From: Desulfobacterales bacterium | GTDB lineage: Bacteria > Desulfobacterota > Desulfobacteria > Desulfobacterales > SURF-7 | Assembly (NCBI GenBank): GCA_018693105.1 | Contig: JABHLN010000005.1 | Coordinates: 2,735-66,734, forward strand | Length of the DNA stretch: 64,000 bases | Direction: 5' to 3' | In this document: piece by piece, positions 1-64,000 of the stretch | Numbering within the stretch: the stretch's first letter is position 1 | How the letters are laid out: each line of letters opens with the position of its first letter | Notes under the pieces: generated by a model | Told to the model about the DNA's origin: nothing | Databases searched by the model: none | What the model saw: only the letters and a program-made list of their open reading frames with translations | Translations under genes and position numbers: made by a program

Positions 1-927
1 AAAGGTAATGCCTGGGGAACCAGCTTTGCAGATCAAGAAACTGATCGTGACAGAATTCTCTATGCTGTTCCATTGGATAATTTGATACTTGCTTTTGTTT
101 ATGAAAAAATGACAGAAACTGATGCTGGTACTACTGTAAATGATGCGGACTTTGACAGGTTCTATCTTACCGCTACATATAAAGCAGAAAACTATACAGC
201 CGGTCTTCTCACAGCTTTTCTCCGTATTAATGACCAGCCAATAACTTCGACTATATTGATGGCAGGACCTGTGGATATAGACTTATATGAAATCGCCCCC
301 TATATCATAGGCAAGTTTGGTCCAATAAGTATTGAAGCTGAGCTTTTGTATGGTTTTGGTACAGCGCAGAGAGACGGGGCAGCAGATTCTGATGTCAAGA
401 TGTGGGGGTTTTATGGTGAAGGCGGGTACGATTTCGGTCCATTTGGTCTTCAGGCAGGTGTTGCTTTAGGAAGCGGTGACAATGATGGATTTGGGCCGGG
501 AAGCGATATTGAATCAGCTCTTCTGCTTCAGGATAGTGGTGACTGGGACAAACTTTTTCTCCTTTCAGATAAAGATGGTGGAGTTCTGGGAGGTTTTAAT
601 CATCATATTATGCTAGGGCCTAACACTGGTAATTTTCAGGTTCTGTTCGCTCAAATTGCCGGTTTTGAGATTTTTTATCTGAGCGGTTACTTTGCTGCAA
701 CTGACAATATTACCATAGAGGGAATTATTGCCCAGGTAAATCTTATGGATCCAATGGCCGCAATGAATGATGACTTTGGAATGGAGTATGATATTTCTTT
801 GACATGGAATATTTATAAGAATCTCAAATATAAAGCCGTTGTAGCTGTATTTGAACCGGGTGATTACTTCGGAGCAACAGCTGATAGTAACACAACCTTT
901 TTTAATGAACTTGAACTCAGCTTCTAA
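1..927 (+). CDS. Outer-membrane beta-barrel (porin-like) protein, C-terminal part; 5' end lies outside the window
   Basis: Frame 1 is open from nt 1 into the listed ORF 73..927. The sequence is Gly/Asp/aromatic-rich and ends ...NELELSF; a terminal Phe is typical of OM barrels. The tail FEPGDYFG parallels IDPGDAFG of the 25139..26413 protein. A terminator follows. Confidence 0.6.
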   Translation, partial: KGNAWGTSFADQETDRDRILYAVPLDNLILAFVYEKMTETDAGTTVNDADFDRFYLTATYKAENYTAGLLTAFLRINDQPITSTILMAGPVDIDLYEIAPYIIGKFGPISIEAELLYGFGTAQRDGAADSDVKMWGFYGEGGYDFGPFGLQAGVALGSGDNDGFGPGSDIESALLLQDSGDWDKLFLLSDKDGGVLGGFNHHIMLGPNTGNFQVLFAQIAGFEIFYLSGYFAATDNITIEGIIAQVNLMDPMAAMNDDFGMEYDISLTWNIYKNLKYKAVVAVFEPGDYFGATADSNTTFFNELELSF

Positions 928-963
928 TTTAGCACTAACTGTTTAATTAACAGTTGAAAATTT

Positions 964-998
964 AAAGCCCCGGGCCTTAACGGTTCGGGGCTTTTTTT
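964..998 (+). terminator. Rho-independent terminator
   Basis: AAAGCCCCG (964..972) pairs perfectly with CGGGGCTTT (986..994), followed by a T-run to 998, 37 nt after the stop codon. Confidence 0.7.
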
Positions 999-1109
999 AT
1001 AGTTTCAAAAGACTCTTTTCTATAAAAAACTGGATACTTAACACATTTTTCAACTGCATGGGGTTAACCAATCAAACCAATGAAACTAATAAAACTAATT
1101 AAACCGGTT

Positions 1110-2780
1110 CTATGTAAGAATATTCGACAGTCGTTTTATACCGAACCTCATTGGCAGTATTATTGCGAGAATGCTTATAATCATAGCGACAAGGAAAGAT
1201 CCTGTTGTCCATAACCAGTCATAAGTTGTAAGTGGTCTGTTATAAAAATCGGCCATGAATATATTATAGACCGGCCCGGACTCAAGAATTATTACAGCGC
1301 CGATAAATACCGCACATAACACCATGAATAGAAAACCGCCAAAGCTTGTAACTGTCTGGACAGGGTTTTCAGCTTTAAAATCAGGATATGCCGCTCCCAG
1401 ACCGATACCCATGGAGACTACTCCCGGAACAATAAACAGAATAGTCACAATTGACAAGACCATCATGAAAGTCGAAACATTAAGAAGTATGTTTGTTGAT
1501 ATGATAAGTACTTCAGTTAATATAAGCAGCGGTATAAAATAGATAGTAAATTTAATCCATAAAAAAGCTTTTTTTGATACCGGTGAAGATTTTATCAGCC
1601 AGAAAGCCTCTCTTTCAATACTTACAGACGGATATGCAAAGCGGGCGGAAATTGCTGTGAGAACAAATGAGGCAAGGCCTATGTTTAGAAAGGAAAGGAT
1701 ATTCTGAAGATAAACTGTTTTTATAGGTGCTTTATCAAGCGGCAGAACTGAGAAATTGTATATATAGATCAGGATAAGAGCTCCAAGTAGAAAAATCTGG
1801 GACCATTGGGTCTGATCACGGAAAAATGTTTTTATTTCTTTTATTACAATAGCCCTGATGGGTCTGTCCAGAAAACCGAAAAGCCTGCTATTGAACTCTT
1901 TATATCTGATAAATCGTAAATTAGCTGTATCCGCTTTTGAAAGCCCTTTAAAGTATATTGCATCTGCAAGAAGAAGACTCAGGAATACAAGACTCCCCGC
2001 ACAGGAAAAAGAAAGTGCAAGATGAAAAAGACCCTCAATGTTTGAACCTGTTAAAAATAGCTGCATGCAGTCAAACGTCCATGTGCTTGGAAGAAATGGA
2101 GATGCAGGGGTCCTAAGGGATTTTATATAGACAAGTGTGGTTGCAAATACTTCCGGATCAACCAGCCGTTCCGGTCTTAAGATTCTAAGGGCGATAAAAA
2201 GAACCATAAAAAGAGATATTCCCAGAAATATAAATATGTTTTTCAGCCGGTTGGCAGGTATGGCGTTTACTGCAAGAAGTACAAGTATTGCACTTATGCT
2301 TGAAGCAATAGATGTAAGAAAGATAATAGACAAGCATGAAGAAATATAAAACATTGGACCTGTTTTAAAGATGATACCATATGAAATAAATACCGGCAGT
2401 GTATATATGATGACCATCCAGGCACTGTCTATTGTACTTTCTATCCATCGTGTAAAATATATTTTATAGCTTGAAACCGGCATGGAAGATAACAGGGACA
2501 GATCCCTTGAAAGAAATAGTTTGGAAAGGGCTGTAATAATACTGCTGAAAAGCATTAATGAAAACAGCGTAATAAGAATCATTGAAAGCAGCTTGAATGC
2601 AAGCATATCTCCAAGTTGTTCTATGGATTTAAAATAACTTAGTACTTTCAATGAGATTGCGAAAATACCGGCCCACAAAAGTAAACCGAAAAAGGTCAGG
2701 AAGCAGAACTTTCCGAGGCTGTCTTTTGTGTTCTTAACTGAAAGTATTCTTGGCTTTAGCAGGGTTATAAGATTTTTCAT
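1110..2780 (-). CDS. Polytopic membrane protein, putative permease partner of the adjacent ABC ATPase
   Basis: 556 aa, almost entirely hydrophobic helices. It starts 1 nt after the end of the ABC ATPase gene on the same strand. Confidence 0.6.
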   Translation of the reverse strand: MKNLITLLKPRILSVKNTKDSLGKFCFLTFFGLLLWAGIFAISLKVLSYFKSIEQLGDMLAFKLLSMILITLFSLMLFSSIITALSKLFLSRDLSLLSSMPVSSYKIYFTRWIESTIDSAWMVIIYTLPVFISYGIIFKTGPMFYISSCLSIIFLTSIASSISAILVLLAVNAIPANRLKNIFIFLGISLFMVLFIALRILRPERLVDPEVFATTLVYIKSLRTPASPFLPSTWTFDCMQLFLTGSNIEGLFHLALSFSCAGSLVFLSLLLADAIYFKGLSKADTANLRFIRYKEFNSRLFGFLDRPIRAIVIKEIKTFFRDQTQWSQIFLLGALILIYIYNFSVLPLDKAPIKTVYLQNILSFLNIGLASFVLTAISARFAYPSVSIEREAFWLIKSSPVSKKAFLWIKFTIYFIPLLILTEVLIISTNILLNVSTFMMVLSIVTILFIVPGVVSMGIGLGAAYPDFKAENPVQTVTSFGGFLFMVLCAVFIGAVIILESGPVYNIFMADFYNRPLTTYDWLWTTGSFLVAMIISILAIILPMRFGIKRLSNILT

Positions 2781-2781
2781 T

Positions 2782-3501
2782 TTACCTTGTAATTGTTAAA
2801 AAGGCTTCTTCCAGATCTGCCTTTTCAGTATTTGTTTTCTGTTTCAACTCATCAATTGTTCCAACTGCTATAAGATTTCCTTTGTTTATTATACCTACCC
2901 GATGGCATACATCTTCAGCTATTTTTAAAGTATGAGTTGACATAAAGATCGATACACCCTGTTTTGCCAGGTTTATAAAAAGATCTTTCACCATCTTTAT
3001 GCCTTCAGGGTCCAGCCCTACGAGGGGTTCATCGACAATGATCAGTTCCGGGTTGTGAAGCAATGCCGCAGCAAATATGAGTCTTTGCTTCATACCATGA
3101 GAATAGGATTCGATCAGCTCTCCAGCCCAATCTGAAAGTGAGAACATGGCGAGTTTTTCTTCTGCGTTTTTATAAAAAGAGTTTCCGTCAACAGAGTACA
3201 GGTCATTGATAAACTTCAAAAACTCCATTCCGGTTAGCTTTTCATAAAGATAAGGCCTGTCTGGTATAAAGCCTATTTTCATTTTTGCCTTTTCGGGCTT
3301 TTCCTCCATGTTAATATCGCAGATATGAATAGAACCTGAAGTTGGAGAAATTATTCCACCCATCATTTTTATTGTAGTTGTCTTTCCGGCACCGTTCGGG
3401 CCAATAAAGCCAAATATTTCTCCCCTGGGAACGAATAGGTTCAGATTTTCCACGGCTGTGAAATCACCATATTTTCTGGATAAATTTTTCAGTTCAATCA
3501 T
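2782..3501 (-). CDS. ABC transporter ATP-binding protein
   Basis: Walker A GPNGAGKTTT, Walker B IIVDEP, atypical signature YSHGMKQRL. It overlaps the upstream gene by 4 nt. Confidence 0.9.
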   Translation of the reverse strand: MIELKNLSRKYGDFTAVENLNLFVPRGEIFGFIGPNGAGKTTTIKMMGGIISPTSGSIHICDINMEEKPEKAKMKIGFIPDRPYLYEKLTGMEFLKFINDLYSVDGNSFYKNAEEKLAMFSLSDWAGELIESYSHGMKQRLIFAAALLHNPELIIVDEPLVGLDPEGIKMVKDLFINLAKQGVSIFMSTHTLKIAEDVCHRVGIINKGNLIAVGTIDELKQKTNTEKADLEEAFLTITR

Positions 3502-4970
3502 TGTTTTTTTATAACCTCAATTTTTACCCTGTCGATAACACTTATAAGGTCAAGCTGGGTTTCCTGTGAACCACTTGTAAACCTTATATGTGCCACATCT
3601 GCGGGGAGCTGGCTAAAAGTGGAATCGGCGGTTATCCAGCGACCAAGATAAAGAAGATTCCATGCGTGATAGTAGAATCGGCCGTTAAGGTATGCAAGCC
3701 CTGACTCAACCTTTGCAGGTATTCCGGCAGCCCTTGCAAATGAGGCCAGGAGAACGGCATGCTCATTACAGTCTCCGATGCGGTTTTTAAAAGTTGAAAG
3801 TGCATCGGGGACGGAAAGAACAGGTCGCTTTTTAATATTTCGTCTTATCCATGAAACAAGTTTTTTAGATTTTTCAAGTGGGGAATCATTTTTATTGATT
3901 ATCGATTTTACCGTATTAACTATTTCAGGATGATCTGACTGGATAAAAGGAGTCGGTTTGAGAAACTCAATTGCGTCAGGCGTGATTTCAAAAGTTTCCG
4001 GAAGATCGTCAATATCTTCTTTCCTTATGGTAAGGTGGTCGCCATTAAGGAGCTGCCTTAAACCCTGGAGGTTGAGAGTGCTTTTATCAACTCCGGTGAT
4101 TTTAAACTCAAGCATGTTGAGACTTGATGGATCGTTAAGCAAAATGTTTGAGGGGATTGAGGCCATTTTTGTTATGTCTTCAACCGGTTTCTTTGAAATA
4201 CCGGAAAGAGCACCGCTGTGATTTGTTTTTTCAAGGGTTATCCCGAGAAGGCCGCTTTCTTTTAATAATTCGCCGTTTACATCTATCCAGGCAAATTGTT
4301 CAGCCCCCTTGAAGTTAAGCGATATCTTTGTTGCTTCATGCATTTCGCCCAGGATTTTTATTTCTTCTTTTTTTAGAACCTTTACTTTTAAAGTTTCCTG
4401 GCCCATGGTTGCGGGATCAAAGACAAAAAAGGAACGGGTATCCCCGGGGCCGAGGCCTTCATTCCGTATGGCAGGTAAAACTCCAGATGTAAGATAAGGC
4501 TTTTTCTTTAGTTGAAAACTGAATTTTTTTCTAAAGTGTTTTCTTCTGGTATGTATTGTAAGAAGATTACTTTTTACTTTTCCGTCTACTGTAAATTTAA
4601 AAAGGCCTGAATTAATAGAAAAAGTGAACAAGGAAAGTGAAAGATCATTATTCAGAAGAGCGTTTGTAGCAATGCTGAGATTTTGAATCATGCCCATTGT
4701 ATTTATTCGCATGAAGATTGTTTCTTTAAGCCTGTAACCGGTATCGGTTTTTAAAAACTCGGTATAGGAGTATCCGATTTTTTCATTGTTCTGAAGGATA
4801 TTCATCCAGTATTTTTTGTTTGAAAGGGCATTTTCAGGTGAAACGGTTTGAATATTTGTATCTGTATTGAATTTAGTAAATAAATCAATACGTACCGATA
4901 GTAGTGCAATAAAAGACAAACAAAATATTAAGCCTGCTATTCTGAAGGGTGTGTTTTTGTATAGTTTCAT
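3498..4970 (-). CDS. Membrane-anchored transglutaminase-like (Cys-His-Asp core) protein
   Basis: N-terminal TM helix. C-terminal core GDCNEHAVLLASFARAAGIPAKV...YYHAWN...ADS is typical of transglutaminase-like cysteine proteases. Confidence 0.8.
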   Translation of the reverse strand: MKLYKNTPFRIAGLIFCLSFIALLSVRIDLFTKFNTDTNIQTVSPENALSNKKYWMNILQNNEKIGYSYTEFLKTDTGYRLKETIFMRINTMGMIQNLSIATNALLNNDLSLSLFTFSINSGLFKFTVDGKVKSNLLTIHTRRKHFRKKFSFQLKKKPYLTSGVLPAIRNEGLGPGDTRSFFVFDPATMGQETLKVKVLKKEEIKILGEMHEATKISLNFKGAEQFAWIDVNGELLKESGLLGITLEKTNHSGALSGISKKPVEDITKMASIPSNILLNDPSSLNMLEFKITGVDKSTLNLQGLRQLLNGDHLTIRKEDIDDLPETFEITPDAIEFLKPTPFIQSDHPEIVNTVKSIINKNDSPLEKSKKLVSWIRRNIKKRPVLSVPDALSTFKNRIGDCNEHAVLLASFARAAGIPAKVESGLAYLNGRFYYHAWNLLYLGRWITADSTFSQLPADVAHIRFTSGSQETQLDLISVIDRVKIEVIKKQ

Positions 4971-5050
4971 TATTTATTTAGCCATTTGGTTATACATTTG
5001 CTGCAGCACAAGATTATCCATTATAGTAAAATTCCACCAAATGATGCCGT

Positions 5051-6943
5051 TCAAACTATTCTGTTAAAATCCTTTTCAAGATCTTTTAATGAAAGCTTTA
5101 TCCATGTTGGGCGGCCGTGTGGGCAGTACGATGGGTTTTCACATTCATCAAGCTGTTCGAGAAGACCTTGAATCTGTTTGTCAGAAAGTACCTGGTGTGC
5201 CCTTATGGCACCATGGCAGGCCATGAGAATAAGGCATTCTTCTATTGTTTTTTCAAAACCCGGGGAAAATCCGTCTTCTTCGGTTTTTTCAACAATTTCA
5301 ATAACAAGGGGTTTTACTTCCCTGTTACCAAGCAGGACCGGTATAGATTTAACAGCAAAGGTATTTCCGCCAAAAGGTTCGATTTCGATTCCAAGCGTGT
5401 TAAGATCAGGAAGCATTTTTTCAAGTATCGGGACCTGGGTGAAACCAACATCAAATGTTTCGGGAATAAGCAGCTTTTGTATTCGGTTTTTTGATGATGA
5501 TTTTTGTTTAAGCTGCTCAAAAAGAATTCTTTCATGGGCTGCATGCTGGTCAATAATGACAAGACCTTCTTTAGATTCGCAAAGTATATATGTGCCGTGA
5601 ATCTGTCCGATTAATCTTAAGCTTTTAAAATGGCTCGTTTCCCATATTGGAGCCTGTTTTGAATGTGTTTCTTGTTTTGAAGTAATTTTTTTATTAATAG
5701 TTACCGGAGCAGGGGCAGGTTTTTCATACCGGGTGACAGTCTCAAAAAAGCCGGTGTTTTTTTCAAAACTATTATAAGATGCGGTTTTCGTTTTTTCGTG
5801 AAAATCGGTTTTTATGAATTGTTTTTGGGAGTCGGAATTGAAAATGTCTTTTTCTGTATCAGAGGAAAATAAGGATTCGATATTTTCTGTTTCCTTGATA
5901 TCAGTTTTCCTGTTAACCGGTTCCCCGGGAGCATTCCATTTTGGCTTTTCTACTTTTTGCCATATATCTGATACGGCAGAGCTTATAGTTTCCAGAACCA
6001 TATTCTGTTTTGAAAAACGAATTTCATGCTTTGTCGGGTGAACATTAACATCAATTTCACTTGGGGCAATATTAATAAAGAGAACCGAAACAGGGTAGTT
6101 GTTCTTCATCAACCTTCCCCGGTAGCCTTCAAACAAGGCCCGCTGTATCCCACGGTCCCTGATAAACCTTCCGTTTACAAATATATAGATACCTTTGGGT
6201 GATGAACGGTTTATTCGTGGAGATGATGTCCATCCGGAAACTGCGATTTGATTGTCTTCAAATTCTATCCTGTGGAGATTATCACGAAGATCATTACCCA
6301 GCACTAGCACTTCAGCAATCCTGTTTAGTGGCTGAGATACGGGTGTCCAGTTTTTTATCGTTTTGTTATTATGTGTAATTTGAAAGTGAATATCAGGCCG
6401 GCTGAGTGCCATTGACGCTACTGCTTCCGTAATATGCCCCATTTCAGTATTTACAGTTTTAAGGAATTTTCTTCTGGCTGGTATATTATAGAAGAGATTT
6501 TTTACCGTAATCATTGTACCTGCAGGTGCTCCGGCTTCAGAGACCTTGTTAATTTTTCCACCGTCAACAATGATCTCTGTACCTGAATCGGAAGCCCTGT
6601 CTTTTGTAATCATTGAAAAGTTTGAAACAGCGGCAATACTGGGCAAAGCTTCGCCTCTAAACCCGAGTGTACTGATGGAAAAAAGATCAGAGTCGGTATG
6701 TATTTTACTTGTGGCAAACCGTTCCAGAGCTAAGAGTGCATCATCATGTCTCATTCCCATACCGTTGTCGGATACTCTAATAAGGGATCGTCCGCCCTGT
6801 TCAACATCTATCATTATTCTTGAACTTTCAGCATCAATAGAGTTTTCAACAAGCTCTTTGACAACAGCGGATGGACGTTCAACAACCTCGCCAGCTGCTA
6901 TTTTATTGGAAAGGATATCAGGTAGTATTCTTATATTGGCCAC
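5051..6943 (-). CDS. mutL: DNA mismatch repair protein MutL (endonuclease-type)
   Basis: N-terminal GHKL ATPase motifs (ELVENSIDA, DNGMGM, GFRGEAL). C-terminal DQHAAHERILFE endonuclease motif and CPHGRP. Confidence 0.95.
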   Translation of the reverse strand: MANIRILPDILSNKIAAGEVVERPSAVVKELVENSIDAESSRIMIDVEQGGRSLIRVSDNGMGMRHDDALLALERFATSKIHTDSDLFSISTLGFRGEALPSIAAVSNFSMITKDRASDSGTEIIVDGGKINKVSEAGAPAGTMITVKNLFYNIPARRKFLKTVNTEMGHITEAVASMALSRPDIHFQITHNNKTIKNWTPVSQPLNRIAEVLVLGNDLRDNLHRIEFEDNQIAVSGWTSSPRINRSSPKGIYIFVNGRFIRDRGIQRALFEGYRGRLMKNNYPVSVLFINIAPSEIDVNVHPTKHEIRFSKQNMVLETISSAVSDIWQKVEKPKWNAPGEPVNRKTDIKETENIESLFSSDTEKDIFNSDSQKQFIKTDFHEKTKTASYNSFEKNTGFFETVTRYEKPAPAPVTINKKITSKQETHSKQAPIWETSHFKSLRLIGQIHGTYILCESKEGLVIIDQHAAHERILFEQLKQKSSSKNRIQKLLIPETFDVGFTQVPILEKMLPDLNTLGIEIEPFGGNTFAVKSIPVLLGNREVKPLVIEIVEKTEEDGFSPGFEKTIEECLILMACHGAIRAHQVLSDKQIQGLLEQLDECENPSYCPHGRPTWIKLSLKDLEKDFNRIV

Positions 6944-7029
6944 GATTAATTCCAGTTGTTGATTTTAAGCTTAACCAAATATATTTATTGCTTTATCTTG
7001 ATCATTGTCTTTATCTGGTTTAATTCTTA

Positions 7030-7203
7030 TTACTGGTTTTTTACAAAACGTGTTAAAAAATCAGTATCATTCGGCGGCAGGTCAAATCTGATACCGGCTT
7101 CATTTATCAGTTTTTCCAGTTTAATATCCGGATTTTTATCCCGTTCTTCAGAAATCCATTTAATTGCTTTTCTTAAATCATCACCTTCCGGCATAATACT
7201 CAT
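7030..7203 (-). CDS. Small hypothetical protein (57 aa), below the ORF-track cutoff
   Basis: My translation: ATG at 7203, MSIMPEGDDLRKAIKWISEERDKNPDIKLEKLINEAGIRFDLPPNDTDFLTRFVKNQ, stop at 7030..7032. The composition is charged and non-repetitive. It sits between gatA and mutL on their strand. Confidence 0.35.
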   Translation of the reverse strand: MSIMPEGDDLRKAIKWISEERDKNPDIKLEKLINEAGIRFDLPPNDTDFLTRFVKNQ

Positions 7204-7251
7204 TTTTCAAGTCCTTTCTCGATCTTATGATTAAAAGCCTTAATATATTAT

Positions 7252-7348
7252 TAGAACCTGTTTCACAAATATATATTGTCCCATGCTGTGCCTTCTCATC
7301 GGCAGATACCCTGCTCTCGAACCCGATCTGGTTTTTTAGATTAGGTCC
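7252..7348. repeat. Family-B palindromic repeat, short copy
   Basis: TAGAACCTGTTTCACAAA...CTCGAACCCGATCTGGTTTTTTAGATTAGGTCC aligns by eye with 42806..42947. The ends are inverted relative to each other. Confidence 0.4.
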
Positions 7349-7353
7349 ATAAC

Positions 7354-8814
7354 CTATATGTTGGGTTTCTTTTTATGGAAATCAGTAGCCTGTTCAAAGT
7401 TATAAGCAACCTTTAGTATTGTTTCTTCGTTAAAATGTCCACCTGTTAACTGGAGACCGACAGGAAGACCTTCGTTAGAGAAACCGCAGGGAAGAGAGAT
7501 ACCGGGAATTCCTGCAAGATTTGCCGAAAGAGTAAAAATATCAGCGAGATACATGGCAAGAGGATCTTCAGCATTCTCTCCTATTTCAGGAGCAGGTGCA
7601 GGTGCAACAGGTGAAAGAATCACATCACATTCTTCAAAAGCCTTTGAGTAATCTTCAATAATTAAGGTGCGTACCTGAGAAGCCTTTCCGTAGTAAGCGT
7701 CATAATAACCGGCTGAAAGAGCATATGTTCCTATTGTAATCCGTCTCTGTACTTCAGGACCAAACCCGGCTTTCCGTGTGTTTTTGAACATTTCAATTAG
7801 GTTATTTTGGTTTTTGTCCCTTAAGCCGTATTTTACACCATCATAACGGGCAAGGTTTGAACTGGCCTCAGATGTAGCAATTACATAATAGGCTGCCACA
7901 GCATATTTTGAATGGGGTAGAGATATATCAACACATTTTGCACCAAGCCCTTCCATTTTTTTTACAGCATTTTTAACAGCCATGGAGACATCCGGGTGAA
8001 CCCCTTCATCAAGATCAAATTCCCTTGGTACTCCTATGGTAAGGCCTTCAATGCCTGTCTCAAGTGCTGATAAATAATCGGGGACATCTTTCGGGACAGA
8101 TGTTGAATCCTTAGGATCATACCCTGAGATTGTATTCATTATAAGGGCACAGTCAGAAACATTTTTCGTCAAGGGGCCTATCTGGTCCAGTGAAGAGGCA
8201 AAAGCCACGAGGCCAAAGCGGGAAACACGGCCGTAGGTAGGTTTCATTCCTACTATACCACAATGAGATGCCGGTTGACGGATGGAGCCTCCGGTATCAG
8301 AGCCAAGAGACCCAAGGCACATGTCCGCTGCAACTGATGCTGCGGATCCTCCGCTTGAACCCCCGGGGACCCGTGTAACATCCCATGGGTTGCATGTGGT
8401 TTTAAGGCCTGAGTTTTCAGTAGATGATCCCATGCCGAATTCATCCATATTTACTTTTCCGGTTATGACAGCCCCTGCCTTTTTTAGTTTTGTGATAACA
8501 GTTGCATCATATGGAGGGGTGAAGTTTTCCAGGATTTTTGAAGCACAGGTTGTGCGAACACCTTTAGTACATATTAGATCCTTTATGGACAAAGGAATTC
8601 CTGTAAGAGGTGTAATCTCTCCTTTTGAAATACACTTATCCGCATTTTCTGCGTCTAAGAGAGCTTCTTTTTTTACAACTGTTATATATGCGCCTGTTTT
8701 TTCGTCAACTTCTTCAATGCGATCAAGTACTGCACCGGTTAATTCCTTTGAGGATATTTCTTTTTTCTTAAGAAGGTTGTGAGCGTCCTGGATTGTCAGT
8801 TCATGCAGTTTCAT
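7354..8814 (-). CDS. gatA: Glutamyl-tRNA(Gln) amidotransferase subunit A
   Basis: Amidase signature [13 protein letters not shown]. 486 aa, directly downstream of gatC. Confidence 0.95.
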
Positions 8815-8832
8815 TTATTATCACTCCCTTAG

Positions 8833-9120
8833 TTATTCTATCACTTTCGGAACCACAAAAAACCCGTCTTCCTTTTCAGGTGCATTGTATAGTGCATCAT
8901 CTCTGTTAATAGATTCTTTTAATTCATCTTCCCGAAGTGCATTTGTCAATGAAATAGCATGGGAGGTGGGCTTGACACCGGTTGTATCTACGTTGTTAAG
9001 GGTGTCGATATATTCAAGTATTTTACCTATTTGACCGGCAAACTTGTCCAAAGCACCCTCTTCAATGTCTATGCGTGCAAGTTTTACTACATTAATGACC
9101 TCTTTTTTTGAAATTTTCAT
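8833..9120 (-). CDS. gatC: Glutamyl-tRNA(Gln) amidotransferase subunit C
   Basis: ~95 aa, typical GatC sequence (VKLARIDIEE...). I chose the ATG at 9120, preceded by GGAG, over the upstream TTG at 9132. Confidence 0.9.
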   Translation of the reverse strand: MKISKKEVINVVKLARIDIEEGALDKFAGQIGKILEYIDTLNNVDTTGVKPTSHAISLTNALREDELKESINRDDALYNAPEKEDGFFVVPKVIE

Positions 9121-9155
9121 AACTAACTCCAAAATAATTTTAAATCGATATATTT

Positions 9156-9821
9156 CTATATTTCAACTATAATTGGTTTACATTTATCATTTTTCAGTTT
9201 TTTTAACATTTTCAGGGCATCAGCTTTGTCTTTATAACTCCCAACCCTTATCCTGAACCAGATGTTATTTTTATCAAGTTTTCCCACAACCCTGTACGCA
9301 GGATAACCTTCTTTTTTATATTTTGTCACAAGTTGATTTGCTATTTTTAGATCTTTTGATGCTGCAACCTGAATAGTATATTTCTTTTTTGTTTCAACCT
9401 TATCAATATCTGCAGTTGCAGATTGTTTCTCCTGTTCAAAAATAATTTCTTTTTGTTTATATGTTTTGGGTTTTTCAGATTTCTTTTTTATTTTTGAGCC
9501 GGTTTCATTTTTTGTTAATTGCTCCGGTTTATTTTCTGTTTTTTTCAGGGCTTCGTGAAAATCAATGCCTTTCTGCTGTGAAATAGCATCCGCAGCTTTA
9601 TTAATCTCTTTAAGAGATCTTTCATATTGAGCCTTTTTTAATGCGGCAATTTCTTTTTGAATCTCCTTAATATCAAATTGTACCGGAGCCATGCCTCTTC
9701 CAACTAGAATCCCGAGAATAAATATCCAAACGGATATAAAGAAGAGCAGCCCGGCCCATCCGACAACACCTCGAGTTGATAATTGGAGTGCCGGTTCTTT
9801 ATATAGAGATTTTTTTGTCAT
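9156..9821 (-). CDS. SPOR-domain membrane protein
   Basis: One TM helix, a Lys/Glu-rich linker, and a C-terminal SPOR-like fold (YTIQVAASKDLKIANQLVTKYKKEGYPAYRV...WFRIRVGSY). Confidence 0.8.
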   Translation of the reverse strand: MTKKSLYKEPALQLSTRGVVGWAGLLFFISVWIFILGILVGRGMAPVQFDIKEIQKEIAALKKAQYERSLKEINKAADAISQQKGIDFHEALKKTENKPEQLTKNETGSKIKKKSEKPKTYKQKEIIFEQEKQSATADIDKVETKKKYTIQVAASKDLKIANQLVTKYKKEGYPAYRVVGKLDKNNIWFRIRVGSYKDKADALKMLKKLKNDKCKPIIVEI

Positions 9822-9830
9822 GGTTTTAAA

Positions 9831-11501
9831 TTACATTTTATCCGGTGCTGACACACCTAAAAGAGCCAAACCGTTTCGTATAATAATTTTGACAGCCATT
9901 ACAAGGTATAACCTTCCATGGGTTAAAACTTTGTCATCGGTAAGAACCCTGTGCTTGTTGTAATAAGTGTGAAAAAATGAAGCAAGGTTCATCAGGTAAA
10001 ATGTTATCCTGTGAGGCTCTAAGAGTTCGGCACTGGACCGGATCACTTCAGGATATCGGGCCATGGCTTTTATCAATTGGATCTCCTCGGGTTCTGTCAG
10101 CATGGATACTGATTTATCATTAAGATCAATATCTTTTATACCGTATTCCTCCCGACCTTTATCAATGATACTTGAAATTCTTGCATGAACATACTGAACG
10201 TAATACACAGGATTTTCGTTGCTTTTTTTCTTTGCCAGCTCAAGATCAAAATCCAGGTGGCTATCATAATGACGCATGAGAAAAATAAATCTCGCCGCAT
10301 CGTTTCCTACTTCATCTATAACATCTTTAAGAGTAATAAATTCACCAGCTCTTGTAGACATTGCGACAGGTTCGCCGCCTCTCAAAAGGTTTACAAGCTG
10401 GATCATTATAACCTTGAACTGATCACGGTCATGGCCTGAGGCTTCAATTGATGCTGATATTCTGTTGATGTATCCATGATGGTCAGCTCCCCATATGTCA
10501 ATTATTGTTTCAAATCCTCTATCAAACTTATCCTTATGATATGCAATATCAGATGCAAAGTATGTTGTAAGTCCATTATTTCTTATAACCACCCGGTCTT
10601 TTTCATCACCGTAATCGGTTGTTTTAAACCAGAAAGCACCTTCTTTTTCATAAATAATGTTTTTATTCTTAAAATTATTTATAGCCGAATCAACCTTGTC
10701 TGAATCAAAAAGTGACTGTTCACTATACCAGTTGTCGAATTTAACTCCAAAAGATTTCAGGTCGTTATCTATACCTTTAAGTATATAGTCGGATGCAAAG
10801 CGTGCGCAGTATTGAACGGCTTCATCTTCCATGTTTTTATCTAAAAACAGGTCCTTTTTTTCTTCCTTTATTAATAAAGCCAGATCTCGTATATAGTCGC
10901 CCTGGTAGTAGTCATCAGAGAACTCGGTTTCTTTTCCAAAAAGCTCCCTGTATCTTAAATAAACCGAAAGCCCAAGAGTTCTAATCTGTCTTCCGGAGTC
11001 ATTTACATAATATTCTTTTTGAACCTCATATCCGGAAAATGAAAGGATGTTTGACATGGAGTCACCAACCGCGGCACCGCGTCCATGGCCTACATGAAGC
11101 GGTCCGGTTGGATTTGCACTTACAAATTCGACCTGAACTTTTTTCCCGCAACCTATATCTGAAGCTCCATATTTAGTGTTTTCATTATGTACTTTTAGTA
11201 AAAAGGGGTGCCATGCAGATTTTTTTAATTGAAAATTAATGAAGCCCGGTCCCGCTATATTGGTTTTTTCAATGATGCCTTCACTATTATCAATATATTT
11301 AAGGATCGCCTCAGCGATTTTCCGGGGGGGCATTTTCTGTACAGATGCCATAACCATTGAAATGTTTGATGAATAATCACCATGGGCTTCTACCTTCGGC
11401 TCTTCTATTTCAACCCCGGGAATTTCTGAAGAGGGCAACTCGCCGATAGAAAAAGCTTTTTGAGCAGCCTGAAGAACTATTTCTCTAATTTTTTGTTTCA
11501 T
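9831..11501 (-). CDS. argS: Arginine--tRNA ligase
   Basis: Class I HIGH-type motif ([15 protein letters not shown]), an MSTR motif (AMSTRAG), and the typical 556-aa length. Confidence 0.95.
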
Positions 11502-12133
11502 TTATTATATATTCCAAAAAGCTGATTATAAATATTTAAATACAATGCAAATTTGTTGATCAGGAGTGAAGATATACATCTATTATGTCAAACCGCTTAT
11601 CAACCATCATAAAGCAATAATCTCACTATAGCAGTATTTACAACATCATCAAATAACATTAACCACAAATTAATAAAGTTTTTTCATTTTCAAGTCAAGA
11701 AAGCTTTACCCGCAGGATATAATAATAAGTGTTTGAACTTACAAATATCATTATTTTCAACCGCTCCATGGACACATATATTTTGTATCATGAAAACTCA
11801 CACATAAGAGTTCGTAAAGAAAAAACAGAGCTTGTCTCTGGAAAGCCGATTTACAAACAGGATAGATATTATTGCTAATTAATTTTTTTGCAGAAAATAG
11901 TATTTTTTCTTAACGATCTCTAATGTATTCAAATAGTTTCAAGTTAATAAATATAAGTACCCATTCCGCTGCACCGGGATAATAGTAAGGAGATATTATT
12001 GAACAAAACGGTTTTAATCTATAACAAGGTAATTTTAAGTTGAAATATAGCGACTTTAAATTATATATAATAAAAGTTGTAACAAAAAATCAGATCAATT
12101 TAATGGACCTTGCATATAAGGTTTTTTTACCTG

Positions 12134-13456
12134 ATGGATAAAAAAAGAAATAAATATATATTTAACAGGCTTGTTTTTCATTTTCGACCCCAAAATGTCC
12201 CTGAAAGCAACTTAATATTTAACCACACATGGGGATTAGGCGGCATTTCTGCCACCCTTGTCATACTTCTTTTTATTACCGGTATTTTATTGCAGTTCGT
12301 ATATGAACCTTTACCTGGAAACGCTTATGATTCAATTGTTTATTTGCAAAATGATGTGTTGTTCGGGAGGTTGATTCGAAATATTCATCATTGGAGTGCT
12401 AATATTCTAGTTTTGGCTGCTTTTCTTCATATGATGAGGGTTTATTTTACGGGCGGGTTTCACCACCCGCGTCGGTTTAACTGGATAATTGGCCTTTTTC
12501 TGTTTTTTTTGGTTCTTATTTCAAATTTCACCGGGTATCTTCTCCCATGGGATCAGCTTGGATTCTGGGCTGTTACAATATGTACCGGCATGGTTGAATA
12601 CATTCCGCTTTTTGGATCATGGCTTTTAAAAATTATAACCGGTGGTTCCGAGACCGGTTCACCATCTATTCTGTTTTTTTTCACTATTCATACCTCCGTT
12701 ATCCCCGTATTTTTGATAACTATAATGATGTTTCATTTCTGGCATGTAAGAAAGGCCGGCGGCATTGTTTCTCCTGTATCTCTCAGGAAAGAATCATGGG
12801 AGGAAAATAGTGGAGGGAAAGACAATAATACCAAAACAGTACAGCATCTCATAGTTCGTGAGCTGGTGGTAGCACTCGTATTGATTGCCTTTATCATGGT
12901 TTTTTCCATATTATTTGACGTACCATTACAGGAAAAGGCAAATCCCGGATTAAGTCCTAATCCGGCTAAGGCTCCTTGGTATTTTATGGGGATCCAGGAA
13001 ATTTTCTTACATTTTCATCCATTATTTACCGTATTTATTATTCCGGTAATTTTTACATCCGTACTCATTTTTCTGCCTTATATTAAATATGACTCAGATG
13101 TGTCAGGGGCCTGGTTTTTTTCCCGAAAAGGCCGTAAAATGGGGGTGGTAGCTTGTGTAACAGCGATCTTTGTGACACCTTTGGCCGTGATATATGATGA
13201 GTTTTTTGTTGATTTAAATTCATTAATTCCTCAGCTTCCGGAAATAATCAATACAGGTCTTTTCCCTGTTTTTATTATAATAGCTGCAATAACCATTTTT
13301 TATATATGGATTAAAAATCGGTATTCCGCTTCAAATAACGAAACTATTCAGGCTGTTTTCATATTACTTTCAGTATCATTTGTTATTCTTACCATAACCG
13401 GGGTCTGGTTCAGGGGTTCCGGAATGGCTTTAGCATGGCCTTTTACGGTTCTGTGA
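12134..13456 (+). CDS. Cytochrome b (fused b6-like N-domain and subunit-IV-like C-domain)
   Basis: His pairs in TM helices (RNIHHWSAN, FLHMMRVYF, FFTIHTSV, MMFHFWHVRK) and a C-terminal APWYFMG motif. I preferred the ATG at 12134 to the TTG at 12110. Confidence 0.8.
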   Translation: MDKKRNKYIFNRLVFHFRPQNVPESNLIFNHTWGLGGISATLVILLFITGILLQFVYEPLPGNAYDSIVYLQNDVLFGRLIRNIHHWSANILVLAAFLHMMRVYFTGGFHHPRRFNWIIGLFLFFLVLISNFTGYLLPWDQLGFWAVTICTGMVEYIPLFGSWLLKIITGGSETGSPSILFFFTIHTSVIPVFLITIMMFHFWHVRKAGGIVSPVSLRKESWEENSGGKDNNTKTVQHLIVRELVVALVLIAFIMVFSILFDVPLQEKANPGLSPNPAKAPWYFMGIQEIFLHFHPLFTVFIIPVIFTSVLIFLPYIKYDSDVSGAWFFSRKGRKMGVVACVTAIFVTPLAVIYDEFFVDLNSLIPQLPEIINTGLFPVFIIIAAITIFYIWIKNRYSASNNETIQAVFILLSVSFVILTITGVWFRGSGMALAWPFTVL

Positions 13457-13520
13457 GCTTATTTTTAACCGGTTTTCTGAGTTTATATTTAACCGGTTTC
13501 TAAGTTTATATTTAAATTGA
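13455..13520. repeat. Tandem direct repeat, ~2.7 copies of a 23-24-nt unit
   Basis: GAGCTTATTTTTAACCGGTTTTCT / GAGTTTATATTTAACCGGTTTCTA / AGTTTATATTTAAATTGA, beginning on the cytochrome b stop codon. Confidence 0.6.
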
Positions 13521-13701
13521 TACCTTTTACAAAACCTGTCTTTCTCTTAACGTTTTACAGGGTTGCACTTTTTTGCCTTATAGAATTAGCCTATGGTTGT
13601 CATGGGGCGGAAACCCTAATCCAATGTAGGAGGCCAAATCATCGAAAACCTCAATATATTCATTGGTTAATCATAAAACGTGGAAATGGTTTTTATATAC
13701 A

Positions 13702-13920
13702 TTATAGTGGTTCCCATAAATATGTTTCTTTTTATCCCGGTCCCCCATCAGAAAATTTTTTCAATCACCTGGCCGAACTAGCCCCTTAACGGTCCCTAAC
13801 TAAAATGTGGTAGTGTCGGGTAAAAATCGTGAAACCATGTTTTATGAAATGTTCTTTTTGTTAAACAGGAAGGCGTGGCCTTTTGATTTTTTATGATTTG
13901 ATTAAAGAGAAATACTATAA
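13702..13920. repeat. Family-D palindromic MITE-like repeat (shorter copy)
   Basis: TTATAGTGGTTCCCATAAATAT...CCCGGTCCCCCATCAGAAAATTTTTTCAATCACCTGGCCGAACTAGCCCCTTAACGGTCCCTAACTAAAAT aligns by eye with 54813..54916. The right end ...GAGAAATACTATAA is inverted relative to the left end. Confidence 0.5.
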
Positions 13921-14069
13921 TCAGCTGATACCGTACAAAAAAACAGGGGGGTGTCTAAGAAGTCGTTGCCTGTCGCGGATATTTAACTTGTTTTTCCTAC
14001 AAAAATTTTATATGAGTCATAATACAAAAGAAAAAAGAAACTATTATATAAAATTTTTAAGGAAGGGCA

Positions 14070-14345
14070 ATGAAATTCTGGCGAGTTCCACTGGATTCAG
14101 AAGAAGTACAGGTCACCTATGGTAGAGTGTATATCCTTGACGATCGATGTAAGGGGTGCGGGTATTGCATAGAGTTTTGTCCTCAGAGTGTTCTTCAGTT
14201 TTCCTCAAAATTCAATAAAAAGGGTTATCATCTGCCTGCTGTAGATAAGCCGGGCGAATGTCTGAGCTGTCACTACTGCGAGATAATATGCCCGGAATTT
14301 GCAATTTATTCTGTAGAATCAAACCCGGAAAAATCCAAAACGTAA
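14070..14345 (+). CDS. korD: 2-oxoacid:ferredoxin oxidoreductase delta subunit (2x[4Fe-4S] ferredoxin)
   Basis: Two CxxCxxCxxxCP motifs (CKGCGYCIEFCP, CLSCHYCEIICP). 91 aa, first gene of the kor cluster. Confidence 0.8.
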   Translation: MKFWRVPLDSEEVQVTYGRVYILDDRCKGCGYCIEFCPQSVLQFSSKFNKKGYHLPAVDKPGECLSCHYCEIICPEFAIYSVESNPEKSKT

Positions 14346-14388
14346 TGATTATAAGAAACTCAGATAATAACTAAGGATTATAAAATAG

Positions 14389-15534
14389 ATGAAAAAAGCA
14401 ATCCTTACAGGTGAACATTTTTTTACAGGAGATGTTGCATGCGCCGAAGGCGCATTGGCCGCCGGATGCCGTTTTTTTGGCGGATATCCCATTACTCCGG
14501 CAACAGAGATAGCTGAACGAATGGCATCCAGGCTTCCACATGTTGGGGGCTCCTATATTCAGATGGAGGATGAGATTGCAGCTATTGCATCTGTACTTGG
14601 CGCTTCATGGGCAGGTGTAAAAAGCATGACCGCAACCTCAGGCCCCGGATTCAGCCTCATGATGGAAAATCTTGGATTAGGCATCTGTACCGAAACGCCT
14701 TGTGTAATTGTAAATGTACAACGTGGCGGACCATCAACCGGACTTCCAACGCAGGGAGCCCAGGGTGATATGATGCAGTCAAGGTGGGGGTCTCATGGAG
14801 ATTATGAAATAATAGTTCTTGCACCATACTCTCCACAGGAAATTTTCTATCAGACAATAACTGCATTTAATTTGAGCGAAACCTATCGTATTCCGGTATT
14901 GATAATGACCGATGAGATAGTAGGGCATATGAGTGAAAAAGTTATTATACCGGATTCAAGAAAGGTAAAAACCATATCCCGTACTGCACCAAAAGGCCGA
15001 AAAGACAGGTTCAGGTTGTTTGAGCCGGGGCCAAATGGTGTTGCTCCGATGCCTGCAGCGGGCCAGGGGTATAATGTACATGTAACCGGTCTTACCCATG
15101 ATGAAAAAGGCTATCCTGTCATGACTGTTGATACACAGGTTGAAATGATGGACAGGCTCACCGGAAAAATCAGGAATAATCTTGATGATATAATAATGAC
15201 TGAAAGCTATATGATGGATGATGCTGAAATTGTACTGGTTTCTTATGGTGTTTCCGCCCGTACATGCCTTGCTGCAGTTGACCAGGCAAGAAAAAGCGGA
15301 ATCAAGGCCGGGATGTTCCGTCTTATAACTGTATGGCCGTTTCCTGAAGAAGAGATCAAGAAGATTGCTGAGAGAGTAAAAGGTTTTATAACTGTTGAAA
15401 TGAATCTTGGCCAGATTCACAGGGAAGTACAGCGGTGTGTAGGAGGTAAAGTTCCGGCTGTTCTTGTGGGGCATCATGGAGGAACAATCATTCCCCCTGA
15501 GGATGTTTTGAAAAAGATGAAGGAGACTTTTTAA
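14389..15534 (+). CDS. korA: 2-oxoacid (probably 2-oxoglutarate):ferredoxin oxidoreductase alpha subunit
   Basis: Typical N-terminus GDVACAEGALAAGCRFFGGYPITPATEI. 381 aa. Confidence 0.85.
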   Translation: MKKAILTGEHFFTGDVACAEGALAAGCRFFGGYPITPATEIAERMASRLPHVGGSYIQMEDEIAAIASVLGASWAGVKSMTATSGPGFSLMMENLGLGICTETPCVIVNVQRGGPSTGLPTQGAQGDMMQSRWGSHGDYEIIVLAPYSPQEIFYQTITAFNLSETYRIPVLIMTDEIVGHMSEKVIIPDSRKVKTISRTAPKGRKDRFRLFEPGPNGVAPMPAAGQGYNVHVTGLTHDEKGYPVMTVDTQVEMMDRLTGKIRNNLDDIIMTESYMMDDAEIVLVSYGVSARTCLAAVDQARKSGIKAGMFRLITVWPFPEEEIKKIAERVKGFITVEMNLGQIHREVQRCVGGKVPAVLVGHHGGTIIPPEDVLKKMKETF

Positions 15535-15537
15535 ATT

Positions 15538-16380
15538 ATGGGAGGAAGCCCGGATATTTCAAAAAAACAGCTTGATCATCCTTTAGATGATCTTATTCGT
15601 ACTGATCGTCTTCCGCATATATGGTGTGCAGGGTGCGGTATCGGAACCGTTTTTTCATCATGTCTGACAGCAATTAAAGCCAGTGAATTAGAACTTAATA
15701 ATATTTCAATGGTTTCAGGCATTGGGTGTTCCGGTCGTGCCGCCGGTTATGTTAAACTTGACTCCTTTCACACAACTCATGGAAGAGCTATTCCGTTTGC
15801 AACAGGTTTGAAACTGGGCAACCCGGATCTTAACGTAATTGTTTTTTCCGGTGACGGAGATCTTTTTGCCATAGGCGGGAATCATATGATTCATGCCGCA
15901 AGACGCAATATGGATATTACAGTAATCTGTGTAAATAATCTGAATTACGGTATGACAGGCGGTCAGGTTGCAGCCACTACACCCCATATGGCAAAATCAA
16001 CCACAACCCCTTCAGGAAATCCTGAAGATCCTTTTAATCTACCCCTGCTTGCTTATGCTTCGGGCGCCACCTATGTTGCCCGATGGACAATGCTCCATAC
16101 AAGAGAGCTGACAAGTTCAATACAGGAGGCGATATTAAAAAAGGGTTTTTCTTTTATTGAAGTACTTTCTCCATGCCCTGTAAATTATGGTAGACGAAAT
16201 AAAGAGAAAGCCCTTGATACCTTGAAACTTTACCAGGAAAAAACAATTATTCGAAATGGCGCTATTCCTGCCGGCCTTGATATTGACTTTTCCAAAGAGG
16301 TGGTTTTAGGAAAATTTGTTGATGTTGAACGAGACACTTATATCGAAAGATATGAAAAGATATGCAGGCAGGAATCCTAA
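15538..16380 (+). CDS. korB: 2-oxoacid:ferredoxin oxidoreductase beta subunit (TPP-binding)
   Basis: WCAGCGIGT Cys motif and the GDGD TPP/Mg motif (FSGDGDLFAIGGNH). Confidence 0.85.
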   Translation: MGGSPDISKKQLDHPLDDLIRTDRLPHIWCAGCGIGTVFSSCLTAIKASELELNNISMVSGIGCSGRAAGYVKLDSFHTTHGRAIPFATGLKLGNPDLNVIVFSGDGDLFAIGGNHMIHAARRNMDITVICVNNLNYGMTGGQVAATTPHMAKSTTTPSGNPEDPFNLPLLAYASGATYVARWTMLHTRELTSSIQEAILKKGFSFIEVLSPCPVNYGRRNKEKALDTLKLYQEKTIIRNGAIPAGLDIDFSKEVVLGKFVDVERDTYIERYEKICRQES

Positions 16381-16410
16381 TAACAATTCAGATAAAAAAT
16401 CGGGTTAAGT

Positions 16411-17007
16411 ATGACCAATATACAGGATAATAAAAAGGAAGTAGTAATTACCGGATTCGGCGGGCAGGGTATTGTTCTTGCCGGAACTATTCTGGGAAAG
16501 GCCGCGGCTTTGGGGGATCACAGAGAAAGTACCCTGGTTCAGTCTTACGGTCCCGAGTCTCGTGGAGGAGCATGCAGTGCCCAGGTGGTTATTTCCGACA
16601 CAATAATTTTTTATCCCTATATCAAGACGCCGGACGTGCTTGTATGCATGTCACAGGGTGGTTACGACAAATATATCGGCGATCTTCCTGATGACGGAAT
16701 TCTTATTATAGATCATGACCTCGTAAAGGCTAAACGCAAGGTTAAAGAATTTTATTCAATTTCTGCAACACGTATAGCTGAAGAGCTTGGTCGGAAAATG
16801 ATGGCAAATATTATAATGATTGGTTTTGTTACAGCTGTTACAAAAATTATATCTATGGATGCCGCACAGGATACTGTCGTTAAATCGGTTCCTAAAGGCA
16901 CAGAAGAGATGAACTTAAAAGCCTTTAATAGAGGAAGTGATTACGGTCTGTCAGTCCTTAAAGGGCGTGAGAAAAAGGCAGAAGGCCGAACAGGAGCGGT
17001 TTCATGA
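16411..17007 (+). CDS. korC: 2-oxoacid:ferredoxin oxidoreductase gamma subunit
   Basis: ITGFGGQGIVLAGTILG motif. 198 aa. Its stop overlaps the hdrL-like start (ATGA at 17004..17007). Confidence 0.85.
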   Translation: MTNIQDNKKEVVITGFGGQGIVLAGTILGKAAALGDHRESTLVQSYGPESRGGACSAQVVISDTIIFYPYIKTPDVLVCMSQGGYDKYIGDLPDDGILIIDHDLVKAKRKVKEFYSISATRIAEELGRKMMANIIMIGFVTAVTKIISMDAAQDTVVKSVPKGTEEMNLKAFNRGSDYGLSVLKGREKKAEGRTGAVS

Positions 17008-20000
17008 AGGGCTCAAAGGACAGACTTCACCGGGTTATCGTTATTGGCGCTACACCGGCGGGAATATCAGCGGCCAATAAACTTGGCGAACTGGATATCC
17101 CGGTTACACTGGTAGACACTGACTATGATCTGGATAAAAAATTATCCTGTGAGGAGTGGCGTTTAAAATCAGGGGTTCCCTTAAACTTTGCCCATCGTTC
17201 AGGGCTTATAAGGCTTTTTAGAAACCCCGGGGTGAGATGTATTCTGCCTATGGAAATCACCTCGCTCAAACATACTCCTCAAGGATTTCGCATGCGCTTT
17301 AACAGGCAGCAGACATTTATTGATCCTGATAAATGTACACTATGTGGCAGATGTTATGATATTTGTCCCGCTTTTGTACCCGAGGATGGTAAGGCTGTTA
17401 AGCTAAACAGCAGGCAGAGTCTGCCGGGTCGGGCAGTTATTGAAAAGGGCCGTAAGCCGCTCTGTCAGGAAAACTGTCCACTTGGTGTTAATGCCCAGGG
17501 ATATATAACTCTTACAAAGGCCGGCAGGTATGCGGAAGCTTTAAGCCTTGTGAGGGAAAACAATATTCTTCCGGGTATTTGCGGCAGGATATGTACCCAT
17601 CCTTGTGAAGACGAATGTAGAAGGGGTGAACTGGATGATGCTATTGCCATTCGTGATATCAAGAGGTTTCTGGCAGACCATGAACTCTCGGATAAATCTT
17701 TGCGTATGGAAGAAGTTGAAGCTGAAAAACAGGTAAAACAGGTAAAAAATGAAAAGATTGCCGTTATAGGTTCAGGTCCATCAGGGCTTGCAGCAGCGGC
17801 AGATCTTGCTCGTCTTGGGTATCAGGTGACAATTTTTGAAAAAGAAGCTAAAGCCGGGGGATTGCTCAGATATGGAATAGGACCCCATCGTCTACCAAGA
17901 GAGATTCTCGATAAAGAACTAGAATATATTGAAAACATTGGTATTAGGATTGAAACATCCACGCCGGTTGATTTAAAAAAAGGATCGGAAAGTCTTGATA
18001 AGGTTTTAAAAGAATATGATGCTGTAATCTTTGCTGTTGGAACATGGTCTGATCGCTGCCTTGGAATTCCGGGAGAAGATCTTCAAGGGGTTGAAGGTGG
18101 TCTTTCTTTTTTAAATCGCCTTTACAGGGAAGATATAACCGAATTGAAAAGTAAGGTTGCTGTAATTGGAGATGGAAATTCAGCATTTGATCTTGGTAGA
18201 ACATTGTCCCGAATAGGGGCGGATGTAACTATACTTTCATGGTTCCCGGAAGATCTTGTTCCTGCCGATTCTGAAGAAGTACTTGCTGCCGGCAAGGAAG
18301 GCATTAAAATAAAATGTTCTCTGCAGGTTGTTGAGTTTAAAGGGAAAAACGGAAAGGTGGAAAGTATCGTCTGCAGACAGACTGCCCCGGGAGAGCCTGA
18401 TGAAAACGGGGTTCCCTGGCCGGTTATTGTGCCGGCCGGTGAGACGCTTGAGCTTGAGTTTGACAGAGTATTTGTAGCAACAGGCCAGCAGGGCTCTTTT
18501 ACCGGTATTGACAGTAAAATCAAGATGAATGATCATGGCTATATAAAGGTGGATGATAATAGCCGAACAAATATAAAGAAAGTTTATGCCACGGGAGATA
18601 CCGTTTCCGGTCCTTCTTCTGTTGTCAGTGCAATGTCTTCGGGGCGAACTGCTGCACAAAAGGTGCATCAGGACATCTCCGGGATGGCTATGGACGAGAC
18701 GGCAGGTGTAATTACAATACGGCCGGAAGAAAATGAATTCAGAAAAATACCTGATAACGTTCCGTCCCAGATGCGACCGGCAATGCCGGAGATAAGGGCT
18801 GATATTCGCAGAAATAATTTTTCAGAGGTTGCTGTCGGGCTGAGTGAATCCCAGGTGATTTCAGAGGCAGGGCGTTGCCTTCAGTGCGGTTTATGTTCTG
18901 AATGTCTTGAATGCGTTGTCGTATGCGGGGCAACAAAGGCGGTAAATCATGCTGAATCCTGCGAAGAACTTATTGAACATGCAGGAGTTGTTATTATAGC
19001 CGATCCTTCAATTGCTCCTACGGTCAAGGGTGAGGATGTGATTCGTGCCTACGGGCCCAGGTCGGCAAAAACAGATGTATATGCCATGTACGTTCGCGGC
19101 TTTGCTTCAGCGGCACAAGCTATGATGCTTCTTGGAAAGACATCTCAAAGGCCAAAAGGGCATGGAGTATCATTTTCTCCCCCTGATCCTGGATTATCAC
19201 CGGAAATTCGTCTTGGGATTTTTGTCTGTAAGTGTAATGAATCCCTTGGGTGGCTTGATGAAATGAACAGGTACGTAGAAGAACTGACATCTAATGAGGA
19301 TGTGGTTCATTCGGAAATACTAAACTCTGCATGTGTACCAGAAGATACAGCAGGTATAATAAGAACGATTCGGGAAAAAGGAATTACACGTGTTGTTCTT
19401 GCATCCTGTGTATGCTGCCCGCTGAACTTTGTCTGTAACTCATGTACCGATCAGAGGAGCCGTCTTAAAGAAAATCTTTTTAAAGGTACCGGAATAAGTC
19501 GCTCAATGATAGAAACATGCAATATTCGTGGAGAGGCTCTTCGCCTTGTTGAAAAAGATGCTTCTCTTGCTTTAAGCCGATTTGAGGGTATGCTGGAACG
19601 TTCGGTGAACAGGGGAAGAAGGCTAAAACCGCTTCCAGCCCCTGCAAGGGACTATAATTTTAATACCGCTGTTATAGGTGAGTCGGAAGCGGCTATAAAC
19701 AGTGCTTTGACTCTTGCAGAATCAGGTGTTGAGGTTTTCTTATTCGGAATATCTCAGGCGCCACCTGTTGATGTGAAAAATCATCTCAATGTACATTTTT
19801 TTGAAAATTCCACTGTAAAAGCGATTACGGGAACAGTGGGAAATTTTCAGGTTTTTATTGAATCCAACGGTTTCAAACAGAGTATAAATGTTGGTGCCCT
19901 TATAATTGGAGAGAAGACAAGGAAGGATATTCATTATATTCATCAGGATGGCCTGCCTGGCAGAAGTGTACGGTCGGTAATGCAGAAAGCAGGAGTTACC

Positions 20001-20390
20001 GGAATACCGTTTTTTTATCCCGGGGCTACAGCAATTTCCGGACTTTATCTGGCAGATCCTCCCGGCATAAATGTTTCAAACAGGCAAAAAGGGGCTGCGG
20101 CCGCTGCCCATGCCATAGCTATCATGCCACGTGGTCCGCGACAGAGCAGGGGTTTTACTGTTGTAATTGATGAAAATAGATGCAGGGGATGTGGTCGTTG
20201 TGACATGGTATGTCCATATCAGGCAGTATCCCTTCAGAAGAACCAGGTAGAAGGCTGGTATGCGACTGTTGATGAGGCTCTTTGCAAAGGATGCGGTAAT
20301 TGTATATCAGTATGTCCTTCGAGTGCTGCCGATAGCCCATACCGCAACCATTCCTCACTGGAAAATATGCTTGAGGAAATACTGGAATAA
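17004..20390 (+). CDS. hdrL: Giant HdrL-like NAD(P)H-binding flavo-iron-sulfur protein (GltD-like module embedded in HdrA-like domains)
   Basis: 1128 aa. Rossmann motifs VIGATPAG, VIGSGPSGLAAA, VIGDGNSA. GltD-like CQENCPLGV...GRICTHPCEDECRRG. Several CxxCxxCxxxCP clusters. HdrA-like GIFVCKCNESLGW and the terminal pair CRGCGRCDMVCP/CKGCGNCISVCP. Confidence 0.8.
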   Translation: MKGSKDRLHRVIVIGATPAGISAANKLGELDIPVTLVDTDYDLDKKLSCEEWRLKSGVPLNFAHRSGLIRLFRNPGVRCILPMEITSLKHTPQGFRMRFNRQQTFIDPDKCTLCGRCYDICPAFVPEDGKAVKLNSRQSLPGRAVIEKGRKPLCQENCPLGVNAQGYITLTKAGRYAEALSLVRENNILPGICGRICTHPCEDECRRGELDDAIAIRDIKRFLADHELSDKSLRMEEVEAEKQVKQVKNEKIAVIGSGPSGLAAAADLARLGYQVTIFEKEAKAGGLLRYGIGPHRLPREILDKELEYIENIGIRIETSTPVDLKKGSESLDKVLKEYDAVIFAVGTWSDRCLGIPGEDLQGVEGGLSFLNRLYREDITELKSKVAVIGDGNSAFDLGRTLSRIGADVTILSWFPEDLVPADSEEVLAAGKEGIKIKCSLQVVEFKGKNGKVESIVCRQTAPGEPDENGVPWPVIVPAGETLELEFDRVFVATGQQGSFTGIDSKIKMNDHGYIKVDDNSRTNIKKVYATGDTVSGPSSVVSAMSSGRTAAQKVHQDISGMAMDETAGVITIRPEENEFRKIPDNVPSQMRPAMPEIRADIRRNNFSEVAVGLSESQVISEAGRCLQCGLCSECLECVVVCGATKAVNHAESCEELIEHAGVVIIADPSIAPTVKGEDVIRAYGPRSAKTDVYAMYVRGFASAAQAMMLLGKTSQRPKGHGVSFSPPDPGLSPEIRLGIFVCKCNESLGWLDEMNRYVEELTSNEDVVHSEILNSACVPEDTAGIIRTIREKGITRVVLASCVCCPLNFVCNSCTDQRSRLKENLFKGTGISRSMIETCNIRGEALRLVEKDASLALSRFEGMLERSVNRGRRLKPLPAPARDYNFNTAVIGESEAAINSALTLAESGVEVFLFGISQAPPVDVKNHLNVHFFENSTVKAITGTVGNFQVFIESNGFKQSINVGALIIGEKTRKDIHYIHQDGLPGRSVRSVMQKAGVTGIPFFYPGATAISGLYLADPPGINVSNRQKGAAAAAHAIAIMPRGPRQSRGFTVVIDENRCRGCGRCDMVCPYQAVSLQKNQVEGWYATVDEALCKGCGNCISVCPSSAADSPYRNHSSLENMLEEILE

Positions 20391-20419
20391 AAAAGATACA
20401 AAAAAAGAATCTGGAAAAT

Positions 20420-21997
20420 ATGGATAAATATAAAATCATACTGTTTTTATGCAACTGGGGACCTCATGCTGCATTTCAGGCGTTGCAGGACAATAGAGAT
20501 GCAATTCCTTCTGAAATTCATATGGTTAGAATTCCATGCACCGGAAGGATCAGTAAATCACTTCTTCTGAAGGCATTTGAAAAAGGTGCAGATGGTGTTA
20601 TTCTTATGGGGTGTAGGCATGGATCCTGTCATTATGGAACCGGGACCGAGACTGCTGAAAAAAACACAGAGGACACAAGAAAAATTATTGAAACACTGGG
20701 GATTGGGAAAGAGCGCCTTAAATTTGTTACATTTCATCCGGATGAATCTGATTTGCTCCTTGAATTTCTGAATAGTTTCACCAAAGAGATTGCTTCTTAC
20801 AGTCATACTCATGTCACCAGGAGCAAGGACCCTGAACCATGGGTCGAAAAATCAATTGAAGAAATTGTTTCAAAGCATGATGTGTTTGCCTGCCAGGATT
20901 GTGGAAAATGCACATCCGCCTGCCCTCTTGCACTCACCGGGAAACCTTTTTCACCAAGGGCTGTGGCGGCTGCTGTGATTTCAGGTGAAGTAAATGATGA
21001 ATCAGTAAAAAACGATATATGGTCATGCCTTACATGTGGAATATGTTATGACAGGTGTCCTTCTGCCGTTAATTTTCCAGAGTTTATAAGGGATGTTCGC
21101 TGCTATTACAAAAACAGGGAAATTACCGGACAGGAAACTCATGGCGGTTTTTTTCAATCTCTCATGCGTACAATGACTTCATCGGACCTGAAACCAACCC
21201 CCTGGAGCTGGCTTCCTGAAGAAATCAAAACAGACAGTAACAGCAAGGTTCTTTTTTTTGGGGGCTGTGCACCTTATTTCGACATTTTTTTTAGGGAATT
21301 TCTTGGAGTAAAAACCTGCAATATTCTGGCTGACAGTCTGCGCCTCTTAAACTTTTTTGATATTCAACCTGCAATTTTGGAAGAAGAAAGATGTTGCGGA
21401 CATGATCTGTTGTGGTCAGGCGACAGGGAAAACTTTACAAGACTTGGAAAAATTAATGCTGACCGGATTCACCAAATGGGAATCGAGGAAGTAATTACAT
21501 CCTGCCCCGAGTGTTACAGAACTCTGGCGTACGATTACCCGGAACATGGTATAGAATTGAATTTTAAGGTCACCCATTTATATGAGCTGCTTGAAAATGA
21601 AATTAATAAAGGAGCGGTTCAGTTCAAGAAGATTAATAAGAAACTTACAATTCAGGATTCATGCCGTTTGAACCGTTTTGAAAATATCTATGATCAATCA
21701 AGAAAGCTTATTAACCGTATTAATCCTGAGTCTTTTACAGAAATGCAGAACAACGGAAAGACTTCAATCTGTTGTGGAAACAGTGCATGGATCGGTTGTG
21801 ATTCCTTTAGCAAAGCTCTTCAGGTAAAACGGCTCAATCAGGCTCATGATACAGGGAGTGATGTTCTTGTTACATCATGCCCTAAATGCCAGATTCATCT
21901 TAAATGTGCCATGGAAGATCCTTTTAGAGAAAATGAACTTAAAATTGAGACAATGGATTTAACCAGTATAATAGCTAAAACACTTCGCTGGGAGTAA
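20420..21997 (+). CDS. MvhD-like / HdrC-like / HdrB-like (CCG domain) fusion protein
   Basis: N-terminal MvhD fold (LFLCNWGPHAA...IPCTGRIS...GCRHGSCHY). Two ferredoxin motifs (CQDCGKCTSACP, CLTCGICYDRCP). CCG motifs (ERCCGHD, SICCGNS). Confidence 0.8.
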   Translation: MDKYKIILFLCNWGPHAAFQALQDNRDAIPSEIHMVRIPCTGRISKSLLLKAFEKGADGVILMGCRHGSCHYGTGTETAEKNTEDTRKIIETLGIGKERLKFVTFHPDESDLLLEFLNSFTKEIASYSHTHVTRSKDPEPWVEKSIEEIVSKHDVFACQDCGKCTSACPLALTGKPFSPRAVAAAVISGEVNDESVKNDIWSCLTCGICYDRCPSAVNFPEFIRDVRCYYKNREITGQETHGGFFQSLMRTMTSSDLKPTPWSWLPEEIKTDSNSKVLFFGGCAPYFDIFFREFLGVKTCNILADSLRLLNFFDIQPAILEEERCCGHDLLWSGDRENFTRLGKINADRIHQMGIEEVITSCPECYRTLAYDYPEHGIELNFKVTHLYELLENEINKGAVQFKKINKKLTIQDSCRLNRFENIYDQSRKLINRINPESFTEMQNNGKTSICCGNSAWIGCDSFSKALQVKRLNQAHDTGSDVLVTSCPKCQIHLKCAMEDPFRENELKIETMDLTSIIAKTLRWE

Positions 21998-22012
21998 CGA
22001 TTGGGGAAAAAG

Positions 22013-24442
22013 ATGCAAGTAAAAAGTATGACTTCAGCAGACTCGGAAAAACAGGCCAGGATAGGTGTATATGTCTGTCATTGCGGTCTTAATATTAGCA
22101 AGACTGTTGATTGCGCCAAGGTTGCCGAGGTTTCAAAGGAACTTGAATATGTTGTAGAGGCAAAAGATATTGCCTATGCCTGTTCGGAACCAGGTCAGAA
22201 GGAAATCGTAGATGGTATCATTGATAATGACCTTGACCGTATAGTGGTTGCCTCCTGTTCACCCAGGCTTCATGAACCTACATTCCGTCAGATGCTCCAG
22301 AAGGCCGATTTGAACCCCTATATGCTGGAAATGGCCAACCTTCGGGAGCAATGCAGCTGGGTACATATGAGTGAACCGGAAGCTGCGACCCGAAAGGCAT
22401 TAGACCTTGTTAAAATGTCTGTATCACGAGCAGCTCTTCTATGGCCGCTTTTTGAAGAGACACTACCCCTTACAAAACGGACGATGGTTATCGGAGGAGG
22501 AGTGGCTGGTATCCAGGCGGCTCTTGACCTTGCAGATAACGGATATGAAGTGGTTATGGTTGAAAAAAACCCGTCTATCGGGGGTACCATGGCCAAGCTT
22601 GATAAGACCTTTCCAACTATGGACTGCTCAATCTGAATTCTCGGTCCGAAGATGACGGATGTCGGTCGACATCCAAACATAAAAATGCTCACCATGAGTG
22701 AAGTAGTTGGCATTAAAGGTTATGTCGGTAATTTCAAGGTAGAAATCTTAAAACGGGCTCGATATGTAGATGAAAGCGAATGCACAGCATGCGGTGATTG
22801 TGTAAAAGTATGCCCCGTTGTCAGATCTGACGAATTTAATGAGGGCCTGTCTTCACGCAAGGCTATCTATTCGCCTTTCCCACAGGCGGTTCCATCCTCT
22901 TATTTAATTAATGTTAATGAATGTCTGGGGCATAACCCTTCGGTTTGTTCAAAATGTCTGGATGCATGTGACAAGAAATGTATCGATTTTCAGATGTCAG
23001 ATGAAAAGATTGTTGAAGAAATAGGTACTATAATAGTTGCCACCGGCCTGGAACCGTATGATCCCAAGGAACTTGATGAATACGGATATACAAGATATGA
23101 AAATGTTCTGACAAGTCTTGAATTTGAACGTCTTGTTAATGCCGGTGGTCCGTCACAGGGAGAACCGATCCGGCCTACAGATAGAAAAACCCCTAAATCT
23201 GTTGGTTTTATTCAATGCGTAGGATCCCGGTCAGCCCGAAGGGGAAGTGAATACTGTTCAAATACCTGTTGTATGAATACTGTAAAAAGCTCACTGGTAC
23301 TCAAGGAACATTACCCTGATATTGATATAAAGGTTTTTTATGTTGATATTCGTGCTTTTGGAAAAGGCTTTGAAGACCTTTATATGCGCAGCAAGCGATA
23401 TGGAGTTCAATATTTAAGAGGTTTGCCGGGTACTGTTGAAGAACTTGATGATTCAAGCTTAAGAGTTGCAGTTGAAAATACTGCAACTGGTAAGGTTGAA
23501 TATCATGATCTGGATATGCTTGTGCTTGCCCTTGGTATGAAACCGGCAAAAAGTACACAACGGCTGCAGGAAATGCTTGGTTTGCAGCTTAATCCTGACG
23601 GTTTTTATCTTGAAGCCCATCCTAAACTTCAGCCTGTTGATGCAGCTACAAGGGGAATATTTTTTGCAGGTTGTGCCGAAGGACCAAAAGACATCAAGGA
23701 AAGTGTTACCCAGGCTTCTGCGGCATCTGTCCGTGCTATCAGGCTTATGCATAAAGGAGAAATATCAGCTGAGCCGATTACTTCTGAAATTATCGAAGAG
23801 AACTGTAAGTTCTGCGGGAAGTGTGCAGAGGTTTGTCCCTATAATGCCATTTCGTTAAATAAAGAGAAAAAGATTCCTGCTTCTGTTAATACTGCTGCAT
23901 GTTCAGGTTGTGGAACATGCGCGGCCGAATGTAAGTTTGATGCTATTATCATGAATCATTTTACAGATGATCAGATCAATAGTCAGACAGATGCAATGCT
24001 GGTGGAAGAACCTGAATCAAAAATCGTTGTTTTTGCATGTAACTGGTGTTCATATGCCGGTGCAGATTATGCGGGTGTTTCCCGGTTTCAATATCCTCCC
24101 AATGCAAGGTTGATAAGAACCATGTGTTCCGGTCGTGTTGATGAAAAGTTTATTATGCGGGCCTTTGAAAAGGGTGCCCCGGTTGTCCTTGTAAGTGGTT
24201 GCCATATTGGAGATTGTCATTACATTGATGCAAATAAGTGGACTGAAAAAAGGATAATAAAACTTCAGGGAAAACTGGAAAAAATAGGGATAAGGCCTGA
24301 ACGGCTCCAGCTGGAATGGATCAGTGCTGCAGAAGGTATGAGGTTTGCCGATGTCATGCGGCAAATGGAAGATCTTCGCAAAAGTGTTTCCAGCGAAGAG
24401 ATTGCGGAAACTATCGAAATTCTTGAAAACAGGAAGAAATAG
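22013..24442 (+). CDS. hdrA: Heterodisulfide reductase subunit A with a C-terminal MvhD domain; selenocysteine read-through of TGA at 22634..22636
   Basis: ORFs 22001..22636 and 22652..24442 are in the same frame (offset 651 nt). Joined they read ...KTFPTMDCSI-U-ILGPKMTDVGRHPN, the conserved HdrA motif. Also VIGGGVAGIQAALDLA, four ferredoxin motifs, and C-terminal FACNWCSYAGAD...GCHIGDCHY. ATG at 22013 is preceded by GGGGA. Confidence 0.85.
22657..22674 (+). promoter_or_regulatory. Candidate bacterial SECIS hairpin
   Basis: GGATGTC-GGTC-GACATCC forms a 7-bp perfect stem with a GGUC tetraloop. It starts 21 nt after the in-frame TGA. A GGUC-containing apical loop is the hallmark of the E. coli fdhF SECIS. 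Confidence 0.55.
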
Positions 24443-24803
24443 TTACATTTTGACACAACTATACCCACCCGGTTTTGACCAGGGTTTAATAAAGAAATTT
24501 TTAAAGGGCTGTTAAAAAATCTACTCAATATTATCAGCAGGACACTTTTTCTTGACCCCCGGTATATATCACCGTCACTAATTTTATTTCCCTTAAATAA
24601 ACTCATCTTACCAGTATACGAGGACTACGGGACATGATGAATCCTCCTTTCTCTCTTTATTTTGGGATAATTTTGCTAAAAACAACAATGTTTTTAACCA
24701 AAAGAAAATATTATATGTATTTATTTTAACTATATATATACATTTTTGAAGTCATTTAATTATATAAAATTATGTAATTGATTGAAATTTTAGTACAATT
24801 TTC

Positions 24804-24831
24804 TTGACTTAATGGTATTTTATGATAATTA
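24804..24831 (+). promoter_or_regulatory. Possible sigma70-type promoter (TTGACT-N16-TGaTAATTA)
   Basis: -35 TTGACT at 24804..24809 and extended -10 TGATAATTA ending at 24831, ~300 nt upstream of the porin gene. The context is AT-rich, so chance matches are likely. Confidence 0.25.
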
Positions 24832-25138
24832 GCCATAACTAAAGCACAATGATGCGAACCTTATTATAAGAAACAAAACCTTAAATTAAGCACATGACAT
24901 TTTAAAACTCAGTTATTATGGGGTGTGGGGAATCACAAAAAATGGTAAAAAAGATTCCTTAATAAATACTTGTTCGTATTAATTGTGGTGAAAAAAGGTA
25001 GCCATCGTTTAATTTTTTAATCAGTATATGGCAGTATGAATTATTAAGGTTGACTTTTTTCGAATGTTTCATTAGTTGTTCATGATTTTTAATTTATAGG
25101 GGAAATTAACTTAAAAGATTTATTGGGGAGGGTTGGAA

Positions 25139-26413
25139 ATGAAGAAACTTATTTTGTTTTTATTTGTCGTTTTTTTTGCTGCACAGGCTTATGCCATTGA
25201 AGTATCTAATGTAAAACTTGGCGGCCAGGTGAGGGTGCGTGGTTACAACTTACAGAATTTCTGGGATTTTGATAATGATGTAGACAGTGACAACTGGTCT
25301 GTGATCAGACATAAAACAAGTGTTCATGCCGGTTTAGATTTAGGTGACGGAATTTCCGGTTTTGTTAAAATTACAAATCAGAACTGGGGTAACGGTGTAA
25401 CTGCCAGTGACAATAACGATCTTTTTGTTGATAATGCATGGATCAATGTCAAAAATTTTCTTGACCTGCCGGTTACATTAAAGCTTGGTCGACAAAACTT
25501 AATGTATGGATCCGGATTTGTATTATTTGACGGTCAGTCACAACTTGGTTCTAATTCTCTCTACTTTGATGGTATCAAACTAACCGCCCATTTTTCAGAT
25601 AATATGATGTTAGATATGATTTATGTGAAAGATGAGGAAAACGCCCGTGCTAATAATGCTGCTGTAGGTGAAGATGATATTACACTGTCCGGTCTTTATT
25701 TAACATATAAAGAAACTCCGATAGTCGGTAAAGCTGAAGTATATGCACTTAACAGACATGATGAAAGCTTGGGAAAAGACATCATTATGTACGGCTTAAG
25801 AGCGTCTGACAAACTGAAATGCGGTTTTGATTACAGCGCTGAGATTGCTGTTCAAACCGGTGATGCAATGACAAATGTTGATCAGGATGCAATGGGTTAT
25901 AAATTAGACGCAGGTTACACATTAAAAGATGTTTCCATGAAACCAAGATTTTTCGTAGGCTATGCTGCTTTAACCGGTGATGAAGCGGGCTCTACCGATA
26001 ATGAGCGTTGGGATACATTCTACGGCGGATGGCCGCAATTTGGTGATCTCCTGGCATTTAAGTATATAAATGCCGGACCGCTTAATATTCTTAATACTAC
26101 AGACCCCGGATACAATAGTATGAGTTCAGTAGGTGGAGAGGCTGTGTATTCAAATATTAACATTTTGACAGTCGGTACCTCTGCAGCCCTTACAGAAAAA
26201 CTTTCAGGAAAAGTATCTTATTCAACTATTACTTTTGATGAAATTGTCGGTGATGATGAATTTGGTAATTATGTTCAGGGTTCAGTGAAGTATAAATATT
26301 CTAAAAACCTGAGTTTTTCAATCTATGCTGCAATGATTGATCCGGGTGATGCGTTTGGAACAATGGAAGATAAAGCAACAGAATTTATGTGGGAAGCAGA
26401 TCTTAGATTCTAA
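25139..26413 (+). CDS. Outer-membrane beta-barrel porin-like protein
   Basis: Signal peptide MKKLILFLFVVFFAAQAYA, alternating amphipathic strands, C-terminal ...WEADLRF. ATG at 25139 follows GGGGAGGG. Paralogous to the 1..927 protein. Confidence 0.7.
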   Translation: MKKLILFLFVVFFAAQAYAIEVSNVKLGGQVRVRGYNLQNFWDFDNDVDSDNWSVIRHKTSVHAGLDLGDGISGFVKITNQNWGNGVTASDNNDLFVDNAWINVKNFLDLPVTLKLGRQNLMYGSGFVLFDGQSQLGSNSLYFDGIKLTAHFSDNMMLDMIYVKDEENARANNAAVGEDDITLSGLYLTYKETPIVGKAEVYALNRHDESLGKDIIMYGLRASDKLKCGFDYSAEIAVQTGDAMTNVDQDAMGYKLDAGYTLKDVSMKPRFFVGYAALTGDEAGSTDNERWDTFYGGWPQFGDLLAFKYINAGPLNILNTTDPGYNSMSSVGGEAVYSNINILTVGTSAALTEKLSGKVSYSTITFDEIVGDDEFGNYVQGSVKYKYSKNLSFSIYAAMIDPGDAFGTMEDKATEFMWEADLRF

Positions 26414-26439
26414 TTTTCATAAAGTTTTTACTTAAAATT

Positions 26440-26475
26440 AAAACGGGGTGCCAATTATGGCTCCCCGTTTTTTTT
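26440..26475 (+). terminator. Rho-independent terminator
   Basis: ACGGGGTGCC / GGCTCCCCGT stem with one mismatch, followed by T8. Confidence 0.7.
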
Positions 26476-26590
26476 GAAGCAGTTTTCCATGCTGATATTT
26501 TAGATTCGCAGATATTATGAAGATTTAATGGTTTAATTATGTTGCGAGAAGACCCCGCCATATCCAACCCCTATATTTTTTCTGTAATAA

Positions 26591-27166
26591 TTAATTTAAC
26601 GAATCATCCTTCCAGTACTTTGTACCTTTAATCGTTGCCTGGAGAGCTAAACCAGACTCTGTTAACTGATATATAGTAATATTATCAACGGTAATCTCAC
26701 CACCAACAGCCGCTCCTTTGTCACTGGCCTTAGCTGCCGCATCAGTTTGCGCTCCAAAAGCCCAGCCTTGTTCTACAAACCGGTACATGCTGTCAGTGCT
26801 ATGGAATACGAATACTGCGCGGAAGTCTTTAACGCCCAGACCTAAACCGACACCAACCTCACCCATTTTCATAAACGTGTGTTTACCGGTCTTATTATTT
26901 TTGGCGACACCATATCCTCCACCAAAACTGGCAAAGATAATATTGATATTAAGGTTGCTGAACACGGCATAACCCGGGGCACTGGAAATTTGTGCTCTAA
27001 CGTCCGGCTTTAATTTATAAAGATCTGAGAGCACATTATTTTTCATGGATAAAATTGACTGTTGCTTTTTCGCAGTGGTTTTTTTACCACCGGTGCCACC
27101 GGTAGTAGCACACCCCCCAATGGTTAAGGTTAATATTATACAAGCTATTATAGATAAACGATTCAT
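26591..27166 (-). CDS. Lipoprotein with SYLF (Ysc84/DUF500) lipid-binding domain
   Basis: Lipobox LTIGGC. GYAVFSNL...GGGYGVA...GVGLGLGVKDFRAVFVF...GAQTDAAA is typical of SYLF domains. Confidence 0.75.
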   Translation of the reverse strand: MNRLSIIACIILTLTIGGCATTGGTGGKKTTAKKQQSILSMKNNVLSDLYKLKPDVRAQISSAPGYAVFSNLNINIIFASFGGGYGVAKNNKTGKHTFMKMGEVGVGLGLGVKDFRAVFVFHSTDSMYRFVEQGWAFGAQTDAAAKASDKGAAVGGEITVDNITIYQLTESGLALQATIKGTKYWKDDSLN

Positions 27167-27339
27167 GGTTGTTCTCCACTTTTGAGATGGGTTTGATAAA
27201 TATTTGGTTCATGTTAAGCAAAAAGCATGATTATAGAGGTAAGAATATCAAAAAGCTATAAAAAATGCCGAGGCTATTTATAGTTTTGTATAATTACGGG
27301 TAAATTCACGACTCATATTAATCGTCATAAATGTCTATG

Positions 27340-27446
27340 CCGGGATAGAACTTTTCGGCACAATCATGGCATATGCGATGAGAGAATTCAGCGTCTGATC
27401 GCTCCCTTACATATTTCTCTTATTGCTGATACCTATAGGGTTCTGA
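27340..27446. repeat. Family-B repeat, reverse orientation, degenerate
   Basis: GGCATATGCGATGAGAGAATTCAGCG...ACCTATAGGGTTCTG is the reverse complement of the B core and end. A separate B-end fragment (TTTTGAGATGGGTTTGATAAAT) lies at ~27181..27205. Confidence 0.3.
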
Positions 27447-27470
27447 CTCCATAATGATTCTATGAAGTTC

Positions 27471-29210
27471 CTATTTATGTTTATTAAGCTCTTCGTCCCG
27501 GAGTACGCGGCGCAAAACTTTACCTACGACAGAAGTAGGAAGGGCGTCACGAAACTCCACTGATCTGGGCCGTTTATAGCCTGTTAAATATTCCTTACAA
27601 AACTCGATTATTTCTTCTTCAGTAGCTGTTTCACCAGGTGCAAGCTGAACAAATGCCTTGACAGCTTCTCCGCTTTTTGGATCAGGTACTCCGATAACAG
27701 CTGCATTGGCAACCTTTGGATGAGTGTACAAAACTTCTTCCACTTCCCGCGGATAACAGTTAAAGCCTCCAACAAGTATCAAATCTTTTTTCCGGTCAGT
27801 AATAATTATATAACCTTCATCATCAATGTGCCCGATATCTCCAGTCAGAAAATACCGATGGCCTTCTATTTCACGAAAGACAGCTTTGTTATCTTCGGGT
27901 TTATTCCAGTAGCCGGTCATTATCTGCGGCCCGGTGATAGCGATTTCTCCATCTTCGCCCCGGGGCATTTCATCAGTACCGAGTTCCATATCCAGGATTT
28001 TAACGTTTGTGTTGGATATGGGGAAGCCGACAGACCCGAATTTTCTATCTTCTTTATTACTGGGGTTTCCCGTAGCCAGGGGAGAGGTTTCGCTCAAACC
28101 GTAACACTCCAAAATAAATGACCCGGTTTTTGCCTCAAATTTTTTTGCTACCTCTACCGGTAGTGGTGCTCCGCCTGATCCGCATCCTATAAAAGAGGAA
28201 AGATCATATTTTTCAAGAAATGGGTGATTTGTGAATGCGACAAAGATAGTCGGCACCGCAGCAAGGACTGTTACCTTGTATTTTTCAGCAGCCTTTAAAA
28301 CTTCTGTAAACGGGGGGTTGCCTGCACGTGGATCAGGAATACAAACAAGACGGCTGGCAGTCATACATGACCAAAGCATGACTATTGTCATCCCGAAACT
28401 GTGGTACATGGGCAGAACTCCAAGAAATGAGTGAAAACCGCCTATTCTTAGCATTTCTGCAGACCCGCCGGGTTCCTGGGGAATTCTCATCCATTGCTGG
28501 AGGGCGTTTACGTCAAAAACAATATTTGAGTGAGTCAGTGCAGCGCCTTTGGGTACCCCGGTTGTACCGCCGGTGTAAATTATTACGGCCAGGTCTTCAG
28601 AAGGATTAATCTCAACAGACGGCGGTTCAGGAATGGCAGAGGCTACTATGTCATCAAAGAAAAGGTGTCCCGGTTCGTGTTTTTCAGCCTTTGGGATTTT
28701 ACCTAAAAGCCCTCCGATAAAGGCTTTTAACGGGGGGAGATAGGATTTTACACTGCAGATAACAACGGTTTTAACATCTGTATTCTTTACGGCATCGACA
28801 GTTGTAGGGTAAAATAGTGGATGGTCCATGCAAAAGAGAGCTTTTGCACCGGAATCTTTTAGCTGGTAGTTGAGTTCAGAAGAAGTGTACATGGGATTAC
28901 AGGTAACACAGACACAGCCGGCCTTGAGGATTCCGAAATAAACTGCGGGATAATGTGCAAGGTTGGGCAGAAAAATGGCTACACGCTCTCCCTTCTTTAT
29001 TCCCCGACCGGCCAAAAAATTTGCCACTCTGTCAGCAGTATCTTTGACCTGGGCAAATGTTCGTGTGCTGTCACTGAAGATTGTATAGACTTTATCAGGG
29101 AAATCCCGGGCAGAATCATCAAGAATCGAAAACAGAGGTTTTTCAAATCCTGAAATTTCACGTGGTACACCTTGGGGCCATTTGTCAGTGGGCCAGGGTT
29201 GTAATGTCAT
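27471..29210 (-). CDS. AMP-forming acyl-CoA synthetase (long-chain fatty acid--CoA ligase-like)
   Basis: AMP-binding motif IIYTGGTTGVPKGA, plus GYGLSE-like CYGLSETS and TGDIGHIDDEGYIIITDRKKD. Confidence 0.9.
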   Translation of the reverse strand: MTLQPWPTDKWPQGVPREISGFEKPLFSILDDSARDFPDKVYTIFSDSTRTFAQVKDTADRVANFLAGRGIKKGERVAIFLPNLAHYPAVYFGILKAGCVCVTCNPMYTSSELNYQLKDSGAKALFCMDHPLFYPTTVDAVKNTDVKTVVICSVKSYLPPLKAFIGGLLGKIPKAEKHEPGHLFFDDIVASAIPEPPSVEINPSEDLAVIIYTGGTTGVPKGAALTHSNIVFDVNALQQWMRIPQEPGGSAEMLRIGGFHSFLGVLPMYHSFGMTIVMLWSCMTASRLVCIPDPRAGNPPFTEVLKAAEKYKVTVLAAVPTIFVAFTNHPFLEKYDLSSFIGCGSGGAPLPVEVAKKFEAKTGSFILECYGLSETSPLATGNPSNKEDRKFGSVGFPISNTNVKILDMELGTDEMPRGEDGEIAITGPQIMTGYWNKPEDNKAVFREIEGHRYFLTGDIGHIDDEGYIIITDRKKDLILVGGFNCYPREVEEVLYTHPKVANAAVIGVPDPKSGEAVKAFVQLAPGETATEEEIIEFCKEYLTGYKRPRSVEFRDALPTSVVGKVLRRVLRDEELNKHK

Positions 29211-29333
29211 ATTATCCTCCTTACGATCTCTTTTTTTATAAGTCTGAAGTATTATATTTAGTCATTTAAAACCTGTTCCCGGGGACAGTTGAAGATCCCG
29301 TGACGAATTGGGGTCGGACAAAGCTTATATTTT
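29054..29333. repeat. Direct duplication, copy 1 (first ~50 codons and upstream region of the acyl-CoA synthetase gene)
   Basis: Aligns by eye with 30034..30317, with about 20 differences over ~265 nt. Confidence 0.8.
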
Positions 29334-29343
29334 CTCGGACTTT

Positions 29344-29820
29344 TCAATCGAGTTCCCAGCGAAAATAGTACCAGTTGTGTGATAAAAGGCCAAAACCAAC
29401 AAATCCTTCCATCGAATTGGAATCTTTATTCATTTCTTCAAGGCTTGCATATAATTTGTGCGGGGGAATTTCTAAGTAAGCAATACCAGTTCCATACGCC
29501 CCTACACCGAAACCTTGCTGGTGGGTATAATATTTAATTGATATGGAAGGGTTCAAAGTTGCTTCAACATTGAAATAACCGATTTTTCTATTTTCTTTTG
29601 AATTAATCGGCTGTCCGGCCATAACCTTTGAAATAATTTCTTTATTTTCTTTATCCAGATCTGCCTGGTGAGATGAATAAAACTTATGCATTTCCTCTGT
29701 ATTTGGTAGTTGGGTTGAAAAAAACAGATAACCAAATAACCCGAGGACTAATAGTAATAATGACGTTAACGTTAAAGTGAGTATCTTCAATATTCTCATA
29801 GTTTTTTTTGCCTCAAACAT
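29344..29820 (-). CDS. Hypothetical membrane-anchored protein, located between the duplicated segments
   Basis: 158-aa ORF with one N-terminal TM helix (ILKILTLTLTSLLLLVLGLFGYLFF). I recognise no family. The start may instead be the internal MRILK. Confidence 0.5.
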   Translation of the reverse strand: MFEAKKTMRILKILTLTLTSLLLLVLGLFGYLFFSTQLPNTEEMHKFYSSHQADLDKENKEIISKVMAGQPINSKENRKIGYFNVEATLNPSISIKYYTHQQGFGVGAYGTGIAYLEIPPHKLYASLEEMNKDSNSMEGFVGFGLLSHNWYYFRWELD

Positions 29821-30025
29821 CCAGGGTAATAAACGTTCCCGGTCTTTAAACTGTTTCAGTAAAAACTCTTTTTTATGGCATCAATGTGTTGCCTTTTTAA
29901 AAATTAACAATAATAGTCAAAACACAGTCCGAAATCTTTAAAGGATTAATTTTACTACCAAAAAGAGCCTTCTAAGAACTATTTTTTATATTAACAGTTG
30001 GTTATAAATGCTTGCTTGGTCCGAC

Positions 30026-30193
30026 CTATTTCTCATCAAACGTCCGGGTATTGTCACTGAAGATTGTGTAGACCTGATTAGGGAAATCCTGGACAGAATC
30101 ATCAAGAATCGAAAAGAGAGGTTTTTCAAATCCTGAAACTTCACATGGTACGCCTTGGGGCCATTTGTCAGTGGGCCAGGGTTGTAATGTCAT
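30026..30193 (-). pseudogene. Truncated 5' remnant (55 codons) of an acyl-CoA synthetase paralog
   Basis: Translates MTLQPWPTDKWPQGVPCEVSGFEKPLFSILDDSVQDFPNQVYTIFSDNTRTFDEK*. This matches the N-terminus of the 27471..29210 product up to ...FSD.TRTF, then stops. Confidence 0.75.
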
Positions 30194-30317
30194 AATATCC
30201 TCCTTACAATCTCTTTTTGTGAAAGTTAGAAGTATTATATTTAGTCATTTAAAACCTGCTCCCCGGGGACAGTTGAAGATCCCGTGACGAATTGAGGTCG
30301 GACAAAGCTTATATTTT
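30034..30317. repeat. Direct duplication, copy 2
   Basis: See 29054..29333. It includes the same RBS context and the conserved upstream block CCGGGGACAGTTGAAGATCCCGTGACGAATTG.GGTCGGACAAAGCTTATATTTT. Confidence 0.8.
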
Positions 30318-30502
30318 GATATTTTATTCCTTTAAACCATAGGCAGTCTCTTTCTATATCGTTCTTTTCGGCATAAAAAACAAGGTTTTTTGCCTAAAAC
30401 CAGGCGATTTTAATACAAAATATTGCTCGGTTTCATATAATTATCTTGGTTCTATCCTAAAGCTGATTAGTTAACTGGCCACTTAATAATATGGTTCTTT
30501 CC

Positions 30503-30529
30503 TTGACATCTTCAATAGAATGGTAATAG
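30503..30529 (+). promoter_or_regulatory. Possible sigma70-type promoter (TTGACA-N15-TGgTAATAG)
   Basis: Perfect -35 TTGACA at 30503..30508 and an extended -10-like TGGTAATAG ending at 30529, 34 nt upstream of the zinc-ribbon gene. Confidence 0.3.
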
Positions 30530-30562
30530 TGGTACTTAACGGAAAAAAAACGGAGAAATGCT

Positions 30563-30817
30563 ATGCCGATATTTGAATTTAAATGTATGAAATGCGAAGA
30601 GTTCGTCGAATTTTTAGTAATGAAAGATAGTGACGAGCATGAGGTTGTCTGTCCGAAATGCAAGTCTGAGAATCTGGAACGTGTTTTAAGCAGTACCAAT
30701 TACAGTATGAAGTCTGCCCCTGGCGGCGGTGGTGGTGCCGCTGAACAATCATGCGCCCAGACAAGAACCTGCTCAGGCGGGTCATGTACAACATATAATA
30801 TACCCGGTGAATGCTAA
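30563..30817 (+). CDS. FmdB-family zinc-ribbon protein
   Basis: MPIFEFKCMKCEE...VCPKCKS (CxxC...CxxC) with a Gly/Cys-rich tail, typical of this family. AACGGAGAA RBS-like sequence upstream. Confidence 0.8.
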   Translation: MPIFEFKCMKCEEFVEFLVMKDSDEHEVVCPKCKSENLERVLSSTNYSMKSAPGGGGGAAEQSCAQTRTCSGGSCTTYNIPGEC

Positions 30818-30959
30818 AGACCTTTGAATAGCATCCCTTTTTGTCCAATTTCTTTGTCAGACTCAAATTTTAAACCTCGAAATACTTAATGTATTCCTCC
30901 GGTTAAAATTTTCGTCTTCCTTGAACTTGAACAAAAATAAACACTTTTCAAAGGTCTTT
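30816..30959. repeat. Family-C palindromic MITE-like repeat with perfect 13-bp terminal inverted repeats
   Basis: AAAGACCTTTGAA (30816..30828) is the exact reverse complement of TTCAAAGGTCTTT (30947..30959), and the arms pair imperfectly throughout. The element overlaps the TAA stop of the zinc-ribbon gene. Confidence 0.7.
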
Positions 30960-31086
30960 TAGATAACTTATACTCCTTTTTGCCCGAGTAGAACTATATT
31001 TTAAATGTTAAATTTGTTCCTTCGGATAAAGCCCTCTTTAGTCGTATAAACCATCGAAACACTTAACGTAATCCTTAAGCCTGTTA

Positions 31087-32313
31087 CTAAGGCATCCTTG
31101 TAAAATCGGTTCTACGATTCTTTGCCCTGCCTTCAGATGTTGTGTTCGGGGCTATTGGTTTGGAAAAACCGTATCCTGTTGAGGAAAGCCGATTTTCATC
31201 TATACCTTCTTTGACCAGATATTCAACGACCGCTTTAGCCCTATCATCAGAAAGCATCCGGTTATATGTTTCGTCTCCTCTATTATCCGTATGACCTTCT
31301 ACACTATAGTTTAAATCCGGATTTCTTTTCATAAAATCAACGACATTATCCAGAATCGGGGAATTCATTGATTTAATTTCAGATTTTCCTGTATCAAATT
31401 TTAATCCTTCAAGTGCCTGACAACCGACTCTGTCAACCATGGTACCTTCCGGTGTGGTCGGACATAGATCCATTTCATCAATGACATCATCTCCGTCTGT
31501 ATCCAGAGCACAACCATCGGAATCAACCTTATAACCTTTAGGAGTTTCCGGGCATTTGTCCATATCGTCAGTAACACCGTCTCCATCGCTGTCTAATAAG
31601 TCTTTTTCCAGAAAGACTTTTTCTACAAAGTCTGCCATATCTTTATTTGAATAGATTTGATCAGCGGTAACGTAAATCCCGCATCTGCTTACGGCAGCGA
31701 TTAATTCCATTAGAGTTTTACCTCCCGGATCATCTCCAACAAGTATTGTATAAATACAAAGCCTGTCCCCAAACTCTTTTTTAAGGGCTTCGGATGAGTC
31801 GACTGCTGAATTATCCATCTGTATTCCGTCGCTTACGATAATAAGTGCTATTTTTCCGTTAACAGATTTAAGATCTTTTCCTGCATTGTCTATTGCAAGA
31901 CTCATAGGGCTCGCTCCGTAGGCCTTTTTTACCTTATGGAATGCATCACTAAGACCTTTTTTGGAGTATTGTGTCATGCCGTATGTCATTCTGGTTTGTT
32001 TTTTGAAGGATATACTCCCACCAAAGGCTCTTAGGCCACCGATCAGTTTAATATCCGGTATGGTCTCATTCATACGGCTTACGATCTCGCGTGCGATATT
32101 GAACTTGTCATTGTCATTGTATTTTTCCGCCATCGATCCTGAAGCATCAAAGATTACTAAAAAATTGTCCACTTTAGGAACAAAACTGCCTTTCTGAACC
32201 ATTGGGGTTATATCTGAAGGAGTAAACTTTGTTAGAGGTTTTTGGGTTGCACAACCGAGTATCAAGCCTGTGATTGCGATAAAAAACATGGTTTTTAAAA
32301 ATTTATTGAACAT
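31087..32313 (-). CDS. Lipoprotein with vWA domain, thrombospondin type-3 (Ca-binding) repeats and OmpA-like C-terminal domain
   Basis: Lipobox LILGCA. MIDAS motif DASGSM. DSDGDGVTDDMDKCP and DTDGDDVIDEMDLCP repeats. OmpA-C motif TDNRGDETYNRMLSDDRAKAV...NRRTDF. Confidence 0.85.
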   Translation of the reverse strand: MFNKFLKTMFFIAITGLILGCATQKPLTKFTPSDITPMVQKGSFVPKVDNFLVIFDASGSMAEKYNDNDKFNIAREIVSRMNETIPDIKLIGGLRAFGGSISFKKQTRMTYGMTQYSKKGLSDAFHKVKKAYGASPMSLAIDNAGKDLKSVNGKIALIIVSDGIQMDNSAVDSSEALKKEFGDRLCIYTILVGDDPGGKTLMELIAAVSRCGIYVTADQIYSNKDMADFVEKVFLEKDLLDSDGDGVTDDMDKCPETPKGYKVDSDGCALDTDGDDVIDEMDLCPTTPEGTMVDRVGCQALEGLKFDTGKSEIKSMNSPILDNVVDFMKRNPDLNYSVEGHTDNRGDETYNRMLSDDRAKAVVEYLVKEGIDENRLSSTGYGFSKPIAPNTTSEGRAKNRRTDFTRMP

Positions 32314-32552
32314 AGTAATATCTCCTTTTTTGAAAAATCCGAAGCGCTCTTTCTAAAATCGTTTTAAAACTTCTATAGAATAAAAATTAATAATATACAG
32401 CCTATCAACTTATTAAATACAATCTGTATGAAAAACCCCAGATTATATATATGTATGCAAGCAGTTAAAGAATGCTTGGTATATTATTGAAATTTAAAAA
32501 GTAGTTTCTTATCCTGATCTGAACTGATTTATATGAATTTTTAAATATTATT

Positions 32553-32612
32553 TAGACCTGATTTCAAGAATACATCCATCGAACCCAATCCGCATATTTT
32601 ATATGGGTTCTA
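32553..32612. repeat. Family-B repeat, minimal copy
   Basis: TAGACCTGATTTCAAGAATACATCCATCGAACCCAATCCGCATATTTTATATGGGTTCTA. The ends are inverted, and the CGAACCCAATC core is shared with the other B copies. Confidence 0.35.
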
Positions 32613-32881
32613 AATTATGTTGTTAAAAAATGTTTGTGATACATTTAGATGTTTCTATTGCTCAGGGACACTTACTCTTAAGCGGAATCTTTTTACTTGA
32701 AATTATATTAATTCCGCATTATCGGATATACAGCAAACAGTGAGTCAATAAATGTCTTCTTTGAGGATATTGTGCTTGAATCTTCAACAAGACTAAGTTT
32801 AATATATTGATATCAAGTTAAAAACGATGTAATATTACTCGAGATTACCTGAGGTGTCAATTTTATAATTCTATCTTAATT

Positions 32882-33039
32882 TAATGGAATCGTAAAAAAA
32901 GTCTCCATTTGAATTGTTATAGCGTTTGATCAGACTCTCGAAATACTACAAGTATGACTTATCGACCGGCTATCCATTATTTATTGTATATGAAGAATTT
33001 TTACTTTGATATAGTTTATGGCTTTGTACGAGTTTATCA
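32882..33039. repeat. Family-A MITE-like repeat (degenerate copy)
   Basis: TAATGGAATCGTAAAAAAAGTCTCCAT...TGTATATGAAGAATTTTTAC...TTGTACGAGTTTATCA aligns with 39233..39385. Confidence 0.6.
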
Positions 33040-33106
33040 ATTTTGTTTCTGGTCAATGCTTTTCTTATCAACGATCGTTAATTTAAACCATCCAGAGTAG
33101 AGCTTT

Positions 33107-33814
33107 ATGAAAACAATTGTGAGTCTTCAAAATGTGACTAAAGATTATGGTCAGGGGGAGGTGGTTGTACGAGCACTTCGGGGAGTTGACCTTACCATAA
33201 ATAAAGGTGATTTTATGGCAATGGCCGGTCCTTCCGGTTCGGGGAAGAGTACACTTCTCAATATTATCGGGGGACTTGATAAGCCTACGTCGGGTATTAT
33301 TGAAGTAGAGGGGAATGAAATAAGCGGCCTTTCAATGACCGCTTTAAGCAAACTTCGGAGGGATAGAATCGGTTTTATTTTTCAAAGCTATAACCTTATA
33401 CCGATTTTAACTGCATTTGAGAATGCAGAATATGTTCTCATGCTACAAGGTATTTCTGTTGCAAAAAGGCAGGAAAAGGTATTTTCTCTTCTTAAAGATG
33501 TCGGGCTTGAAGGTCTGGAAAACCGTTTGCCACGAGAACTTTCCGGGGGGCAGCAGCAGAGAGTATCTATTGCCCGTGCTATCGCTTCGGAACCTGCGCT
33601 GGTTCTTGCTGATGAACCGACGGCAAATGTAGACTCCAGGACAGCAAAAGGGCTTCTTGATCTTATGGGCAGACTTAATGAAGAAAAAGGGGTTACTTTC
33701 CTGTTTTCCACACATGATCCTGAAGTGATGAAAAGGGCAGAGATTCTTTTATGGCTAAAGGACGGAGAAATAAAACACAACGGAGCACCTTCGGAGAACC
33801 CGGATGAAGAGTAA
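33107..33814 (+). CDS. ABC transporter ATP-binding protein (LolD/MacB/FtsE-like)
   Basis: Walker [10 protein letters not shown], signature LSGGQQQRV, Walker B LVLADEPT. Confidence 0.9.
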
Positions 33815-35123
33815 AAAAGTGCTGTTGTTTTTTAAAGGACACGTAGCAGCATTCTTATTGTTTTTAATATTAACATGTCCTCTGAAGGTTTTTGCCATAT
33901 GGGAAAGCCCTGACGGTAGCATGGATATAGGCGGAAGTTTCAGGTCAATTGCAGGTGTTTTTGACTATACCAGGCTTCCTGAGTTTTATTCCCAGGGCAA
34001 GAAAAAGGACTATCCTGTTCAGACCATATTCCGCTTTACTTCCGAAGGTCGCCCTTCAGAAAATATTTCATTTGAAGTACATATTGTTCAAAGCAATGAT
34101 TTTTCAATTGTAGATGAGTCGGGTAATATCTACACATCTCAATCATCCTCACGTTATCGGGCCATGGACGTAACATTGGACTGGCATAAGGATAATGAAA
34201 ATTATGCAAGGCTCTGGCTGGACAGGTTTAATATAAAATATTCTTTTCCTGTTGCAGATTTAACCATTGGGCGTCAGGCGATTACATTCGGTAAAGCCTA
34301 TTTCTGGAACCCAATGGATATTTTTAAACCGTTTGAACCAGGACAGCTTGACAGGGATTACAAACCCGGTGTGGACGGCTTTATGCTGGATATATCTCTG
34401 GGTGATTTTTCCGGTGCTGCCCTTATTGGGGTTTTAGGGCCCGAAGTAAATATAATATCAGGTTTTACCGGCAAGGATAGTACATGGAATTCGTCTTTGT
34501 ATGGTTCGGCACTTCTATCTCGTTTTTATACAAATATTTCGGAGTGGGATTTTTCCTTTCAGGCGGGGAAGGTTTACGGTGGTTATCATGTAAGTTGCGG
34601 AGCAATTGGTGAAATCGGATTTTTGGAATCACGAATAGAGGCGGCATATTTCAAATCGGAAAAAGACACCCCGGTGTTTTTTCAAAGCCCTGGTAACTTA
34701 TCAGAAGATTATCTGGCTGGTGTAATAGGTATAGGGCGTACTTTTCCCAATACATTTGTTTTTGAACTTGAGTATTTTTTTAACGGGGCCGGTGACCCTG
34801 ATAATCTGGAATTATCAATGCTTAGAAGCGTGCACGGTATGAGCTTGAATATGAGTGACCAACTCTTGGGATTAATGCTCAGTTATGAAATCATGCCAGT
34901 TTTTATTGCCAGGTTTGGACTGATATACTCTGTTTCCGACCATTCAAGCCAGGTTCTACCTTCCTTCTTTTTATCTTTATCTGATGAAGCGGATCTCATT
35001 GTCAGTGCAACAATAAATTATGGTAAGAATCCGTATCTATACCAGGGAAGTATACCCAGGATGGGAAGTGAATTCGGGAGTTTCCCTGATATCATGCTTA
35101 TTGAGTTTAAATATTATTTTTGA
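33804..35123 (+). CDS. Secreted protein, probable outer-membrane beta-barrel of unknown function
   Basis: Signal-like N-terminus, Gly/aromatic-rich strands, C-terminal ...IEFKYYF. It overlaps the ABC ATPase gene by 11 nt. Its TGA stop is the first 3 nt of repeat A at 35121. Confidence 0.55.
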
Positions 35124-35274
35124 TGGTGTCGGAAAAAGTCTCCATCTATTGCGTTATCGTGTTTTGCCAGACATTCGACATAATAAGTGTATTCCTTCAC
35201 GTTCGGCCAAAACTATGCCTTGTATATGAAGATTTTTACTTAGTAATGGTTATACTTTTTTAAATAGGTCATCA
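35121..35274. repeat. Family-A MITE-like repeat
   Basis: TGATGGTGTCGGAAAAAGTCTCCATCTA...CTTGTATATGAAGATTTTTACTTAG...AGGTCATCA has inverted ends. Confidence 0.75.
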
Positions 35275-35305
35275 TTTTAGTTTCGGGTAATAGTCAACGG
35301 TCTCC

Positions 35306-35917
35306 TTATAACAGTTTTAGTTGGCTAATCATTTCTGATAATTCTTCAAACCCTGAAACCCTGTAAGCTGACATACCGATTGAACGTGCGCTTTCAACAT
35401 TGATAAGAGTGTCATCGAAAAAAAGAATTTTTTCAGGTAGGCAGCCAATAGATTCGGCCGCAAAGCTGAATGCTTCTTTATCCGGTTTTAGCAGACCTGT
35501 AATATGGGAAGGAAAGTTAAAGTCAAAGAGGTTCGGAAGGTTCATTTCGTTACTTATTCTATCCCAGTGAAGTTCATTTGTATTTGACAGGCTTGCAATA
35601 TTATATGTTCCTGATACTTCTTGAAGAAGTTTTTTTACTCCCGAGTAAGTATCGCTGATCCAGTATGGGAACTCCTCAAGAAAGCGGTCTGTTTTAACCG
35701 GCAGCGAAAACTCACTGATTATACCGGAAGCAAACTCTACAGGTGTTGCTCTGCCGGACTCGAAATTTCTAACAGCATTTGATTTTAACCAGAGATTAAG
35801 CAGCTCTTCTACCGGTTTATTTCCATCAGTCCATTCAATCATTCTGGAAGTACCTGTAAGCTCTATCAATACACCTCCCAGGTCGAACATTATGACATCG
35901 TATGTTTTTTCTCCCAT
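35306..35917 (-). CDS. HAD-superfamily hydrolase
   Basis: Motif I FDLGGVL, motif III/IV KPDKEAF...FFDD. 203 aa. Confidence 0.8.
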   Translation of the reverse strand: MGEKTYDVIMFDLGGVLIELTGTSRMIEWTDGNKPVEELLNLWLKSNAVRNFESGRATPVEFASGIISEFSLPVKTDRFLEEFPYWISDTYSGVKKLLQEVSGTYNIASLSNTNELHWDRISNEMNLPNLFDFNFPSHITGLLKPDKEAFSFAAESIGCLPEKILFFDDTLINVESARSIGMSAYRVSGFEELSEMISQLKLL

Positions 35918-36167
35918 GTTTTTTCCCTTCTATTTGCAGGTGTAGTATATAGAATTTTTGTGTGTTTAAAAAACCAAATATTTCAAATGATTGAATTGCA
36001 TCTTGCCATTTATGATGACATCCGTTATAAATTAGTGTCATTTTGAATTCAATGATTATCTGTTTTTAGTACATTACGATATTGACGGTAGGGTGTTTTT
36101 TAGTTTAGGAATTAAAAAATATAAACATGTTTTCAAATAAATAATTTTTCAATATAATTTATAAAAT

Positions 36168-36737
36168 ATGAATTTTGTCATAAATAAAAAAATCATTGGT
36201 ATTGTTTTTGGTATAATTATTTTTATGCAAAGTGCTGTTTTTGCGCAGGAAGCAGAACTTGACAATATTATTGTTACAAATACCCGGGATGATCTCCTTC
36301 TTTATTTTAATGTAAAAGGAGCTTTCACCAAAGAAATGGAAGAAGCTATTTTAAGCGGAGTTCCTGCTTCATTTACATATTTTATAACTCTTCATCGAGT
36401 CCGTGACATGTGGTTGGACGAAAAACTCTCTGATATCGAAATAGTTTACACAATTAAGTACAACAAAATGAAAAATGAGTTTGCATTTTATCAATCTCAT
36501 GGAAATGAAAAGCCTGAAATCTTTAAGTCACTTAATGAAGCAAAAAAGCATATGAGTGAGATTGAAAGCCTGCAGGTTATTCAAATTGATAGACTAAAAA
36601 AGGGAAGCCATTATCAGATCAGTTCCAAGGCGGAACTAAGCAAACTGACCCTGCCGCTTTATATGCATTATTTATTATTTTTTGTTTCAATCTGGGATTT
36701 TGAAACCGACTGGTATACAATTGATTTTACATATTAA
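36168..36737 (+). CDS. DUF4390-like periplasmic protein
   Basis: Signal peptide, ~190 aa, directly upstream of an NtrY-like kinase. This is the usual context for DUF4390. The family call comes from memory of the pattern, not a search. Confidence 0.5.
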   Translation: MNFVINKKIIGIVFGIIIFMQSAVFAQEAELDNIIVTNTRDDLLLYFNVKGAFTKEMEEAILSGVPASFTYFITLHRVRDMWLDEKLSDIEIVYTIKYNKMKNEFAFYQSHGNEKPEIFKSLNEAKKHMSEIESLQVIQIDRLKKGSHYQISSKAELSKLTLPLYMHYLLFFVSIWDFETDWYTIDFTY

Positions 36738-36751
36738 ATCATCGGCTGGTT

Positions 36752-36899
36752 TGATGGTGTCTTAAAAAGCCTTCACCTGCTGTGTTATTGAATTTGGGCA
36801 GAATTTCAAAACGTATTCACGACCGGCAAAAAACTATGTCATATATATACCACGCATGGATGGGCTTATAACCATCTGTTATACTTTTAATGAAGCATA
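36752..36899. repeat. Family-A MITE-like repeat (divergent copy)
   Basis: TGATGGTGTCTTAAAAAGCCTTCACCTGCTGTGTTAT...CTGTTATACTTTTAATGAAGCATA. Confidence 0.5.
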
Positions 36900-36936
36900 A
36901 GGTTTTTGTTCAACACTTCTAATAAAAACTTAAGAC

Positions 36937-39198
36937 ATGTCAGATAATTTTACTAAATCAGATTCATTAATTTCTGTGGATGAACGCAAAAAGAGAAAGC
37001 GTGAAGGCATTCTTGCTGTTTCCATTATTGCAATAATGGTGATTTTGACTTATGCGGAAACTCAGGTAATAACTTTTGGAACTGATATTCCGATTTCCAA
37101 TACAGTTTTAATGTTTATTCTTATAAACATTAATCTGTTACTTTTAATACTTTTAATGTTTCTTGTTTTTAGAAACATTGTAAAACTTATTTTTGCAAGG
37201 AGGAGAAAGATCCTTGGTGCGAAACTTCGCACAAAACTGGTCCTTGCCTTTATAACACTTTCTCTTTTACCAACAATAGTTCTTTTCTTCTTTTCAATTC
37301 ACTTTATTACATCGAGTATTGAGTTCTGGTTTAATGTTCCGGTGGAACAGTCTCTTGACAAGTCTTTGCTTGTGGGTAGGGAGCTTTACAAGCATATTGA
37401 GGAAAATAATAAATTTTTTATTGAAAGAGTAGCATATCAAATCAAGACAAAGAAACGTCTGGCTCCAAACAAAATAAAAAACCTTTCCCATTATATTCTT
37501 ATCAGTCAAAGGGAATTTCACCTTCACGGTGTTGAAGTATATGATACAAACTATAACAGAATTACTTTTGCCATTGATCCTGTACTTGAGAACAAATCGT
37601 TTGAGATTGTTTCAGCCGATGACATTCAAAAAGACATGGGAGATGACAAAGTCATAACAATAACTCAAGGTATCTCTTCCGGTGAACTAATAAGGACAAT
37701 AGGAACAGTTCCCTTCGGAGTAAAACAGGCAGATGCAGATGCGTTTGTTGTTATATCAATCCTTATTTCTCCCGAACTTTCCAAAAATCTGTCATCAATT
37801 ACAAGGGGTGTTGAGGAATACCAGCAGATAAAACTGCTGAAAAAAACAATTCAAATCGCAAATTCCATAACGCCCCTTTCAATAGTCGCACTTCTCGTTA
37901 TATTTTGTGCTGTATGGTATGGGCTTTATCTGGCGAAAACAATTACAATCCCAATTATGAAGCTTGCAGAGGGAACAAGGAGAGTTGCAGAGGGTGATCT
38001 TAGCTTTAATATGGACCTTGTTGCGGATGACGAAGTAGGAATTCTTGTGGATTCCTTTAATATAATGACTTCTGATCTCCGAAAAGGCAGGGAACAGCTG
38101 GAACTTTCAAATAAAATGCTTTCAGAGCAGAGAGATGAGATTGAGGAAAGGCGCCAGTACATGGAGATAATCCTGACTAATGTTTCTGCAGGTGTTATTT
38201 CTTTTGATGCTTCAGGAAAAGTCACAATGATAAACAAATCGGCTGAAAAAATGCTCAATATTGATGCCGTGAAAATACTTGGTAAAGATTATGAAGAGCT
38301 CCTGGCCTATGATAATCTGAAACTCGCAAGAGAGGTTATGGATTATTTTACTTCATCAGAAAATGATTCCCTGTCTCGTCATGTCAGAATAACAATTGGT
38401 GGAAAACCCCTAAGCTTTTCAATGAATATAAATGCTCTTAAGGATGATACAGGTCATTATATGGGGCTCGTTGTTGTGTTTGATGATATGACGGAGCTGG
38501 AAAGAGCGGAGCGCAAGGCTGCATGGCGGGAAGTAGCCAGAAGAATAGCCCATGAAGTAAAAAACCCTTTAACCCCAATAACTCTTTCCGCTCAGCGGTT
38601 GAAACGAAAATACTCCAAGCAGATTAATAATCCTGTCTTTGAAGAATGCACGAGCACAATAATTGATCATGTTGATCTTATTCGGAATCTTGTAAATGAG
38701 TTTTCACGTTTTGCCAGGTTTCCAAGCGCAAACCCAAAGCCTCGTGACCTTCTGCCCATTGTTGAGGAGACAGTAGCCCTATACAGGGAGGGACACCCTG
38801 ATGTTATTTTTGAAATCAGGGTTCTGGACAAGATACCTGAACTCAGCCTTGATCGTCAGCAGATAAAGCAGGCTTTAATAAATCTTGTTGATAATGCAAT
38901 AGCATCTTTGAATTTTAATAATGACGACTGTATATCATTTACCTTATCTTATGAACCTTCTTTAGAAAAGGCCCGGCTTATAGTAGCTGATACAGGATCT
39001 GGTATTTCAGATAAAGAAAAATCTCTATTGTTTGAACCTTATTTTTCAACAAAGAAAACAGGTATGGGCCTTGGACTTACTATTGTAAGCACAATTATTA
39101 ATGACCATAAAGGAACAATTTTCGTTGAGGATAATTCTCCCCGTGGAGTGAAATTTATTATTGAGTTTCCGGTTGAAGAAATGTTGATAGCCGATTAG
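36937..39198 (+). CDS. ntrY: NtrY-like sensor histidine kinase (TM-HAMP-PAS-HisKA-HATPase)
   Basis: Four N-terminal TM helices, a HAMP region, H-box AHEVKNPLTPI, N-box LVDNAIAS, G-boxes DTGSGI and GMGLGL. Confidence 0.85.
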   Translation: MSDNFTKSDSLISVDERKKRKREGILAVSIIAIMVILTYAETQVITFGTDIPISNTVLMFILININLLLLILLMFLVFRNIVKLIFARRRKILGAKLRTKLVLAFITLSLLPTIVLFFFSIHFITSSIEFWFNVPVEQSLDKSLLVGRELYKHIEENNKFFIERVAYQIKTKKRLAPNKIKNLSHYILISQREFHLHGVEVYDTNYNRITFAIDPVLENKSFEIVSADDIQKDMGDDKVITITQGISSGELIRTIGTVPFGVKQADADAFVVISILISPELSKNLSSITRGVEEYQQIKLLKKTIQIANSITPLSIVALLVIFCAVWYGLYLAKTITIPIMKLAEGTRRVAEGDLSFNMDLVADDEVGILVDSFNIMTSDLRKGREQLELSNKMLSEQRDEIEERRQYMEIILTNVSAGVISFDASGKVTMINKSAEKMLNIDAVKILGKDYEELLAYDNLKLAREVMDYFTSSENDSLSRHVRITIGGKPLSFSMNINALKDDTGHYMGLVVVFDDMTELERAERKAAWREVARRIAHEVKNPLTPITLSAQRLKRKYSKQINNPVFEECTSTIIDHVDLIRNLVNEFSRFARFPSANPKPRDLLPIVEETVALYREGHPDVIFEIRVLDKIPELSLDRQQIKQALINLVDNAIASLNFNNDDCISFTLSYEPSLEKARLIVADTGSGISDKEKSLLFEPYFSTKKTGMGLGLTIVSTIINDHKGTIFVEDNSPRGVKFIIEFPVEEMLIAD

Positions 39199-39232
39199 AC
39201 ATTCTATCAGGCATTTCATATGTTCTGATATT

Positions 39233-39385
39233 TGATGGAGTCGTAAAAAGTCTCCATCTACTGTGTTATAGTGTTTGGCCAGACGTTCGACATACTACAT
39301 GTATGCCTTCACGTCTGGCCAAATACTATGCCTTGTATATGAAGATTTTACTTAGCCATCGGTTATACTTTTTACGAGTTCATCA
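39233..39385. repeat. Family-A MITE-like repeat (best-preserved copy)
   Basis: 19-nt TIRs: TGATGGAGTCGTAAAAAGT versus the reverse complement of ACTTTTTACGAGTTCATCA (2 mismatches). Perfect 12-bp internal stem TTGGCCAGACGT/ACGTCTGGCCAA. Confidence 0.8.
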
Positions 39386-39426
39386 TATTTAATACCGGTT
39401 TATTTATTTTGAGGAGTATAAAAAAT

Positions 39427-40782
39427 ATGTTTCCAACCATTCTTATAGTAGATGATGAGGTCTCAATTCTTAAGTCTCTGAGTGGTCTTTTGTCTGATGA
39501 CGGATTTGAAGTTTTAACAGCATCAAATGGATATGAAGCTCTTAAGATTATCGATAAAGAACTACCTGACCTTGTCCTTCTTGACATATGGATGCCTGGT
39601 ATAGACGGTATTGAGACATTAAAGGAGATTAAGAAAGAGAATCATTATGTTCAGGTTGTTATGATAACCGGACACGGAACAATCGAGACTGCTGTCCAGG
39701 CGACCAAGATGGGAGCATTTGATTTTATAGAAAAACCGCTTTCCATAGATAAAGTTATTGTAACAATTAATAATGCCCTTAATTTCAGGCGACTTGAAGA
39801 AGAAAACAGGTTTTTAAGGACCAAGACCATTGAGAAGCACTCAATAAGCGGTGTCAGTGAACCGGTTTTAAAATTAAAAGAACAAATAGCGGTCTCTGCA
39901 CCTACTGACGCATGGATACTGGTCACAGGTGAGAATGGAACAGGAAAAGAGCTGGTTGCGCGAACTATTCACCAGTTAAGTCAGCGAGCGGAAAAAGCGC
40001 TGGTAGAGGTTAACTGTGCTGCTATTCCGGATGAATTAATAGAGAGCGAGCTTTTTGGTAGTGAAATATCACCATTATCCGGCTCATCTTTAAAAACAAT
40101 AGGAAAGTTTGAACTTGCAAACAGTGGTACGATATTTCTTGATGAGGTCGGTGATATGAGTTTGAAGACCCAGTCCAAGATTCTTCGAGTTCTTCAGGAA
40201 CAGAAATTTGAGAGGGTTGGCGGAGGCAGGGTTATTAATTTTAATGCCCGTGTTATTTCTGCAACCAATAAGAATCTGGAACTGGAGATTGAAAAAGGCA
40301 ATTTCAGAGAGGATCTATACTATCGTCTTAATGTTATACCTATTCAAGTACCACCTCTTAGGGAGCGTTCCGATGACTTGATGGTTCTTGTAGATTCATT
40401 TTTTGAAAAATGCGCGAAACAATATCAGAGTAGTAAGAAAATAATGACCAAAGAAGCGCTTCAACTATTAACTAATTATTCATGGCCGGGTAATGTCAGG
40501 GAGCTTCAGAATCTTGTTGAAAGGCTTGCAATCATGGTTCTTAGTGATGAGATCAATGCTTCAGATATACCTGCGCCTTATAATCCTGATGTTCCTGACG
40601 GTGTTGATTCTGCCGAAGCAAAGATTTTTTCAATTGATAGCCTTAAAGAAGCAAAGAATGCCTTTGAAAAAGTATTTATTGAAAAAAAGCTTTTACGGCA
40701 TGAAAAGAATGTTACCAAAACTGCGGAGACTATGGGCGTAGATCGAAGTTATCTGCACAGAAAATTAAAAAAAATGAAATAA
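39427..40782 (+). CDS. ntrX: NtrX-like response regulator (REC - AAA+ - HTH), GAFTGA motif absent
   Basis: REC domain (ILIVDDE...DIWMPGIDG), Walker A GENGTGKE, Walker B FLDEVGD, C-terminal HTH. ELFGSEISPLSGSS replaces the usual ELFGHEKGAFTGA. ATG at 39427 follows GAGGAG. Confidence 0.9.
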   Translation: MFPTILIVDDEVSILKSLSGLLSDDGFEVLTASNGYEALKIIDKELPDLVLLDIWMPGIDGIETLKEIKKENHYVQVVMITGHGTIETAVQATKMGAFDFIEKPLSIDKVIVTINNALNFRRLEEENRFLRTKTIEKHSISGVSEPVLKLKEQIAVSAPTDAWILVTGENGTGKELVARTIHQLSQRAEKALVEVNCAAIPDELIESELFGSEISPLSGSSLKTIGKFELANSGTIFLDEVGDMSLKTQSKILRVLQEQKFERVGGGRVINFNARVISATNKNLELEIEKGNFREDLYYRLNVIPIQVPPLRERSDDLMVLVDSFFEKCAKQYQSSKKIMTKEALQLLTNYSWPGNVRELQNLVERLAIMVLSDEINASDIPAPYNPDVPDGVDSAEAKIFSIDSLKEAKNAFEKVFIEKKLLRHEKNVTKTAETMGVDRSYLHRKLKKMK

Positions 40783-40787
40783 GTAAT

Positions 40788-41348
40788 ATGGGCTTAAGGA
40801 TAATAGGCGGCAGTTTAAGAGGAAAAAAAATTCTTTCTGTTAAAGGTGATGTAACAAGACCAACATCTGACAGGCTGAGAGAGTCAATTTTTAATATCAT
40901 TTCCTTTCGTATAAAAGAAGCTGTGGTGCTTGATCTTTATGCCGGAACCGGTGCCTTTGGCCTTGAATCTTTAAGTCGAGGTGCAGGATCAGTTGTTTTT
41001 GTTGATAATTACAGAGACGCACTTGATGTTATTAAAAAAAATATCAGTTTATGTAATATGGATAACCGGTCAAAGGTTATAAATTGTAATATCATTAAAA
41101 ATCTGAATTGCTTAAGTACAAAACAGACTTTTTTTGACATGGTTATTATGGATCCTCCCTATAACCGGGAAACAATAAAAAAAACTCTTTACAACCTCCA
41201 TGACAGCCATTGTCTTAAACCTGATGCAATGGTTGTTGTTGAGCATTTTCCCCTTGAAACCATATATGAAGGATTTGATTTTTTCCAAATTACGAGTCAA
41301 AGAAAGTATGGTAAAAAACTTGTTTCATTTTTATCTTATATGATATGA
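40788..41348 (+). CDS. rsmD: 16S rRNA (guanine966-N2)-methyltransferase
   Basis: DLYAGTGAFGLE SAM motif and the DPPY catalytic motif (IMDPPYN). Usual position upstream of coaD. Confidence 0.85.
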   Translation: MGLRIIGGSLRGKKILSVKGDVTRPTSDRLRESIFNIISFRIKEAVVLDLYAGTGAFGLESLSRGAGSVVFVDNYRDALDVIKKNISLCNMDNRSKVINCNIIKNLNCLSTKQTFFDMVIMDPPYNRETIKKTLYNLHDSHCLKPDAMVVVEHFPLETIYEGFDFFQITSQRKYGKKLVSFLSYMI

Positions 41349-41456
41349 TATCAATTATATTTACTAATTAATGTATTCTAACTTATTGATTATGCGAGCA
41401 TTGGAATTCGGATTTTATTAATTGTATAAAGGCTTATATAAAGGATCTCAAAATCT

Positions 41457-41936
41457 ATGGAAAGAATTGCTATATACCCCGGATCGTTTGACCCGCCTAC
41501 AAATGGTCATATAGATATGGTAGAAAGAGGACTCAAAATTTTTGACAAAATTATTGTAGCCATCCTGATAAACCCTTCAAAGAAATCACTCTTTACTGTT
41601 GAAGAAAGAAAAGAGATGTTCAAGGCCAGTCTGAAAAATTGTCCAAATATCGAAATTGATTTTTTTGAAGGGCTGCTTGTTGATTATGTGGTAAAGAAAA
41701 AAGCCCATGTGGTAATACGAGGTTTGCGGGCAGTATCTGATTTTGAATATGAATTTCAGCTTGCAATGATGAATAGAAAGCTGAACAGGGAAATACAGAC
41801 TGTTTTTCTTATGACAGGGCTCAGATGGGTTTATATAAGTTCATCAATAGTGAAAGAAGCGGCAAGCTTTGGAGCAGACGTGTCAAGCATGGTTCCTGAG
41901 AGTGTCAATAAGATGCTTATTAAGAAATATAGTTAG
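41457..41936 (+). CDS. coaD: Phosphopantetheine adenylyltransferase
   Basis: YPGSFDPPTNGHIDM motif. 159 aa. Confidence 0.95.
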   Translation: MERIAIYPGSFDPPTNGHIDMVERGLKIFDKIIVAILINPSKKSLFTVEERKEMFKASLKNCPNIEIDFFEGLLVDYVVKKKAHVVIRGLRAVSDFEYEFQLAMMNRKLNREIQTVFLMTGLRWVYISSSIVKEAASFGADVSSMVPESVNKMLIKKYS

Positions 41937-42080
41937 TGCCCATCCTGAAATGGTCTTTTTGCCCAATATCTGCGTTGCGCTGCATCCCTCGTCATTGCGG
42001 CGTACGATAAGTACGCCTCATTCCTCGGGATTTGCGTCGCCTTGATCTTGAACAAAAATCCTCATTTCTATATGGACACT
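41935..42080. repeat. Family-C palindromic repeat (GC-richer centre), filling the coaD/pcm convergent spacer
   Basis: AGTGCCCATCCTGAAATGGTCTTTTTGCCCAAT...CTTGATCTTGAACAAAAATCCTCATTTCTATATGGACACT. The arms pair imperfectly along their length. The element overlaps the coaD TAG stop, and AGTTAG is present on both flanks. Confidence 0.65.
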
Positions 42081-42089
42081 AGTTAGGGT

Positions 42090-42758
42090 TTATGTTTTTT
42101 TAGGACTTTTCCACGCATGCTCGCCTATTAACTGTACAAATCGGCATTTTCCAAGATTCGTTTTATGAATCCCTGATTCATCTTTATAAACTTTGATCAG
42201 TTCCTGTGTGTCTTTACTGCCCACAGGGATTATCAAGCGCCCACCTATTGCGAGTTGGTTAATTAGCGGTTCCGGTATTTTTGGCGATCCGGCAGTTATG
42301 ATTATTGCATCAAATGGTCCCTCGTCTCTATAGCCTGAAGTGCCGTCAGAGTATCGGGTTAGAATATTGTGGTATTTTAATTTATCAAAAAGGCTTCGCG
42401 TTTTTATATAAAGAGGGTGAATTCTTTCAATGGTGTAGACCTTTTCTACAATTTCAGCTAAAATTGCGGCCTGATAACCTGAACCTGTTCCAATTTCCAG
42501 AACCTTGTCTTCACCTGTTAACTCAAGCTCCTGTGTCATTTCAGCAACAATATAGGGTTGTGATATAGTTTGGTTATTTCCTATTGGAAGAGGTGAGTCG
42601 ATATATGCCTTGTCAATGAATGCTTCATTAACAAAAAGGTGTCTTGGTACCTTTCTGAAAGCCTCAAGCACTCTATTGTCATTTATTCCCCTGGCCTCAA
42701 GCTGTTTTTTTACCATTTCTTCACGGCGGAATGTAAATTTTTTTTCTTCTCTAATCAT
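42090..42758 (-). CDS. pcm: Protein-L-isoaspartate O-methyltransferase
   Basis: VPRHLFV, NQTISQPYIVA and the LEIGTGSGYQAA SAM motif. The start is uncertain (ATG 42758, or 42716, or TTG 42776). Confidence 0.9.
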   Translation of the reverse strand: MIREEKKFTFRREEMVKKQLEARGINDNRVLEAFRKVPRHLFVNEAFIDKAYIDSPLPIGNNQTISQPYIVAEMTQELELTGEDKVLEIGTGSGYQAAILAEIVEKVYTIERIHPLYIKTRSLFDKLKYHNILTRYSDGTSGYRDEGPFDAIIITAGSPKIPEPLINQLAIGGRLIIPVGSKDTQELIKVYKDESGIHKTNLGKCRFVQLIGEHAWKSPKKT

Positions 42759-42805
42759 AATAATAATTTTTATCAATTAGGTTGAATTGCGTCAAGAAAA
42801 TTGAC

Positions 42806-42947
42806 TAGAACCTATCTCAAAAAAACATGTATCGTCCGATGGCTGTGTTATCTGCTGATTCAAAATGCTAACATACTAGGTGTATGCTGCGCTTTCTCAT
42901 CATCATATGCTTTACCCTCGAACCCAATCTGCATTTTTGAGATGGGC
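42806..42947. repeat. Family-B palindromic repeat, long copy
   Basis: TAGAACCTATCTCAAAAAAACATG...GCGCTTTCTCATCATCATATGCTTTACCCTCGAACCCAATCTGCATTTTTGAGATGGGC. The ends are inverted (AACCTATCTCAAAAA / TTTTTGAGATGGGC). Confidence 0.5.
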
Positions 42948-43096
42948 TTTAATAATATGATAAAAGTTATTTATTTCCTTGAATTATTTGCTTATTTTTA
43001 ATATTAAATGTTTTGAGATTTTTCGAATCAAAAATTCAATCTATCAATAAAAATTTACAAGACATTTTTCCGGTAAATACGGGTTAGGTTTTCACA

Positions 43097-44095
43097 GTGG
43101 ACAGTTTTAAATATCTGGTCACATCAGTCATGTTATCGGTGGCTTTTGTTGGTGCCAGTACTGCCGGCTATATGCTGATTGAAGAGTGGAGTTTTCTGGA
43201 TGCTTTATATATGACTGTTACCACTCTTACTACAGTGGGATTTAATGAAGTTCATAAATTAAGCAGGCCCGGGCAGATATATACGATCTTTATTATTTTT
43301 TTGGGAGTAGGCTTTATTTTATATGTTGCAGGTGCCGTTGTACAATTTATGGTCGAAGGTCGACTCAGACTTTTATTGGGGAGAAAAAGATTGGAAAATA
43401 AAATTAACCGTTTGAAAAACCATCATATTGTATGCGGGTATGGGCGTATCGGGCAGGTATTATGTGAGAAGCTTCGAGAGCAGTCGGTTGATCTTGTAGT
43501 AATAGAAAACAATCCTGACCTTATACCTGTTATGGATAATGATAAAATTCTATATGTGAGCGGGAGTGCTTCAGATGAGGCCAATTTGCACAAGGCCTTA
43601 ATCAAAAAGGCCAAGGTCCTGATTGCGGCTCTTGCGACAGATATTGACAATGTATTTCTTGTTTTGACTGCGAGACAGTTGAACCCTGATCTTTTTATTC
43701 TTGCAAGGACCAGCCTTAAGGAGTCTGAAGCAAAATTACGTGCAGCCGGAGCTAATATGGTTGAATCACCGTATGATATTGGTGCTGTTCGAATGGCCCA
43801 AAGGCTTCTAAGACCTACGGTGACAAGTTTTCTTGATACAGCTCTTACAAAACATGATAAAAACATTCAAATGGAAGAGATACCTGTTCATCAATCTTCG
43901 AAACTTTCTGATGTTGCCCTCAAGGATTCAGGAATAAGGCAAATGTTTGACCTGATTATTATTGCTATGAAAAAGGCTAATGGAAATATGCTTTTCAATC
44001 CGTCGTTTGAAACTGTTATTGAAGGCGGCGATACGGTTATTGCTGTAGGCGAGCATGGCAATCTTGTAAAACTCGAGAATGTACTTAACCCCTAG
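43097..44095 (+). CDS. Two-TM pore-loop cation channel with RCK (TrkA-N/TrkA-C) domains, atypical selectivity filter
   Basis: M1-P-M2 topology with filter TLTTVGFNE. RCK Rossmann motif HIVCGYGRIGQ. C-terminal TrkA-C-like domain. GTG start at 43097. Confidence 0.8.
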   Translation: MDSFKYLVTSVMLSVAFVGASTAGYMLIEEWSFLDALYMTVTTLTTVGFNEVHKLSRPGQIYTIFIIFLGVGFILYVAGAVVQFMVEGRLRLLLGRKRLENKINRLKNHHIVCGYGRIGQVLCEKLREQSVDLVVIENNPDLIPVMDNDKILYVSGSASDEANLHKALIKKAKVLIAALATDIDNVFLVLTARQLNPDLFILARTSLKESEAKLRAAGANMVESPYDIGAVRMAQRLLRPTVTSFLDTALTKHDKNIQMEEIPVHQSSKLSDVALKDSGIRQMFDLIIIAMKKANGNMLFNPSFETVIEGGDTVIAVGEHGNLVKLENVLNP

Positions 44096-44116
44096 AGACT
44101 TTTTACTAATCCATCA
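44094..44116. repeat. Solo terminal inverted repeat of family A (reverse orientation)
   Basis: AGAGACTTTTTACTAATCCATCA versus the reverse complement of the A TIR, GGAGACTTTTTACGACTCCATCA. It spans the whole spacer between two convergent genes and includes the TGA stop of the minus-strand gene. Confidence 0.5.
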
Positions 44117-44701
44117 AATTTTATATATAATACGTTTTTCGGTAATAATTATATCAATATACTTGTCGTGGGACTCCATAGGAACCTGTTGAATTATCTG
44201 GTCTTCATATGCGAGCGATATCTTCCTCGTAGTAATCGGAAGCTTGGAAATAAACCTGTCGTAATATCCTTCGCCAGAACCTATCCTCCCGCCTTTTTCA
44301 TCAAAGGCAACTCCAGGAATTATTGCTATATCAATAGTTTCAATAGGAATAGCTTTTGACTTTGCAGGGTCAGGTTCTAGTATTCCTCTATCACCTTTTA
44401 TGAGATCTGAGTCTAAATTTTCTACCTTCATAAGAGTCATATTCTTTTTTTCAGTATCAAAAGCAGGAAGAGCAAAAGCTTTTTTATATTTTATGCATTT
44501 TTTCAGTATTTCGGTGGTTCTCACCTCACAATTTTGATTAATATATAAAAACGAAATATTAGCTTCAAGAAAATTTGCAAATTCAAAAAGTTGGTTTTCG
44601 ATAAGCGTATTTTTTTTGTGAAGTTCATCCTCGTTAATCGAATTAATCAGATCATATATGCTGCTTTGAATTTCTCGTTTTTTTTCTTTAATATCCTCCA
44701 T
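44114..44701 (-). CDS. 5-formyltetrahydrofolate cyclo-ligase
   Basis: IIPGVAFDEKGGRIGSGEGYYDRF motif. 195 aa. Confidence 0.8.
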   Translation of the reverse strand: MEDIKEKKREIQSSIYDLINSINEDELHKKNTLIENQLFEFANFLEANISFLYINQNCEVRTTEILKKCIKYKKAFALPAFDTEKKNMTLMKVENLDSDLIKGDRGILEPDPAKSKAIPIETIDIAIIPGVAFDEKGGRIGSGEGYYDRFISKLPITTRKISLAYEDQIIQQVPMESHDKYIDIIITEKRIIYKI

Positions 44702-44973
44702 AAAAACATCTCCAATTTAGAAATAATTAATTTTTTTACTTATAGGCAGAATAAGTAATTAAAGTCAACTTATAATAATCATTGACTAATTAGACAGTGA
44801 GTGATAATTTAGTTATTCCGCTCTTGATGACTATTACTGTTTTTAAAGGCCGGAATCGAAAGACATTTATTTTTATCATATTCCGCATGCTTTTTCTCCA
44901 TCCCCTGATTCAAAAAATATTGTAATTGAGTTGCAGGAAAAGGTGCTGATAAAATTGAAATACAGGTATTGAT

Positions 44974-46248
44974 ATGCTGGAATTGAAATATGTTAGACAA
45001 AATATTGATGCAGTTAAACGCGTTCTTATTGATCGAAATGATTCTACTGATCTTGATAAATTTGAAAAATCTGAAGCAAAGCGACGAGAGATTCTGGTTG
45101 AAATTGAGGCTTTAAGAAATAGTAGAAATGTAGTCTCTGATGAAATCGCAAAGATGAAACGCCAGGGGGAAAATGCAGATACACTTGTTAGTGATATGCG
45201 CACAGTTTCTGCAAAGATCAAAGAGATTGAAAAAACCTTATCTGAAAATGAGGAAATTGTAAAAAACACACTTATAAGTATACCGAATATTCCTCATCCT
45301 TCAGTTCCGGTTGGAAATGATGAAAGTGACAACTCGCTTGTAAGGCAGGTTGGTAACATACCGGATTTTAATTTTAAACCGCTTGCTCACTGGACACTTG
45401 GTGAAAACCTGAAAATACTGGATTTTGAAAAAGCTTCAAAGATTACCGGAGCGCGATTCCCGTTATATATGGGAGCAGGTGCAAGGATTGAAAGAGGGTT
45501 GATTAACTTTATGCTTGACCTTCATACAGGTGAGCATGGTTACACGGAGGTTTTACCCCCGTTCATTGTTAATCGAAATTCAATGACAAATACCGGACAG
45601 CTTCCAAAATTTGAGGAGGACCTTTTTAAGCTTGATGGATGGGATTATTATCTGATACCAACAGCCGAGGTGCCGGTAACAAATATTCTTCAGAAAGAAA
45701 CGCTGGATGAATCAACGTTGCCCGTTAAATATACCGCCTGTACCCCATGTTTCAGATCAGAAGCCGGTTCATACGGCAAAGATACCAGGGGCTTAATCAG
45801 GCAACACCAGTTTAATAAGGTTGAACTGGTAAAATTTGCTCATCCTGATAAGTCCTATGATGAACTTGAAACACTTTTAAATAATGCCGAAGAGGTGCTT
45901 AAGCGCCTTGAACTGCCTTACCGGGTGGTTTTACTCTGTACTGGTGATTTAGGTTTCTCTGCAGCAAAAACATATGATATAGAAGTATGGATGCCCGCAC
46001 AGGGTATGTATCGGGAAATTTCATCATGCAGTAATTTTGAGAGCTTTCAGGCAAGACGTGGAAATATCAGGTTCAAAAGCAAGGGGAAAAAAGGAACCGA
46101 GCTTGTTCACACTTTGAATGGTTCAGGGTTGGCTGTTGGTCGCACAGTGGCTGCCATATTGGAAAACTATCAACAGGAAGACGGGTCTGTTGTTATTCCT
46201 GATGGTTTGCGCCCTTATATGGGAAATATGGAAAGAATTCAGTTATGA
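44974..46248 (+). CDS. serS: Serine--tRNA ligase
   Basis: N-terminal coiled-coil arm, class II motifs ([16 protein letters not shown]). 424 aa. Confidence 0.95.
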
Positions 46249-47747
46249 GATTAAAAGATTTTCCAGAAGATATCAGGCCGTATATATTACCCGAACAGGG
46301 TGGAGACCTTGTTTACAGGTGTCTAGGGTGTGGTGCAGAGTATGGAATAAAAGAACTGCTTTATACATGCCCGGATTGCGGGGATGTGTTTTTAATATTT
46401 GATAAAGATATTGACCGGCTTAAAAAAATTCCAGGTGAGCTGTGGCATCGTATTTTTGATTATCGTAAAATGCTGAAGATGCCGTCGTTTAAGGGGATTT
46501 ATCTTTACCATGAATTTATAGGCTCGATAATTAATAAGGATTCAATTGTATGGCTTGGTGAAGGACACACCCCTGTAGTTGAAGCGAATCCTTCCATGCA
46601 GGAACAGGTAGGCCTAAAGTTCTTTTTCAAAAATGATGGGCAGAATCCAAGTGCTTCCTTCAAGGATCGCGGTATGGCTAGCGCTTTCAGTTATATAAAT
46701 CACTTGATTCGTGATGGTCATGTTTCCGATGTGCTTGCAATTTGTGCTTCAACAGGTGATACCTCTGCTGCAGCTGCATTATATGCTTCATACATGAATA
46801 CGAATATTAAGTCAGCAGTTCTTCTACCTCACAAGAAAGTTACTCCACAGCAGCTTTTGCAGCCTTTAGGAAGCGGTGCTTTTGTTTTTGAAATTCCAGG
46901 AGTATTTGATGACTGTATGAAAGTTGTAGAAGAACTCTCGGAAAAATATAATGTTGCATTGTTAAATTCAAAGAATGCATGGCGTATCCTTGGCCAGGAG
47001 TCATATTCGTATGAAATAGCCCAGGAATTTGAATATGATATGAATAATAAGGTAGTTGTTGTTCCAATCGGCAATGCCGGTAATATAACAGCAGTTATGA
47101 GCGGTTTTATTAAATTTTTTGAAGCCGGTATTATAGAAAACCTTCCAAAAATTATTGGTGTTCAGTCCGAACATGCTAACCCTGTTTATCTTTACTATAA
47201 AGAAGTTGATCCTCAAAAGCGTGAATTTATTCCCGTAAAAGTCAAACCAAGTGTTGCTCAGGCGGCTATGATCGGCAACCCGGTATCAATGCCGAGAGTG
47301 ATAAACATGGTTGATCGTTACAATAGCCTTGCGGAATCACAGATGGTTTTCTTTGTTGAGGTCACGGAACAGGATATAATGGACTGGGAGCTTAAAGCAA
47401 ATAGAAACGGTCATATTGCCTGCACCCATGGGGGTGAAACCCTTGCGGGTCTTATAAAGGCAAGACAGAAAGGTATTGTTGAAGAAAATGATACTGCTAT
47501 ATTAGACTCCACAGCACATGCTTTAAAATTTTCTGATTTTCAGAAAATGTATTTTGAAAATAGTTTTCCACCTGACTATAAGGTTACTCCCGGTAGTAAT
47601 CTTATTAATTTACCGGTTCTGATTCATCCCGAAGGTCTTGAGAAATTACCAGCTATTGGAAATCCATTGGGTGAAGAAGATTTCAAGAAGTTTGTCAACA
47701 TTGTTTCCGAAGAAATTGCAGAGATATTGGATTTAAAGAAAATTTAA
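46245..47747 (+). CDS. thrC: Threonine synthase with N-terminal zinc ribbon
   Basis: CLGCGAEY...CPDCG ribbon and the PLP-lysine motif [11 protein letters not shown]. It overlaps the serS stop (ATGA). Confidence 0.9.
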
Positions 47748-47775
47748 CCATGCAATGCAAAATGAGGGAAAGAAA

Positions 47776-48591
47776 ATGAAAAGGACATTTGTTGTCTGTG
47801 GGATTATGGGGATTTTATTTTTTTGTTTTGTTTCATGTTCGAGAAATGTAAAAAAAATCGAATACAAAAAAATGAATAGTAAAGTTGAGAAAAATGTACA
47901 TACGGAGGAGGAAAAAATAGCATCGATAAGAGTACTTGGCGAAGCCTATCTTCGGGAAAAAAAGTATGCTGCCGCTTATAAGAATTTAAAGGAGGCTGAA
48001 AAGCTCGCCCCAAAAGACCCCCATGTCCATTTTGCACTCGGAATTTTTTACTATGAAAAAGAAAACTTTGATATGGCTATTGAGGAATATCAAAAGACTC
48101 TTAAGCTGAACCCTGAGTTTGCATCAGCGAGAAATAACCTTGGGATTGTATATCTTGCAAAAAAGGAATGGGATAAAGCGATTGCCTGTTTTGATGAACT
48201 TTACAACAACTATATATATGCGACGCCTCATTTTCCGATGTTTCTTACAGGACAGGCATATTTTCATAAAAAAGACTTCAAAAATGCGGAAAGTTTTTTT
48301 AAAAAAACCCTGTCAATTGAGCCTGAGTTTGTCGTTGCTATGCAGTGGTTGGGAAAAACTTACATTGAAACGAGGCAGATATCAAATGCAATTGGGATTC
48401 TTGAAAAGTCTGTCAAACTTTCTCCTCGTGTCCCGATCTTTTATTATGACCTTGGCAGGGCTTATGTTCTGGCAAGAAAGTACTCCAAAGCTCGTAGTGC
48501 TTTTTTAGAAACAGTAAGACTTGATCCTACCGGACCTCTTGCAGGGGTTGCCGAAAAAGAGGTTGCAAAATACTCGAAGATAAAAAAATGA
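47776..48591 (+). CDS. TPR-repeat lipoprotein
   Basis: Signal/lipobox FCFVSCS and several TPR units (AAAYKNLKEAEKLAPKDP..., AIEEYQKTLKLNPEF...). ATG at 47776 follows GAGGGA. Confidence 0.8.
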   Translation: MKRTFVVCGIMGILFFCFVSCSRNVKKIEYKKMNSKVEKNVHTEEEKIASIRVLGEAYLREKKYAAAYKNLKEAEKLAPKDPHVHFALGIFYYEKENFDMAIEEYQKTLKLNPEFASARNNLGIVYLAKKEWDKAIACFDELYNNYIYATPHFPMFLTGQAYFHKKDFKNAESFFKKTLSIEPEFVVAMQWLGKTYIETRQISNAIGILEKSVKLSPRVPIFYYDLGRAYVLARKYSKARSAFLETVRLDPTGPLAGVAEKEVAKYSKIKK

Positions 48592-48610
48592 AACAGGCTG
48601 ATTAAGCTTT

Positions 48611-48648
48611 AATTGACTACTCCGTGGAATTCCACGGAGTAGTCAATT
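48611..48648. terminator. Perfect 38-nt palindrome between convergent genes (probable bidirectional transcription-stop hairpin)
   Basis: AATTGACTACTCCGTGGAA|TTCCACGGAGTAGTCAATT has exact dyad symmetry, verified base by base. There is no flanking T-run on either strand. Confidence 0.55.
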
Positions 48649-48712
48649 GAGAACAATCATTTTATATGACAGTAAACTTAGGAGGATTAACCGGAAATAA
48701 ATTTTTCACTTT

Positions 48713-49219
48713 TCAGGGCTGCATTTCTGCTGCTTTTATTATTGAGTTTATGGAATCGTCAGCGTATCCGGGGTTTTCAGGAGATAGTACTTCAAGCAAG
48801 GCTTTAATATTCTTATAAGCTTCTTCACGTAATTCAGGTTCCTTGTGACAGATACCAACGAAATGAATGTAAAGATCTTTTGCAACCGGGTACCAGTGGG
48901 CATCAATAATAATTCCATCTTTTTCCACAACGATCATTTTACCCTGGTCATCAAAACCGGCACAGACAATATGGTCGACAACCTCTCCTGACTTTATAGT
49001 TTCACCAGCAAGACACCATGGGCAGGGATTATCAAGATTTACCCACCCTTTATGGCACTTCACACCATCAATAAGCCCTTTTTCAACAGCTGGCTGATTC
49101 CCGGCTACTACTTCTTTACCCGGACTAAGAAGAACAGCTTCAACAGGAAGAGCATCGATGAATAGTTCAATATCTTCAATAATCGATCCATATTTTGACA
49201 AGTCAGCGTATTTTATCAT
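48713..49219 (-). CDS. Hypothetical Cys/His-rich protein
   Basis: 168-aa ORF with CH...CPWC...HIVC...H...H...CH spacing. I recognise no family. It lies downstream of the SDR gene on the same strand. Confidence 0.5.
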   Translation of the reverse strand: MIKYADLSKYGSIIEDIELFIDALPVEAVLLSPGKEVVAGNQPAVEKGLIDGVKCHKGWVNLDNPCPWCLAGETIKSGEVVDHIVCAGFDDQGKMIVVEKDGIIIDAHWYPVAKDLYIHFVGICHKEPELREEAYKNIKALLEVLSPENPGYADDSINSIIKAAEMQP

Positions 49220-49293
49220 TTTCGTTCCTCCCCATTATAGAAATATGAAAATATTTTTCTAACAGAACATAAAAGTATACCCAATTGTTAAGT

Positions 49294-50139
49294 CTAAACA
49301 GGGGTGACGCCTGAAGGGTTTCTTTCCTGAAGAATATCCTCCATTCTGGACGTTACCGACTCTTTGATTTCAGGATGGGTTAGAATATAGAATTTTTCAT
49401 TCCGGATAGCATTAAACACCTCTTCTGCAACTTTAGCGGGAGACAACCCTGATTTAAGGTACTGGTCCATTACCGTTTTCATTTCTTTCTCTTCTTTTGT
49501 AAGTTCAGCATCAGGTTTATTATAGCCAGTTCCCCTGTTTCTGTTAGAACTCATCAATCTTGTATCAGTCGATCCGGGACAAAGAACTGAAACATTAACC
49601 TTTGATTCAATTTCTTCAAGGTCATAGAATAATGTTTCCGAAAGTGTAACAACACCGTGCTTACTCACGTTGTATGCACTAATACCGGGAGTTGATGTTA
49701 AACCTCCGGTTGATGCGGTATTGACGATATGACATGGAGTTCCCTGTTCAATCATAATAGGAGTAAAGGTTCTAATACCGTATATTACACCCCAAAGATT
49801 TACACCCATAACCCACTCCCAATCGGAAATTGAGTGTTCCCAGGCATATGAATTGAGAACAACACCGGCATTATTGCACAGCAGGTCAACAGATCCGAAT
49901 TTATCGATTGTTTTTTTAGCAAGAGTTTCAATGTCTTCTAGCTTGGAGACGTCTGTTTGAACAGCTAATACTGACGCACCGGTGGCCTTTATTTCTTTTT
50001 CTGCATTTTCCAATGCTTCAGCTTCAACATCAGAAATGACAACATTCATCCCTTCTTCTGCGCAACGTGTTGCGAGTCCTTTGCCTATACCGCTTGCGCC
50101 GCCTGTGACAACTGCTGTTTTGTTTTTGAACTCCTTCAT
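49294..50139 (-). CDS. Short-chain dehydrogenase/reductase
   Basis: TGGASGIGKG cofactor motif, NNAG, and catalytic YNVSK. Confidence 0.9.
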   Translation of the reverse strand: MKEFKNKTAVVTGGASGIGKGLATRCAEEGMNVVISDVEAEALENAEKEIKATGASVLAVQTDVSKLEDIETLAKKTIDKFGSVDLLCNNAGVVLNSYAWEHSISDWEWVMGVNLWGVIYGIRTFTPIMIEQGTPCHIVNTASTGGLTSTPGISAYNVSKHGVVTLSETLFYDLEEIESKVNVSVLCPGSTDTRLMSSNRNRGTGYNKPDAELTKEEKEMKTVMDQYLKSGLSPAKVAEEVFNAIRNEKFYILTHPEIKESVTSRMEDILQERNPSGVTPV

Positions 50140-50264
50140 TTCTAACTCCTTATGGATAAGATTTAAAAACTATAATTTTTACTGATTTAGATTCCTGCAT
50201 AAATAATAACTCATAATATTATGATCATAATAAATAATATTAAACAATATTATTTATTCTAAAA

Positions 50265-50422
50265 TGATGGCGTCGTAATCTCGCTATAACGTGACTACTG
50301 ATTTATAGCGATTAATCAGAATTCGACGTACTACATGTATGTCTTCACTCCTTATCAATCTCTATGCATTTTATATTAAGATTTATACTTAGCCTTCAAC
50401 TATGCTTTTTACGGAAGCATCA
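50265..50422. repeat. Family-A MITE-like repeat
   Basis: TGATGGCGTCGTAATCTCGC...TTCGACGTACTACATGTATGTCTTCAC...TATGCTTTTTACGGAAGCATCA. Confidence 0.65.
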
Positions 50423-50470
50423 AAAGTAAATACTGAAAAATATTGTGCTGTGTATATTTTACCTTGAATT

Positions 50471-51163
50471 TTAACGGCTTTTTTTTCGGCTCACCTGTAT
50501 CTGTTTAATTTTTTCCCAAAAATCTTCAACCTGTTTTCTGGTTTCATCAAGAGATTCGGAATTGTCAATTAAAAAGTCACAATATCCTTTTTTTTCTTCT
50601 ACAGAAAGCTGAGTATTAATAATACTCAAGGCCATTCCCTTGCTGCAGTTGTCTCTTTTTGTGAGACGTTTTATTTGTTCTTCTTCTGGAACATAAACCA
50701 TTAAGAGTTTATGAAAGGTAGTTTGCATTTGAGCTTCTACAAGAAGAGGAACTACCACCTGTATTATTACATCAGGATCTTTTTTTGCATACTCTGAAAC
50801 CAGCTTTGTGTATTCTGATCCAAGCCTTGGATGGATAAAACTTTCAAGTTTTATTTTCTTTTGAGGGTCACTGAAAACTATTTTCCTCATCATTTCACGG
50901 TTAAGTGTTTTATCTTCATTTAATATTTCGTCACCAAAATATGATACTATGTCCTTCCATGCCGGTTTTTCCGGTTCAACGACAACCCTGCTTAAAATAT
51001 CAAAATCAATTATCGGCGCGCCAAGTTCTTCCAGCATATCCGCGACAGTGGTTTTTCCACTGGCGATACCGCCTGTTACACCAAGAAGAAGCCTGTTATC
51101 ATTACCACTCAACGCTTGAATAAACTCCAGGCTTTCATACGATGCCGGGGATGAATTGTTCAT
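50471..51163 (-). CDS. coaE: Dephospho-CoA kinase
   Basis: P-loop GVTGGIASGKTT. ATG at 51163 is preceded by AAGGAG; the track's longer TTG start is less likely. Confidence 0.9.
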   Translation of the reverse strand: MNNSSPASYESLEFIQALSGNDNRLLLGVTGGIASGKTTVADMLEELGAPIIDFDILSRVVVEPEKPAWKDIVSYFGDEILNEDKTLNREMMRKIVFSDPQKKIKLESFIHPRLGSEYTKLVSEYAKKDPDVIIQVVVPLLVEAQMQTTFHKLLMVYVPEEEQIKRLTKRDNCSKGMALSIINTQLSVEEKKGYCDFLIDNSESLDETRKQVEDFWEKIKQIQVSRKKSR

Positions 51164-51345
51164 ATATTTTTCTACTCCTTTCAAAAAGACACCTTTTAAT
51201 TAGGTCTCTTGTTAAATAACCAAGCCGGGATTTATTCAGATTACAAAGTTTTTAGAAACTCGTTAAAAGTATAACCCATGGTTTATGGAAAATAACTACC
51301 TGATGAAGCTTTTACGAAAACTTATGATTAGATTCAAGAAATAAA

Positions 51346-51455
51346 TGATGAAAGGGTGTAAAAAATCTCCATCTACTGTGTTATAGATGTTGCCCAGACG
51401 TTTTACATAAAACATGTATGCCTTCACGCTCGATCAACCGCTATATATTGTGGTT
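51346..51455. repeat. Family-A repeat, 3'-truncated
   Basis: TGATGAAAGGGTGTAAAAAATCTCCATCTACTGTGTTATAGATGTTGCCCAGACGTTTTACATAAAACATGTATGCCTTCACG. Further reversed fragments lie at ~51252..51330. Confidence 0.55.
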
Positions 51456-51565
51456 AAATAAATTTAAAAACACTGGTCTCTGATCTAATTGATGTCAATT
51501 GAAGAAAAGACGGGGAAACAATTTTTATTACCTAAATTGTTATAATTATAATTGCTGAAATGATT

Positions 51566-52345
51566 TCAGCCATGCAGGATTTTTGATATTGGAACCAGTT
51601 TGATATCGGCATTTGCAGGATTTTTGATAAAAATTTCTATTGCTTTAGCTGTTTCAGGAAAAGGGTGGCCTATTGCTATACCGCTCCCATATTTTTTTGC
51701 GTGCGCTTTTAAAATTCTGAGTTGTGTAAGAATATAGTGTAAATTAGGGTTATTATCCAGAAAAACATTCCTGCTTGATGTGTACATATGAAGTTGCCTT
51801 GCAGTTTTATATGCCACTGAACGATCAGTTGTGCGGCTGTCAATAAAAAAGAGGTTTTTGTCTCTTATTACCTTCAAGGCATCTACCATTTTGCTCTGCT
51901 TTTCGGTATACCCTGAACCCATATGGTTATTTACTCCTGTTGCATATGGTACTTCGGAAATGTTTTCTTCGACGATTTCTGAAATTTGTTCAGACCCAAA
52001 ATTCATAAAAAGTGCCCCCGGGCCAGGATCTATACTGCTGTTTCGTGGCTCCATTGGCTGGTGGAGCATTATTTCATACCCCTTATCATTTATTTCCTTT
52101 GAAAGGTCCCGCGTGAGGCTAAGCTTTGGGAGTATGGAAAAAGTGATAGGAACATCCAGTTCTATAAAAAGTCTCGCTCTTGATAAGCTGTACCCAATAT
52201 CGTCAATAATTAAAGATATAGTTGCTTCGGAATTTGGAATGAATTCATTGTTTTCAGCTGCAACGGCTGTGGGTAGAAGGTTAAGCCCAGTATAACCACT
52301 TGTAATCAATGCTAAACTTTTATATAAAAAGGATCTGCGATTCAT
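51566..52345 (-). CDS. Divergent polysaccharide deacetylase (YibQ-like)
   Basis: Signal peptide, IIDDIG, MLHQPME and GVNNHMGS motifs. Confidence 0.8.
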   Translation of the reverse strand: MNRRSFLYKSLALITSGYTGLNLLPTAVAAENNEFIPNSEATISLIIDDIGYSLSRARLFIELDVPITFSILPKLSLTRDLSKEINDKGYEIMLHQPMEPRNSSIDPGPGALFMNFGSEQISEIVEENISEVPYATGVNNHMGSGYTEKQSKMVDALKVIRDKNLFFIDSRTTDRSVAYKTARQLHMYTSSRNVFLDNNPNLHYILTQLRILKAHAKKYGSGIAIGHPFPETAKAIEIFIKNPANADIKLVPISKILHG

Positions 52346-53068
52346 CTTAACATTCCTTTTTTGAAAGGTCCCATAAAAACAGGAGAGAAAGGTTGTGTGT
52401 TATTGTCGATCCGGGGTGTTGGTGCCTATTGCAGGCACTTGAAAATATTCATAATTATGATAGTAATTTACTGAATAACCAATAAACTTAATTTTTAAGA
52501 AAAATACTACCTATTGTGGTATAAGTCAAGATAAAATACTACATGTTGGATAGTCGTAATATTTCAGCTGGTTGGAAAATCTTATGGAAAACCCCCGGAT
52601 ATTTGCATTTTGAATATTGGGTTGACATTCAATTATCAAACTGCTTAATAGGGGAAATAATTATAAAAAACTTCTATTTCAGCGATAATTTTCTAACAAA
52701 GCCTTTTGTTGGGGTGTAATTTGATTTGCAGGCCAATTTATACAAATACCCATTACTTTCTTCAAAATCCAATCATACTTTTACCTGTAATTCTAAGAAA
52801 AGCTTCAGCTATAACTCTTTCGGGATCTGTTTTCGATAACGGATATTGCAGCTTATTTAGCTTATAGAGCTAAAACTAATGTTTTAGCTCTCAAATACTA
52901 AATATATTCAAGTGGTTTGTCGGTCTCTGGTGGTTAAATTTCGGGGTTTTCAAAATTAATTTGGGTGTTGCTGAAAGCAGGGTATTTTCTTACAGGTTTC
53001 AAAGTTTGTTGGTAAGTTTCTTTCTTCAGTTTGCAGGTGAATATTTAACCTAATCAAGGGGCAATATA

Positions 53069-53989
53069 ATGTCACGAATATTTCCCATAGGCGGTGGAAA
53101 AGGAGGTGTTGGAAAAAGTTTTATTACAGCCAATCTTGGTGTGATATTGGCAAGGCAGAATAAGAAGGTATTGCTCGTCGACCTGGATTTAGGCGGATCA
53201 AACCTACATACTTTTTTCGGTTTCAATAACCCCAAGGTCGGAATAAGCAGCTTTTTAAACAGATCGGTTGAAGACCTCAATGATGTAGTTGTTCCCACTC
53301 CTGAAAAAAACCTTTTTTTGATTAGCTCAAAATCCTGTTCCATGGAAAGTGCAAATCTTTTTGCTACGCAGAAAACAAAAATAATTAATGCTATTAAAAA
53401 GCTTTCATATGATTATATTTTCCTGGATCTTGGAGCAGGAATAAGTTTTAATGCCCTGGATTTCTATTTAACTTCCAACGAAGGTGTATTTGTTTTTACA
53501 CCTGAGCCAACATCAATTGAAAATGCTTTTAATTTTATAAAAGCGGTTTATTTAAGAAAACTGAAACTTTTACTTAAACAGAAAGAATATAACTCAATAA
53601 AAAAAATGATTCTTGAGAGCTCCGGGAATATTGTTGTTAAGGCACCTGAGATAATAAACTTAATAAAGAAAACAGACCCTGAAAGGGGAATGATTCTCCA
53701 GACCAGTCTCAGCGAATATCGATATAAGTTTATATTAAATCAGTTTCGAAAGAGTATTGATGCTAAACTTGGTGAAAAAATAGAATCGGTTTGCAACAGG
53801 CATTTTTATTCCGGGTTTGATTTCCTGGGAAATGTCGGCTTCGATGAACGTGTTTATGATTCAGTTCTTTCAAGGAATATTTTTGTTAACAAATATCCCT
53901 ATACGTTAATTGCATCAGATCTTGAAAATATTGCAGGGAAAATTTCAAATGCTGATAAACAACCAGCACTTTTATCAAAAATATCATGA
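53069..53989 (+). CDS. MinD/ParA-family P-loop ATPase
   Basis: Deviant Walker A GGGKGGVGKS with the signature Lys; Walker A' LVDLDLGG; Walker B IFLDLGAG. Confidence 0.85.
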   Translation: MSRIFPIGGGKGGVGKSFITANLGVILARQNKKVLLVDLDLGGSNLHTFFGFNNPKVGISSFLNRSVEDLNDVVVPTPEKNLFLISSKSCSMESANLFATQKTKIINAIKKLSYDYIFLDLGAGISFNALDFYLTSNEGVFVFTPEPTSIENAFNFIKAVYLRKLKLLLKQKEYNSIKKMILESSGNIVVKAPEIINLIKKTDPERGMILQTSLSEYRYKFILNQFRKSIDAKLGEKIESVCNRHFYSGFDFLGNVGFDERVYDSVLSRNIFVNKYPYTLIASDLENIAGKISNADKQPALLSKIS

Positions 53990-54639
53990 AAAATTTTGAT
54001 GATCTAACATATTATGAGATATTGAATATCTCTCCCGGCGCATCTTTTTTTGAGATCAGACGCGGATACAAGGAGGCTCTTTTCTTATATGATAAGGATT
54101 CTCTGGTAACATACTCTTTGCTTGATGAAGAGGACAGGGGAAATATTGTTAATACTATTGAGAAAGCATTTAATACATTAGTATCTGAAGACAGGCGGAT
54201 TGAATATGATAAAGCAATCCTTAAAGAAGGTAAAGTAGATGAATCGTTTTTTTGCAGGAATGACAAAAAATCAACCCCGGTCTTTCATGTTAATGATCCT
54301 TCATTAAATAAAGAACCTTTGGATAAGAAAGTCATTGACTTTATCAAGGATGATGATGAGATTAGAAGGCTTTCAGAGGAAATTCTTGCAAAGGAATTTA
54401 TTTCCGGAAATGATTTAAAGTGTCTTAGAAATGCTTCAGGGGTAAGACTTGAAGAGGTTTTTGAAATAGCCAGAATAAGTGTTTCAATACTAAATTATAT
54501 TGAAAATGATGAGCATAAAAAACTCCCGCCACAAATTTATTTAAAAAATTTTTTAAAATCTTATGCTGAAATTCTCCAAATAGATTCAGAAAAAATAGTT
54601 ACCGGTTTTTTAAAAAATATGAATCGTTTTGAGAAATAA
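53986..54639 (+). CDS. Protein with a degenerate J-like N-domain (no HPD) and a C-terminal HTH (RodZ/Xre-like)
   Basis: LTYYEILNISPGASFFEIRRGYKEALFLYDKDS resembles a J-domain, but DKD replaces HPD. C-terminal LRNASGVRLEEVFEIARISVSILNYIEND. It overlaps the ATPase gene (ATGA). Confidence 0.6.
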   Translation: MKNFDDLTYYEILNISPGASFFEIRRGYKEALFLYDKDSLVTYSLLDEEDRGNIVNTIEKAFNTLVSEDRRIEYDKAILKEGKVDESFFCRNDKKSTPVFHVNDPSLNKEPLDKKVIDFIKDDDEIRRLSEEILAKEFISGNDLKCLRNASGVRLEEVFEIARISVSILNYIENDEHKKLPPQIYLKNFLKSYAEILQIDSEKIVTGFLKNMNRFEK

Positions 54640-54765
54640 TTTTAAAAGCTAATGATCAAGTTATTTAATCGTAACTATTTGTGATTTTTTCTCTAACAAG
54701 TCCATATCAGCTGGTATAAAGTCTAAAATCATGATGATATTCTATAACTATCGGAATATTTATTT

Positions 54766-55194
54766 TGATATTGTTGTAAAAACATCTCCGCATGTTCTTC
54801 TATAGCGTTGGACTATAGTGGTTTTCATAAATATCTTCCGTTTTAACCCGGTCTCCCATCGGGAAAATTTTTCAATCACCTGCCCGAACTCGCCGCTTAA
54901 CGATCCTTAACTAAAATCAGGGGAAGGGCCAATAAAATTAGTATTCCCTTAAAATATTGCAGGTTATATTAATACATCCATATAACCTGATTTTAGTAAC
55001 GGCATATAAAGTGCCTTAAACAAGCGTCCACTCGATTGAAAAATTTTTTCCGACAGGAGACCTTATGGCCTGATCTATAGGAACTTTATTTTGAGAAACA
55101 CTATATATGTATGCGTTGATACCTACCTAAACATTATGTCTTTTGTATGAAGATTTTTTACATAACCACCGGTGATTGTTTTAAGAGTTCATCA
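54766..55194. mobile_element. Family-A repeat interrupted by a family-D element (nested composite)
   Basis: The left 47 nt (TGATATTGTTGTAAAAACATCTCC...TATAGCGTTGGA) align with the left arm of 39233..39385. The right part (55107..55194, ATGTATGCG...GTATGAAGATTTTTTAC...AGAGTTCATCA) aligns with its right arm. Confidence 0.6.
54813..55106. mobile_element. Family-D palindromic MITE-like element (full-length copy, ~294 bp)
   Basis: TIR CTATAGTG...CACTATAT. The left arm (...GGTCTCCCATCGGGAAAATTTTTCAATC...CTAAAATCAGG) is mirrored by the right arm (CCTGATTTTAG...GATTGAAAAATTTTTTCCGACAGGAGACC...). Confidence 0.65.
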
Positions 55195-55331
55195 AGATTG
55201 GGGAAAGTAATTCACAAAAATATATTTACTTTCTTTTTGTTCAGATTTAGTATGGCTGGTAATGATGCATTTCATAAACATTCATTTTGTATCATGGGAA
55301 AAATAAATTGCACAAGACTGGAGGTAAAAAA

Positions 55332-56276
55332 TTGAAAAAAACAGCATTTCTTTTTCCTGGTCAAGGGTCTCAATCAGTTGGTATGGGCCGGGAATTTTAC
55401 CAGGAGTATGATTTTGTCAGAGAAATTTTTGATATGGCCAATGAAATAACAGGGCTAAATATTTCAGATCTCTGCTTTAACGGTCCTCTAGAAGAACTTA
55501 CAAAAACTATTAATCTTCAGCCCTCAATAACGGCAGTAAATCTTGCTTATCTATCTGTTGTTAAAAAGGAACTGGAAATATCCGGTTTTACGGCAGGTCA
55601 CAGCCTTGGGGAATACAGCGCTCTTTGTGCAGCAGATATTATTTCCATGGAGGATACTTTAAGGCTTGTGCATAAGAGGGGTGTACTTATGCACAGGGAT
55701 GCGACGGCAAATAAAGGCGCTATGCAGGCAATAATAGGTTTTAATATTGATAGAGTAATGCAAATTGTTGAAAATGTACAAAATAGTTCAGCTGATGGAA
55801 CAATATCTATTGCAAATCATAATACCGAGAATCAGATTGTTATTACCGGATCACCAGAAAAGGTGGAAAAAGCAGCTTCTTTTGCTACTGCAGAAAATGC
55901 CAAAGCAGTACCTTTAAAAGTGAGCGGGGCTTGGCACAGCGCATTAATGGAAAGGGCAGGAGATGATTTTAAAGAAGCCCTTGGACCTGTTACTTTTAAA
56001 TCACCTGAACTTCAGGTGATATTAAATTCAACCGCAGCATTTTCGAATGATCCCGACGATATAAAAAGTATAATGGAAAGCCAGCTCTGTAGTCCGGTAA
56101 AGTGGTATGATTCAATGCGCAGATTAGTGGAGGAAGGGGTTGAGGCTTTTGTCGAGATTGGTCAGGGTCGTGTGCTAAGCGGGATGCTGAAAAAAATATT
56201 ACCAAAAGGATATCCCGGTAAAATTTATGGAGTAAACAGTCTTAAAAGTCTCGAAAAGTTTATTAATGAAGTTTAA
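55332..56276 (+). CDS. fabD: Malonyl-CoA:ACP transacylase
   Basis: FLFPGQGSQ and the GHSLGEY active site. The TTG at 55332, 7 nt after GGAGG, fits the conserved N-terminus better than the upstream ATG at 55287. Confidence 0.9.
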   Translation: MKKTAFLFPGQGSQSVGMGREFYQEYDFVREIFDMANEITGLNISDLCFNGPLEELTKTINLQPSITAVNLAYLSVVKKELEISGFTAGHSLGEYSALCAADIISMEDTLRLVHKRGVLMHRDATANKGAMQAIIGFNIDRVMQIVENVQNSSADGTISIANHNTENQIVITGSPEKVEKAASFATAENAKAVPLKVSGAWHSALMERAGDDFKEALGPVTFKSPELQVILNSTAAFSNDPDDIKSIMESQLCSPVKWYDSMRRLVEEGVEAFVEIGQGRVLSGMLKKILPKGYPGKIYGVNSLKSLEKFINEV

Positions 56277-56445
56277 TAAATAAAATTATTTTAGCAGTCG
56301 GGGAGTTTTTCCAGGGAAACCTTGCGAACTTGAGGATAAGGGGATTGTAAAGAAAGAACAGTGTAAATGGCATTAAAACAAGATGGTAAAGTGGTATGAG
56401 GCCTTGGGGCCATGATGCCCGGATTCGGTAGCAATCTGTTCTTTA

Positions 56446-56631
56446 TTAACAATCCCTAATACTCTCAAACAGCGCAAATCTTAACCGATAGTCATCCATT
56501 CCGCTCTTTGTAAAGCTTTTAATAAAAAACGGCCCGACCTTTGAATTATTTAATAGGTTAAAATCGGACATAGGGGTATCCAAAACAACAAATGGGGAAT
56601 CAATGATGAAAAACCACAAGGGTTTGCCCAT
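56446..56631 (-). CDS. Hypothetical small protein (61 aa)
   Basis: ORF 23 nt downstream of epmA on the same strand. No recognisable motifs. Confidence 0.25.
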   Translation of the reverse strand: MGKPLWFFIIDSPFVVLDTPMSDFNLLNNSKVGPFFIKSFTKSGMDDYRLRFALFESIRDC

Positions 56632-56654
56632 ACAATGGAATCCAAAACGGACTG

Positions 56655-57563
56655 TTATAAATCTTCAGGAGGAAACCCGATAACATCATCAATATTAAGA
56701 GTATCGGCAAATATCATTAAAAGTCTGTCAATACCCATGGCAATACCTGCGGATTCGGGTAGGTATTTTAGTGATTCAAGGAATTTTTCCGGTATGTTAG
56801 AATCCCGGTTTTTCAACACCTCCTCAAACCTTTTTTTCTGTTCATAAGGATCGGTCAGTTCGGAAAAGGCATTACATAACTCAATCCCGCCGATATAGAG
56901 TTCAAATCTTTCAGCAATAGAAATATCATCTGCTTTCAGTCTTGCAAGAGCGCCTTTTGAAGAAGGATAATTATAAAGAAAAAGCGGTTTGTTTTTTCCA
57001 AGTTGCGGTTCTATGTCTATTCCCATTATTTCATCAAAGCGCCCTTGGGAAATGGCTTTTTTCATAGATACCTGAGAGTATTTTTTAAAGGCTTCAGAAA
57101 CGGTTAGTCGTTCCCAGTGGCATAATAGGTCTATAGAGTTGCCCTGAAAAACAATCTTACCCCCGAAACCGGTTTTATTAGAAATATTTTTGATAAGTGT
57201 TTCGCATTGATGCATCATTTCAATATAATCCATCCCTGCACAATACCATTCAAGGATTGTAAATTCCGGTATATGTTTTTTGCCCCTTTCATTTGCCCTG
57301 AAGCATTTGCATATTTGAAATATTCGCGGGTAACCTGCTGCAAGCAACTGTTTCATGCAAATTTCAGGTGAGGTGTTCAGATACCAGTCTTCAGAAGAGA
57401 TGGCATCAATATTTGCTTCCGGGATTAGAGTAGGAATTCTTACTGGAGTTTCAACTTCAAGGTAGTCGTTATTGATAAAAAAGTTGCGTGTTGCCTGAAT
57501 AATACGTGCCCTAAGCAGGAGGTTTTTCTTTTTTTCAGCGAGTCTGTAGTTTTTCAATGGCAA
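56655..57563 (-). CDS. epmA: Elongation factor P--(R)-beta-lysine ligase (truncated class II LysRS paralog)
   Basis: Class II core without an anticodon domain: FFINNDYLEVETP, RIFQICKCFRANERGKKHIPEFTILEW, GIAMGIDRL. 302 aa. Confidence 0.85.
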   Translation of the reverse strand: MPLKNYRLAEKKKNLLLRARIIQATRNFFINNDYLEVETPVRIPTLIPEANIDAISSEDWYLNTSPEICMKQLLAAGYPRIFQICKCFRANERGKKHIPEFTILEWYCAGMDYIEMMHQCETLIKNISNKTGFGGKIVFQGNSIDLLCHWERLTVSEAFKKYSQVSMKKAISQGRFDEIMGIDIEPQLGKNKPLFLYNYPSSKGALARLKADDISIAERFELYIGGIELCNAFSELTDPYEQKKRFEEVLKNRDSNIPEKFLESLKYLPESAGIAMGIDRLLMIFADTLNIDDVIGFPPEDL

Positions 57564-57584
57564 GCTATTATTAACCAGTTGTTT

Positions 57585-58898
57585 TTAATTTCTTTTCAGG
57601 TAAATGTCTTCAGTTCGGTCCTGGAGATAGATACCGTGATAATCTTTAGATTCTGCACCTTCATACCAGTCATATCCTTTTTGTTTGCATTCGTTACATC
57701 CTTTTATCGGTATATGTACTGCCAGTATATGAGATCCGGTGCTTGCAGATGAGTCAATTCGTAGTGTTCCGCCGCAGTCAGGACAAATACGGATTGTCTC
57801 GTTCTGAATTTCCTTTATACCATCTGTATCATAAAAAATATTACGATTACGTTCATCAAATTCAAGTTTGTTCATTGCCTGTTCTCTGGCGCTTGACCTT
57901 TGGTGCCAAGAGTTTAAAACATTTTCACCTGTGTTTTCGATCTGTTGGGAAACACTGTCTGACTGTCGTATATTTTCCGGGTTGTAATCAGGCTCGACAA
58001 CCTTGCTGTAATCTATTCCGGCCATGGCGAGAATTATACCTACGTTCACATATGGTAAAGCACCTTCGATGGAATACCCGCCTTCAAGCACGGCAATATC
58101 AGGTTTTAAAAGAGTAGTCAGGTCGGCATACCCTTGAGCGGAAAAATTCATATTGGTAATCGGGTCTGTATAGTGGTTGTCCTGACCAGCAGAGTTTATA
58201 ATGATATCCGGTTTAAAATCTTCAAGAATCGGAAGAACAACATTTTTTATTGTATATAAATAACCTTCATCCGAAGTGTTTGGAGGCAGGGGGATGTTTA
58301 CAGTAGTTCCGATAGCTGTAGGCCCTCCAAGTTCATTTGTAAATCCTGACCCAGGGTATAGAGTTCGCCCGTCTTGATGAACAGAGATAAAAAGTGTTTC
58401 AGGGTCGTGCCAGTAAATATCCTGGGTTCCATCTCCGTGGTGGCAATCGGTATCAACAATGGCAACTTTTCCTATGTTATATTCTGAGCGGAGATATTCG
58501 ATCATAATTGCTTCTATGTTGATATTGCAGAAGCCTCTACCTCCATGTACCACCCTCATGGCGTGATGACCGGGGGGACGTACAAGTGCAAAACCTTTCT
58601 CGATTGATTTGTCGAGAACCGCTTTCCCGATAGTTTTTGCCCCGCCGGCACTTATAAAATGTGATTCTGTTGTTACACTCAAGACATCAGGGATACAGAA
58701 GTGTACACGCTGAATGTCTTCAATTGTGGCAAGATCAGGTTTGAACTCATTTATTCCTTCAATATCAAAAAGACCTTCTTCAAAAACCTGATCACGTGTA
58801 TATAGAAGGCGCTCCTCTCTTTCAGGATGAGTAGGATCTATTGCCCAGTCAAAGGCCGGGAAAAAAACGAGACCGGTTTTATGTTTTGCTTGAAGCAT
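57585..58898 (-). CDS. Histone deacetylase-family (acetyl-lysine/acetylpolyamine-type) amidohydrolase with C-terminal zinc ribbon
   Basis: RPPGHHA, DTDCHHGDGTQ and GGY motifs. C-terminal CPDCGG...CNECK. Confidence 0.85.
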   Translation of the reverse strand: MLQAKHKTGLVFFPAFDWAIDPTHPEREERLLYTRDQVFEEGLFDIEGINEFKPDLATIEDIQRVHFCIPDVLSVTTESHFISAGGAKTIGKAVLDKSIEKGFALVRPPGHHAMRVVHGGRGFCNINIEAIMIEYLRSEYNIGKVAIVDTDCHHGDGTQDIYWHDPETLFISVHQDGRTLYPGSGFTNELGGPTAIGTTVNIPLPPNTSDEGYLYTIKNVVLPILEDFKPDIIINSAGQDNHYTDPITNMNFSAQGYADLTTLLKPDIAVLEGGYSIEGALPYVNVGIILAMAGIDYSKVVEPDYNPENIRQSDSVSQQIENTGENVLNSWHQRSSAREQAMNKLEFDERNRNIFYDTDGIKEIQNETIRICPDCGGTLRIDSSASTGSHILAVHIPIKGCNECKQKGYDWYEGAESKDYHGIYLQDRTEDIYLKRN

Positions 58899-58912
58899 CT
58901 ATGTCTCCGGGT

Positions 58913-60589
58913 TTAAAGATTTTTTACAATTTGTTTGTATCCGTTAATAAGACCTGGTTTTATCTGGGCTTTTACCCTGATATTTTTTCCTACGGTGTGA
59001 AAACCCCTTACCATGTTAAATTGAAGGTCTTCCAGAAGCTCCATTTCAAGGTCTTCCTTACCTGCACCTCTTCGAAGTGCTTTTTCCTTAAGTAGTTGAA
59101 ATGCCATTTCGACTGCATCGTCTCTTGAAAAGGACTTTCCGACTTTTTTCTCAAAATCCTCTTCAGGAGCACCTGCAACTCCTATTTGTGTATCTGAAAA
59201 AAGAGTAACTTCACATGTTGTTCTTGCAAGTGCCGCGCCTATAGCGTTTGCCACTTTGTGTCTGGGAACTGTTATGGTCTTATATTTTGATGTTTTTTCA
59301 ATATGTTTTGCAAAGTATGGTGCAGGTCCACCGAGAACCATTATCTTCTCAGGTGAAACGTGGTACTCCTCATGCATTTCATGAACAGTATATAAAGGTT
59401 TGCTGTTAATATGGTTTATCATATCCTGCATTTTTGAAAGGATTTCTTCGCAACAATAATCTAGAATCATAGATGAGGTTTCTTCAATAGATTTTCCCAG
59501 GTTTTTTGCAATGGATGAAATACCTTCAATTGCTTTTTCTCTATTGCCGCTTTCAATCATTTTCTTAACAAACAATGCATCTGTTGGGGTTGGTAAAGAT
59601 CCTCCGTATGCCATAGCCGGCCCGGAACGTTCCGGACCTATTATTAGTTTTCCTTCATGTACTTTTATTATGCTATCTCCGCCGATTCCAATGGAAACGG
59701 TTTTAAGAGAACGAACTAGTGTTTTGTATTCTCCAATCTGAATTCCTTGAGGCTCCAGAATCGGAACCCCTTTTATAAGAACAGCAATATCTGTTGTTGT
59801 GCCGCCAATATCCAGAACAACAACATCTTCATCAACAGGAGCGAAAGGGGTTGTCCCCATAATACTGGCTGCCGGCCCTGAAAGTATCGTCTGGCAGGGC
59901 GAACGGAAAGAAGAGTCAATGCTCATCGTTCCTCCGTCGGCCTTTAATATGTGGATAGGTATGCCCAGCCCTTTTTTATCAAGGGATTTTTTTACGGATC
60001 TGAAAAACTTTTTATGAACAGGATATATACAGGCATTAAGAAATGTTGTTGCAATTCTGCGTGGAAAGTTCAAATTACCGGATATCCAGTGTCCCAGAAA
60101 GATATTTTTAAATGTTTTCCGAAGGATTTCTCTTACTTGAATTTCATGACTGGGGTTACGAGATGAAAATTTGCCTATAACCCCAACGTGCCTGATATCT
60201 TCGGACTTTAATTTTGCAGCTATTTTTATTACTTCTTTTTCATCAACAGGTTGAATTTCACGGCCTCTGTGATCAATACAACCTGAAATAACATAATAAT
60301 GTTCATTTGTTTTATAAAGTTCGGGATCAATTCCAGGGCCGCCCATTACTATCATGCCTAGCTTTGGAATATTACCCTGGACAATTGAATTAGTCGTAAC
60401 AGTTGTGCTCAGAACAATACGCTTTAAGGCTTTTGGTTTTATGCCTTTAGTGATTTCTTTGAGTCCTGATAAGATTCCGTTAAAAAGGTCAGAGGAATTT
60501 GTAGGGACCTTGATTTCTCTCATAACCCCTTTTTTTTCCAGAAGGACAATATCAATATGCGTGCCGCCTACATCCAGTCCTATTATCAT
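58913..60589 (-). CDS. Hydantoinase/oxoprolinase-family (ASKHA-fold) protein
   Basis: IIGLDVGGTHIDIV and VLDIGGTTTDIAV phosphate-binding motifs. 558 aa. Confidence 0.8.
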   Translation of the reverse strand: MIIGLDVGGTHIDIVLLEKKGVMREIKVPTNSSDLFNGILSGLKEITKGIKPKALKRIVLSTTVTTNSIVQGNIPKLGMIVMGGPGIDPELYKTNEHYYVISGCIDHRGREIQPVDEKEVIKIAAKLKSEDIRHVGVIGKFSSRNPSHEIQVREILRKTFKNIFLGHWISGNLNFPRRIATTFLNACIYPVHKKFFRSVKKSLDKKGLGIPIHILKADGGTMSIDSSFRSPCQTILSGPAASIMGTTPFAPVDEDVVVLDIGGTTTDIAVLIKGVPILEPQGIQIGEYKTLVRSLKTVSIGIGGDSIIKVHEGKLIIGPERSGPAMAYGGSLPTPTDALFVKKMIESGNREKAIEGISSIAKNLGKSIEETSSMILDYCCEEILSKMQDMINHINSKPLYTVHEMHEEYHVSPEKIMVLGGPAPYFAKHIEKTSKYKTITVPRHKVANAIGAALARTTCEVTLFSDTQIGVAGAPEEDFEKKVGKSFSRDDAVEMAFQLLKEKALRRGAGKEDLEMELLEDLQFNMVRGFHTVGKNIRVKAQIKPGLINGYKQIVKNL

Positions 60590-60609
60590 TGCAATATCCT
60601 AAAGTTTAC

Positions 60610-60753
60610 GAGACTTTTGCATAACGCCTCTTTTTGTCCAATTTATTTTTCAGGCGCAAATTATAATCATTGAAATACTCAATGTATTCATAGTTTTAAA
60701 CTTTCGCCTTCTTTGAACTTGAACCAGAAATTAACGCCCCTCAAAATTCTCTT
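60610..60753. repeat. Family-C palindromic repeat
   Basis: Shares CTTTTTGTCCAATTT, GAAATACTCAATGTATTC and CTTTGAACTTGAAC blocks with 30816..30959. Confidence 0.6.
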
Positions 60754-60798
60754 TTTTATTTCAATGGCTGATTAACTCCAGGGAGTTTAAACCGGTGG

Positions 60799-61635
60799 CT
60801 AATTAAACATTTCCGGAAAAATATTCCCTTCTGCAACCTTTGTTACAGGTCCAGACATGAATATGGAAAGATTTTCGGCAACTTTTATTTGAAGGCTGCC
60901 GCCAGGCATATGTACTGTAATATGTGAATCGCAAAGTCCCAGCCGGTATGCAACCGCTGCTGCTGCGCTACTGCTGCTGCCTGATGCAAGCGTGTATCCT
61001 GCACCGCGTTCCCAGATTTCTATTTGTATGTTTGATCGGTCCAGAATTTTCATGAACTGAACATTTACCCTATTAGGGAACCGTGAGTCATTTTCCACAA
61101 CCGGGCCCCACTTTTTTGCTTCAACTTCAGAAATTTCGTCTCGAAGGAATACGCAATGCGGGTTGCCGATTGTTGCTGCACAGAAAACAAGATCTTCTCC
61201 ACCAATAGTTATTATTTCATTTATTACTTCTCTGGAGGGGCCATTGACAGGTATAACTTTGCTTTCAAAGCTCACCATTCCCATATCAACTGAAACATTT
61301 TTCCCTTTACTGGTGACTCGGGATTTAACGATACCACCCTTTGTTACTATATTAAACGGCTCTTCAGTTACCATTCCCATATCCCAGAGGTATCTTGAAA
61401 AGATTCTTAAACCGTTTCCGCTTTTTTCAGCCTCACTGCCGTCAGGGTTAAAAATCTGTAGGGAGAAATCACCTTCAGGAGTACTAAAAGGTCCGAAAAG
61501 GATGCCATCTGAACCTATGCCGAAATTCCTGTGGCATATTAAGCTGATACTGGATTCGGAAAGCTGGCTTCCTATATCATCAGGGTTCAAAACGATATAA
61601 TCATTTCCAAGTCCATGGTATTTATAAAAACGCAT
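60799..61635 (-). CDS. dapF: Diaminopimelate epimerase
   Basis: MRFYKYHGLGNDYIV N-terminus and catalytic Cys contexts (SGNGLRIF, IGNPHCVF, GAGYTLASGSS). I chose the ATG at 61635; the track's 40-aa N-extension is unlikely. Confidence 0.9.
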   Translation of the reverse strand: MRFYKYHGLGNDYIVLNPDDIGSQLSESSISLICHRNFGIGSDGILFGPFSTPEGDFSLQIFNPDGSEAEKSGNGLRIFSRYLWDMGMVTEEPFNIVTKGGIVKSRVTSKGKNVSVDMGMVSFESKVIPVNGPSREVINEIITIGGEDLVFCAATIGNPHCVFLRDEISEVEAKKWGPVVENDSRFPNRVNVQFMKILDRSNIQIEIWERGAGYTLASGSSSSAAAAVAYRLGLCDSHITVHMPGGSLQIKVAENLSIFMSGPVTKVAEGNIFPEMFN

Positions 61636-61975
61636 GTTTTCAAAGGTCTCCCTTATATAACAAGCCGAGTGTATTATTCTAAAAATAAGAAAAATAAATG
61701 CCAGAAAGTCATTGATTTTTATCGAATCAATTAAAAAGATATAATGAATTTTCAAACAAAACGCAACAGTTGAGAAAAGTGCCGCAGGTTGAATATATAT
61801 CGTGTGTTATAGAAACCTTCATAACCAACAGTAGGGTTGCACCCATTGCTGGTCGTTTGTTATATTGGGTGCGAAATTGTAATTTCAATTGTTTACTATA
61901 AATGGTTGGAATTACCATGCATTTTCAGGTTATTGATATGTTTTTTAAGGTTGGTCCTTTATGACAATGTCTGGA

Positions 61976-62707
61976 TTAGTTCCCTTTTTTAGGTATGATC
62001 AGGGTTTTTATCCATTCTAAAAGGGTATTGTTTTTAAGCATATCCCTGTCTATCATGTCGATTTCTTTGGACAGTGCTTTGGGGTCGGCATACCAGTGAG
62101 ACCGTGTGGTGAATTCTTTTTCCTCGTCAAGTTTTTTTACAACTACTGCAGGGTTCCCCACGGCAATAGAGTTTGGCGGGATGTCGTTTACAACCACTGA
62201 ACCTGCACCAATGATACTGTTTTTACTGATCGTTACTCCCTTACAAATAATGGAGCTATCACCAACCCATACATTTTCTTCGAGCGTAACTTTACCTGTA
62301 TTTCCTATAGGAACCACGCGGTTATATATACCGTGCCAGTCGGAATCGGTAATATAGGTCCCGTTTGCAATCATACAGTTATCACCAACAACTATTTCTT
62401 CAGCGGAACTAATACGTACACCAGGGCATAGAAGACAGCAGTTGCCGATTTTTATTGCCCCCTTTTCATCACTGTCCGACCATATGGTAAGTCTTATTTT
62501 TTTATCGGAGGTGGCAATTACATTTGCATGGTCTCCTAATAAGATCGGTGATCCGAATATTTCAACATTCCAGGGTTTAATAAAAGTAAATCCCGTGCCA
62601 AGGGATTCAAACTGAGGCTCAAGGAAGTGCTTTACGTAGAATTCCTGGAAATCCAGATATAGCTTTTTAACAAAATAAGGGCGATGATCTTTTTTCAAAA
62701 AAAACAC
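61976..62707 (-). CDS. Hexapeptide-repeat (left-handed beta-helix) acetyltransferase
   Basis: Repeated [LIV]-G-x4 units (IGNCCLLCPGVRI, VGDNCMIANGTYI, VWVGDSSIICKGVTI, IIGAGSVV). Confidence 0.8.
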   Translation of the reverse strand: MFFLKKDHRPYFVKKLYLDFQEFYVKHFLEPQFESLGTGFTFIKPWNVEIFGSPILLGDHANVIATSDKKIRLTIWSDSDEKGAIKIGNCCLLCPGVRISSAEEIVVGDNCMIANGTYITDSDWHGIYNRVVPIGNTGKVTLEENVWVGDSSIICKGVTISKNSIIGAGSVVVNDIPPNSIAVGNPAVVVKKLDEEKEFTTRSHWYADPKALSKEIDMIDRDMLKNNTLLEWIKTLIIPKKGN

Positions 62708-62725
62708 CTTTTGTGTAAGATTCTT

Positions 62726-63772
62726 TTATAAAAGATGAGATATTTGCGACTCTTTCCAGAACTTATGGGTGAACATTTGACTTGCCGGTGTAAGATTATA
62801 AAGAGCATCAGCAGCCATTATGGTAACAGCATTTGTCCAGGTAATCTTTTCTTCAGGCCAGACGATCATATTCGGGAATGTGAATCCGCACCAATATGTT
62901 CCGTCTTCAAAACGTTTGTCATGAATCCAGCCGAAAACAATTTCTGCAAGCCTGTTATTACCAACTGCTGAAAGAGCAAGTACGAGTTCTGAAGTTTCTG
63001 CAATAGTTACCCACGGTTCATCGGATACACACCTTACTCCCAGGCCCTCCACGATGAATTTTTTCCAGTACTTGTCTATTCTATTCTGGGCTTCCCGGCC
63101 GGTTAGAGCACCTGAAAGAATAGGGTAGAACCAGTACATAGAGTATCTTGATTTTGTGACATTGAAGGCATGTCTTCGATTTCTTATTGCATTTCCAAGT
63201 TTGCGGATCGATTTTTCCCATTCCGGCATATTGTGGTCGAGCAGCTTTGAGATAGAAAGTGAGCACTTCAAACTCATAAAAATTGAGCAAGAGCCTGTTA
63301 ACAGCGACATGTGGTCAATTTCTCCTTCAGGGCTTTTTGCCCAGAAGATTTCTCCGTTATTGGACTGGAGGCTCAAGGCAAAATTTATACCCGACTTTAC
63401 TATAGGCCACATACGCTTAAGAAAATTTATGTCACCTGTGATCAAGTAATAATGATATACACCAACAGCAATATATGAAGACATATTTGTATCAAGAGTT
63501 TTATCCTCCGGTTTTCCATTGTTGTAAGAAGCATACCAGCTGCCGTTTGAGTTTTGATTATCGGCCATCCACTTAAATGCTTTAAGAGCCTCCTTATAAT
63601 ATCCCCCTATGCTAAGGCCCATAATTGCCTCCACAAGATCCCAGGGGTCTGTTTTATCACCATCGCTCCAGGGTATCTCACCACTTTCCAATTGAGTTTT
63701 TGCAATCATGGAAGTAACAGAGTTTATATCCAGAGCCAAAGCCGGTTTGTTCCCAAGAGTTTTTAGTGCCAT
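62726..63772 (-). CDS. Hypothetical protein, possibly (alpha/alpha)6-toroid fold (prenyltransferase/glycoside-hydrolase-like repeats)
   Basis: Repeated W/Y-rich helical hairpins (QLESGEIPWSDGDKTDPWD, NQNSNGSWYASY, LQSNNGEIFWAKS). The fold assignment is a guess from these patterns. Start chosen at ATG 63772. Confidence 0.45.
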   Translation of the reverse strand: MALKTLGNKPALALDINSVTSMIAKTQLESGEIPWSDGDKTDPWDLVEAIMGLSIGGYYKEALKAFKWMADNQNSNGSWYASYNNGKPEDKTLDTNMSSYIAVGVYHYYLITGDINFLKRMWPIVKSGINFALSLQSNNGEIFWAKSPEGEIDHMSLLTGSCSIFMSLKCSLSISKLLDHNMPEWEKSIRKLGNAIRNRRHAFNVTKSRYSMYWFYPILSGALTGREAQNRIDKYWKKFIVEGLGVRCVSDEPWVTIAETSELVLALSAVGNNRLAEIVFGWIHDKRFEDGTYWCGFTFPNMIVWPEEKITWTNAVTIMAADALYNLTPASQMFTHKFWKESQISHLL

Positions 63773-63904
63773 GATAATTCCCGCAAAATATATAATATTG
63801 AAATTAGGAGCTTTTATCAAAATTATGTAATCAAATCAAGAAAATATTGCTATAATGTTTAAATCACTATATTAAACTTGAACTTATGCCATCAAGTTGA
63901 CTTT

Positions 63905-64000
63905 TATGAACTCGTATAAGTATATGCGATGGTTAAGTATAAATAATTGTTTGTGAGGTCCTTAGTGGTTGAATGTATAAGGTAAGGGTTCTTCATAATT
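63905..64000. repeat. Family-A repeat, reverse orientation, running off the window end
   Basis: TATGAACTCGTATAAGTATATGCGATGGTTAAGTATAAAT matches the reverse complement of the A right arm (TGATGAACTCGTAAAAAGTATAACCGATGGCTAAGTAAAAT). Confidence 0.5.

Follow-up and report, generated by a model that had tools for sequence, protein, structure and literature searches.

A 64,000-nt stretch of a Desulfobacterales genome (the window) carries seven open reading frames on the + strand in the order korD, korA, korB, korC, an hdrL-like gene, an mvhD-hdrCB fusion and hdrA-mvhD, with successive intergenic gaps of 43, 3, 30, -4, 29 and 15 nt. The order, strand, coordinates and gaps described in an earlier sequence-only reading of this DNA proved exact on re-checking. 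The features of the locus are as follows.

13457..14069, + strand: upstream intergenic region, 613 nt, presumed site of the operon promoter
13868-13884: terminator-like hairpin within the 613-nt region, dividing the operon from the cytochrome b gene before it
14070..14345, + strand: korD, delta subunit, 91 aa
14389..15534, + strand: korA, alpha subunit, 381 aa
15538..16380, + strand: korB, beta subunit, 280 aa
16411..17007, + strand: korC, gamma subunit, POR domain III, 198 aa
17004..20390, + strand: hdrL-like gene, 1128 aa
20420..21997, + strand: mvhD-hdrC-hdrB fusion, 525 aa
22013..24442, + strand: hdrA-mvhD fusion, 809 aa, single in-frame TGA (22634-22636)
22634..22675, + strand: UGA(Sec) codon and SECIS-like hairpin, from folding and comparison of orthologous loci

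The stop codon of korC and the start codon of hdrL share the ATGA at 17004-17007, as had been proposed, and an AGGAG Shine-Dalgarno sequence for hdrL also lies inside korC, 7 nt upstream of this overlap. All terminator-like sites on the + strand of the cluster fall within coding regions and none in its intergenic gaps, in agreement with the earlier description. No promoter was identified in 13457..14069, and Rfam gave no match there. Promoter-like matches totalled 32, compared with a shuffle expectation of 32.2; a strong sigma-70-like match (21945-21972) precedes hdrA directly, so separate transcription of part of the cluster is possible. Hydrogenase and formate dehydrogenase genes, said to be missing nearby, were indeed absent from the annotated large open reading frames of the window (annotation to ~51.5 kb), and no tfrAB, ATP citrate lyase or other rTCA genes lie near the cluster.

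Domains were assigned with Pfam and NCBIfam models, the latter with curated cutoffs, and the domain identities previously read from the sequence were confirmed. KorD is a ferredoxin-like protein with two [4Fe-4S] motifs (CKGCGYCIEFCP and CLSCHYCEIICP); at 91 aa it has the ordinary size of a delta subunit with no extra docking domain, and its best NCBIfam matches, OGOR_delta and OorD, are both under cutoff. KorA consists of POR_N and PFOR_II domains (Pfam) with a YPITP motif and scores 583 bits against NF006412 (2-oxoacid:acceptor oxidoreductase alpha; cutoff 411). KorB contains a TPP_enzyme_C domain, a TPP site (GDGD...NN) and cysteines for a [4Fe-4S] cluster, and KorC contains a POR domain (Pfam). 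Judged by family models, the oxidoreductase belongs to the KOR/OOR-like branch, with models for POR, VOR, IOR and oxalate oxidoreductase scoring much lower (e.g. PorA_Arch, 111 bits; 9bt4 PFOR, 58 bits).

The sequence-only reading took 2-oxoglutarate as the substrate. This is not established, because every 2-oxoglutarate-specific model stays under its cutoff (OorA/KorA, 395 vs 579; KorB, 244 vs 364; OGOR_delta, 60 vs 125; gamma, 212 vs 235), the generic alpha model being the only one passed. That the enzyme acts instead on pyruvate or another 2-oxoacid is possible, if on the unlikely side; the module would then serve to make or oxidise pyruvate, or belong to some unknown pathway of 2-oxoacids. 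This reading bears on the substrate alone and would fit the alternative architectures discussed below. The under-cutoff scores point this way, as do the closest solved relative of KorA, 1yd7 (2-keto acid:Fd oxidoreductase alpha), an uncharacterised '2-keto acid' enzyme of P. furiosus, and the label POR given to the enzyme in Syntrophobacter fumaroxidans (PMC5947623). The weak scores of the POR-type models argue against it, and the next solved relatives, 8ys5 (2-oxoglutarate synthase) and 6n2n, are 2-oxoglutarate enzymes.

In the HdrL-like protein (HdrL), Fer4_20 and Pyr_redox_2 domains (GltD/NfnB-like) have HdrA-like segments on either side, which we placed by mapping onto the window's own HdrA. 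Residues 10-140 look like the beginning of the FAD domain of HdrA and have a degenerate GATPAG motif, after which comes one [4Fe-4S] site. Residues ~150-640 form the NfnB/GltD-like module with two [4Fe-4S] sites and one site each for FAD (GSGPSG) and NAD(P)H (GDGNSA), followed by an additional Cys cluster (C625-C641). The segment 734-952 is similar to the N-domain of HdrA and includes a degenerate GESEAA Rossmann motif, and residues 1002-1108 are similar to the closing part of the FAD domain of HdrA and to its C-terminal 2x[4Fe-4S] ferredoxin domain. Among solved structures, HdrL matches StnC (8oh5_C, 280 bits), NfnB (4ylf_B, 251 bits), NfnI (5jca_L, 247 bits) and HdrA (5odc_A, 82 bits). All of its Cys motifs are invariant in 14 orthologues. 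The NAD(P)H binding proposed earlier for this module holds insofar as the site is present; use of NADPH is doubtful because SWF replaces the YRR motif of NfnB, which we take to be the contact to the 2'-phosphate of NADPH. The AlphaFold model of HdrL (pLDDT 55) is too poor for judging a pseudo-HdrA fold. HdrL is encoded here without Sec and forms its own KOR-linked orthologue group.

The 525-aa protein comprises an FlpD(MvhD) [2Fe-2S] domain, a Fer4 domain with two [4Fe-4S] motifs (CQDCGKCTSACP and CLTCGICYDRCP) and two complete CCG domains (C...CCG...CxxC), the predicted site of disulfide reduction. By its domain content, the last protein is a full bifurcating-type HdrA fused to MvhD: an 'HdrA2'-type protein with an N-domain, a GGGVAG FAD domain, inserted and C-terminal ferredoxin domains and a C-terminal MvhD domain, this fusion being the part missing from the earlier, otherwise correct call of HdrA. 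It scores 1200.8 bits against NF040770 (cutoff 1100); residues 14-663 match 5odc_A with 762 bits and the MvhD domain matches 5odc_D (MvhD) with 143 bits. The Sec residue aligns to Cys197 of 5odc_A, and a SECIS-like hairpin (GGAUGUC-GGUC-GACAUCC, 22657-22674) folds 20 nt past the UGA. All orthologous loci compared (59/59) have both the in-frame TGA and the hairpin, and the sixth stem pair changes from U-A to C-G through a Val-to-Ala replacement coupled to a silent substitution in an Arg codon (CGA to CGG). The cofactor motifs for a predicted KOR-to-Hdr electron path are all intact.

The sequence-only reading had made its case depend on kor-hdrL-hdrA linkage among relatives, and this linkage is clearly conserved in 80 species-level genomes with an HdrL orthologue (57-65% identity) from Desulfobacteraceae, Desulfococcaceae, Desulfatiglandales, Syntrophobacteraceae, Desulfobulbus and Syntrophales. 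Counting only contigs that reach far enough from hdrL, korC lies directly upstream in all 76 assessable genomes, followed outwards by korB (64/67), korA (56/58) and korD (53/55), and downstream hdrCB is present in 65/66 and hdrA in 50/50. The whole cluster is present in cultured Desulfonema limicola, and two Syntrophobacteraceae, a Syntrophobacter sp. and Desulforhabdus sp. TSK, have the same seven-gene order. No flanking gene family is conserved, each being confined to 7 or fewer of ~45 loci. The arrangement is not due to chance: order and strand recur in 50-76 independent species-level genomes, the number varying with the gene, and the flanks are unconserved. The korC/hdrL junction is the tightest and best conserved of the operon (median -1 nt), tighter than the junctions within kor; it overlaps in 46/77 loci, is spaced by <=50 nt in 75/77, and the overlap is kept even where mobile genes have displaced korDAB.

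Recurrence of the block in dozens of sulfate-reducer genomes makes it very likely that it is one machine. To the fuller proposal, that the seven genes encode a single multi-subunit, ferredoxin-independent redox machine joining a four-subunit TPP/Fe-S enzyme of the KOR/OOR branch to an Hdr-type bifurcating core, we give about an even chance. Both the anatomy and the functional KOR-Hdr linkage of the earlier reading are supported within the reach of sequence analysis. What the sequences show is the anatomy of the genes, their cofactor motifs and conserved synteny, the coupling of korC to hdrL and a Sec present throughout; from these we infer a physical complex with an electron path, substrates and a direction. 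Its most likely function would be to split NAD(P)H electrons reversibly, one share going through HdrCB to a disulfide and the other to the 2-oxoacid enzyme. NADH, more likely than NADPH, would be oxidised at the NfnB-like FAD of HdrL, and electrons would move by way of Fe-S clusters and the [2Fe-2S] domains of MvhD to the FAD in the selenoprotein HdrA, where the pair would be split. The high-potential electron would pass along the HdrC-like clusters, reach the pair of noncubane clusters in the CCG domains and reduce a disulfide, with DsrC or another thiol carrier as candidate acceptor. The low-potential electron would flow through the ferredoxin-like domains of HdrA/HdrL to KorD and on to KorB and TPP, where an acyl-CoA would be reductively carboxylated (succinyl-CoA + CO2 to 2-oxoglutarate, or acetyl-CoA to pyruvate). 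The system would be reversible, confurcating when a 2-oxoacid is oxidised. HdrL is probably a flavin-poor pseudo-HdrA whose role would be to partner the true HdrA and to dock KOR, and its NfnB-like FAD may be an alternative or second bifurcation site. No gene for a thiol/disulfide partner was found in the cluster or adjoining it, a point against the one-machine reading.

Synteny and coupled translation also fit a co-regulated operon that encodes no supercomplex, in which KOR and a separate HdrL-HdrA-HdrCB complex communicate through free ferredoxin. KOR would reduce or oxidise the ferredoxin, and the Hdr complex would use it alongside NAD(P)H and a disulfide, on the pattern suggested for FlxABCD-HdrABC. 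Consistent with this, KorD is ordinary-sized and has no docking domain, kor-hdr gene fusions were not seen in any of the 80 loci, and the Hdr-Flx precedent works with free ferredoxin according to the literature. We nevertheless consider it rather unlikely, since the tightness of korC/hdrL despite the displacement of korDAB is hard to reconcile with co-regulation alone, and neither the cluster nor its flanks have a conserved ferredoxin gene. Another alternative is a non-bifurcating 2-oxoacid:NAD(P)+ oxidoreductase, in which the NfnB-like module of HdrL would hand KOR electrons to NAD(P)+ and the Hdr proteins would have a separate or regulatory disulfide role. It has a precedent in PadEFGHI, an NAD-dependent phenylglyoxylate dehydrogenase with an extra GltD-like NAD-binding subunit, and would accord with an NAD(P)H module set beside KOR by tight korC-hdrL coupling and with the finding that the NCBIfam models PadG, PadI and PadE are distantly matched by KorA, KorB and KorC. 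It is improbable, because too much conserved Hdr machinery is retained with KOR for simple downhill transfer, including a complete HdrA (all domains, FAD motif and universal Sec; 50/50 genomes) and intact double-CCG HdrB-like domains (65/66).

The proposed single machine resembles the HdrABC-MvhAGD and Hdr-Fdh-Fmd supercomplexes of methanogens (PDB 5odc, 7bkb) in its HdrA, aligned over full length, and in having MvhD, HdrC-like and double-CCG HdrB-like modules; 7bkb is among the structure matches of both HdrL and HdrA. Methanogen Hdr-Fmd supercomplexes feed bifurcated electrons straight into a CO2-reducing enzyme, and the shared concept is that low-potential bifurcated electrons are wired into a CO2-fixing enzyme. 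The donor in the window would be an NAD(P)H module rather than hydrogenase or formate dehydrogenase, and the low-potential partner a TPP-dependent 2-oxoacid oxidoreductase rather than formylmethanofuran dehydrogenase; HdrC and HdrB form one protein with MvhD, unlike in the methanogen supercomplexes, and bacteria lack the CoM-S-S-CoB of methanogens. HdrA2B2C2 of Methanosarcina acetivorans, which shares the HdrA-MvhD fusion, uses F420H2 or ferredoxin and CoM-S-S-CoB, and the NCBI name 'HdrA2' would be a misleading transfer for the bacterial protein, even with its NF040770 score above cutoff. NfnAB and StnABC (4ylf, 5jca, 8oh5) resemble residues ~150-640 of HdrL over the full NfnB length, including both Fe-S sites and the FAD and NAD(P)H sites; unlike in NfnAB, no NfnA partner is encoded and the NfnB-like module sits within an HdrA-like scaffold, with SWF instead of YRR. 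The HdrL proteins of Desulfobacterium autotrophicum HRM2 are likewise large HdrA/glutamate-synthase-like fusions that have an NADH-binding site and whose genes precede one for MvhD; their loci adjoin dsrABC or fdh genes and two are selenoproteins, with kor linkage unmentioned (Strittmatter et al. 2009, PMC2702500), whereas the window's HdrL is KOR-linked and lacks Sec.

No biochemical characterisation of a KOR-Hdr unit was found in the searchable library, in keeping with the sequence-only reading, but the idea of the linkage is not new, having been in the literature since 2018/2019 (PMC5947623, PMC6315080, PMC11636981). Sedano-Nunez et al. (2018) listed 'HdrAL/POR (Sfum_0012-0018)' in S. fumaroxidans, seven genes that combine HdrA and HdrL with a 2-oxoacid (pyruvate):ferredoxin oxidoreductase (PMC5947623); gene count, names and relatives make it very probable that these are orthologous to the window cluster. 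The mention is a single sentence under the POR label, with no conservation analysis or mechanism, and the proteins were not detected in the proteome under any of the propionate or fumarate conditions tested (PMC5947623), which counts against the one-machine reading. Rubin-Blum et al. (2019, PMC6315080) and likewise Mitchell et al. (2024, PMC11636981) proposed a Kor-Hdr-Flx complex in tubeworm symbionts that feeds the 2-oxoglutarate enzyme directly, with NADH electrons bifurcated to this enzyme and a thiol acceptor. The co-expressed genes listed there are hdrC, hdrB, korD, korA, korB, korC, hdrA, flxD, flxC, flxB and flxA (PMC6315080; PMC11636981). This cluster, shared with Thioflavicoccus mobilis, resembles that of the window in that a four-subunit korDABC runs directly into an hdrA gene and a module oxidising NAD(P)H, and that hdrCB belongs to the cluster too. 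The symbionts are Gammaproteobacteria, whereas the window is from Desulfobacterota, and their NADH module is a separate FlxABCD rather than an NfnB-like domain within a pseudo-HdrA (HdrL). Their cluster also includes tfrAB (thiol:fumarate reductase), ATP citrate lyase and other rTCA genes, which are lacking near that of the window, where MvhD is fused to both HdrCB and HdrA and HdrA is a selenoprotein. Adjacency of korC to an hdrA-like gene, together with an NAD(P)H module, is thus found in two differently built clusters from two phyla, an observation in favour of one machine.

The seven genes of the operon lie on the forward strand in the order korD, korA, korB, korC, hdrL-like, mvhD-hdrCB and hdrA-mvhD, separated by gaps of 43, 3, 30, −4, 29 and 15 nt. 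ORF listing and translation matched the layout described in the sequence-only reading exactly and reproduced the ATGA that is common to the korC stop codon and the start of the 1128-aa gene; an AGGAG sequence is located within korC, 7 nt 5' of this hdrL ATG. Terminator-like hairpins between the operon genes are absent, as had been described, and the forward-strand motifs of this kind in the region all fall inside coding sequence. Pfam and NCBIfam likewise agree with the parts as they had been assigned. A near-consensus sigma-70-like match (TTGAGA-16-TATAAT, 11/12) is found inside the 3' end of mvhD-hdrCB, ~40 nt 5' of the hdrA start; promoter-like matches are no commoner in the window than in shuffles, so this site could be an internal promoter or a chance match. 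No Rfam match to a known leader or riboswitch was found anywhere in the window.

Features of the operon and its surroundings
12110–13456, forward strand: 448-aa cytochrome b/b6-type gene, 613 nt upstream of the operon
13868–13884: terminator-like hairpin separating the cytochrome b gene from the operon
14070–24442, forward strand: seven-gene operon, korD to hdrA-mvhD
17004–17007, forward strand: ATGA shared by korC and hdrL
17004–20390, forward strand: hdrL-like gene
18160–18200, forward strand: SWF region of hdrL (residues ~386–399 and ~411–413)
21945–21972: sigma-70-like match
22013–24442, forward strand: hdrA
22634–22675, forward strand: in-frame TGA of hdrA (22634–22636) and the hairpin that follows it
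36937–40782: PAS/HAMP histidine kinase and sigma-54-dependent response regulator, ~12 kb downstream

To assess the gene linkage, one genome per species was scanned, which gave 463 loci with an HdrL relative; of these, the best 80, each with 8 kb on either side, were searched by tblastn with the seven window proteins. A gene was counted if its strand and its place in the order agreed with the window, and a locus was assessable only where its contig extended far enough.

Conservation of the operon genes in the best 80 of 463 loci (loci with the gene/assessable loci; median distance to the next gene)
korD: 53/55; 57 nt to korA
korA: 56/58; 3 nt to korB
korB: 64/67; 35 nt to korC
korC: 76/76; −1 nt to hdrL
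hdrL: search query; 29 nt to mvhD-hdrCB
mvhD-hdrCB: 65/66; 61 nt to hdrA
hdrA: 50/50

The kor–hdrL–hdrA synteny is therefore kept across relatives in this set, and these counts rule out chance co-location. More than 1900 proteins are related to HdrL itself; among them, the best 120 are all full-length (1108–1158 aa) and share 59–65% identity with it, apart from one 99%-identical copy. The genomes with the retrieved loci bear the labels Desulfobacteraceae, Desulfococcaceae, Desulfatiglandales, Syntrophobacteraceae (Syntrophobacter sp. and Desulforhabdus sp. TSK), Desulfobulbus, Syntrophales, Ca. Desulfatibia, Eth-SRB1 and the phenanthrene degrader TRIP AH-1, and the cultured Desulfonema limicola carries the entire cluster, in CP061799.1 at 1.522–1.541 Mb. 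When flanking ORFs were clustered in a search for DsrC, ferredoxin, TCA enzymes and regulators, no family recurred in more than 7 of ~45 loci, which argues that the seven genes are a self-contained module moving between contexts and not a case of general collinearity; for the same reason, the thiol partner cannot be deduced from gene context.

The junction between korC and hdrL is the tightest of the module: it does not exceed 50 nt in 75 of 77 loci, and in 46 the two genes overlap. Exceptions to the compact layout are few. Two loci from one Desulfococcaceae-like lineage (L064 and L074) have restriction-modification and HepT-type mobile genes upstream of korC, L064 has a ~2-kb insert between hdrL and hdrCB that a third locus, L066, probably shares, and in D. 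limicola a DUF4160/DUF2442 pair sits between hdrL and hdrCB. Loss of the hdr genes is ruled out for L064 and, by inference, for L066 and L074; the module is instead interrupted by inserts. The 4-nt overlap of korC and hdrL is retained in all three, and thus korC and hdrL form the least separable pair of the module. Matches in a further locus, L058, are fragmented, probably by frameshifts.

Mobile or defence-type inserts were located at 744–7140 and 11509–13155 of L064, 1410–7368 of L074 and 11393–11913 of locus L085. They contain a type III restriction-modification system, HepT-like toxins, DUF3782 and the DUF4160/DUF2442 pair. Their sites are the region upstream of korC and the stretch from hdrL to hdrCB; none of them separates korC from hdrL.

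The first four genes encode all subunits of a four-subunit 2-oxoacid:ferredoxin oxidoreductase (KOR). KorA consists of POR_N (242 bits) and PFOR_II (87 bits) domains with a YPITP motif (GGYPITPATE), and scores 583 bits against the 2-oxoacid:acceptor oxidoreductase alpha model NF006412 (cutoff 411). KorB has a TPP_enzyme_C domain (118 bits), the TPP motif SGDGD...VNNLNYG and [4Fe-4S] cysteines in WCAGCG, GCSGR and SPCP. KorC is a separate gamma subunit (POR domain III), and KorD a separate delta subunit with 2×[4Fe-4S] in two CxxCxxCxxxCP motifs. The sequence-only reading had named 2-oxoglutarate as the substrate, and this held only in part. None of the 2-oxoglutarate-specific NCBIfam models reaches its cutoff for the window KOR (OorA-type alpha, 395 versus 579 bits; beta, about 244–245 versus 364; OGOR_delta, 60 versus 125; OorD and OorC likewise below), although the 2-oxoglutarate-type scores are far above those of the POR, VOR and IOR models (PorA, 111 bits; IOR, 71 bits). 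The closest solved relative of KorA is an uncharacterised '2-keto acid' enzyme of P. furiosus, followed by the 2-oxoglutarate enzymes 8ys5 and 6n2n, with the four-subunit PFOR structure far behind. These scores place the window KOR in a KOR/OOR-like branch, with 2-oxoglutarate specificity as a candidate; because the specific models fall below cutoff and the nearest solved alpha subunit is uncharacterised, 2-oxoglutarate is a best guess and not a result.

HdrA is complete. Residues 14–663 align with HdrA of M. thermolithotrophicus (5odc_A, 762 bits) and include the GxGxxG FAD site and all ferredoxin domains, and residues 666–786 form an extra C-terminal MvhD domain (5odc_D, 143 bits), which is the HdrA2/HdrA-MvhD architecture. 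The protein scores 1200.8 bits against NF040770 'HdrA2' (cutoff 1100). CoM-S-S-CoB, together with F420H2 or ferredoxin, is the substrate of the HdrA2 type, and neither CoM nor CoB is known from bacteria of this group; the model would label the bacterial protein 'CoB-CoM heterodisulfide reductase HdrA2', an annotation-transfer hazard. The hdrA frame contains a TGA (context TMDCSI*ILGPK), and the selenocysteine (Sec) that it specifies aligns with Cys197 of 5odc_A in the DCSIC motif. Each of the 59 orthologous loci spanning this codon (L003–L079) has the TGA in MDCSI*ILGPK, and nearly all of them have the hairpin GGAUG(U/C)C-GGUC-G(A/G)CAUCC 20 nt after it. At the sixth pair of its stem, U-A gives way to C-G when Val is replaced by Ala together with a synonymous Arg change (CGA to CGG), a genuine compensatory signal beyond protein conservation. 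With an in-frame UGA at a Cys-homologous position and a conserved stem-loop downstream, Sec at this position of HdrA is a fixed feature of the module.

The mvhD-hdrCB product (525 aa) is an MvhD(FlpD)-Fer4-2×CCG fusion in which two complete C...CCG...CxxC domains (CCG, 82.8 bits over two stretches) follow a 2×[4Fe-4S] domain (Fer4_8, 36.8 bits), as in HdrB and HdrC. Its best NCBIfam match is TfrB, at 145 bits versus a cutoff of 385. Such a double C...CCG...CxxC is characteristic of HdrB, where it marks the noncubane clusters at which disulfides are reduced.

Pfam and NCBIfam describe HdrL as a GltD/NfnB-like core (Fer4_20, Pyr_redox_2) with HdrA-like ends. An AlphaFold2 model built from a 14-sequence alignment of HdrL relatives (mean pLDDT 55, pTM 0.36) was too poor for a fold search, so the domain map, obtained by BLASTP against the window HdrA and by PDB searches, rests on sequence alignments only.

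Domain map of HdrL
Residues 10–140: counterpart of the first part of the HdrA FAD domain, and one [4Fe-4S]; dinucleotide motif GATPAG
Residues ~150–640: NfnB-like over the full NfnB length (4ylf_B, 251 bits; 5jca_L, 247 bits; StnC 8oh5_C, 280 bits)
Residues 734–952: counterpart of the N-terminal Fe-S domain of HdrA, with GESEAA as a degenerate Rossmann motif
Residues 1002–1108: counterpart of the last part of the HdrA FAD domain and of the C-terminal 2×[4Fe-4S] domain of HdrA

All cysteine motifs of HdrL are invariant in the 14-sequence alignment, and the NfnB-like module has canonical FAD (GSGPSG) and NAD(P)H (GDGNSA) motifs. Every solved NfnB-type protein has YRR after the NAD(P)H Rossmann strand, which we take to be the contact to the 2'-phosphate of NADPH; HdrL has SWF, conserved in the family, in its place. 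Owing to this replacement, the module probably prefers NADH, or at least has no typical NADPH site. With SWF for YRR and no NfnA-like gene in the cluster, it is not an NfnAB transhydrogenase. HdrL does fit the definition introduced with the D. autotrophicum genome (Strittmatter et al. 2009, PMC2702500), a large fusion of HdrA and the glutamate synthase small subunit with an NAD(P)H site, followed by a gene that starts with MvhD; kor is unmentioned in that paper.

Taken by their domains, all the elements of an Hdr-type flavin-based bifurcation system are present. The NfnB-like FAD/NAD(P)H module of HdrL would be the hydride donor site, the two MvhD [2Fe-2S] domains the connectors, HdrA the bifurcating flavoprotein and the HdrC/HdrB-like fusion the disulfide-reducing arm. 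The usual free low-potential acceptor, ferredoxin, is replaced in the gene order by the ferredoxin-dependent KOR, whose delta subunit KorD is a 2×[4Fe-4S] ferredoxin in its own right. HdrL could act as a pseudo-HdrA partner and as the dock for KOR, and bifurcation might occur at the HdrA FAD, the NfnB-like FAD or both. The midpoint potentials are ~−320 mV for NAD(P)H, ~−500 mV for 2-oxoacid/acyl-CoA + CO2 and well above NAD(P)H for the disulfide, and therefore exergonic disulfide reduction could pay for reductive carboxylation. In the reverse direction, electrons from 2-oxoacid and thiol would be confurcated onto NAD(P)+.

The best explanation of these features is a physical KOR–HdrL–HdrCB–HdrA complex, to which we give an even chance. 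We infer this complex, its electron route, the bifurcation site or sites, the substrate, the thiol and the physiological direction. The proposal of a bifurcating or confurcating KOR-Hdr unit thus gains support at the level of comparative genomics, through synteny and motifs, and its substrate assignment falls short at the specificity models. A bolder and more tentative version is a ferredoxin-free supercomplex in which HdrA and a flavin-depleted pseudo-HdrA (HdrL, with NfnB inserted) form an NADH-splitting heterodimer that passes the low-potential electron straight to KOR, a TPP-dependent carboxylase; it could, just as tentatively, be the bacterial counterpart of the methanogen Hdr-Fmd machine. 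If so, 2-oxoacid synthesis from acyl-CoA and CO2 would be independent of the cellular ferredoxin pool and paid for by reduction of a disulfide (DsrC?), no 2-oxoacid synthase before KOR would have been shown to run on flavin-based bifurcation, and two bifurcating flavins might operate in series.

Several alternatives were considered. A KOR substrate other than 2-oxoglutarate, for which the subthreshold scores leave room and against which the ranking of the models speaks, is somewhat unlikely and would be compatible with either of the following two architectures. Unlikely, too, are co-regulated but separate enzymes that exchange electrons via free ferredoxin; such a reading accords with the shared operon, and it sits beside a korC/hdrL pair that resists separation and flanks in which no ferredoxin family recurs. 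A Pad-like, non-bifurcating 2-oxoacid:NAD(P)+ oxidoreductase, which would draw on the same KOR and NAD(P)H module, is quite improbable beside the complete HdrA and HdrCB. An Hdr linked to hydrogenase or formate dehydrogenase is ruled out: such genes, which the earlier note had not seen nearby, are absent among the annotated window ORFs (up to ~51.5 kb), and they are not conserved in the flanks. The same ORFs include no dsr or TCA genes and are of a housekeeping kind (MutL, GatA, ArgRS, SerRS, CoaE, cytochrome b, a sigma-54 two-component pair and others).

Clusters of this kind have already been noticed. The 'HdrAL/POR' cluster of Syntrophobacter fumaroxidans (Sfum_0012–0018; Sedano-Nunez et al. 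2018, PMC5947623) likewise has seven genes with the same components, and Syntrophobacteraceae genomes among the retrieved loci carry the window-type module. In tubeworm symbionts and Thioflavicoccus mobilis the order is tfrB, tfrA, hdrC, hdrB, korD, korA, korB, korC, hdrA, flxD, flxC, flxB, flxA (Rubin-Blum et al. 2019, PMC6315080), and co-expression of the symbiont cluster has been described (Mitchell et al. 2024, PMC11636981). Both this Kor-Hdr-Flx cluster and the window have korDABC followed directly by an hdrA-type gene, with hdrCB in the cluster, and they share the korC-to-hdrA-like adjacency and logic. The NAD(P)H module differs, being an NfnB-like domain embedded in HdrL in the window and FlxABCD in the other cluster; unlike Kor-Hdr-Flx, the window module also carries MvhD fusions on HdrCB as well as on HdrA, and its Sec is obligate. 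The annotated ORFs of the window include no flxABCD, tfrAB or rTCA genes (aclAB and others), and none of these recurs as a conserved neighbour in the other loci. In line with the earlier note, no biochemical characterisation of a KOR-Hdr unit was found in the searchable literature. New here are the quantitative synteny, korC|hdrL as the most conserved junction, the HdrL domain map, the SWF-for-YRR difference, the universal Sec/SECIS and the list of cultured hosts.

Reductive carboxylation by 2-oxoacid:ferredoxin oxidoreductases needs electrons at ~−500 mV, and their supply in anaerobes near the thermodynamic limit is the bioenergetic question touched by this module. The conserved, self-contained combination of KOR with an NAD(P)H-linked Hdr bifurcation core suggests a general answer to it: the enzyme would be wired directly to the core and need no free ferredoxin. 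Both Desulfobacterota and gammaproteobacterial symbionts have kor-hdr clusters of a similar layout, each with its own kind of NAD(P)H module. With the synteny, what had been a one-line remark on a genome becomes a defined target for biochemistry; its subunits are listed, and it is available in the cultured hosts D. limicola, Desulforhabdus sp. TSK and, by inference, S. fumaroxidans. The module is a well-defined and probably important target for bioenergetics, and one that will not surprise specialists.

Around the operon, no link was found between it and the downstream histidine kinase and response regulator. The cytochrome b gene is upstream of the module also in contigs of same-lineage metagenome-assembled genomes (MAGs), and is not a conserved neighbour in other genomes. 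Two uncultured MAGs (L081, GCA_018648885.1; L082, GCA_018676775.1) match the window and have an identical KorA; their hdrL, starting at 4616, is called as 829 or 810 aa, shorter than the 1128 aa of the window gene, which probably reflects how the sequences were assembled or the genes called.

Follow-up and report, generated by a model that had tools for sequence, protein, structure and literature searches.

Does the TGA at 22634-22636 separate two genes, or is it a selenocysteine (Sec) codon inside one? In the 64-kb window, the whole stretch of DNA analyzed, two plus-strand ORFs (22001/22013..22636 and 22652..24442) share one frame, with 651 nt between their starts. The preliminary description held that an in-frame TGA joins the two, and coordinates, frame, and read-through translation all agree with that proposal. 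The TGA is the sole internal stop when 22013..24442 is translated, and continuing through it gives KTFPTMDCSI-U-ILGPKMTDVGRHPNIK. It is very probable that 22013-24442 (plus strand) is one complete gene encoding a selenocysteine-containing flavo-iron-sulfur protein of the HdrA2 type, an HdrA fused to an MvhD/FlpD domain, with the UGA decoded via a downstream SECIS. The product would be 809 residues long, residue 208 being Sec (U208). Together with C205, U208 would form a CxxU motif (C205-S-I-U208; 22625..22636, plus strand), the thioredoxin-reductase-like redox or ligand motif of HdrA.

The arrangement of TGA, ORFs, and hairpin exceeds chance by far. We scanned the window for in-frame TGAs joining two long ORFs, and only the one at 22634-22636 was outside another gene. 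The other candidates were rejected, being located either within genes read in a different frame or where gene ends overlap. One substitution in a TGC or TGT would be enough to give this TGA, raising the question of a sequencing or assembly error. That explanation is already refuted and its probability is negligible: the gene is found in three independent public assemblies, differing at 0-3 positions in 2430 nt and having an identical TGA, and TGA is also found at 146 other loci.

The protein encoded across the TGA belongs to a defined family. It scored 1200.8 bits against the NCBIfam HdrA2 model NF040770, for which the cut-off is 1100, and matched model positions 1-775 of 777. The alignment with HdrA (5ODC_A, E=4e-228) spans residues 14-663 and runs without interruption through the UGA site, with residue 208 opposite Cys197 of the 5ODC HdrA. 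Residues 666-786 align to MvhD (5ODC_D). Pfam matches to the protein from 22013..24442 were FlpD, Fer4, and Pyr_redox_2. The domain set is that of HdrA, with the N-terminal Fe-S domain, the FAD/thioredoxin-reductase domain, and the inserted and C-terminal ferredoxin domains, plus MvhD. The C-terminal MvhD/FlpD domain (24023..24373, plus strand; PF02662, residues 671-787, E=3e-48) is of the Cys type (CNWCSY) and without a second Sec, and it contains no further in-frame stop.

Public annotation presents a different picture. Gene callers split the gene into products of 211 aa and 596 aa in every assembly examined, as had been anticipated for standard gene callers. The 27 closest database proteins are likewise fragments, about 600 aa long, and 26 begin at the same internal Met. 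If the gene were truly split or decaying, the TGA would terminate translation, leaving a 207-residue fragment and a 596-residue protein starting from the ATG at 22652, or nothing functional. Gene callers give exactly these two products, the ATG is 15 nt past the TGA, and no sel genes were seen within the 64-kb window. However, the break would fall in the FAD domain at the redox motif. Moreover, the internal ATG is not preceded by a conserved Shine-Dalgarno sequence, the preceding bases being codons for Gly-Pro-Lys.

To weigh these readings, we compared the site across homologues. At the protein level, Cys occupies the UGA column in all 93 full-length homologues among the matches listed, bearing out the earlier statement that the HdrA motif normally carries Cys at this position, and DCSIC is unvarying across 26 aligned Cys-type homologues. 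With the gene split in public calls, protein-database searches give only Cys-type relatives as full-length. At the DNA level, every locus was retrieved by searching with this gene or its relatives as the seed, and the set of 80 genome loci comprises the query's closest relatives; the closest of them have only 68-80% protein identity to this HdrA2. TGA is found at the same codon in 78/78 genome loci, which represent different species, and in 68 of the 80 metagenome loci. Including the window there are 147 TGA-type loci, none of which has TAA or TAG instead, a pattern at odds with a split gene. DC[SA]I-TGA is unvarying among them. Another 20 DNA loci are Cys-type, with TGT or TGC at the UGA codon. 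The 147 to 20 ratio of the Sec to the Cys form among the sampled DNA loci is biased by the search seeding.

The five codons from the UGA to the next ATG (22637..22651, plus strand) encode ILGPK and would be translated only upon UGA read-through. These amino acids are kept in all 147 loci, and the codons vary only synonymously (three codons for Ile, five for Leu, four for Gly, four for Pro, and two for Lys), so the five codons after the TGA are translated. Judged from this codon usage, ILGPK is under protein-level purifying selection, which is unexpected for an untranslated spacer and contradicts the idea that the homologues are genuinely split at the UGA. A split or decaying gene is very improbable.

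Downstream of the TGA, a hairpin was found at 22657..22674 (plus strand), GGATGTC-GGTC-GACATCC, in which 22657-22663 pairs with 22668-22674 in a perfect 7-bp stem and 22664-22667 forms a 4-nt apical GGUC loop. The preliminary description had reported this hairpin, and its stem, loop, and position stand. The TGA and the stem are separated by 20 nt, the TGA and the loop by 27 nt. The isolated hairpin has a folding energy of -9.4 kcal/mol. The published bacterial SECIS consensus has a loop of 3-9 nt, an upper stem of 4-16 bp, a G in the first two loop positions, 16-37 nt between UGA and loop, and a minimum free energy of -7.5 kcal/mol or lower (PMC13188914). With its 4-nt loop starting with GG, 7 bp, 27-nt spacing, and -9.4 kcal/mol, the window hairpin agrees with this consensus throughout. 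Folding 22634-22700, as had been suggested earlier, did not add to this, as the energy of the single sequence is no better than that of shuffles (z = -0.82); significance comes from the comparative data. An Rfam scan of the whole window returned no family at gathering thresholds, an outcome without bearing on the hairpin.

The comparative data support a functional SECIS. Each of the 147 TGA-type loci retains the hairpin; pairing holds for 99.2% of cells, compared with 23-58% after sliding the partners. Among the loops, 142 are GGUC, four GGGC, and one GGCA, the starting GG being unvarying. In TGA-type genes, synonymous sites within the stem are frozen (Asp GAT 147/147, Val GTC 104/104, His CAT 147/147), while codons flanking the stem have an entropy of 1-2 bits. 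Five of the seven stem pairs are invariant, so direct covariation amounts to one pair, added to the constraint on synonymous sites. That pair, pair 6, shows a compensatory switch, being U-A in 88 loci, C-G in 43, U-G in 16, and C-A in none. An additional conserved lower SECIS stem was considered and rejected: although RNAfold predicts such a stem at some loci, it lacks conservation, and the window has none.

In the 20 Cys-type genes, the hairpin is not formed. Only 3-6 of the seven stem pairs are possible in these genes and the stem codons vary. Even in six Cys-type genes encoding the identical peptide ILGPKMTDVGRHPNIT, Val is encoded by GTG or GTT, and four of the six use CAC for His. The contrast in the hairpin between TGA-type and Cys-type genes gave Fisher p values of 1e-7 and 3e-18, which are nominal since the sequences are phylogenetically related. 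These patterns support selection on the hairpin at the RNA level in TGA-type genes only. Such selection alongside the TGA would not be expected of a split gene.

Alternatively, a standard, selenium-free amino acid (Cys, Trp, or Gly) could be inserted at the UGA, either through a reassigned code or by SECIS-independent suppression. The in silico data look the same whichever residue is inserted, and no Sec machinery was seen in the window. Against this explanation, 13 of the other 47 ORFs in the window end in TGA, among them mutL, serS, and the gene for the γ subunit of a 2-oxoacid:ferredoxin oxidoreductase (OFOR), so the genetic code is standard. Also, the conserved hairpin with its invariant GG at the loop start fits the consensus of a SECIS bound by SelB, and the same position is Sec in the Methanococcus maripaludis HdrA. 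We therefore regard insertion of a standard amino acid as highly unlikely and favor Sec at position 208, as the preliminary description had read the locus. The Cys column in homologues, the conserved TGA, the features of the SECIS, the apparent RNA-level selection, and the literature all support that reading.

We also searched for genes of the Sec machinery. Pfam and NCBIfam scans found no selA, selB, or selD among the approximately 47 ORFs of the window, nor were they found in the fetched flanks. ARAGORN detected zero tRNAs in the 64-kb window and no tRNASec among the 10 tRNAs of loci L001-L160. The relative Desulfobacterium autotrophicum HRM2 has the full selA, selB, selC, and selD set (PMC2702500). 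From the gene itself we infer that the source organism decodes Sec; the gene would mark it as a Sec-decoding anaerobe with a selenium-dependent HdrA-type enzyme. SerS is encoded in the window at 44974-46248 and is a housekeeping gene.

Sec-HdrA2 is the final gene of a conserved plus-strand string in the order OFOR, HdrL, MvhD-HdrC/B, and Sec-HdrA2. At its head is a four-subunit OFOR (14070..17007; Pfam POR_N/PFOR_II, TPP_enzyme_C, and POR) with δ (14070-14345), α (14389-15534), β (15538-16380), and γ (16411-17007) subunits. The 91-aa OFOR ORF carries two CxxCxxCxxxCP motifs. Synteny of the γ subunit was seen in 53 of the 80 loci, a count limited by flank length. Next is an HdrL-type protein (17004..20390, plus strand), in which Pfam and NCBIfam recognize an NfnB/GltD-like NAD(P)H module and a truncated HdrA-like module; its gene is syntenic in 76 of the 80 genome loci. 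The HdrA-like module retains the N-terminal Fe-S domain and is without the CxxC/CxxU loop, the deletion being visible in a cross-alignment. An apparent conserved stop in HdrL homologues, a candidate second Sec site, was rejected as a tblastn cross-alignment of this HdrA-like module onto the HdrA gene. The upstream operon partner of Sec-HdrA2 (20420..21997, plus strand) has an MvhD domain fused to HdrC/HdrB-like modules (Pfam FlpD, Fer4_8, and CCG, with a 4Fe-4S dicluster and two CCG domains) and is syntenic in 79 of the 80 genome loci.

In bacteria, SelB together with a SECIS hairpin delivers Sec to the ribosome. By this route, the UGA at 22634 would be decoded as Sec during translation, with the hairpin 20 nt downstream presenting its GGUC loop. 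SelB carrying Sec-tRNASec would bind the loop, and Sec would be delivered in competition with release factor 2. In the folded protein, U208 would be within the CxxU of the thioredoxin-reductase-like FAD domain, equivalent to Cys197/Sec197 of methanogen HdrA. In methanogen HdrA, that position is on the electron path linking the bifurcating FAD with the N-terminal [4Fe-4S] cluster. Cys197 of HdrA has been described as coordinating the N-terminal cluster of the partner (PMC9012536), and in M. maripaludis HdrA a Se-S linkage of Sec197 was reported between FAD and cluster A3 (PMC13518236).

Based on domain content and synteny, the gene string may form a flavin-based electron-bifurcating or confurcating complex, a suggestion made with less confidence than the assignment of Sec. 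The relatives of this HdrA2 are Desulfobacterota. In a sulfate-reducing member of that phylum, it would couple ferredoxin and NAD(P)H to a disulfide acceptor, for instance DsrC, the physiological substrate proposed in such bacteria (PMC5947623). It is conceivable, though on balance doubtful, that Sec-HdrA2 forms a heteromer with HdrL in which U208 provides HdrL with the selenolate ligand it lacks or with a Se-S relay, giving an uncharacterized 2-oxoacid-oxidizing, NAD(P)H-linked, selenium-dependent bifurcating complex conserved across Desulfobacterota.

The finding is an annotation correction and not a discovery, as the selenoprotein family is already known in sulfate-reducing bacteria. The locus should be annotated as one 809-residue selenoprotein instead of two fragments or a pseudogene. 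Splitting of the gene conceals the Sec-type majority among the DNA loci sampled for the subfamily. The role of the Cys/Sec197 position of HdrA is still described as unresolved (PMC13518236), and the strong conservation of Sec at the aligned codon adds slightly to the case for its catalytic importance.

How does this gene compare with known selenoprotein genes? For the hairpin, we used the E. coli fdhF SECIS. Its sequence matched fdhF at 100% among the records listed, and 5419 of 5426 E. coli genomes contain it. When folded, it has an interrupted upper stem and an apical GGUC loop that starts 18 nt after the UGA. The record matches and the fold thus uphold the earlier claim that GGUC is the apical loop of the fdhF SECIS. 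Like the fdhF element, the window hairpin is in frame just past the UGA and has the identical GGUC loop. The fdhF upper stem classically has a bulged U17 next to the loop. The window hairpin departs from the fdhF geometry, as its loop is at 27 nt and not 18 nt, its 7 bp are perfect with no bulged U, and it has no conserved lower stem.

Sec-HdrA is documented from both methanococci and Deltaproteobacteria (PMC1794560, PMC2702500, PMC13518236), in line with the preliminary description, which named methanococci and some sulfate reducers. The HdrAs of M. maripaludis (Sec197) and Methanothermococcus thermolithotrophicus (Cys197; PDB 5ODC) have the homologous residue position and the same N-terminal, FAD, and two ferredoxin domains as the protein encoded here. 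In archaea, the SECIS directing Sec insertion is in the 3'-UTR. Unlike in methanogens, the hairpin here is of the bacterial type and within the coding sequence. HdrA carries a fused MvhD, the context is without an Mvh/Vhu hydrogenase or CoM/CoB, and the partners are instead OFOR and HdrL.

A close parallel is with bacterial Sec-HdrAs, which have been catalogued in Deltaproteobacteria since 2006 and are an established bacterial selenoprotein family (PMC1794560, PMC2702500). Those of the Deltaproteobacteria/Desulfobacterota, for example from Syntrophobacter fumaroxidans, D. autotrophicum HRM2 (hdrA1/hdrA2), and the Olavius delta symbionts, are of the same family as this HdrA2. They share with it the in-frame UGA where Cys is otherwise conserved, the SECIS in the coding region, and the association with MvhD and HdrL-type proteins (PMC1794560, PMC2702500, PMC1976440). 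The gene string in the window resembles the HdrAL/POR cluster Sfum_0012-0018 (PMC5947623). Compared with these named genes, to which it is likened at the family level, the copy described here is from an uncultured organism and is split in public calls. Within HdrA2 (NF040770), the full-length protein-database members among the matches listed are Cys-type, whereas this one is Sec-type.

A TGA at 22634-22636 closes the ORF whose start codon, ATG 22013, has GGGGAAAAAG in front of it. The next ORF (22652-24442) is in the same frame, as the preliminary description had observed, and reading through the TGA gives a single frame of 809 codons with no further internal stop and the junction peptide ...KTFPTMDCSI-U-ILGPKMTDVGRHPNIK.... 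It is the sole TGA in the window that links two ORFs of 50 codons or more and lies outside any other gene. The same TGA stands in three independent assemblies of this organism, with 0-3 mismatches over 2430 nt, ruling out a sequencing error. Of the window's 47 other ORFs, 13 also end in TGA, among them mutL, serS, the gene for cytochrome b, and that for the gamma subunit of a 2-oxoacid:ferredoxin oxidoreductase (OFOR), so the organism uses the standard bacterial code and the UGA at 22634 is recoded locally.

The merged protein scores 1200.8 bits against the NCBIfam model NF040770 (HdrA2; curated cut-off 1100). Its residues 14-663 align without large gaps to 5ODC_A, the crystallised HdrA of Methanothermococcus thermolithotrophicus (E=4e-228), and residues 666-786 match MvhD (5ODC_D), which by alignment identifies it as an HdrA-MvhD fusion. 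Residue 208, the one encoded by the TGA, falls on Cys197 of 5ODC and is the second residue of a C205-x-x-U208 motif.

Full-length proteins make up 93 of the best 120 in the database (780-835 aa, 59-73% identical), and all 93 have Cys at this position, in the motif DCSIC[IV]L[GA]PKM, as had been expected of HdrA homologues. The 27 most similar of the 120, at 78-82% identity and with the window's own protein among them, are only about 600 aa long and thus fragments. All begin with MTD[VA]GRHP at the first Met after the TGA except one, which begins at the next Met, 13 residues downstream; the closest relatives are therefore split at this same place. Among DNA loci, TGA is the codon in all 78 that cover the site, out of 80 from different Desulfobacterota species representatives. 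Seeding a metagenome scan with Cys-type proteins added 80 loci, 68 with TGA (TGA-type) and 12 with TGT or TGC (Cys-type). Neither TAA nor TAG occurs at the site in either set. Sec-type loci predominate among the DNA loci sampled while every full-length homologue among the proteins listed is Cys-type, a database bias that reflects the splitting of TGA-type loci by standard gene callers, as the preliminary description had anticipated.

The same fragments could mean that the homologues are genuinely split, as two separate genes with an untranslated spacer. Between the TGA and the next ATG lie five codons, which encode I-L-G-P-K in all 147 TGA-type loci, using 3, 5, 4, 4, and 2 different codons, respectively. 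Purely synonymous variation is a signature of selection on the translated peptide. This pattern argues that the stretch is translated and is incompatible with an untranslated spacer between two genes. No conserved ribosome-binding site precedes the internal ATG; the bases there are the I-L-G-P-K codons.

Downstream of the recoded TGA, positions 22657-22674 (GGATGTC GGTC GACATCC) form the perfect 7-bp stem with a GGUC loop described earlier, and this hairpin is the centroid structure when 22634-22700 is folded. In isolation its MFE is -9.4 kcal/mol. The fold of 22634-22700 is no better than that of shuffled controls (z = -0.82), and significance must therefore come from comparison with other sequences. 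The consensus for a bacterial SECIS, according to a 2026 review, is an upper stem of 4-16 bp capped by a 3-9 nt apical loop, a G as first or second loop base (usually G[G/U]), a UGA-to-loop distance of 16-37 nt, and an MFE of -7.5 kcal/mol or lower (PMC13188914). The hairpin agrees with it throughout, having a 4-nt loop beginning GG, a 7-bp stem, and a spacing of 27 nt.

Lying within the codons ACG GAT GTC GGT CGA CAT CC, the hairpin could be a by-product of conservation of the encoded T-D-V-G-R-H-P. However, synonymous sites inside the stem are frozen in the TGA-type loci: Asp is GAT in 147/147, His is CAT in 147/147, and Val is GTC in 104/104, with the loop Gly GGT in 142/147. An Asp nine codons upstream is GAC in 112 and GAT in 35, and the flanking four-fold and six-fold codons have an entropy of 1.3-2.2 bits. 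The single variable stem pair is compensatory, with Val GTC and Arg CGA giving U-A (88 loci), Ala GCC and Arg CGG giving C-G (43 loci), a U-G intermediate in 16, and C-A in none of the 147. Counted over distinct rows, stem cells are paired in 99.2% of cases versus 23-58% after sliding the 3' partners by 1-3 columns, and 0 of 500 shuffles match the observed pairing or covariation score.

The hairpin does not form in 20 Cys-type genes, and the mean fold of the 22-nt hairpin segment is -5.0 kcal/mol in the 12 Cys-type metagenome loci versus -11.0 kcal/mol in 113 TGA-type loci. In six of these 20 genes the encoded peptide is exactly the same, ILGPKMTDVGRHPNIT. Val in these six is GTG or GTT, never GTC; there are four different Gly codons, four different Arg codons, and CAC for His in four cases, and just 3-6 of the 7 stem pairs are possible. 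Nominal Fisher tests of codon use between the two types gave p values of 1e-7 (His) and 3e-18 (Val), indicative only as the sequences are related. Together with the frozen sites and the compensatory pair, this comparison rules out a by-product of peptide conservation. In the closest Cys-type proteins a Lys replaces the Arg whose codon contributes to the stem. A more distant clade with KTYPTMDCSI-TGA has the same hairpin. Cys-type HdrA2 genes with the same local peptide (L161-L168) have different neighbourhoods, adjoining formate-dehydrogenase-like molybdopterin genes, DUF166 or other MvhD genes; they represent paralogous subfamilies rather than Cys versions of the operon studied here.

The conserved TGA, the Cys column, and the RNA-level constraint on the hairpin all support the preliminary reading of one selenocysteine HdrA, and the TGA at 22634 is very probably a selenocysteine codon, placing Sec at residue 208. 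No selA, selB, selD, or tRNA-Sec was found within the 64-kb window or the fetched flanks. The window does have a gene for seryl-tRNA synthetase (44974-46248), the enzyme charging tRNA-Sec with serine. This housekeeping gene is no evidence for the Sec trait.

Sec-HdrA2 (22013-24442) is the last gene of a seven-gene string, all on the + strand: OFOR delta (14070-14345), alpha (14389-15534), beta (15538-16380), and gamma (16411-17007), an HdrL-type protein of 1128 residues (17004-20390), and an MvhD-HdrC/B fusion with two CCG domains (20420-21997). Synteny from OFOR gamma to HdrA2 holds in most of the 80 Desulfobacterota species representatives: MvhD-HdrC/B is kept in 79/80, HdrL in 76/80, and OFOR gamma in 53/80, where the fetched flank extends that far, the flanks ending short of the delta, alpha, and beta subunits. 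From domains and synteny we propose that the string encodes a bifurcating or confurcating complex, which would link ferredoxin from 2-oxoacid oxidation, NAD(P)H by way of HdrL and, by way of the CCG protein MvhD-HdrC/B, a disulfide such as DsrC. HdrL fuses an NfnB/GltD-like NAD(P)H module (residues 145-651) to a shortened HdrA-like module with a deletion of about 26 residues exactly at the HdrA CxxC/CxxU loop. Because this loop is deleted, HdrL may depend on the neighbouring Sec-HdrA2 for the missing residue, following the idea of complementary HdrA pairs (PMC9012536). A scan for consensus promoters and terminators found no more sites than in shuffles. A gene for a cytochrome b/b6-type membrane protein of 448 residues (12110-13456; Pfam Cytochrome_B, E=4e-44) precedes the string by about 600 bp on the same strand. 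Four intergenic stretches of 0.6-1.3 kb (13457-14069, 24443-25132, 29821-31086, and 32314-33106) contain neither an ORF of 100 aa or more nor an Rfam match at the gathering threshold.

We also compared the hairpin with the 46-nt SECIS of E. coli fdhF. This sequence matched fdhF at 100% in the records listed and was found in 5419 of 5426 complete E. coli genomes. On folding, it reproduced the GGUC apical loop previously attributed to it, the same loop as in the HdrA2 hairpin. The geometry differs, however: the fdhF loop begins 18 nt past the UGA on an interrupted upper stem, whereas in HdrA2 the distance is 27 nt and the stem is perfect. The HdrA2 hairpin appears to work like the fdhF SECIS yet is no copy of it.

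Sec-HdrA is known from methanococci and some sulfate reducers, as had been pointed out. In the M. maripaludis HdrA, Sec197 is at the residue homologous to U208, and a 2026 cryo-EM study found density between cluster A3 and FAD involving Sec197 and a Cys, a possible selenenylsulfide relay whose role its authors state as unresolved (PMC13518236). In an earlier interpretation of the crystal structure, Cys197 provides the fourth ligand to the N-terminal [4Fe-4S] cluster of its dimer partner HdrA (PMC9012536). Under either structural reading, position 197/208 lies on the electron path of the bifurcating flavoprotein. Within the same order, relatives are on record as Sec users whose very large selenoproteomes include HdrA (PMC1794560, PMC2702500), for example D. 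autotrophicum HRM2 with selA-D and 31 selenoproteins (PMC2702500) and S. fumaroxidans with seven Sec-HdrA genes (PMC1794560). For Syntrophobacter fumaroxidans, a cluster "HdrAL/POR, Sfum_0012-0018", undetected there, has been mentioned that resembles the OFOR-HdrL-MvhD-HdrC/B-Sec-HdrA2 string (PMC5947623). In 2006 Sec-HdrA was listed fourth by size among bacterial selenoprotein families (PMC1794560, Table 1), and it is still in current reviews (PMC13188914). The value of the Sec-HdrA2 finding is an annotation correction; the protein belongs to a known family with a known mechanism and is not new in kind.
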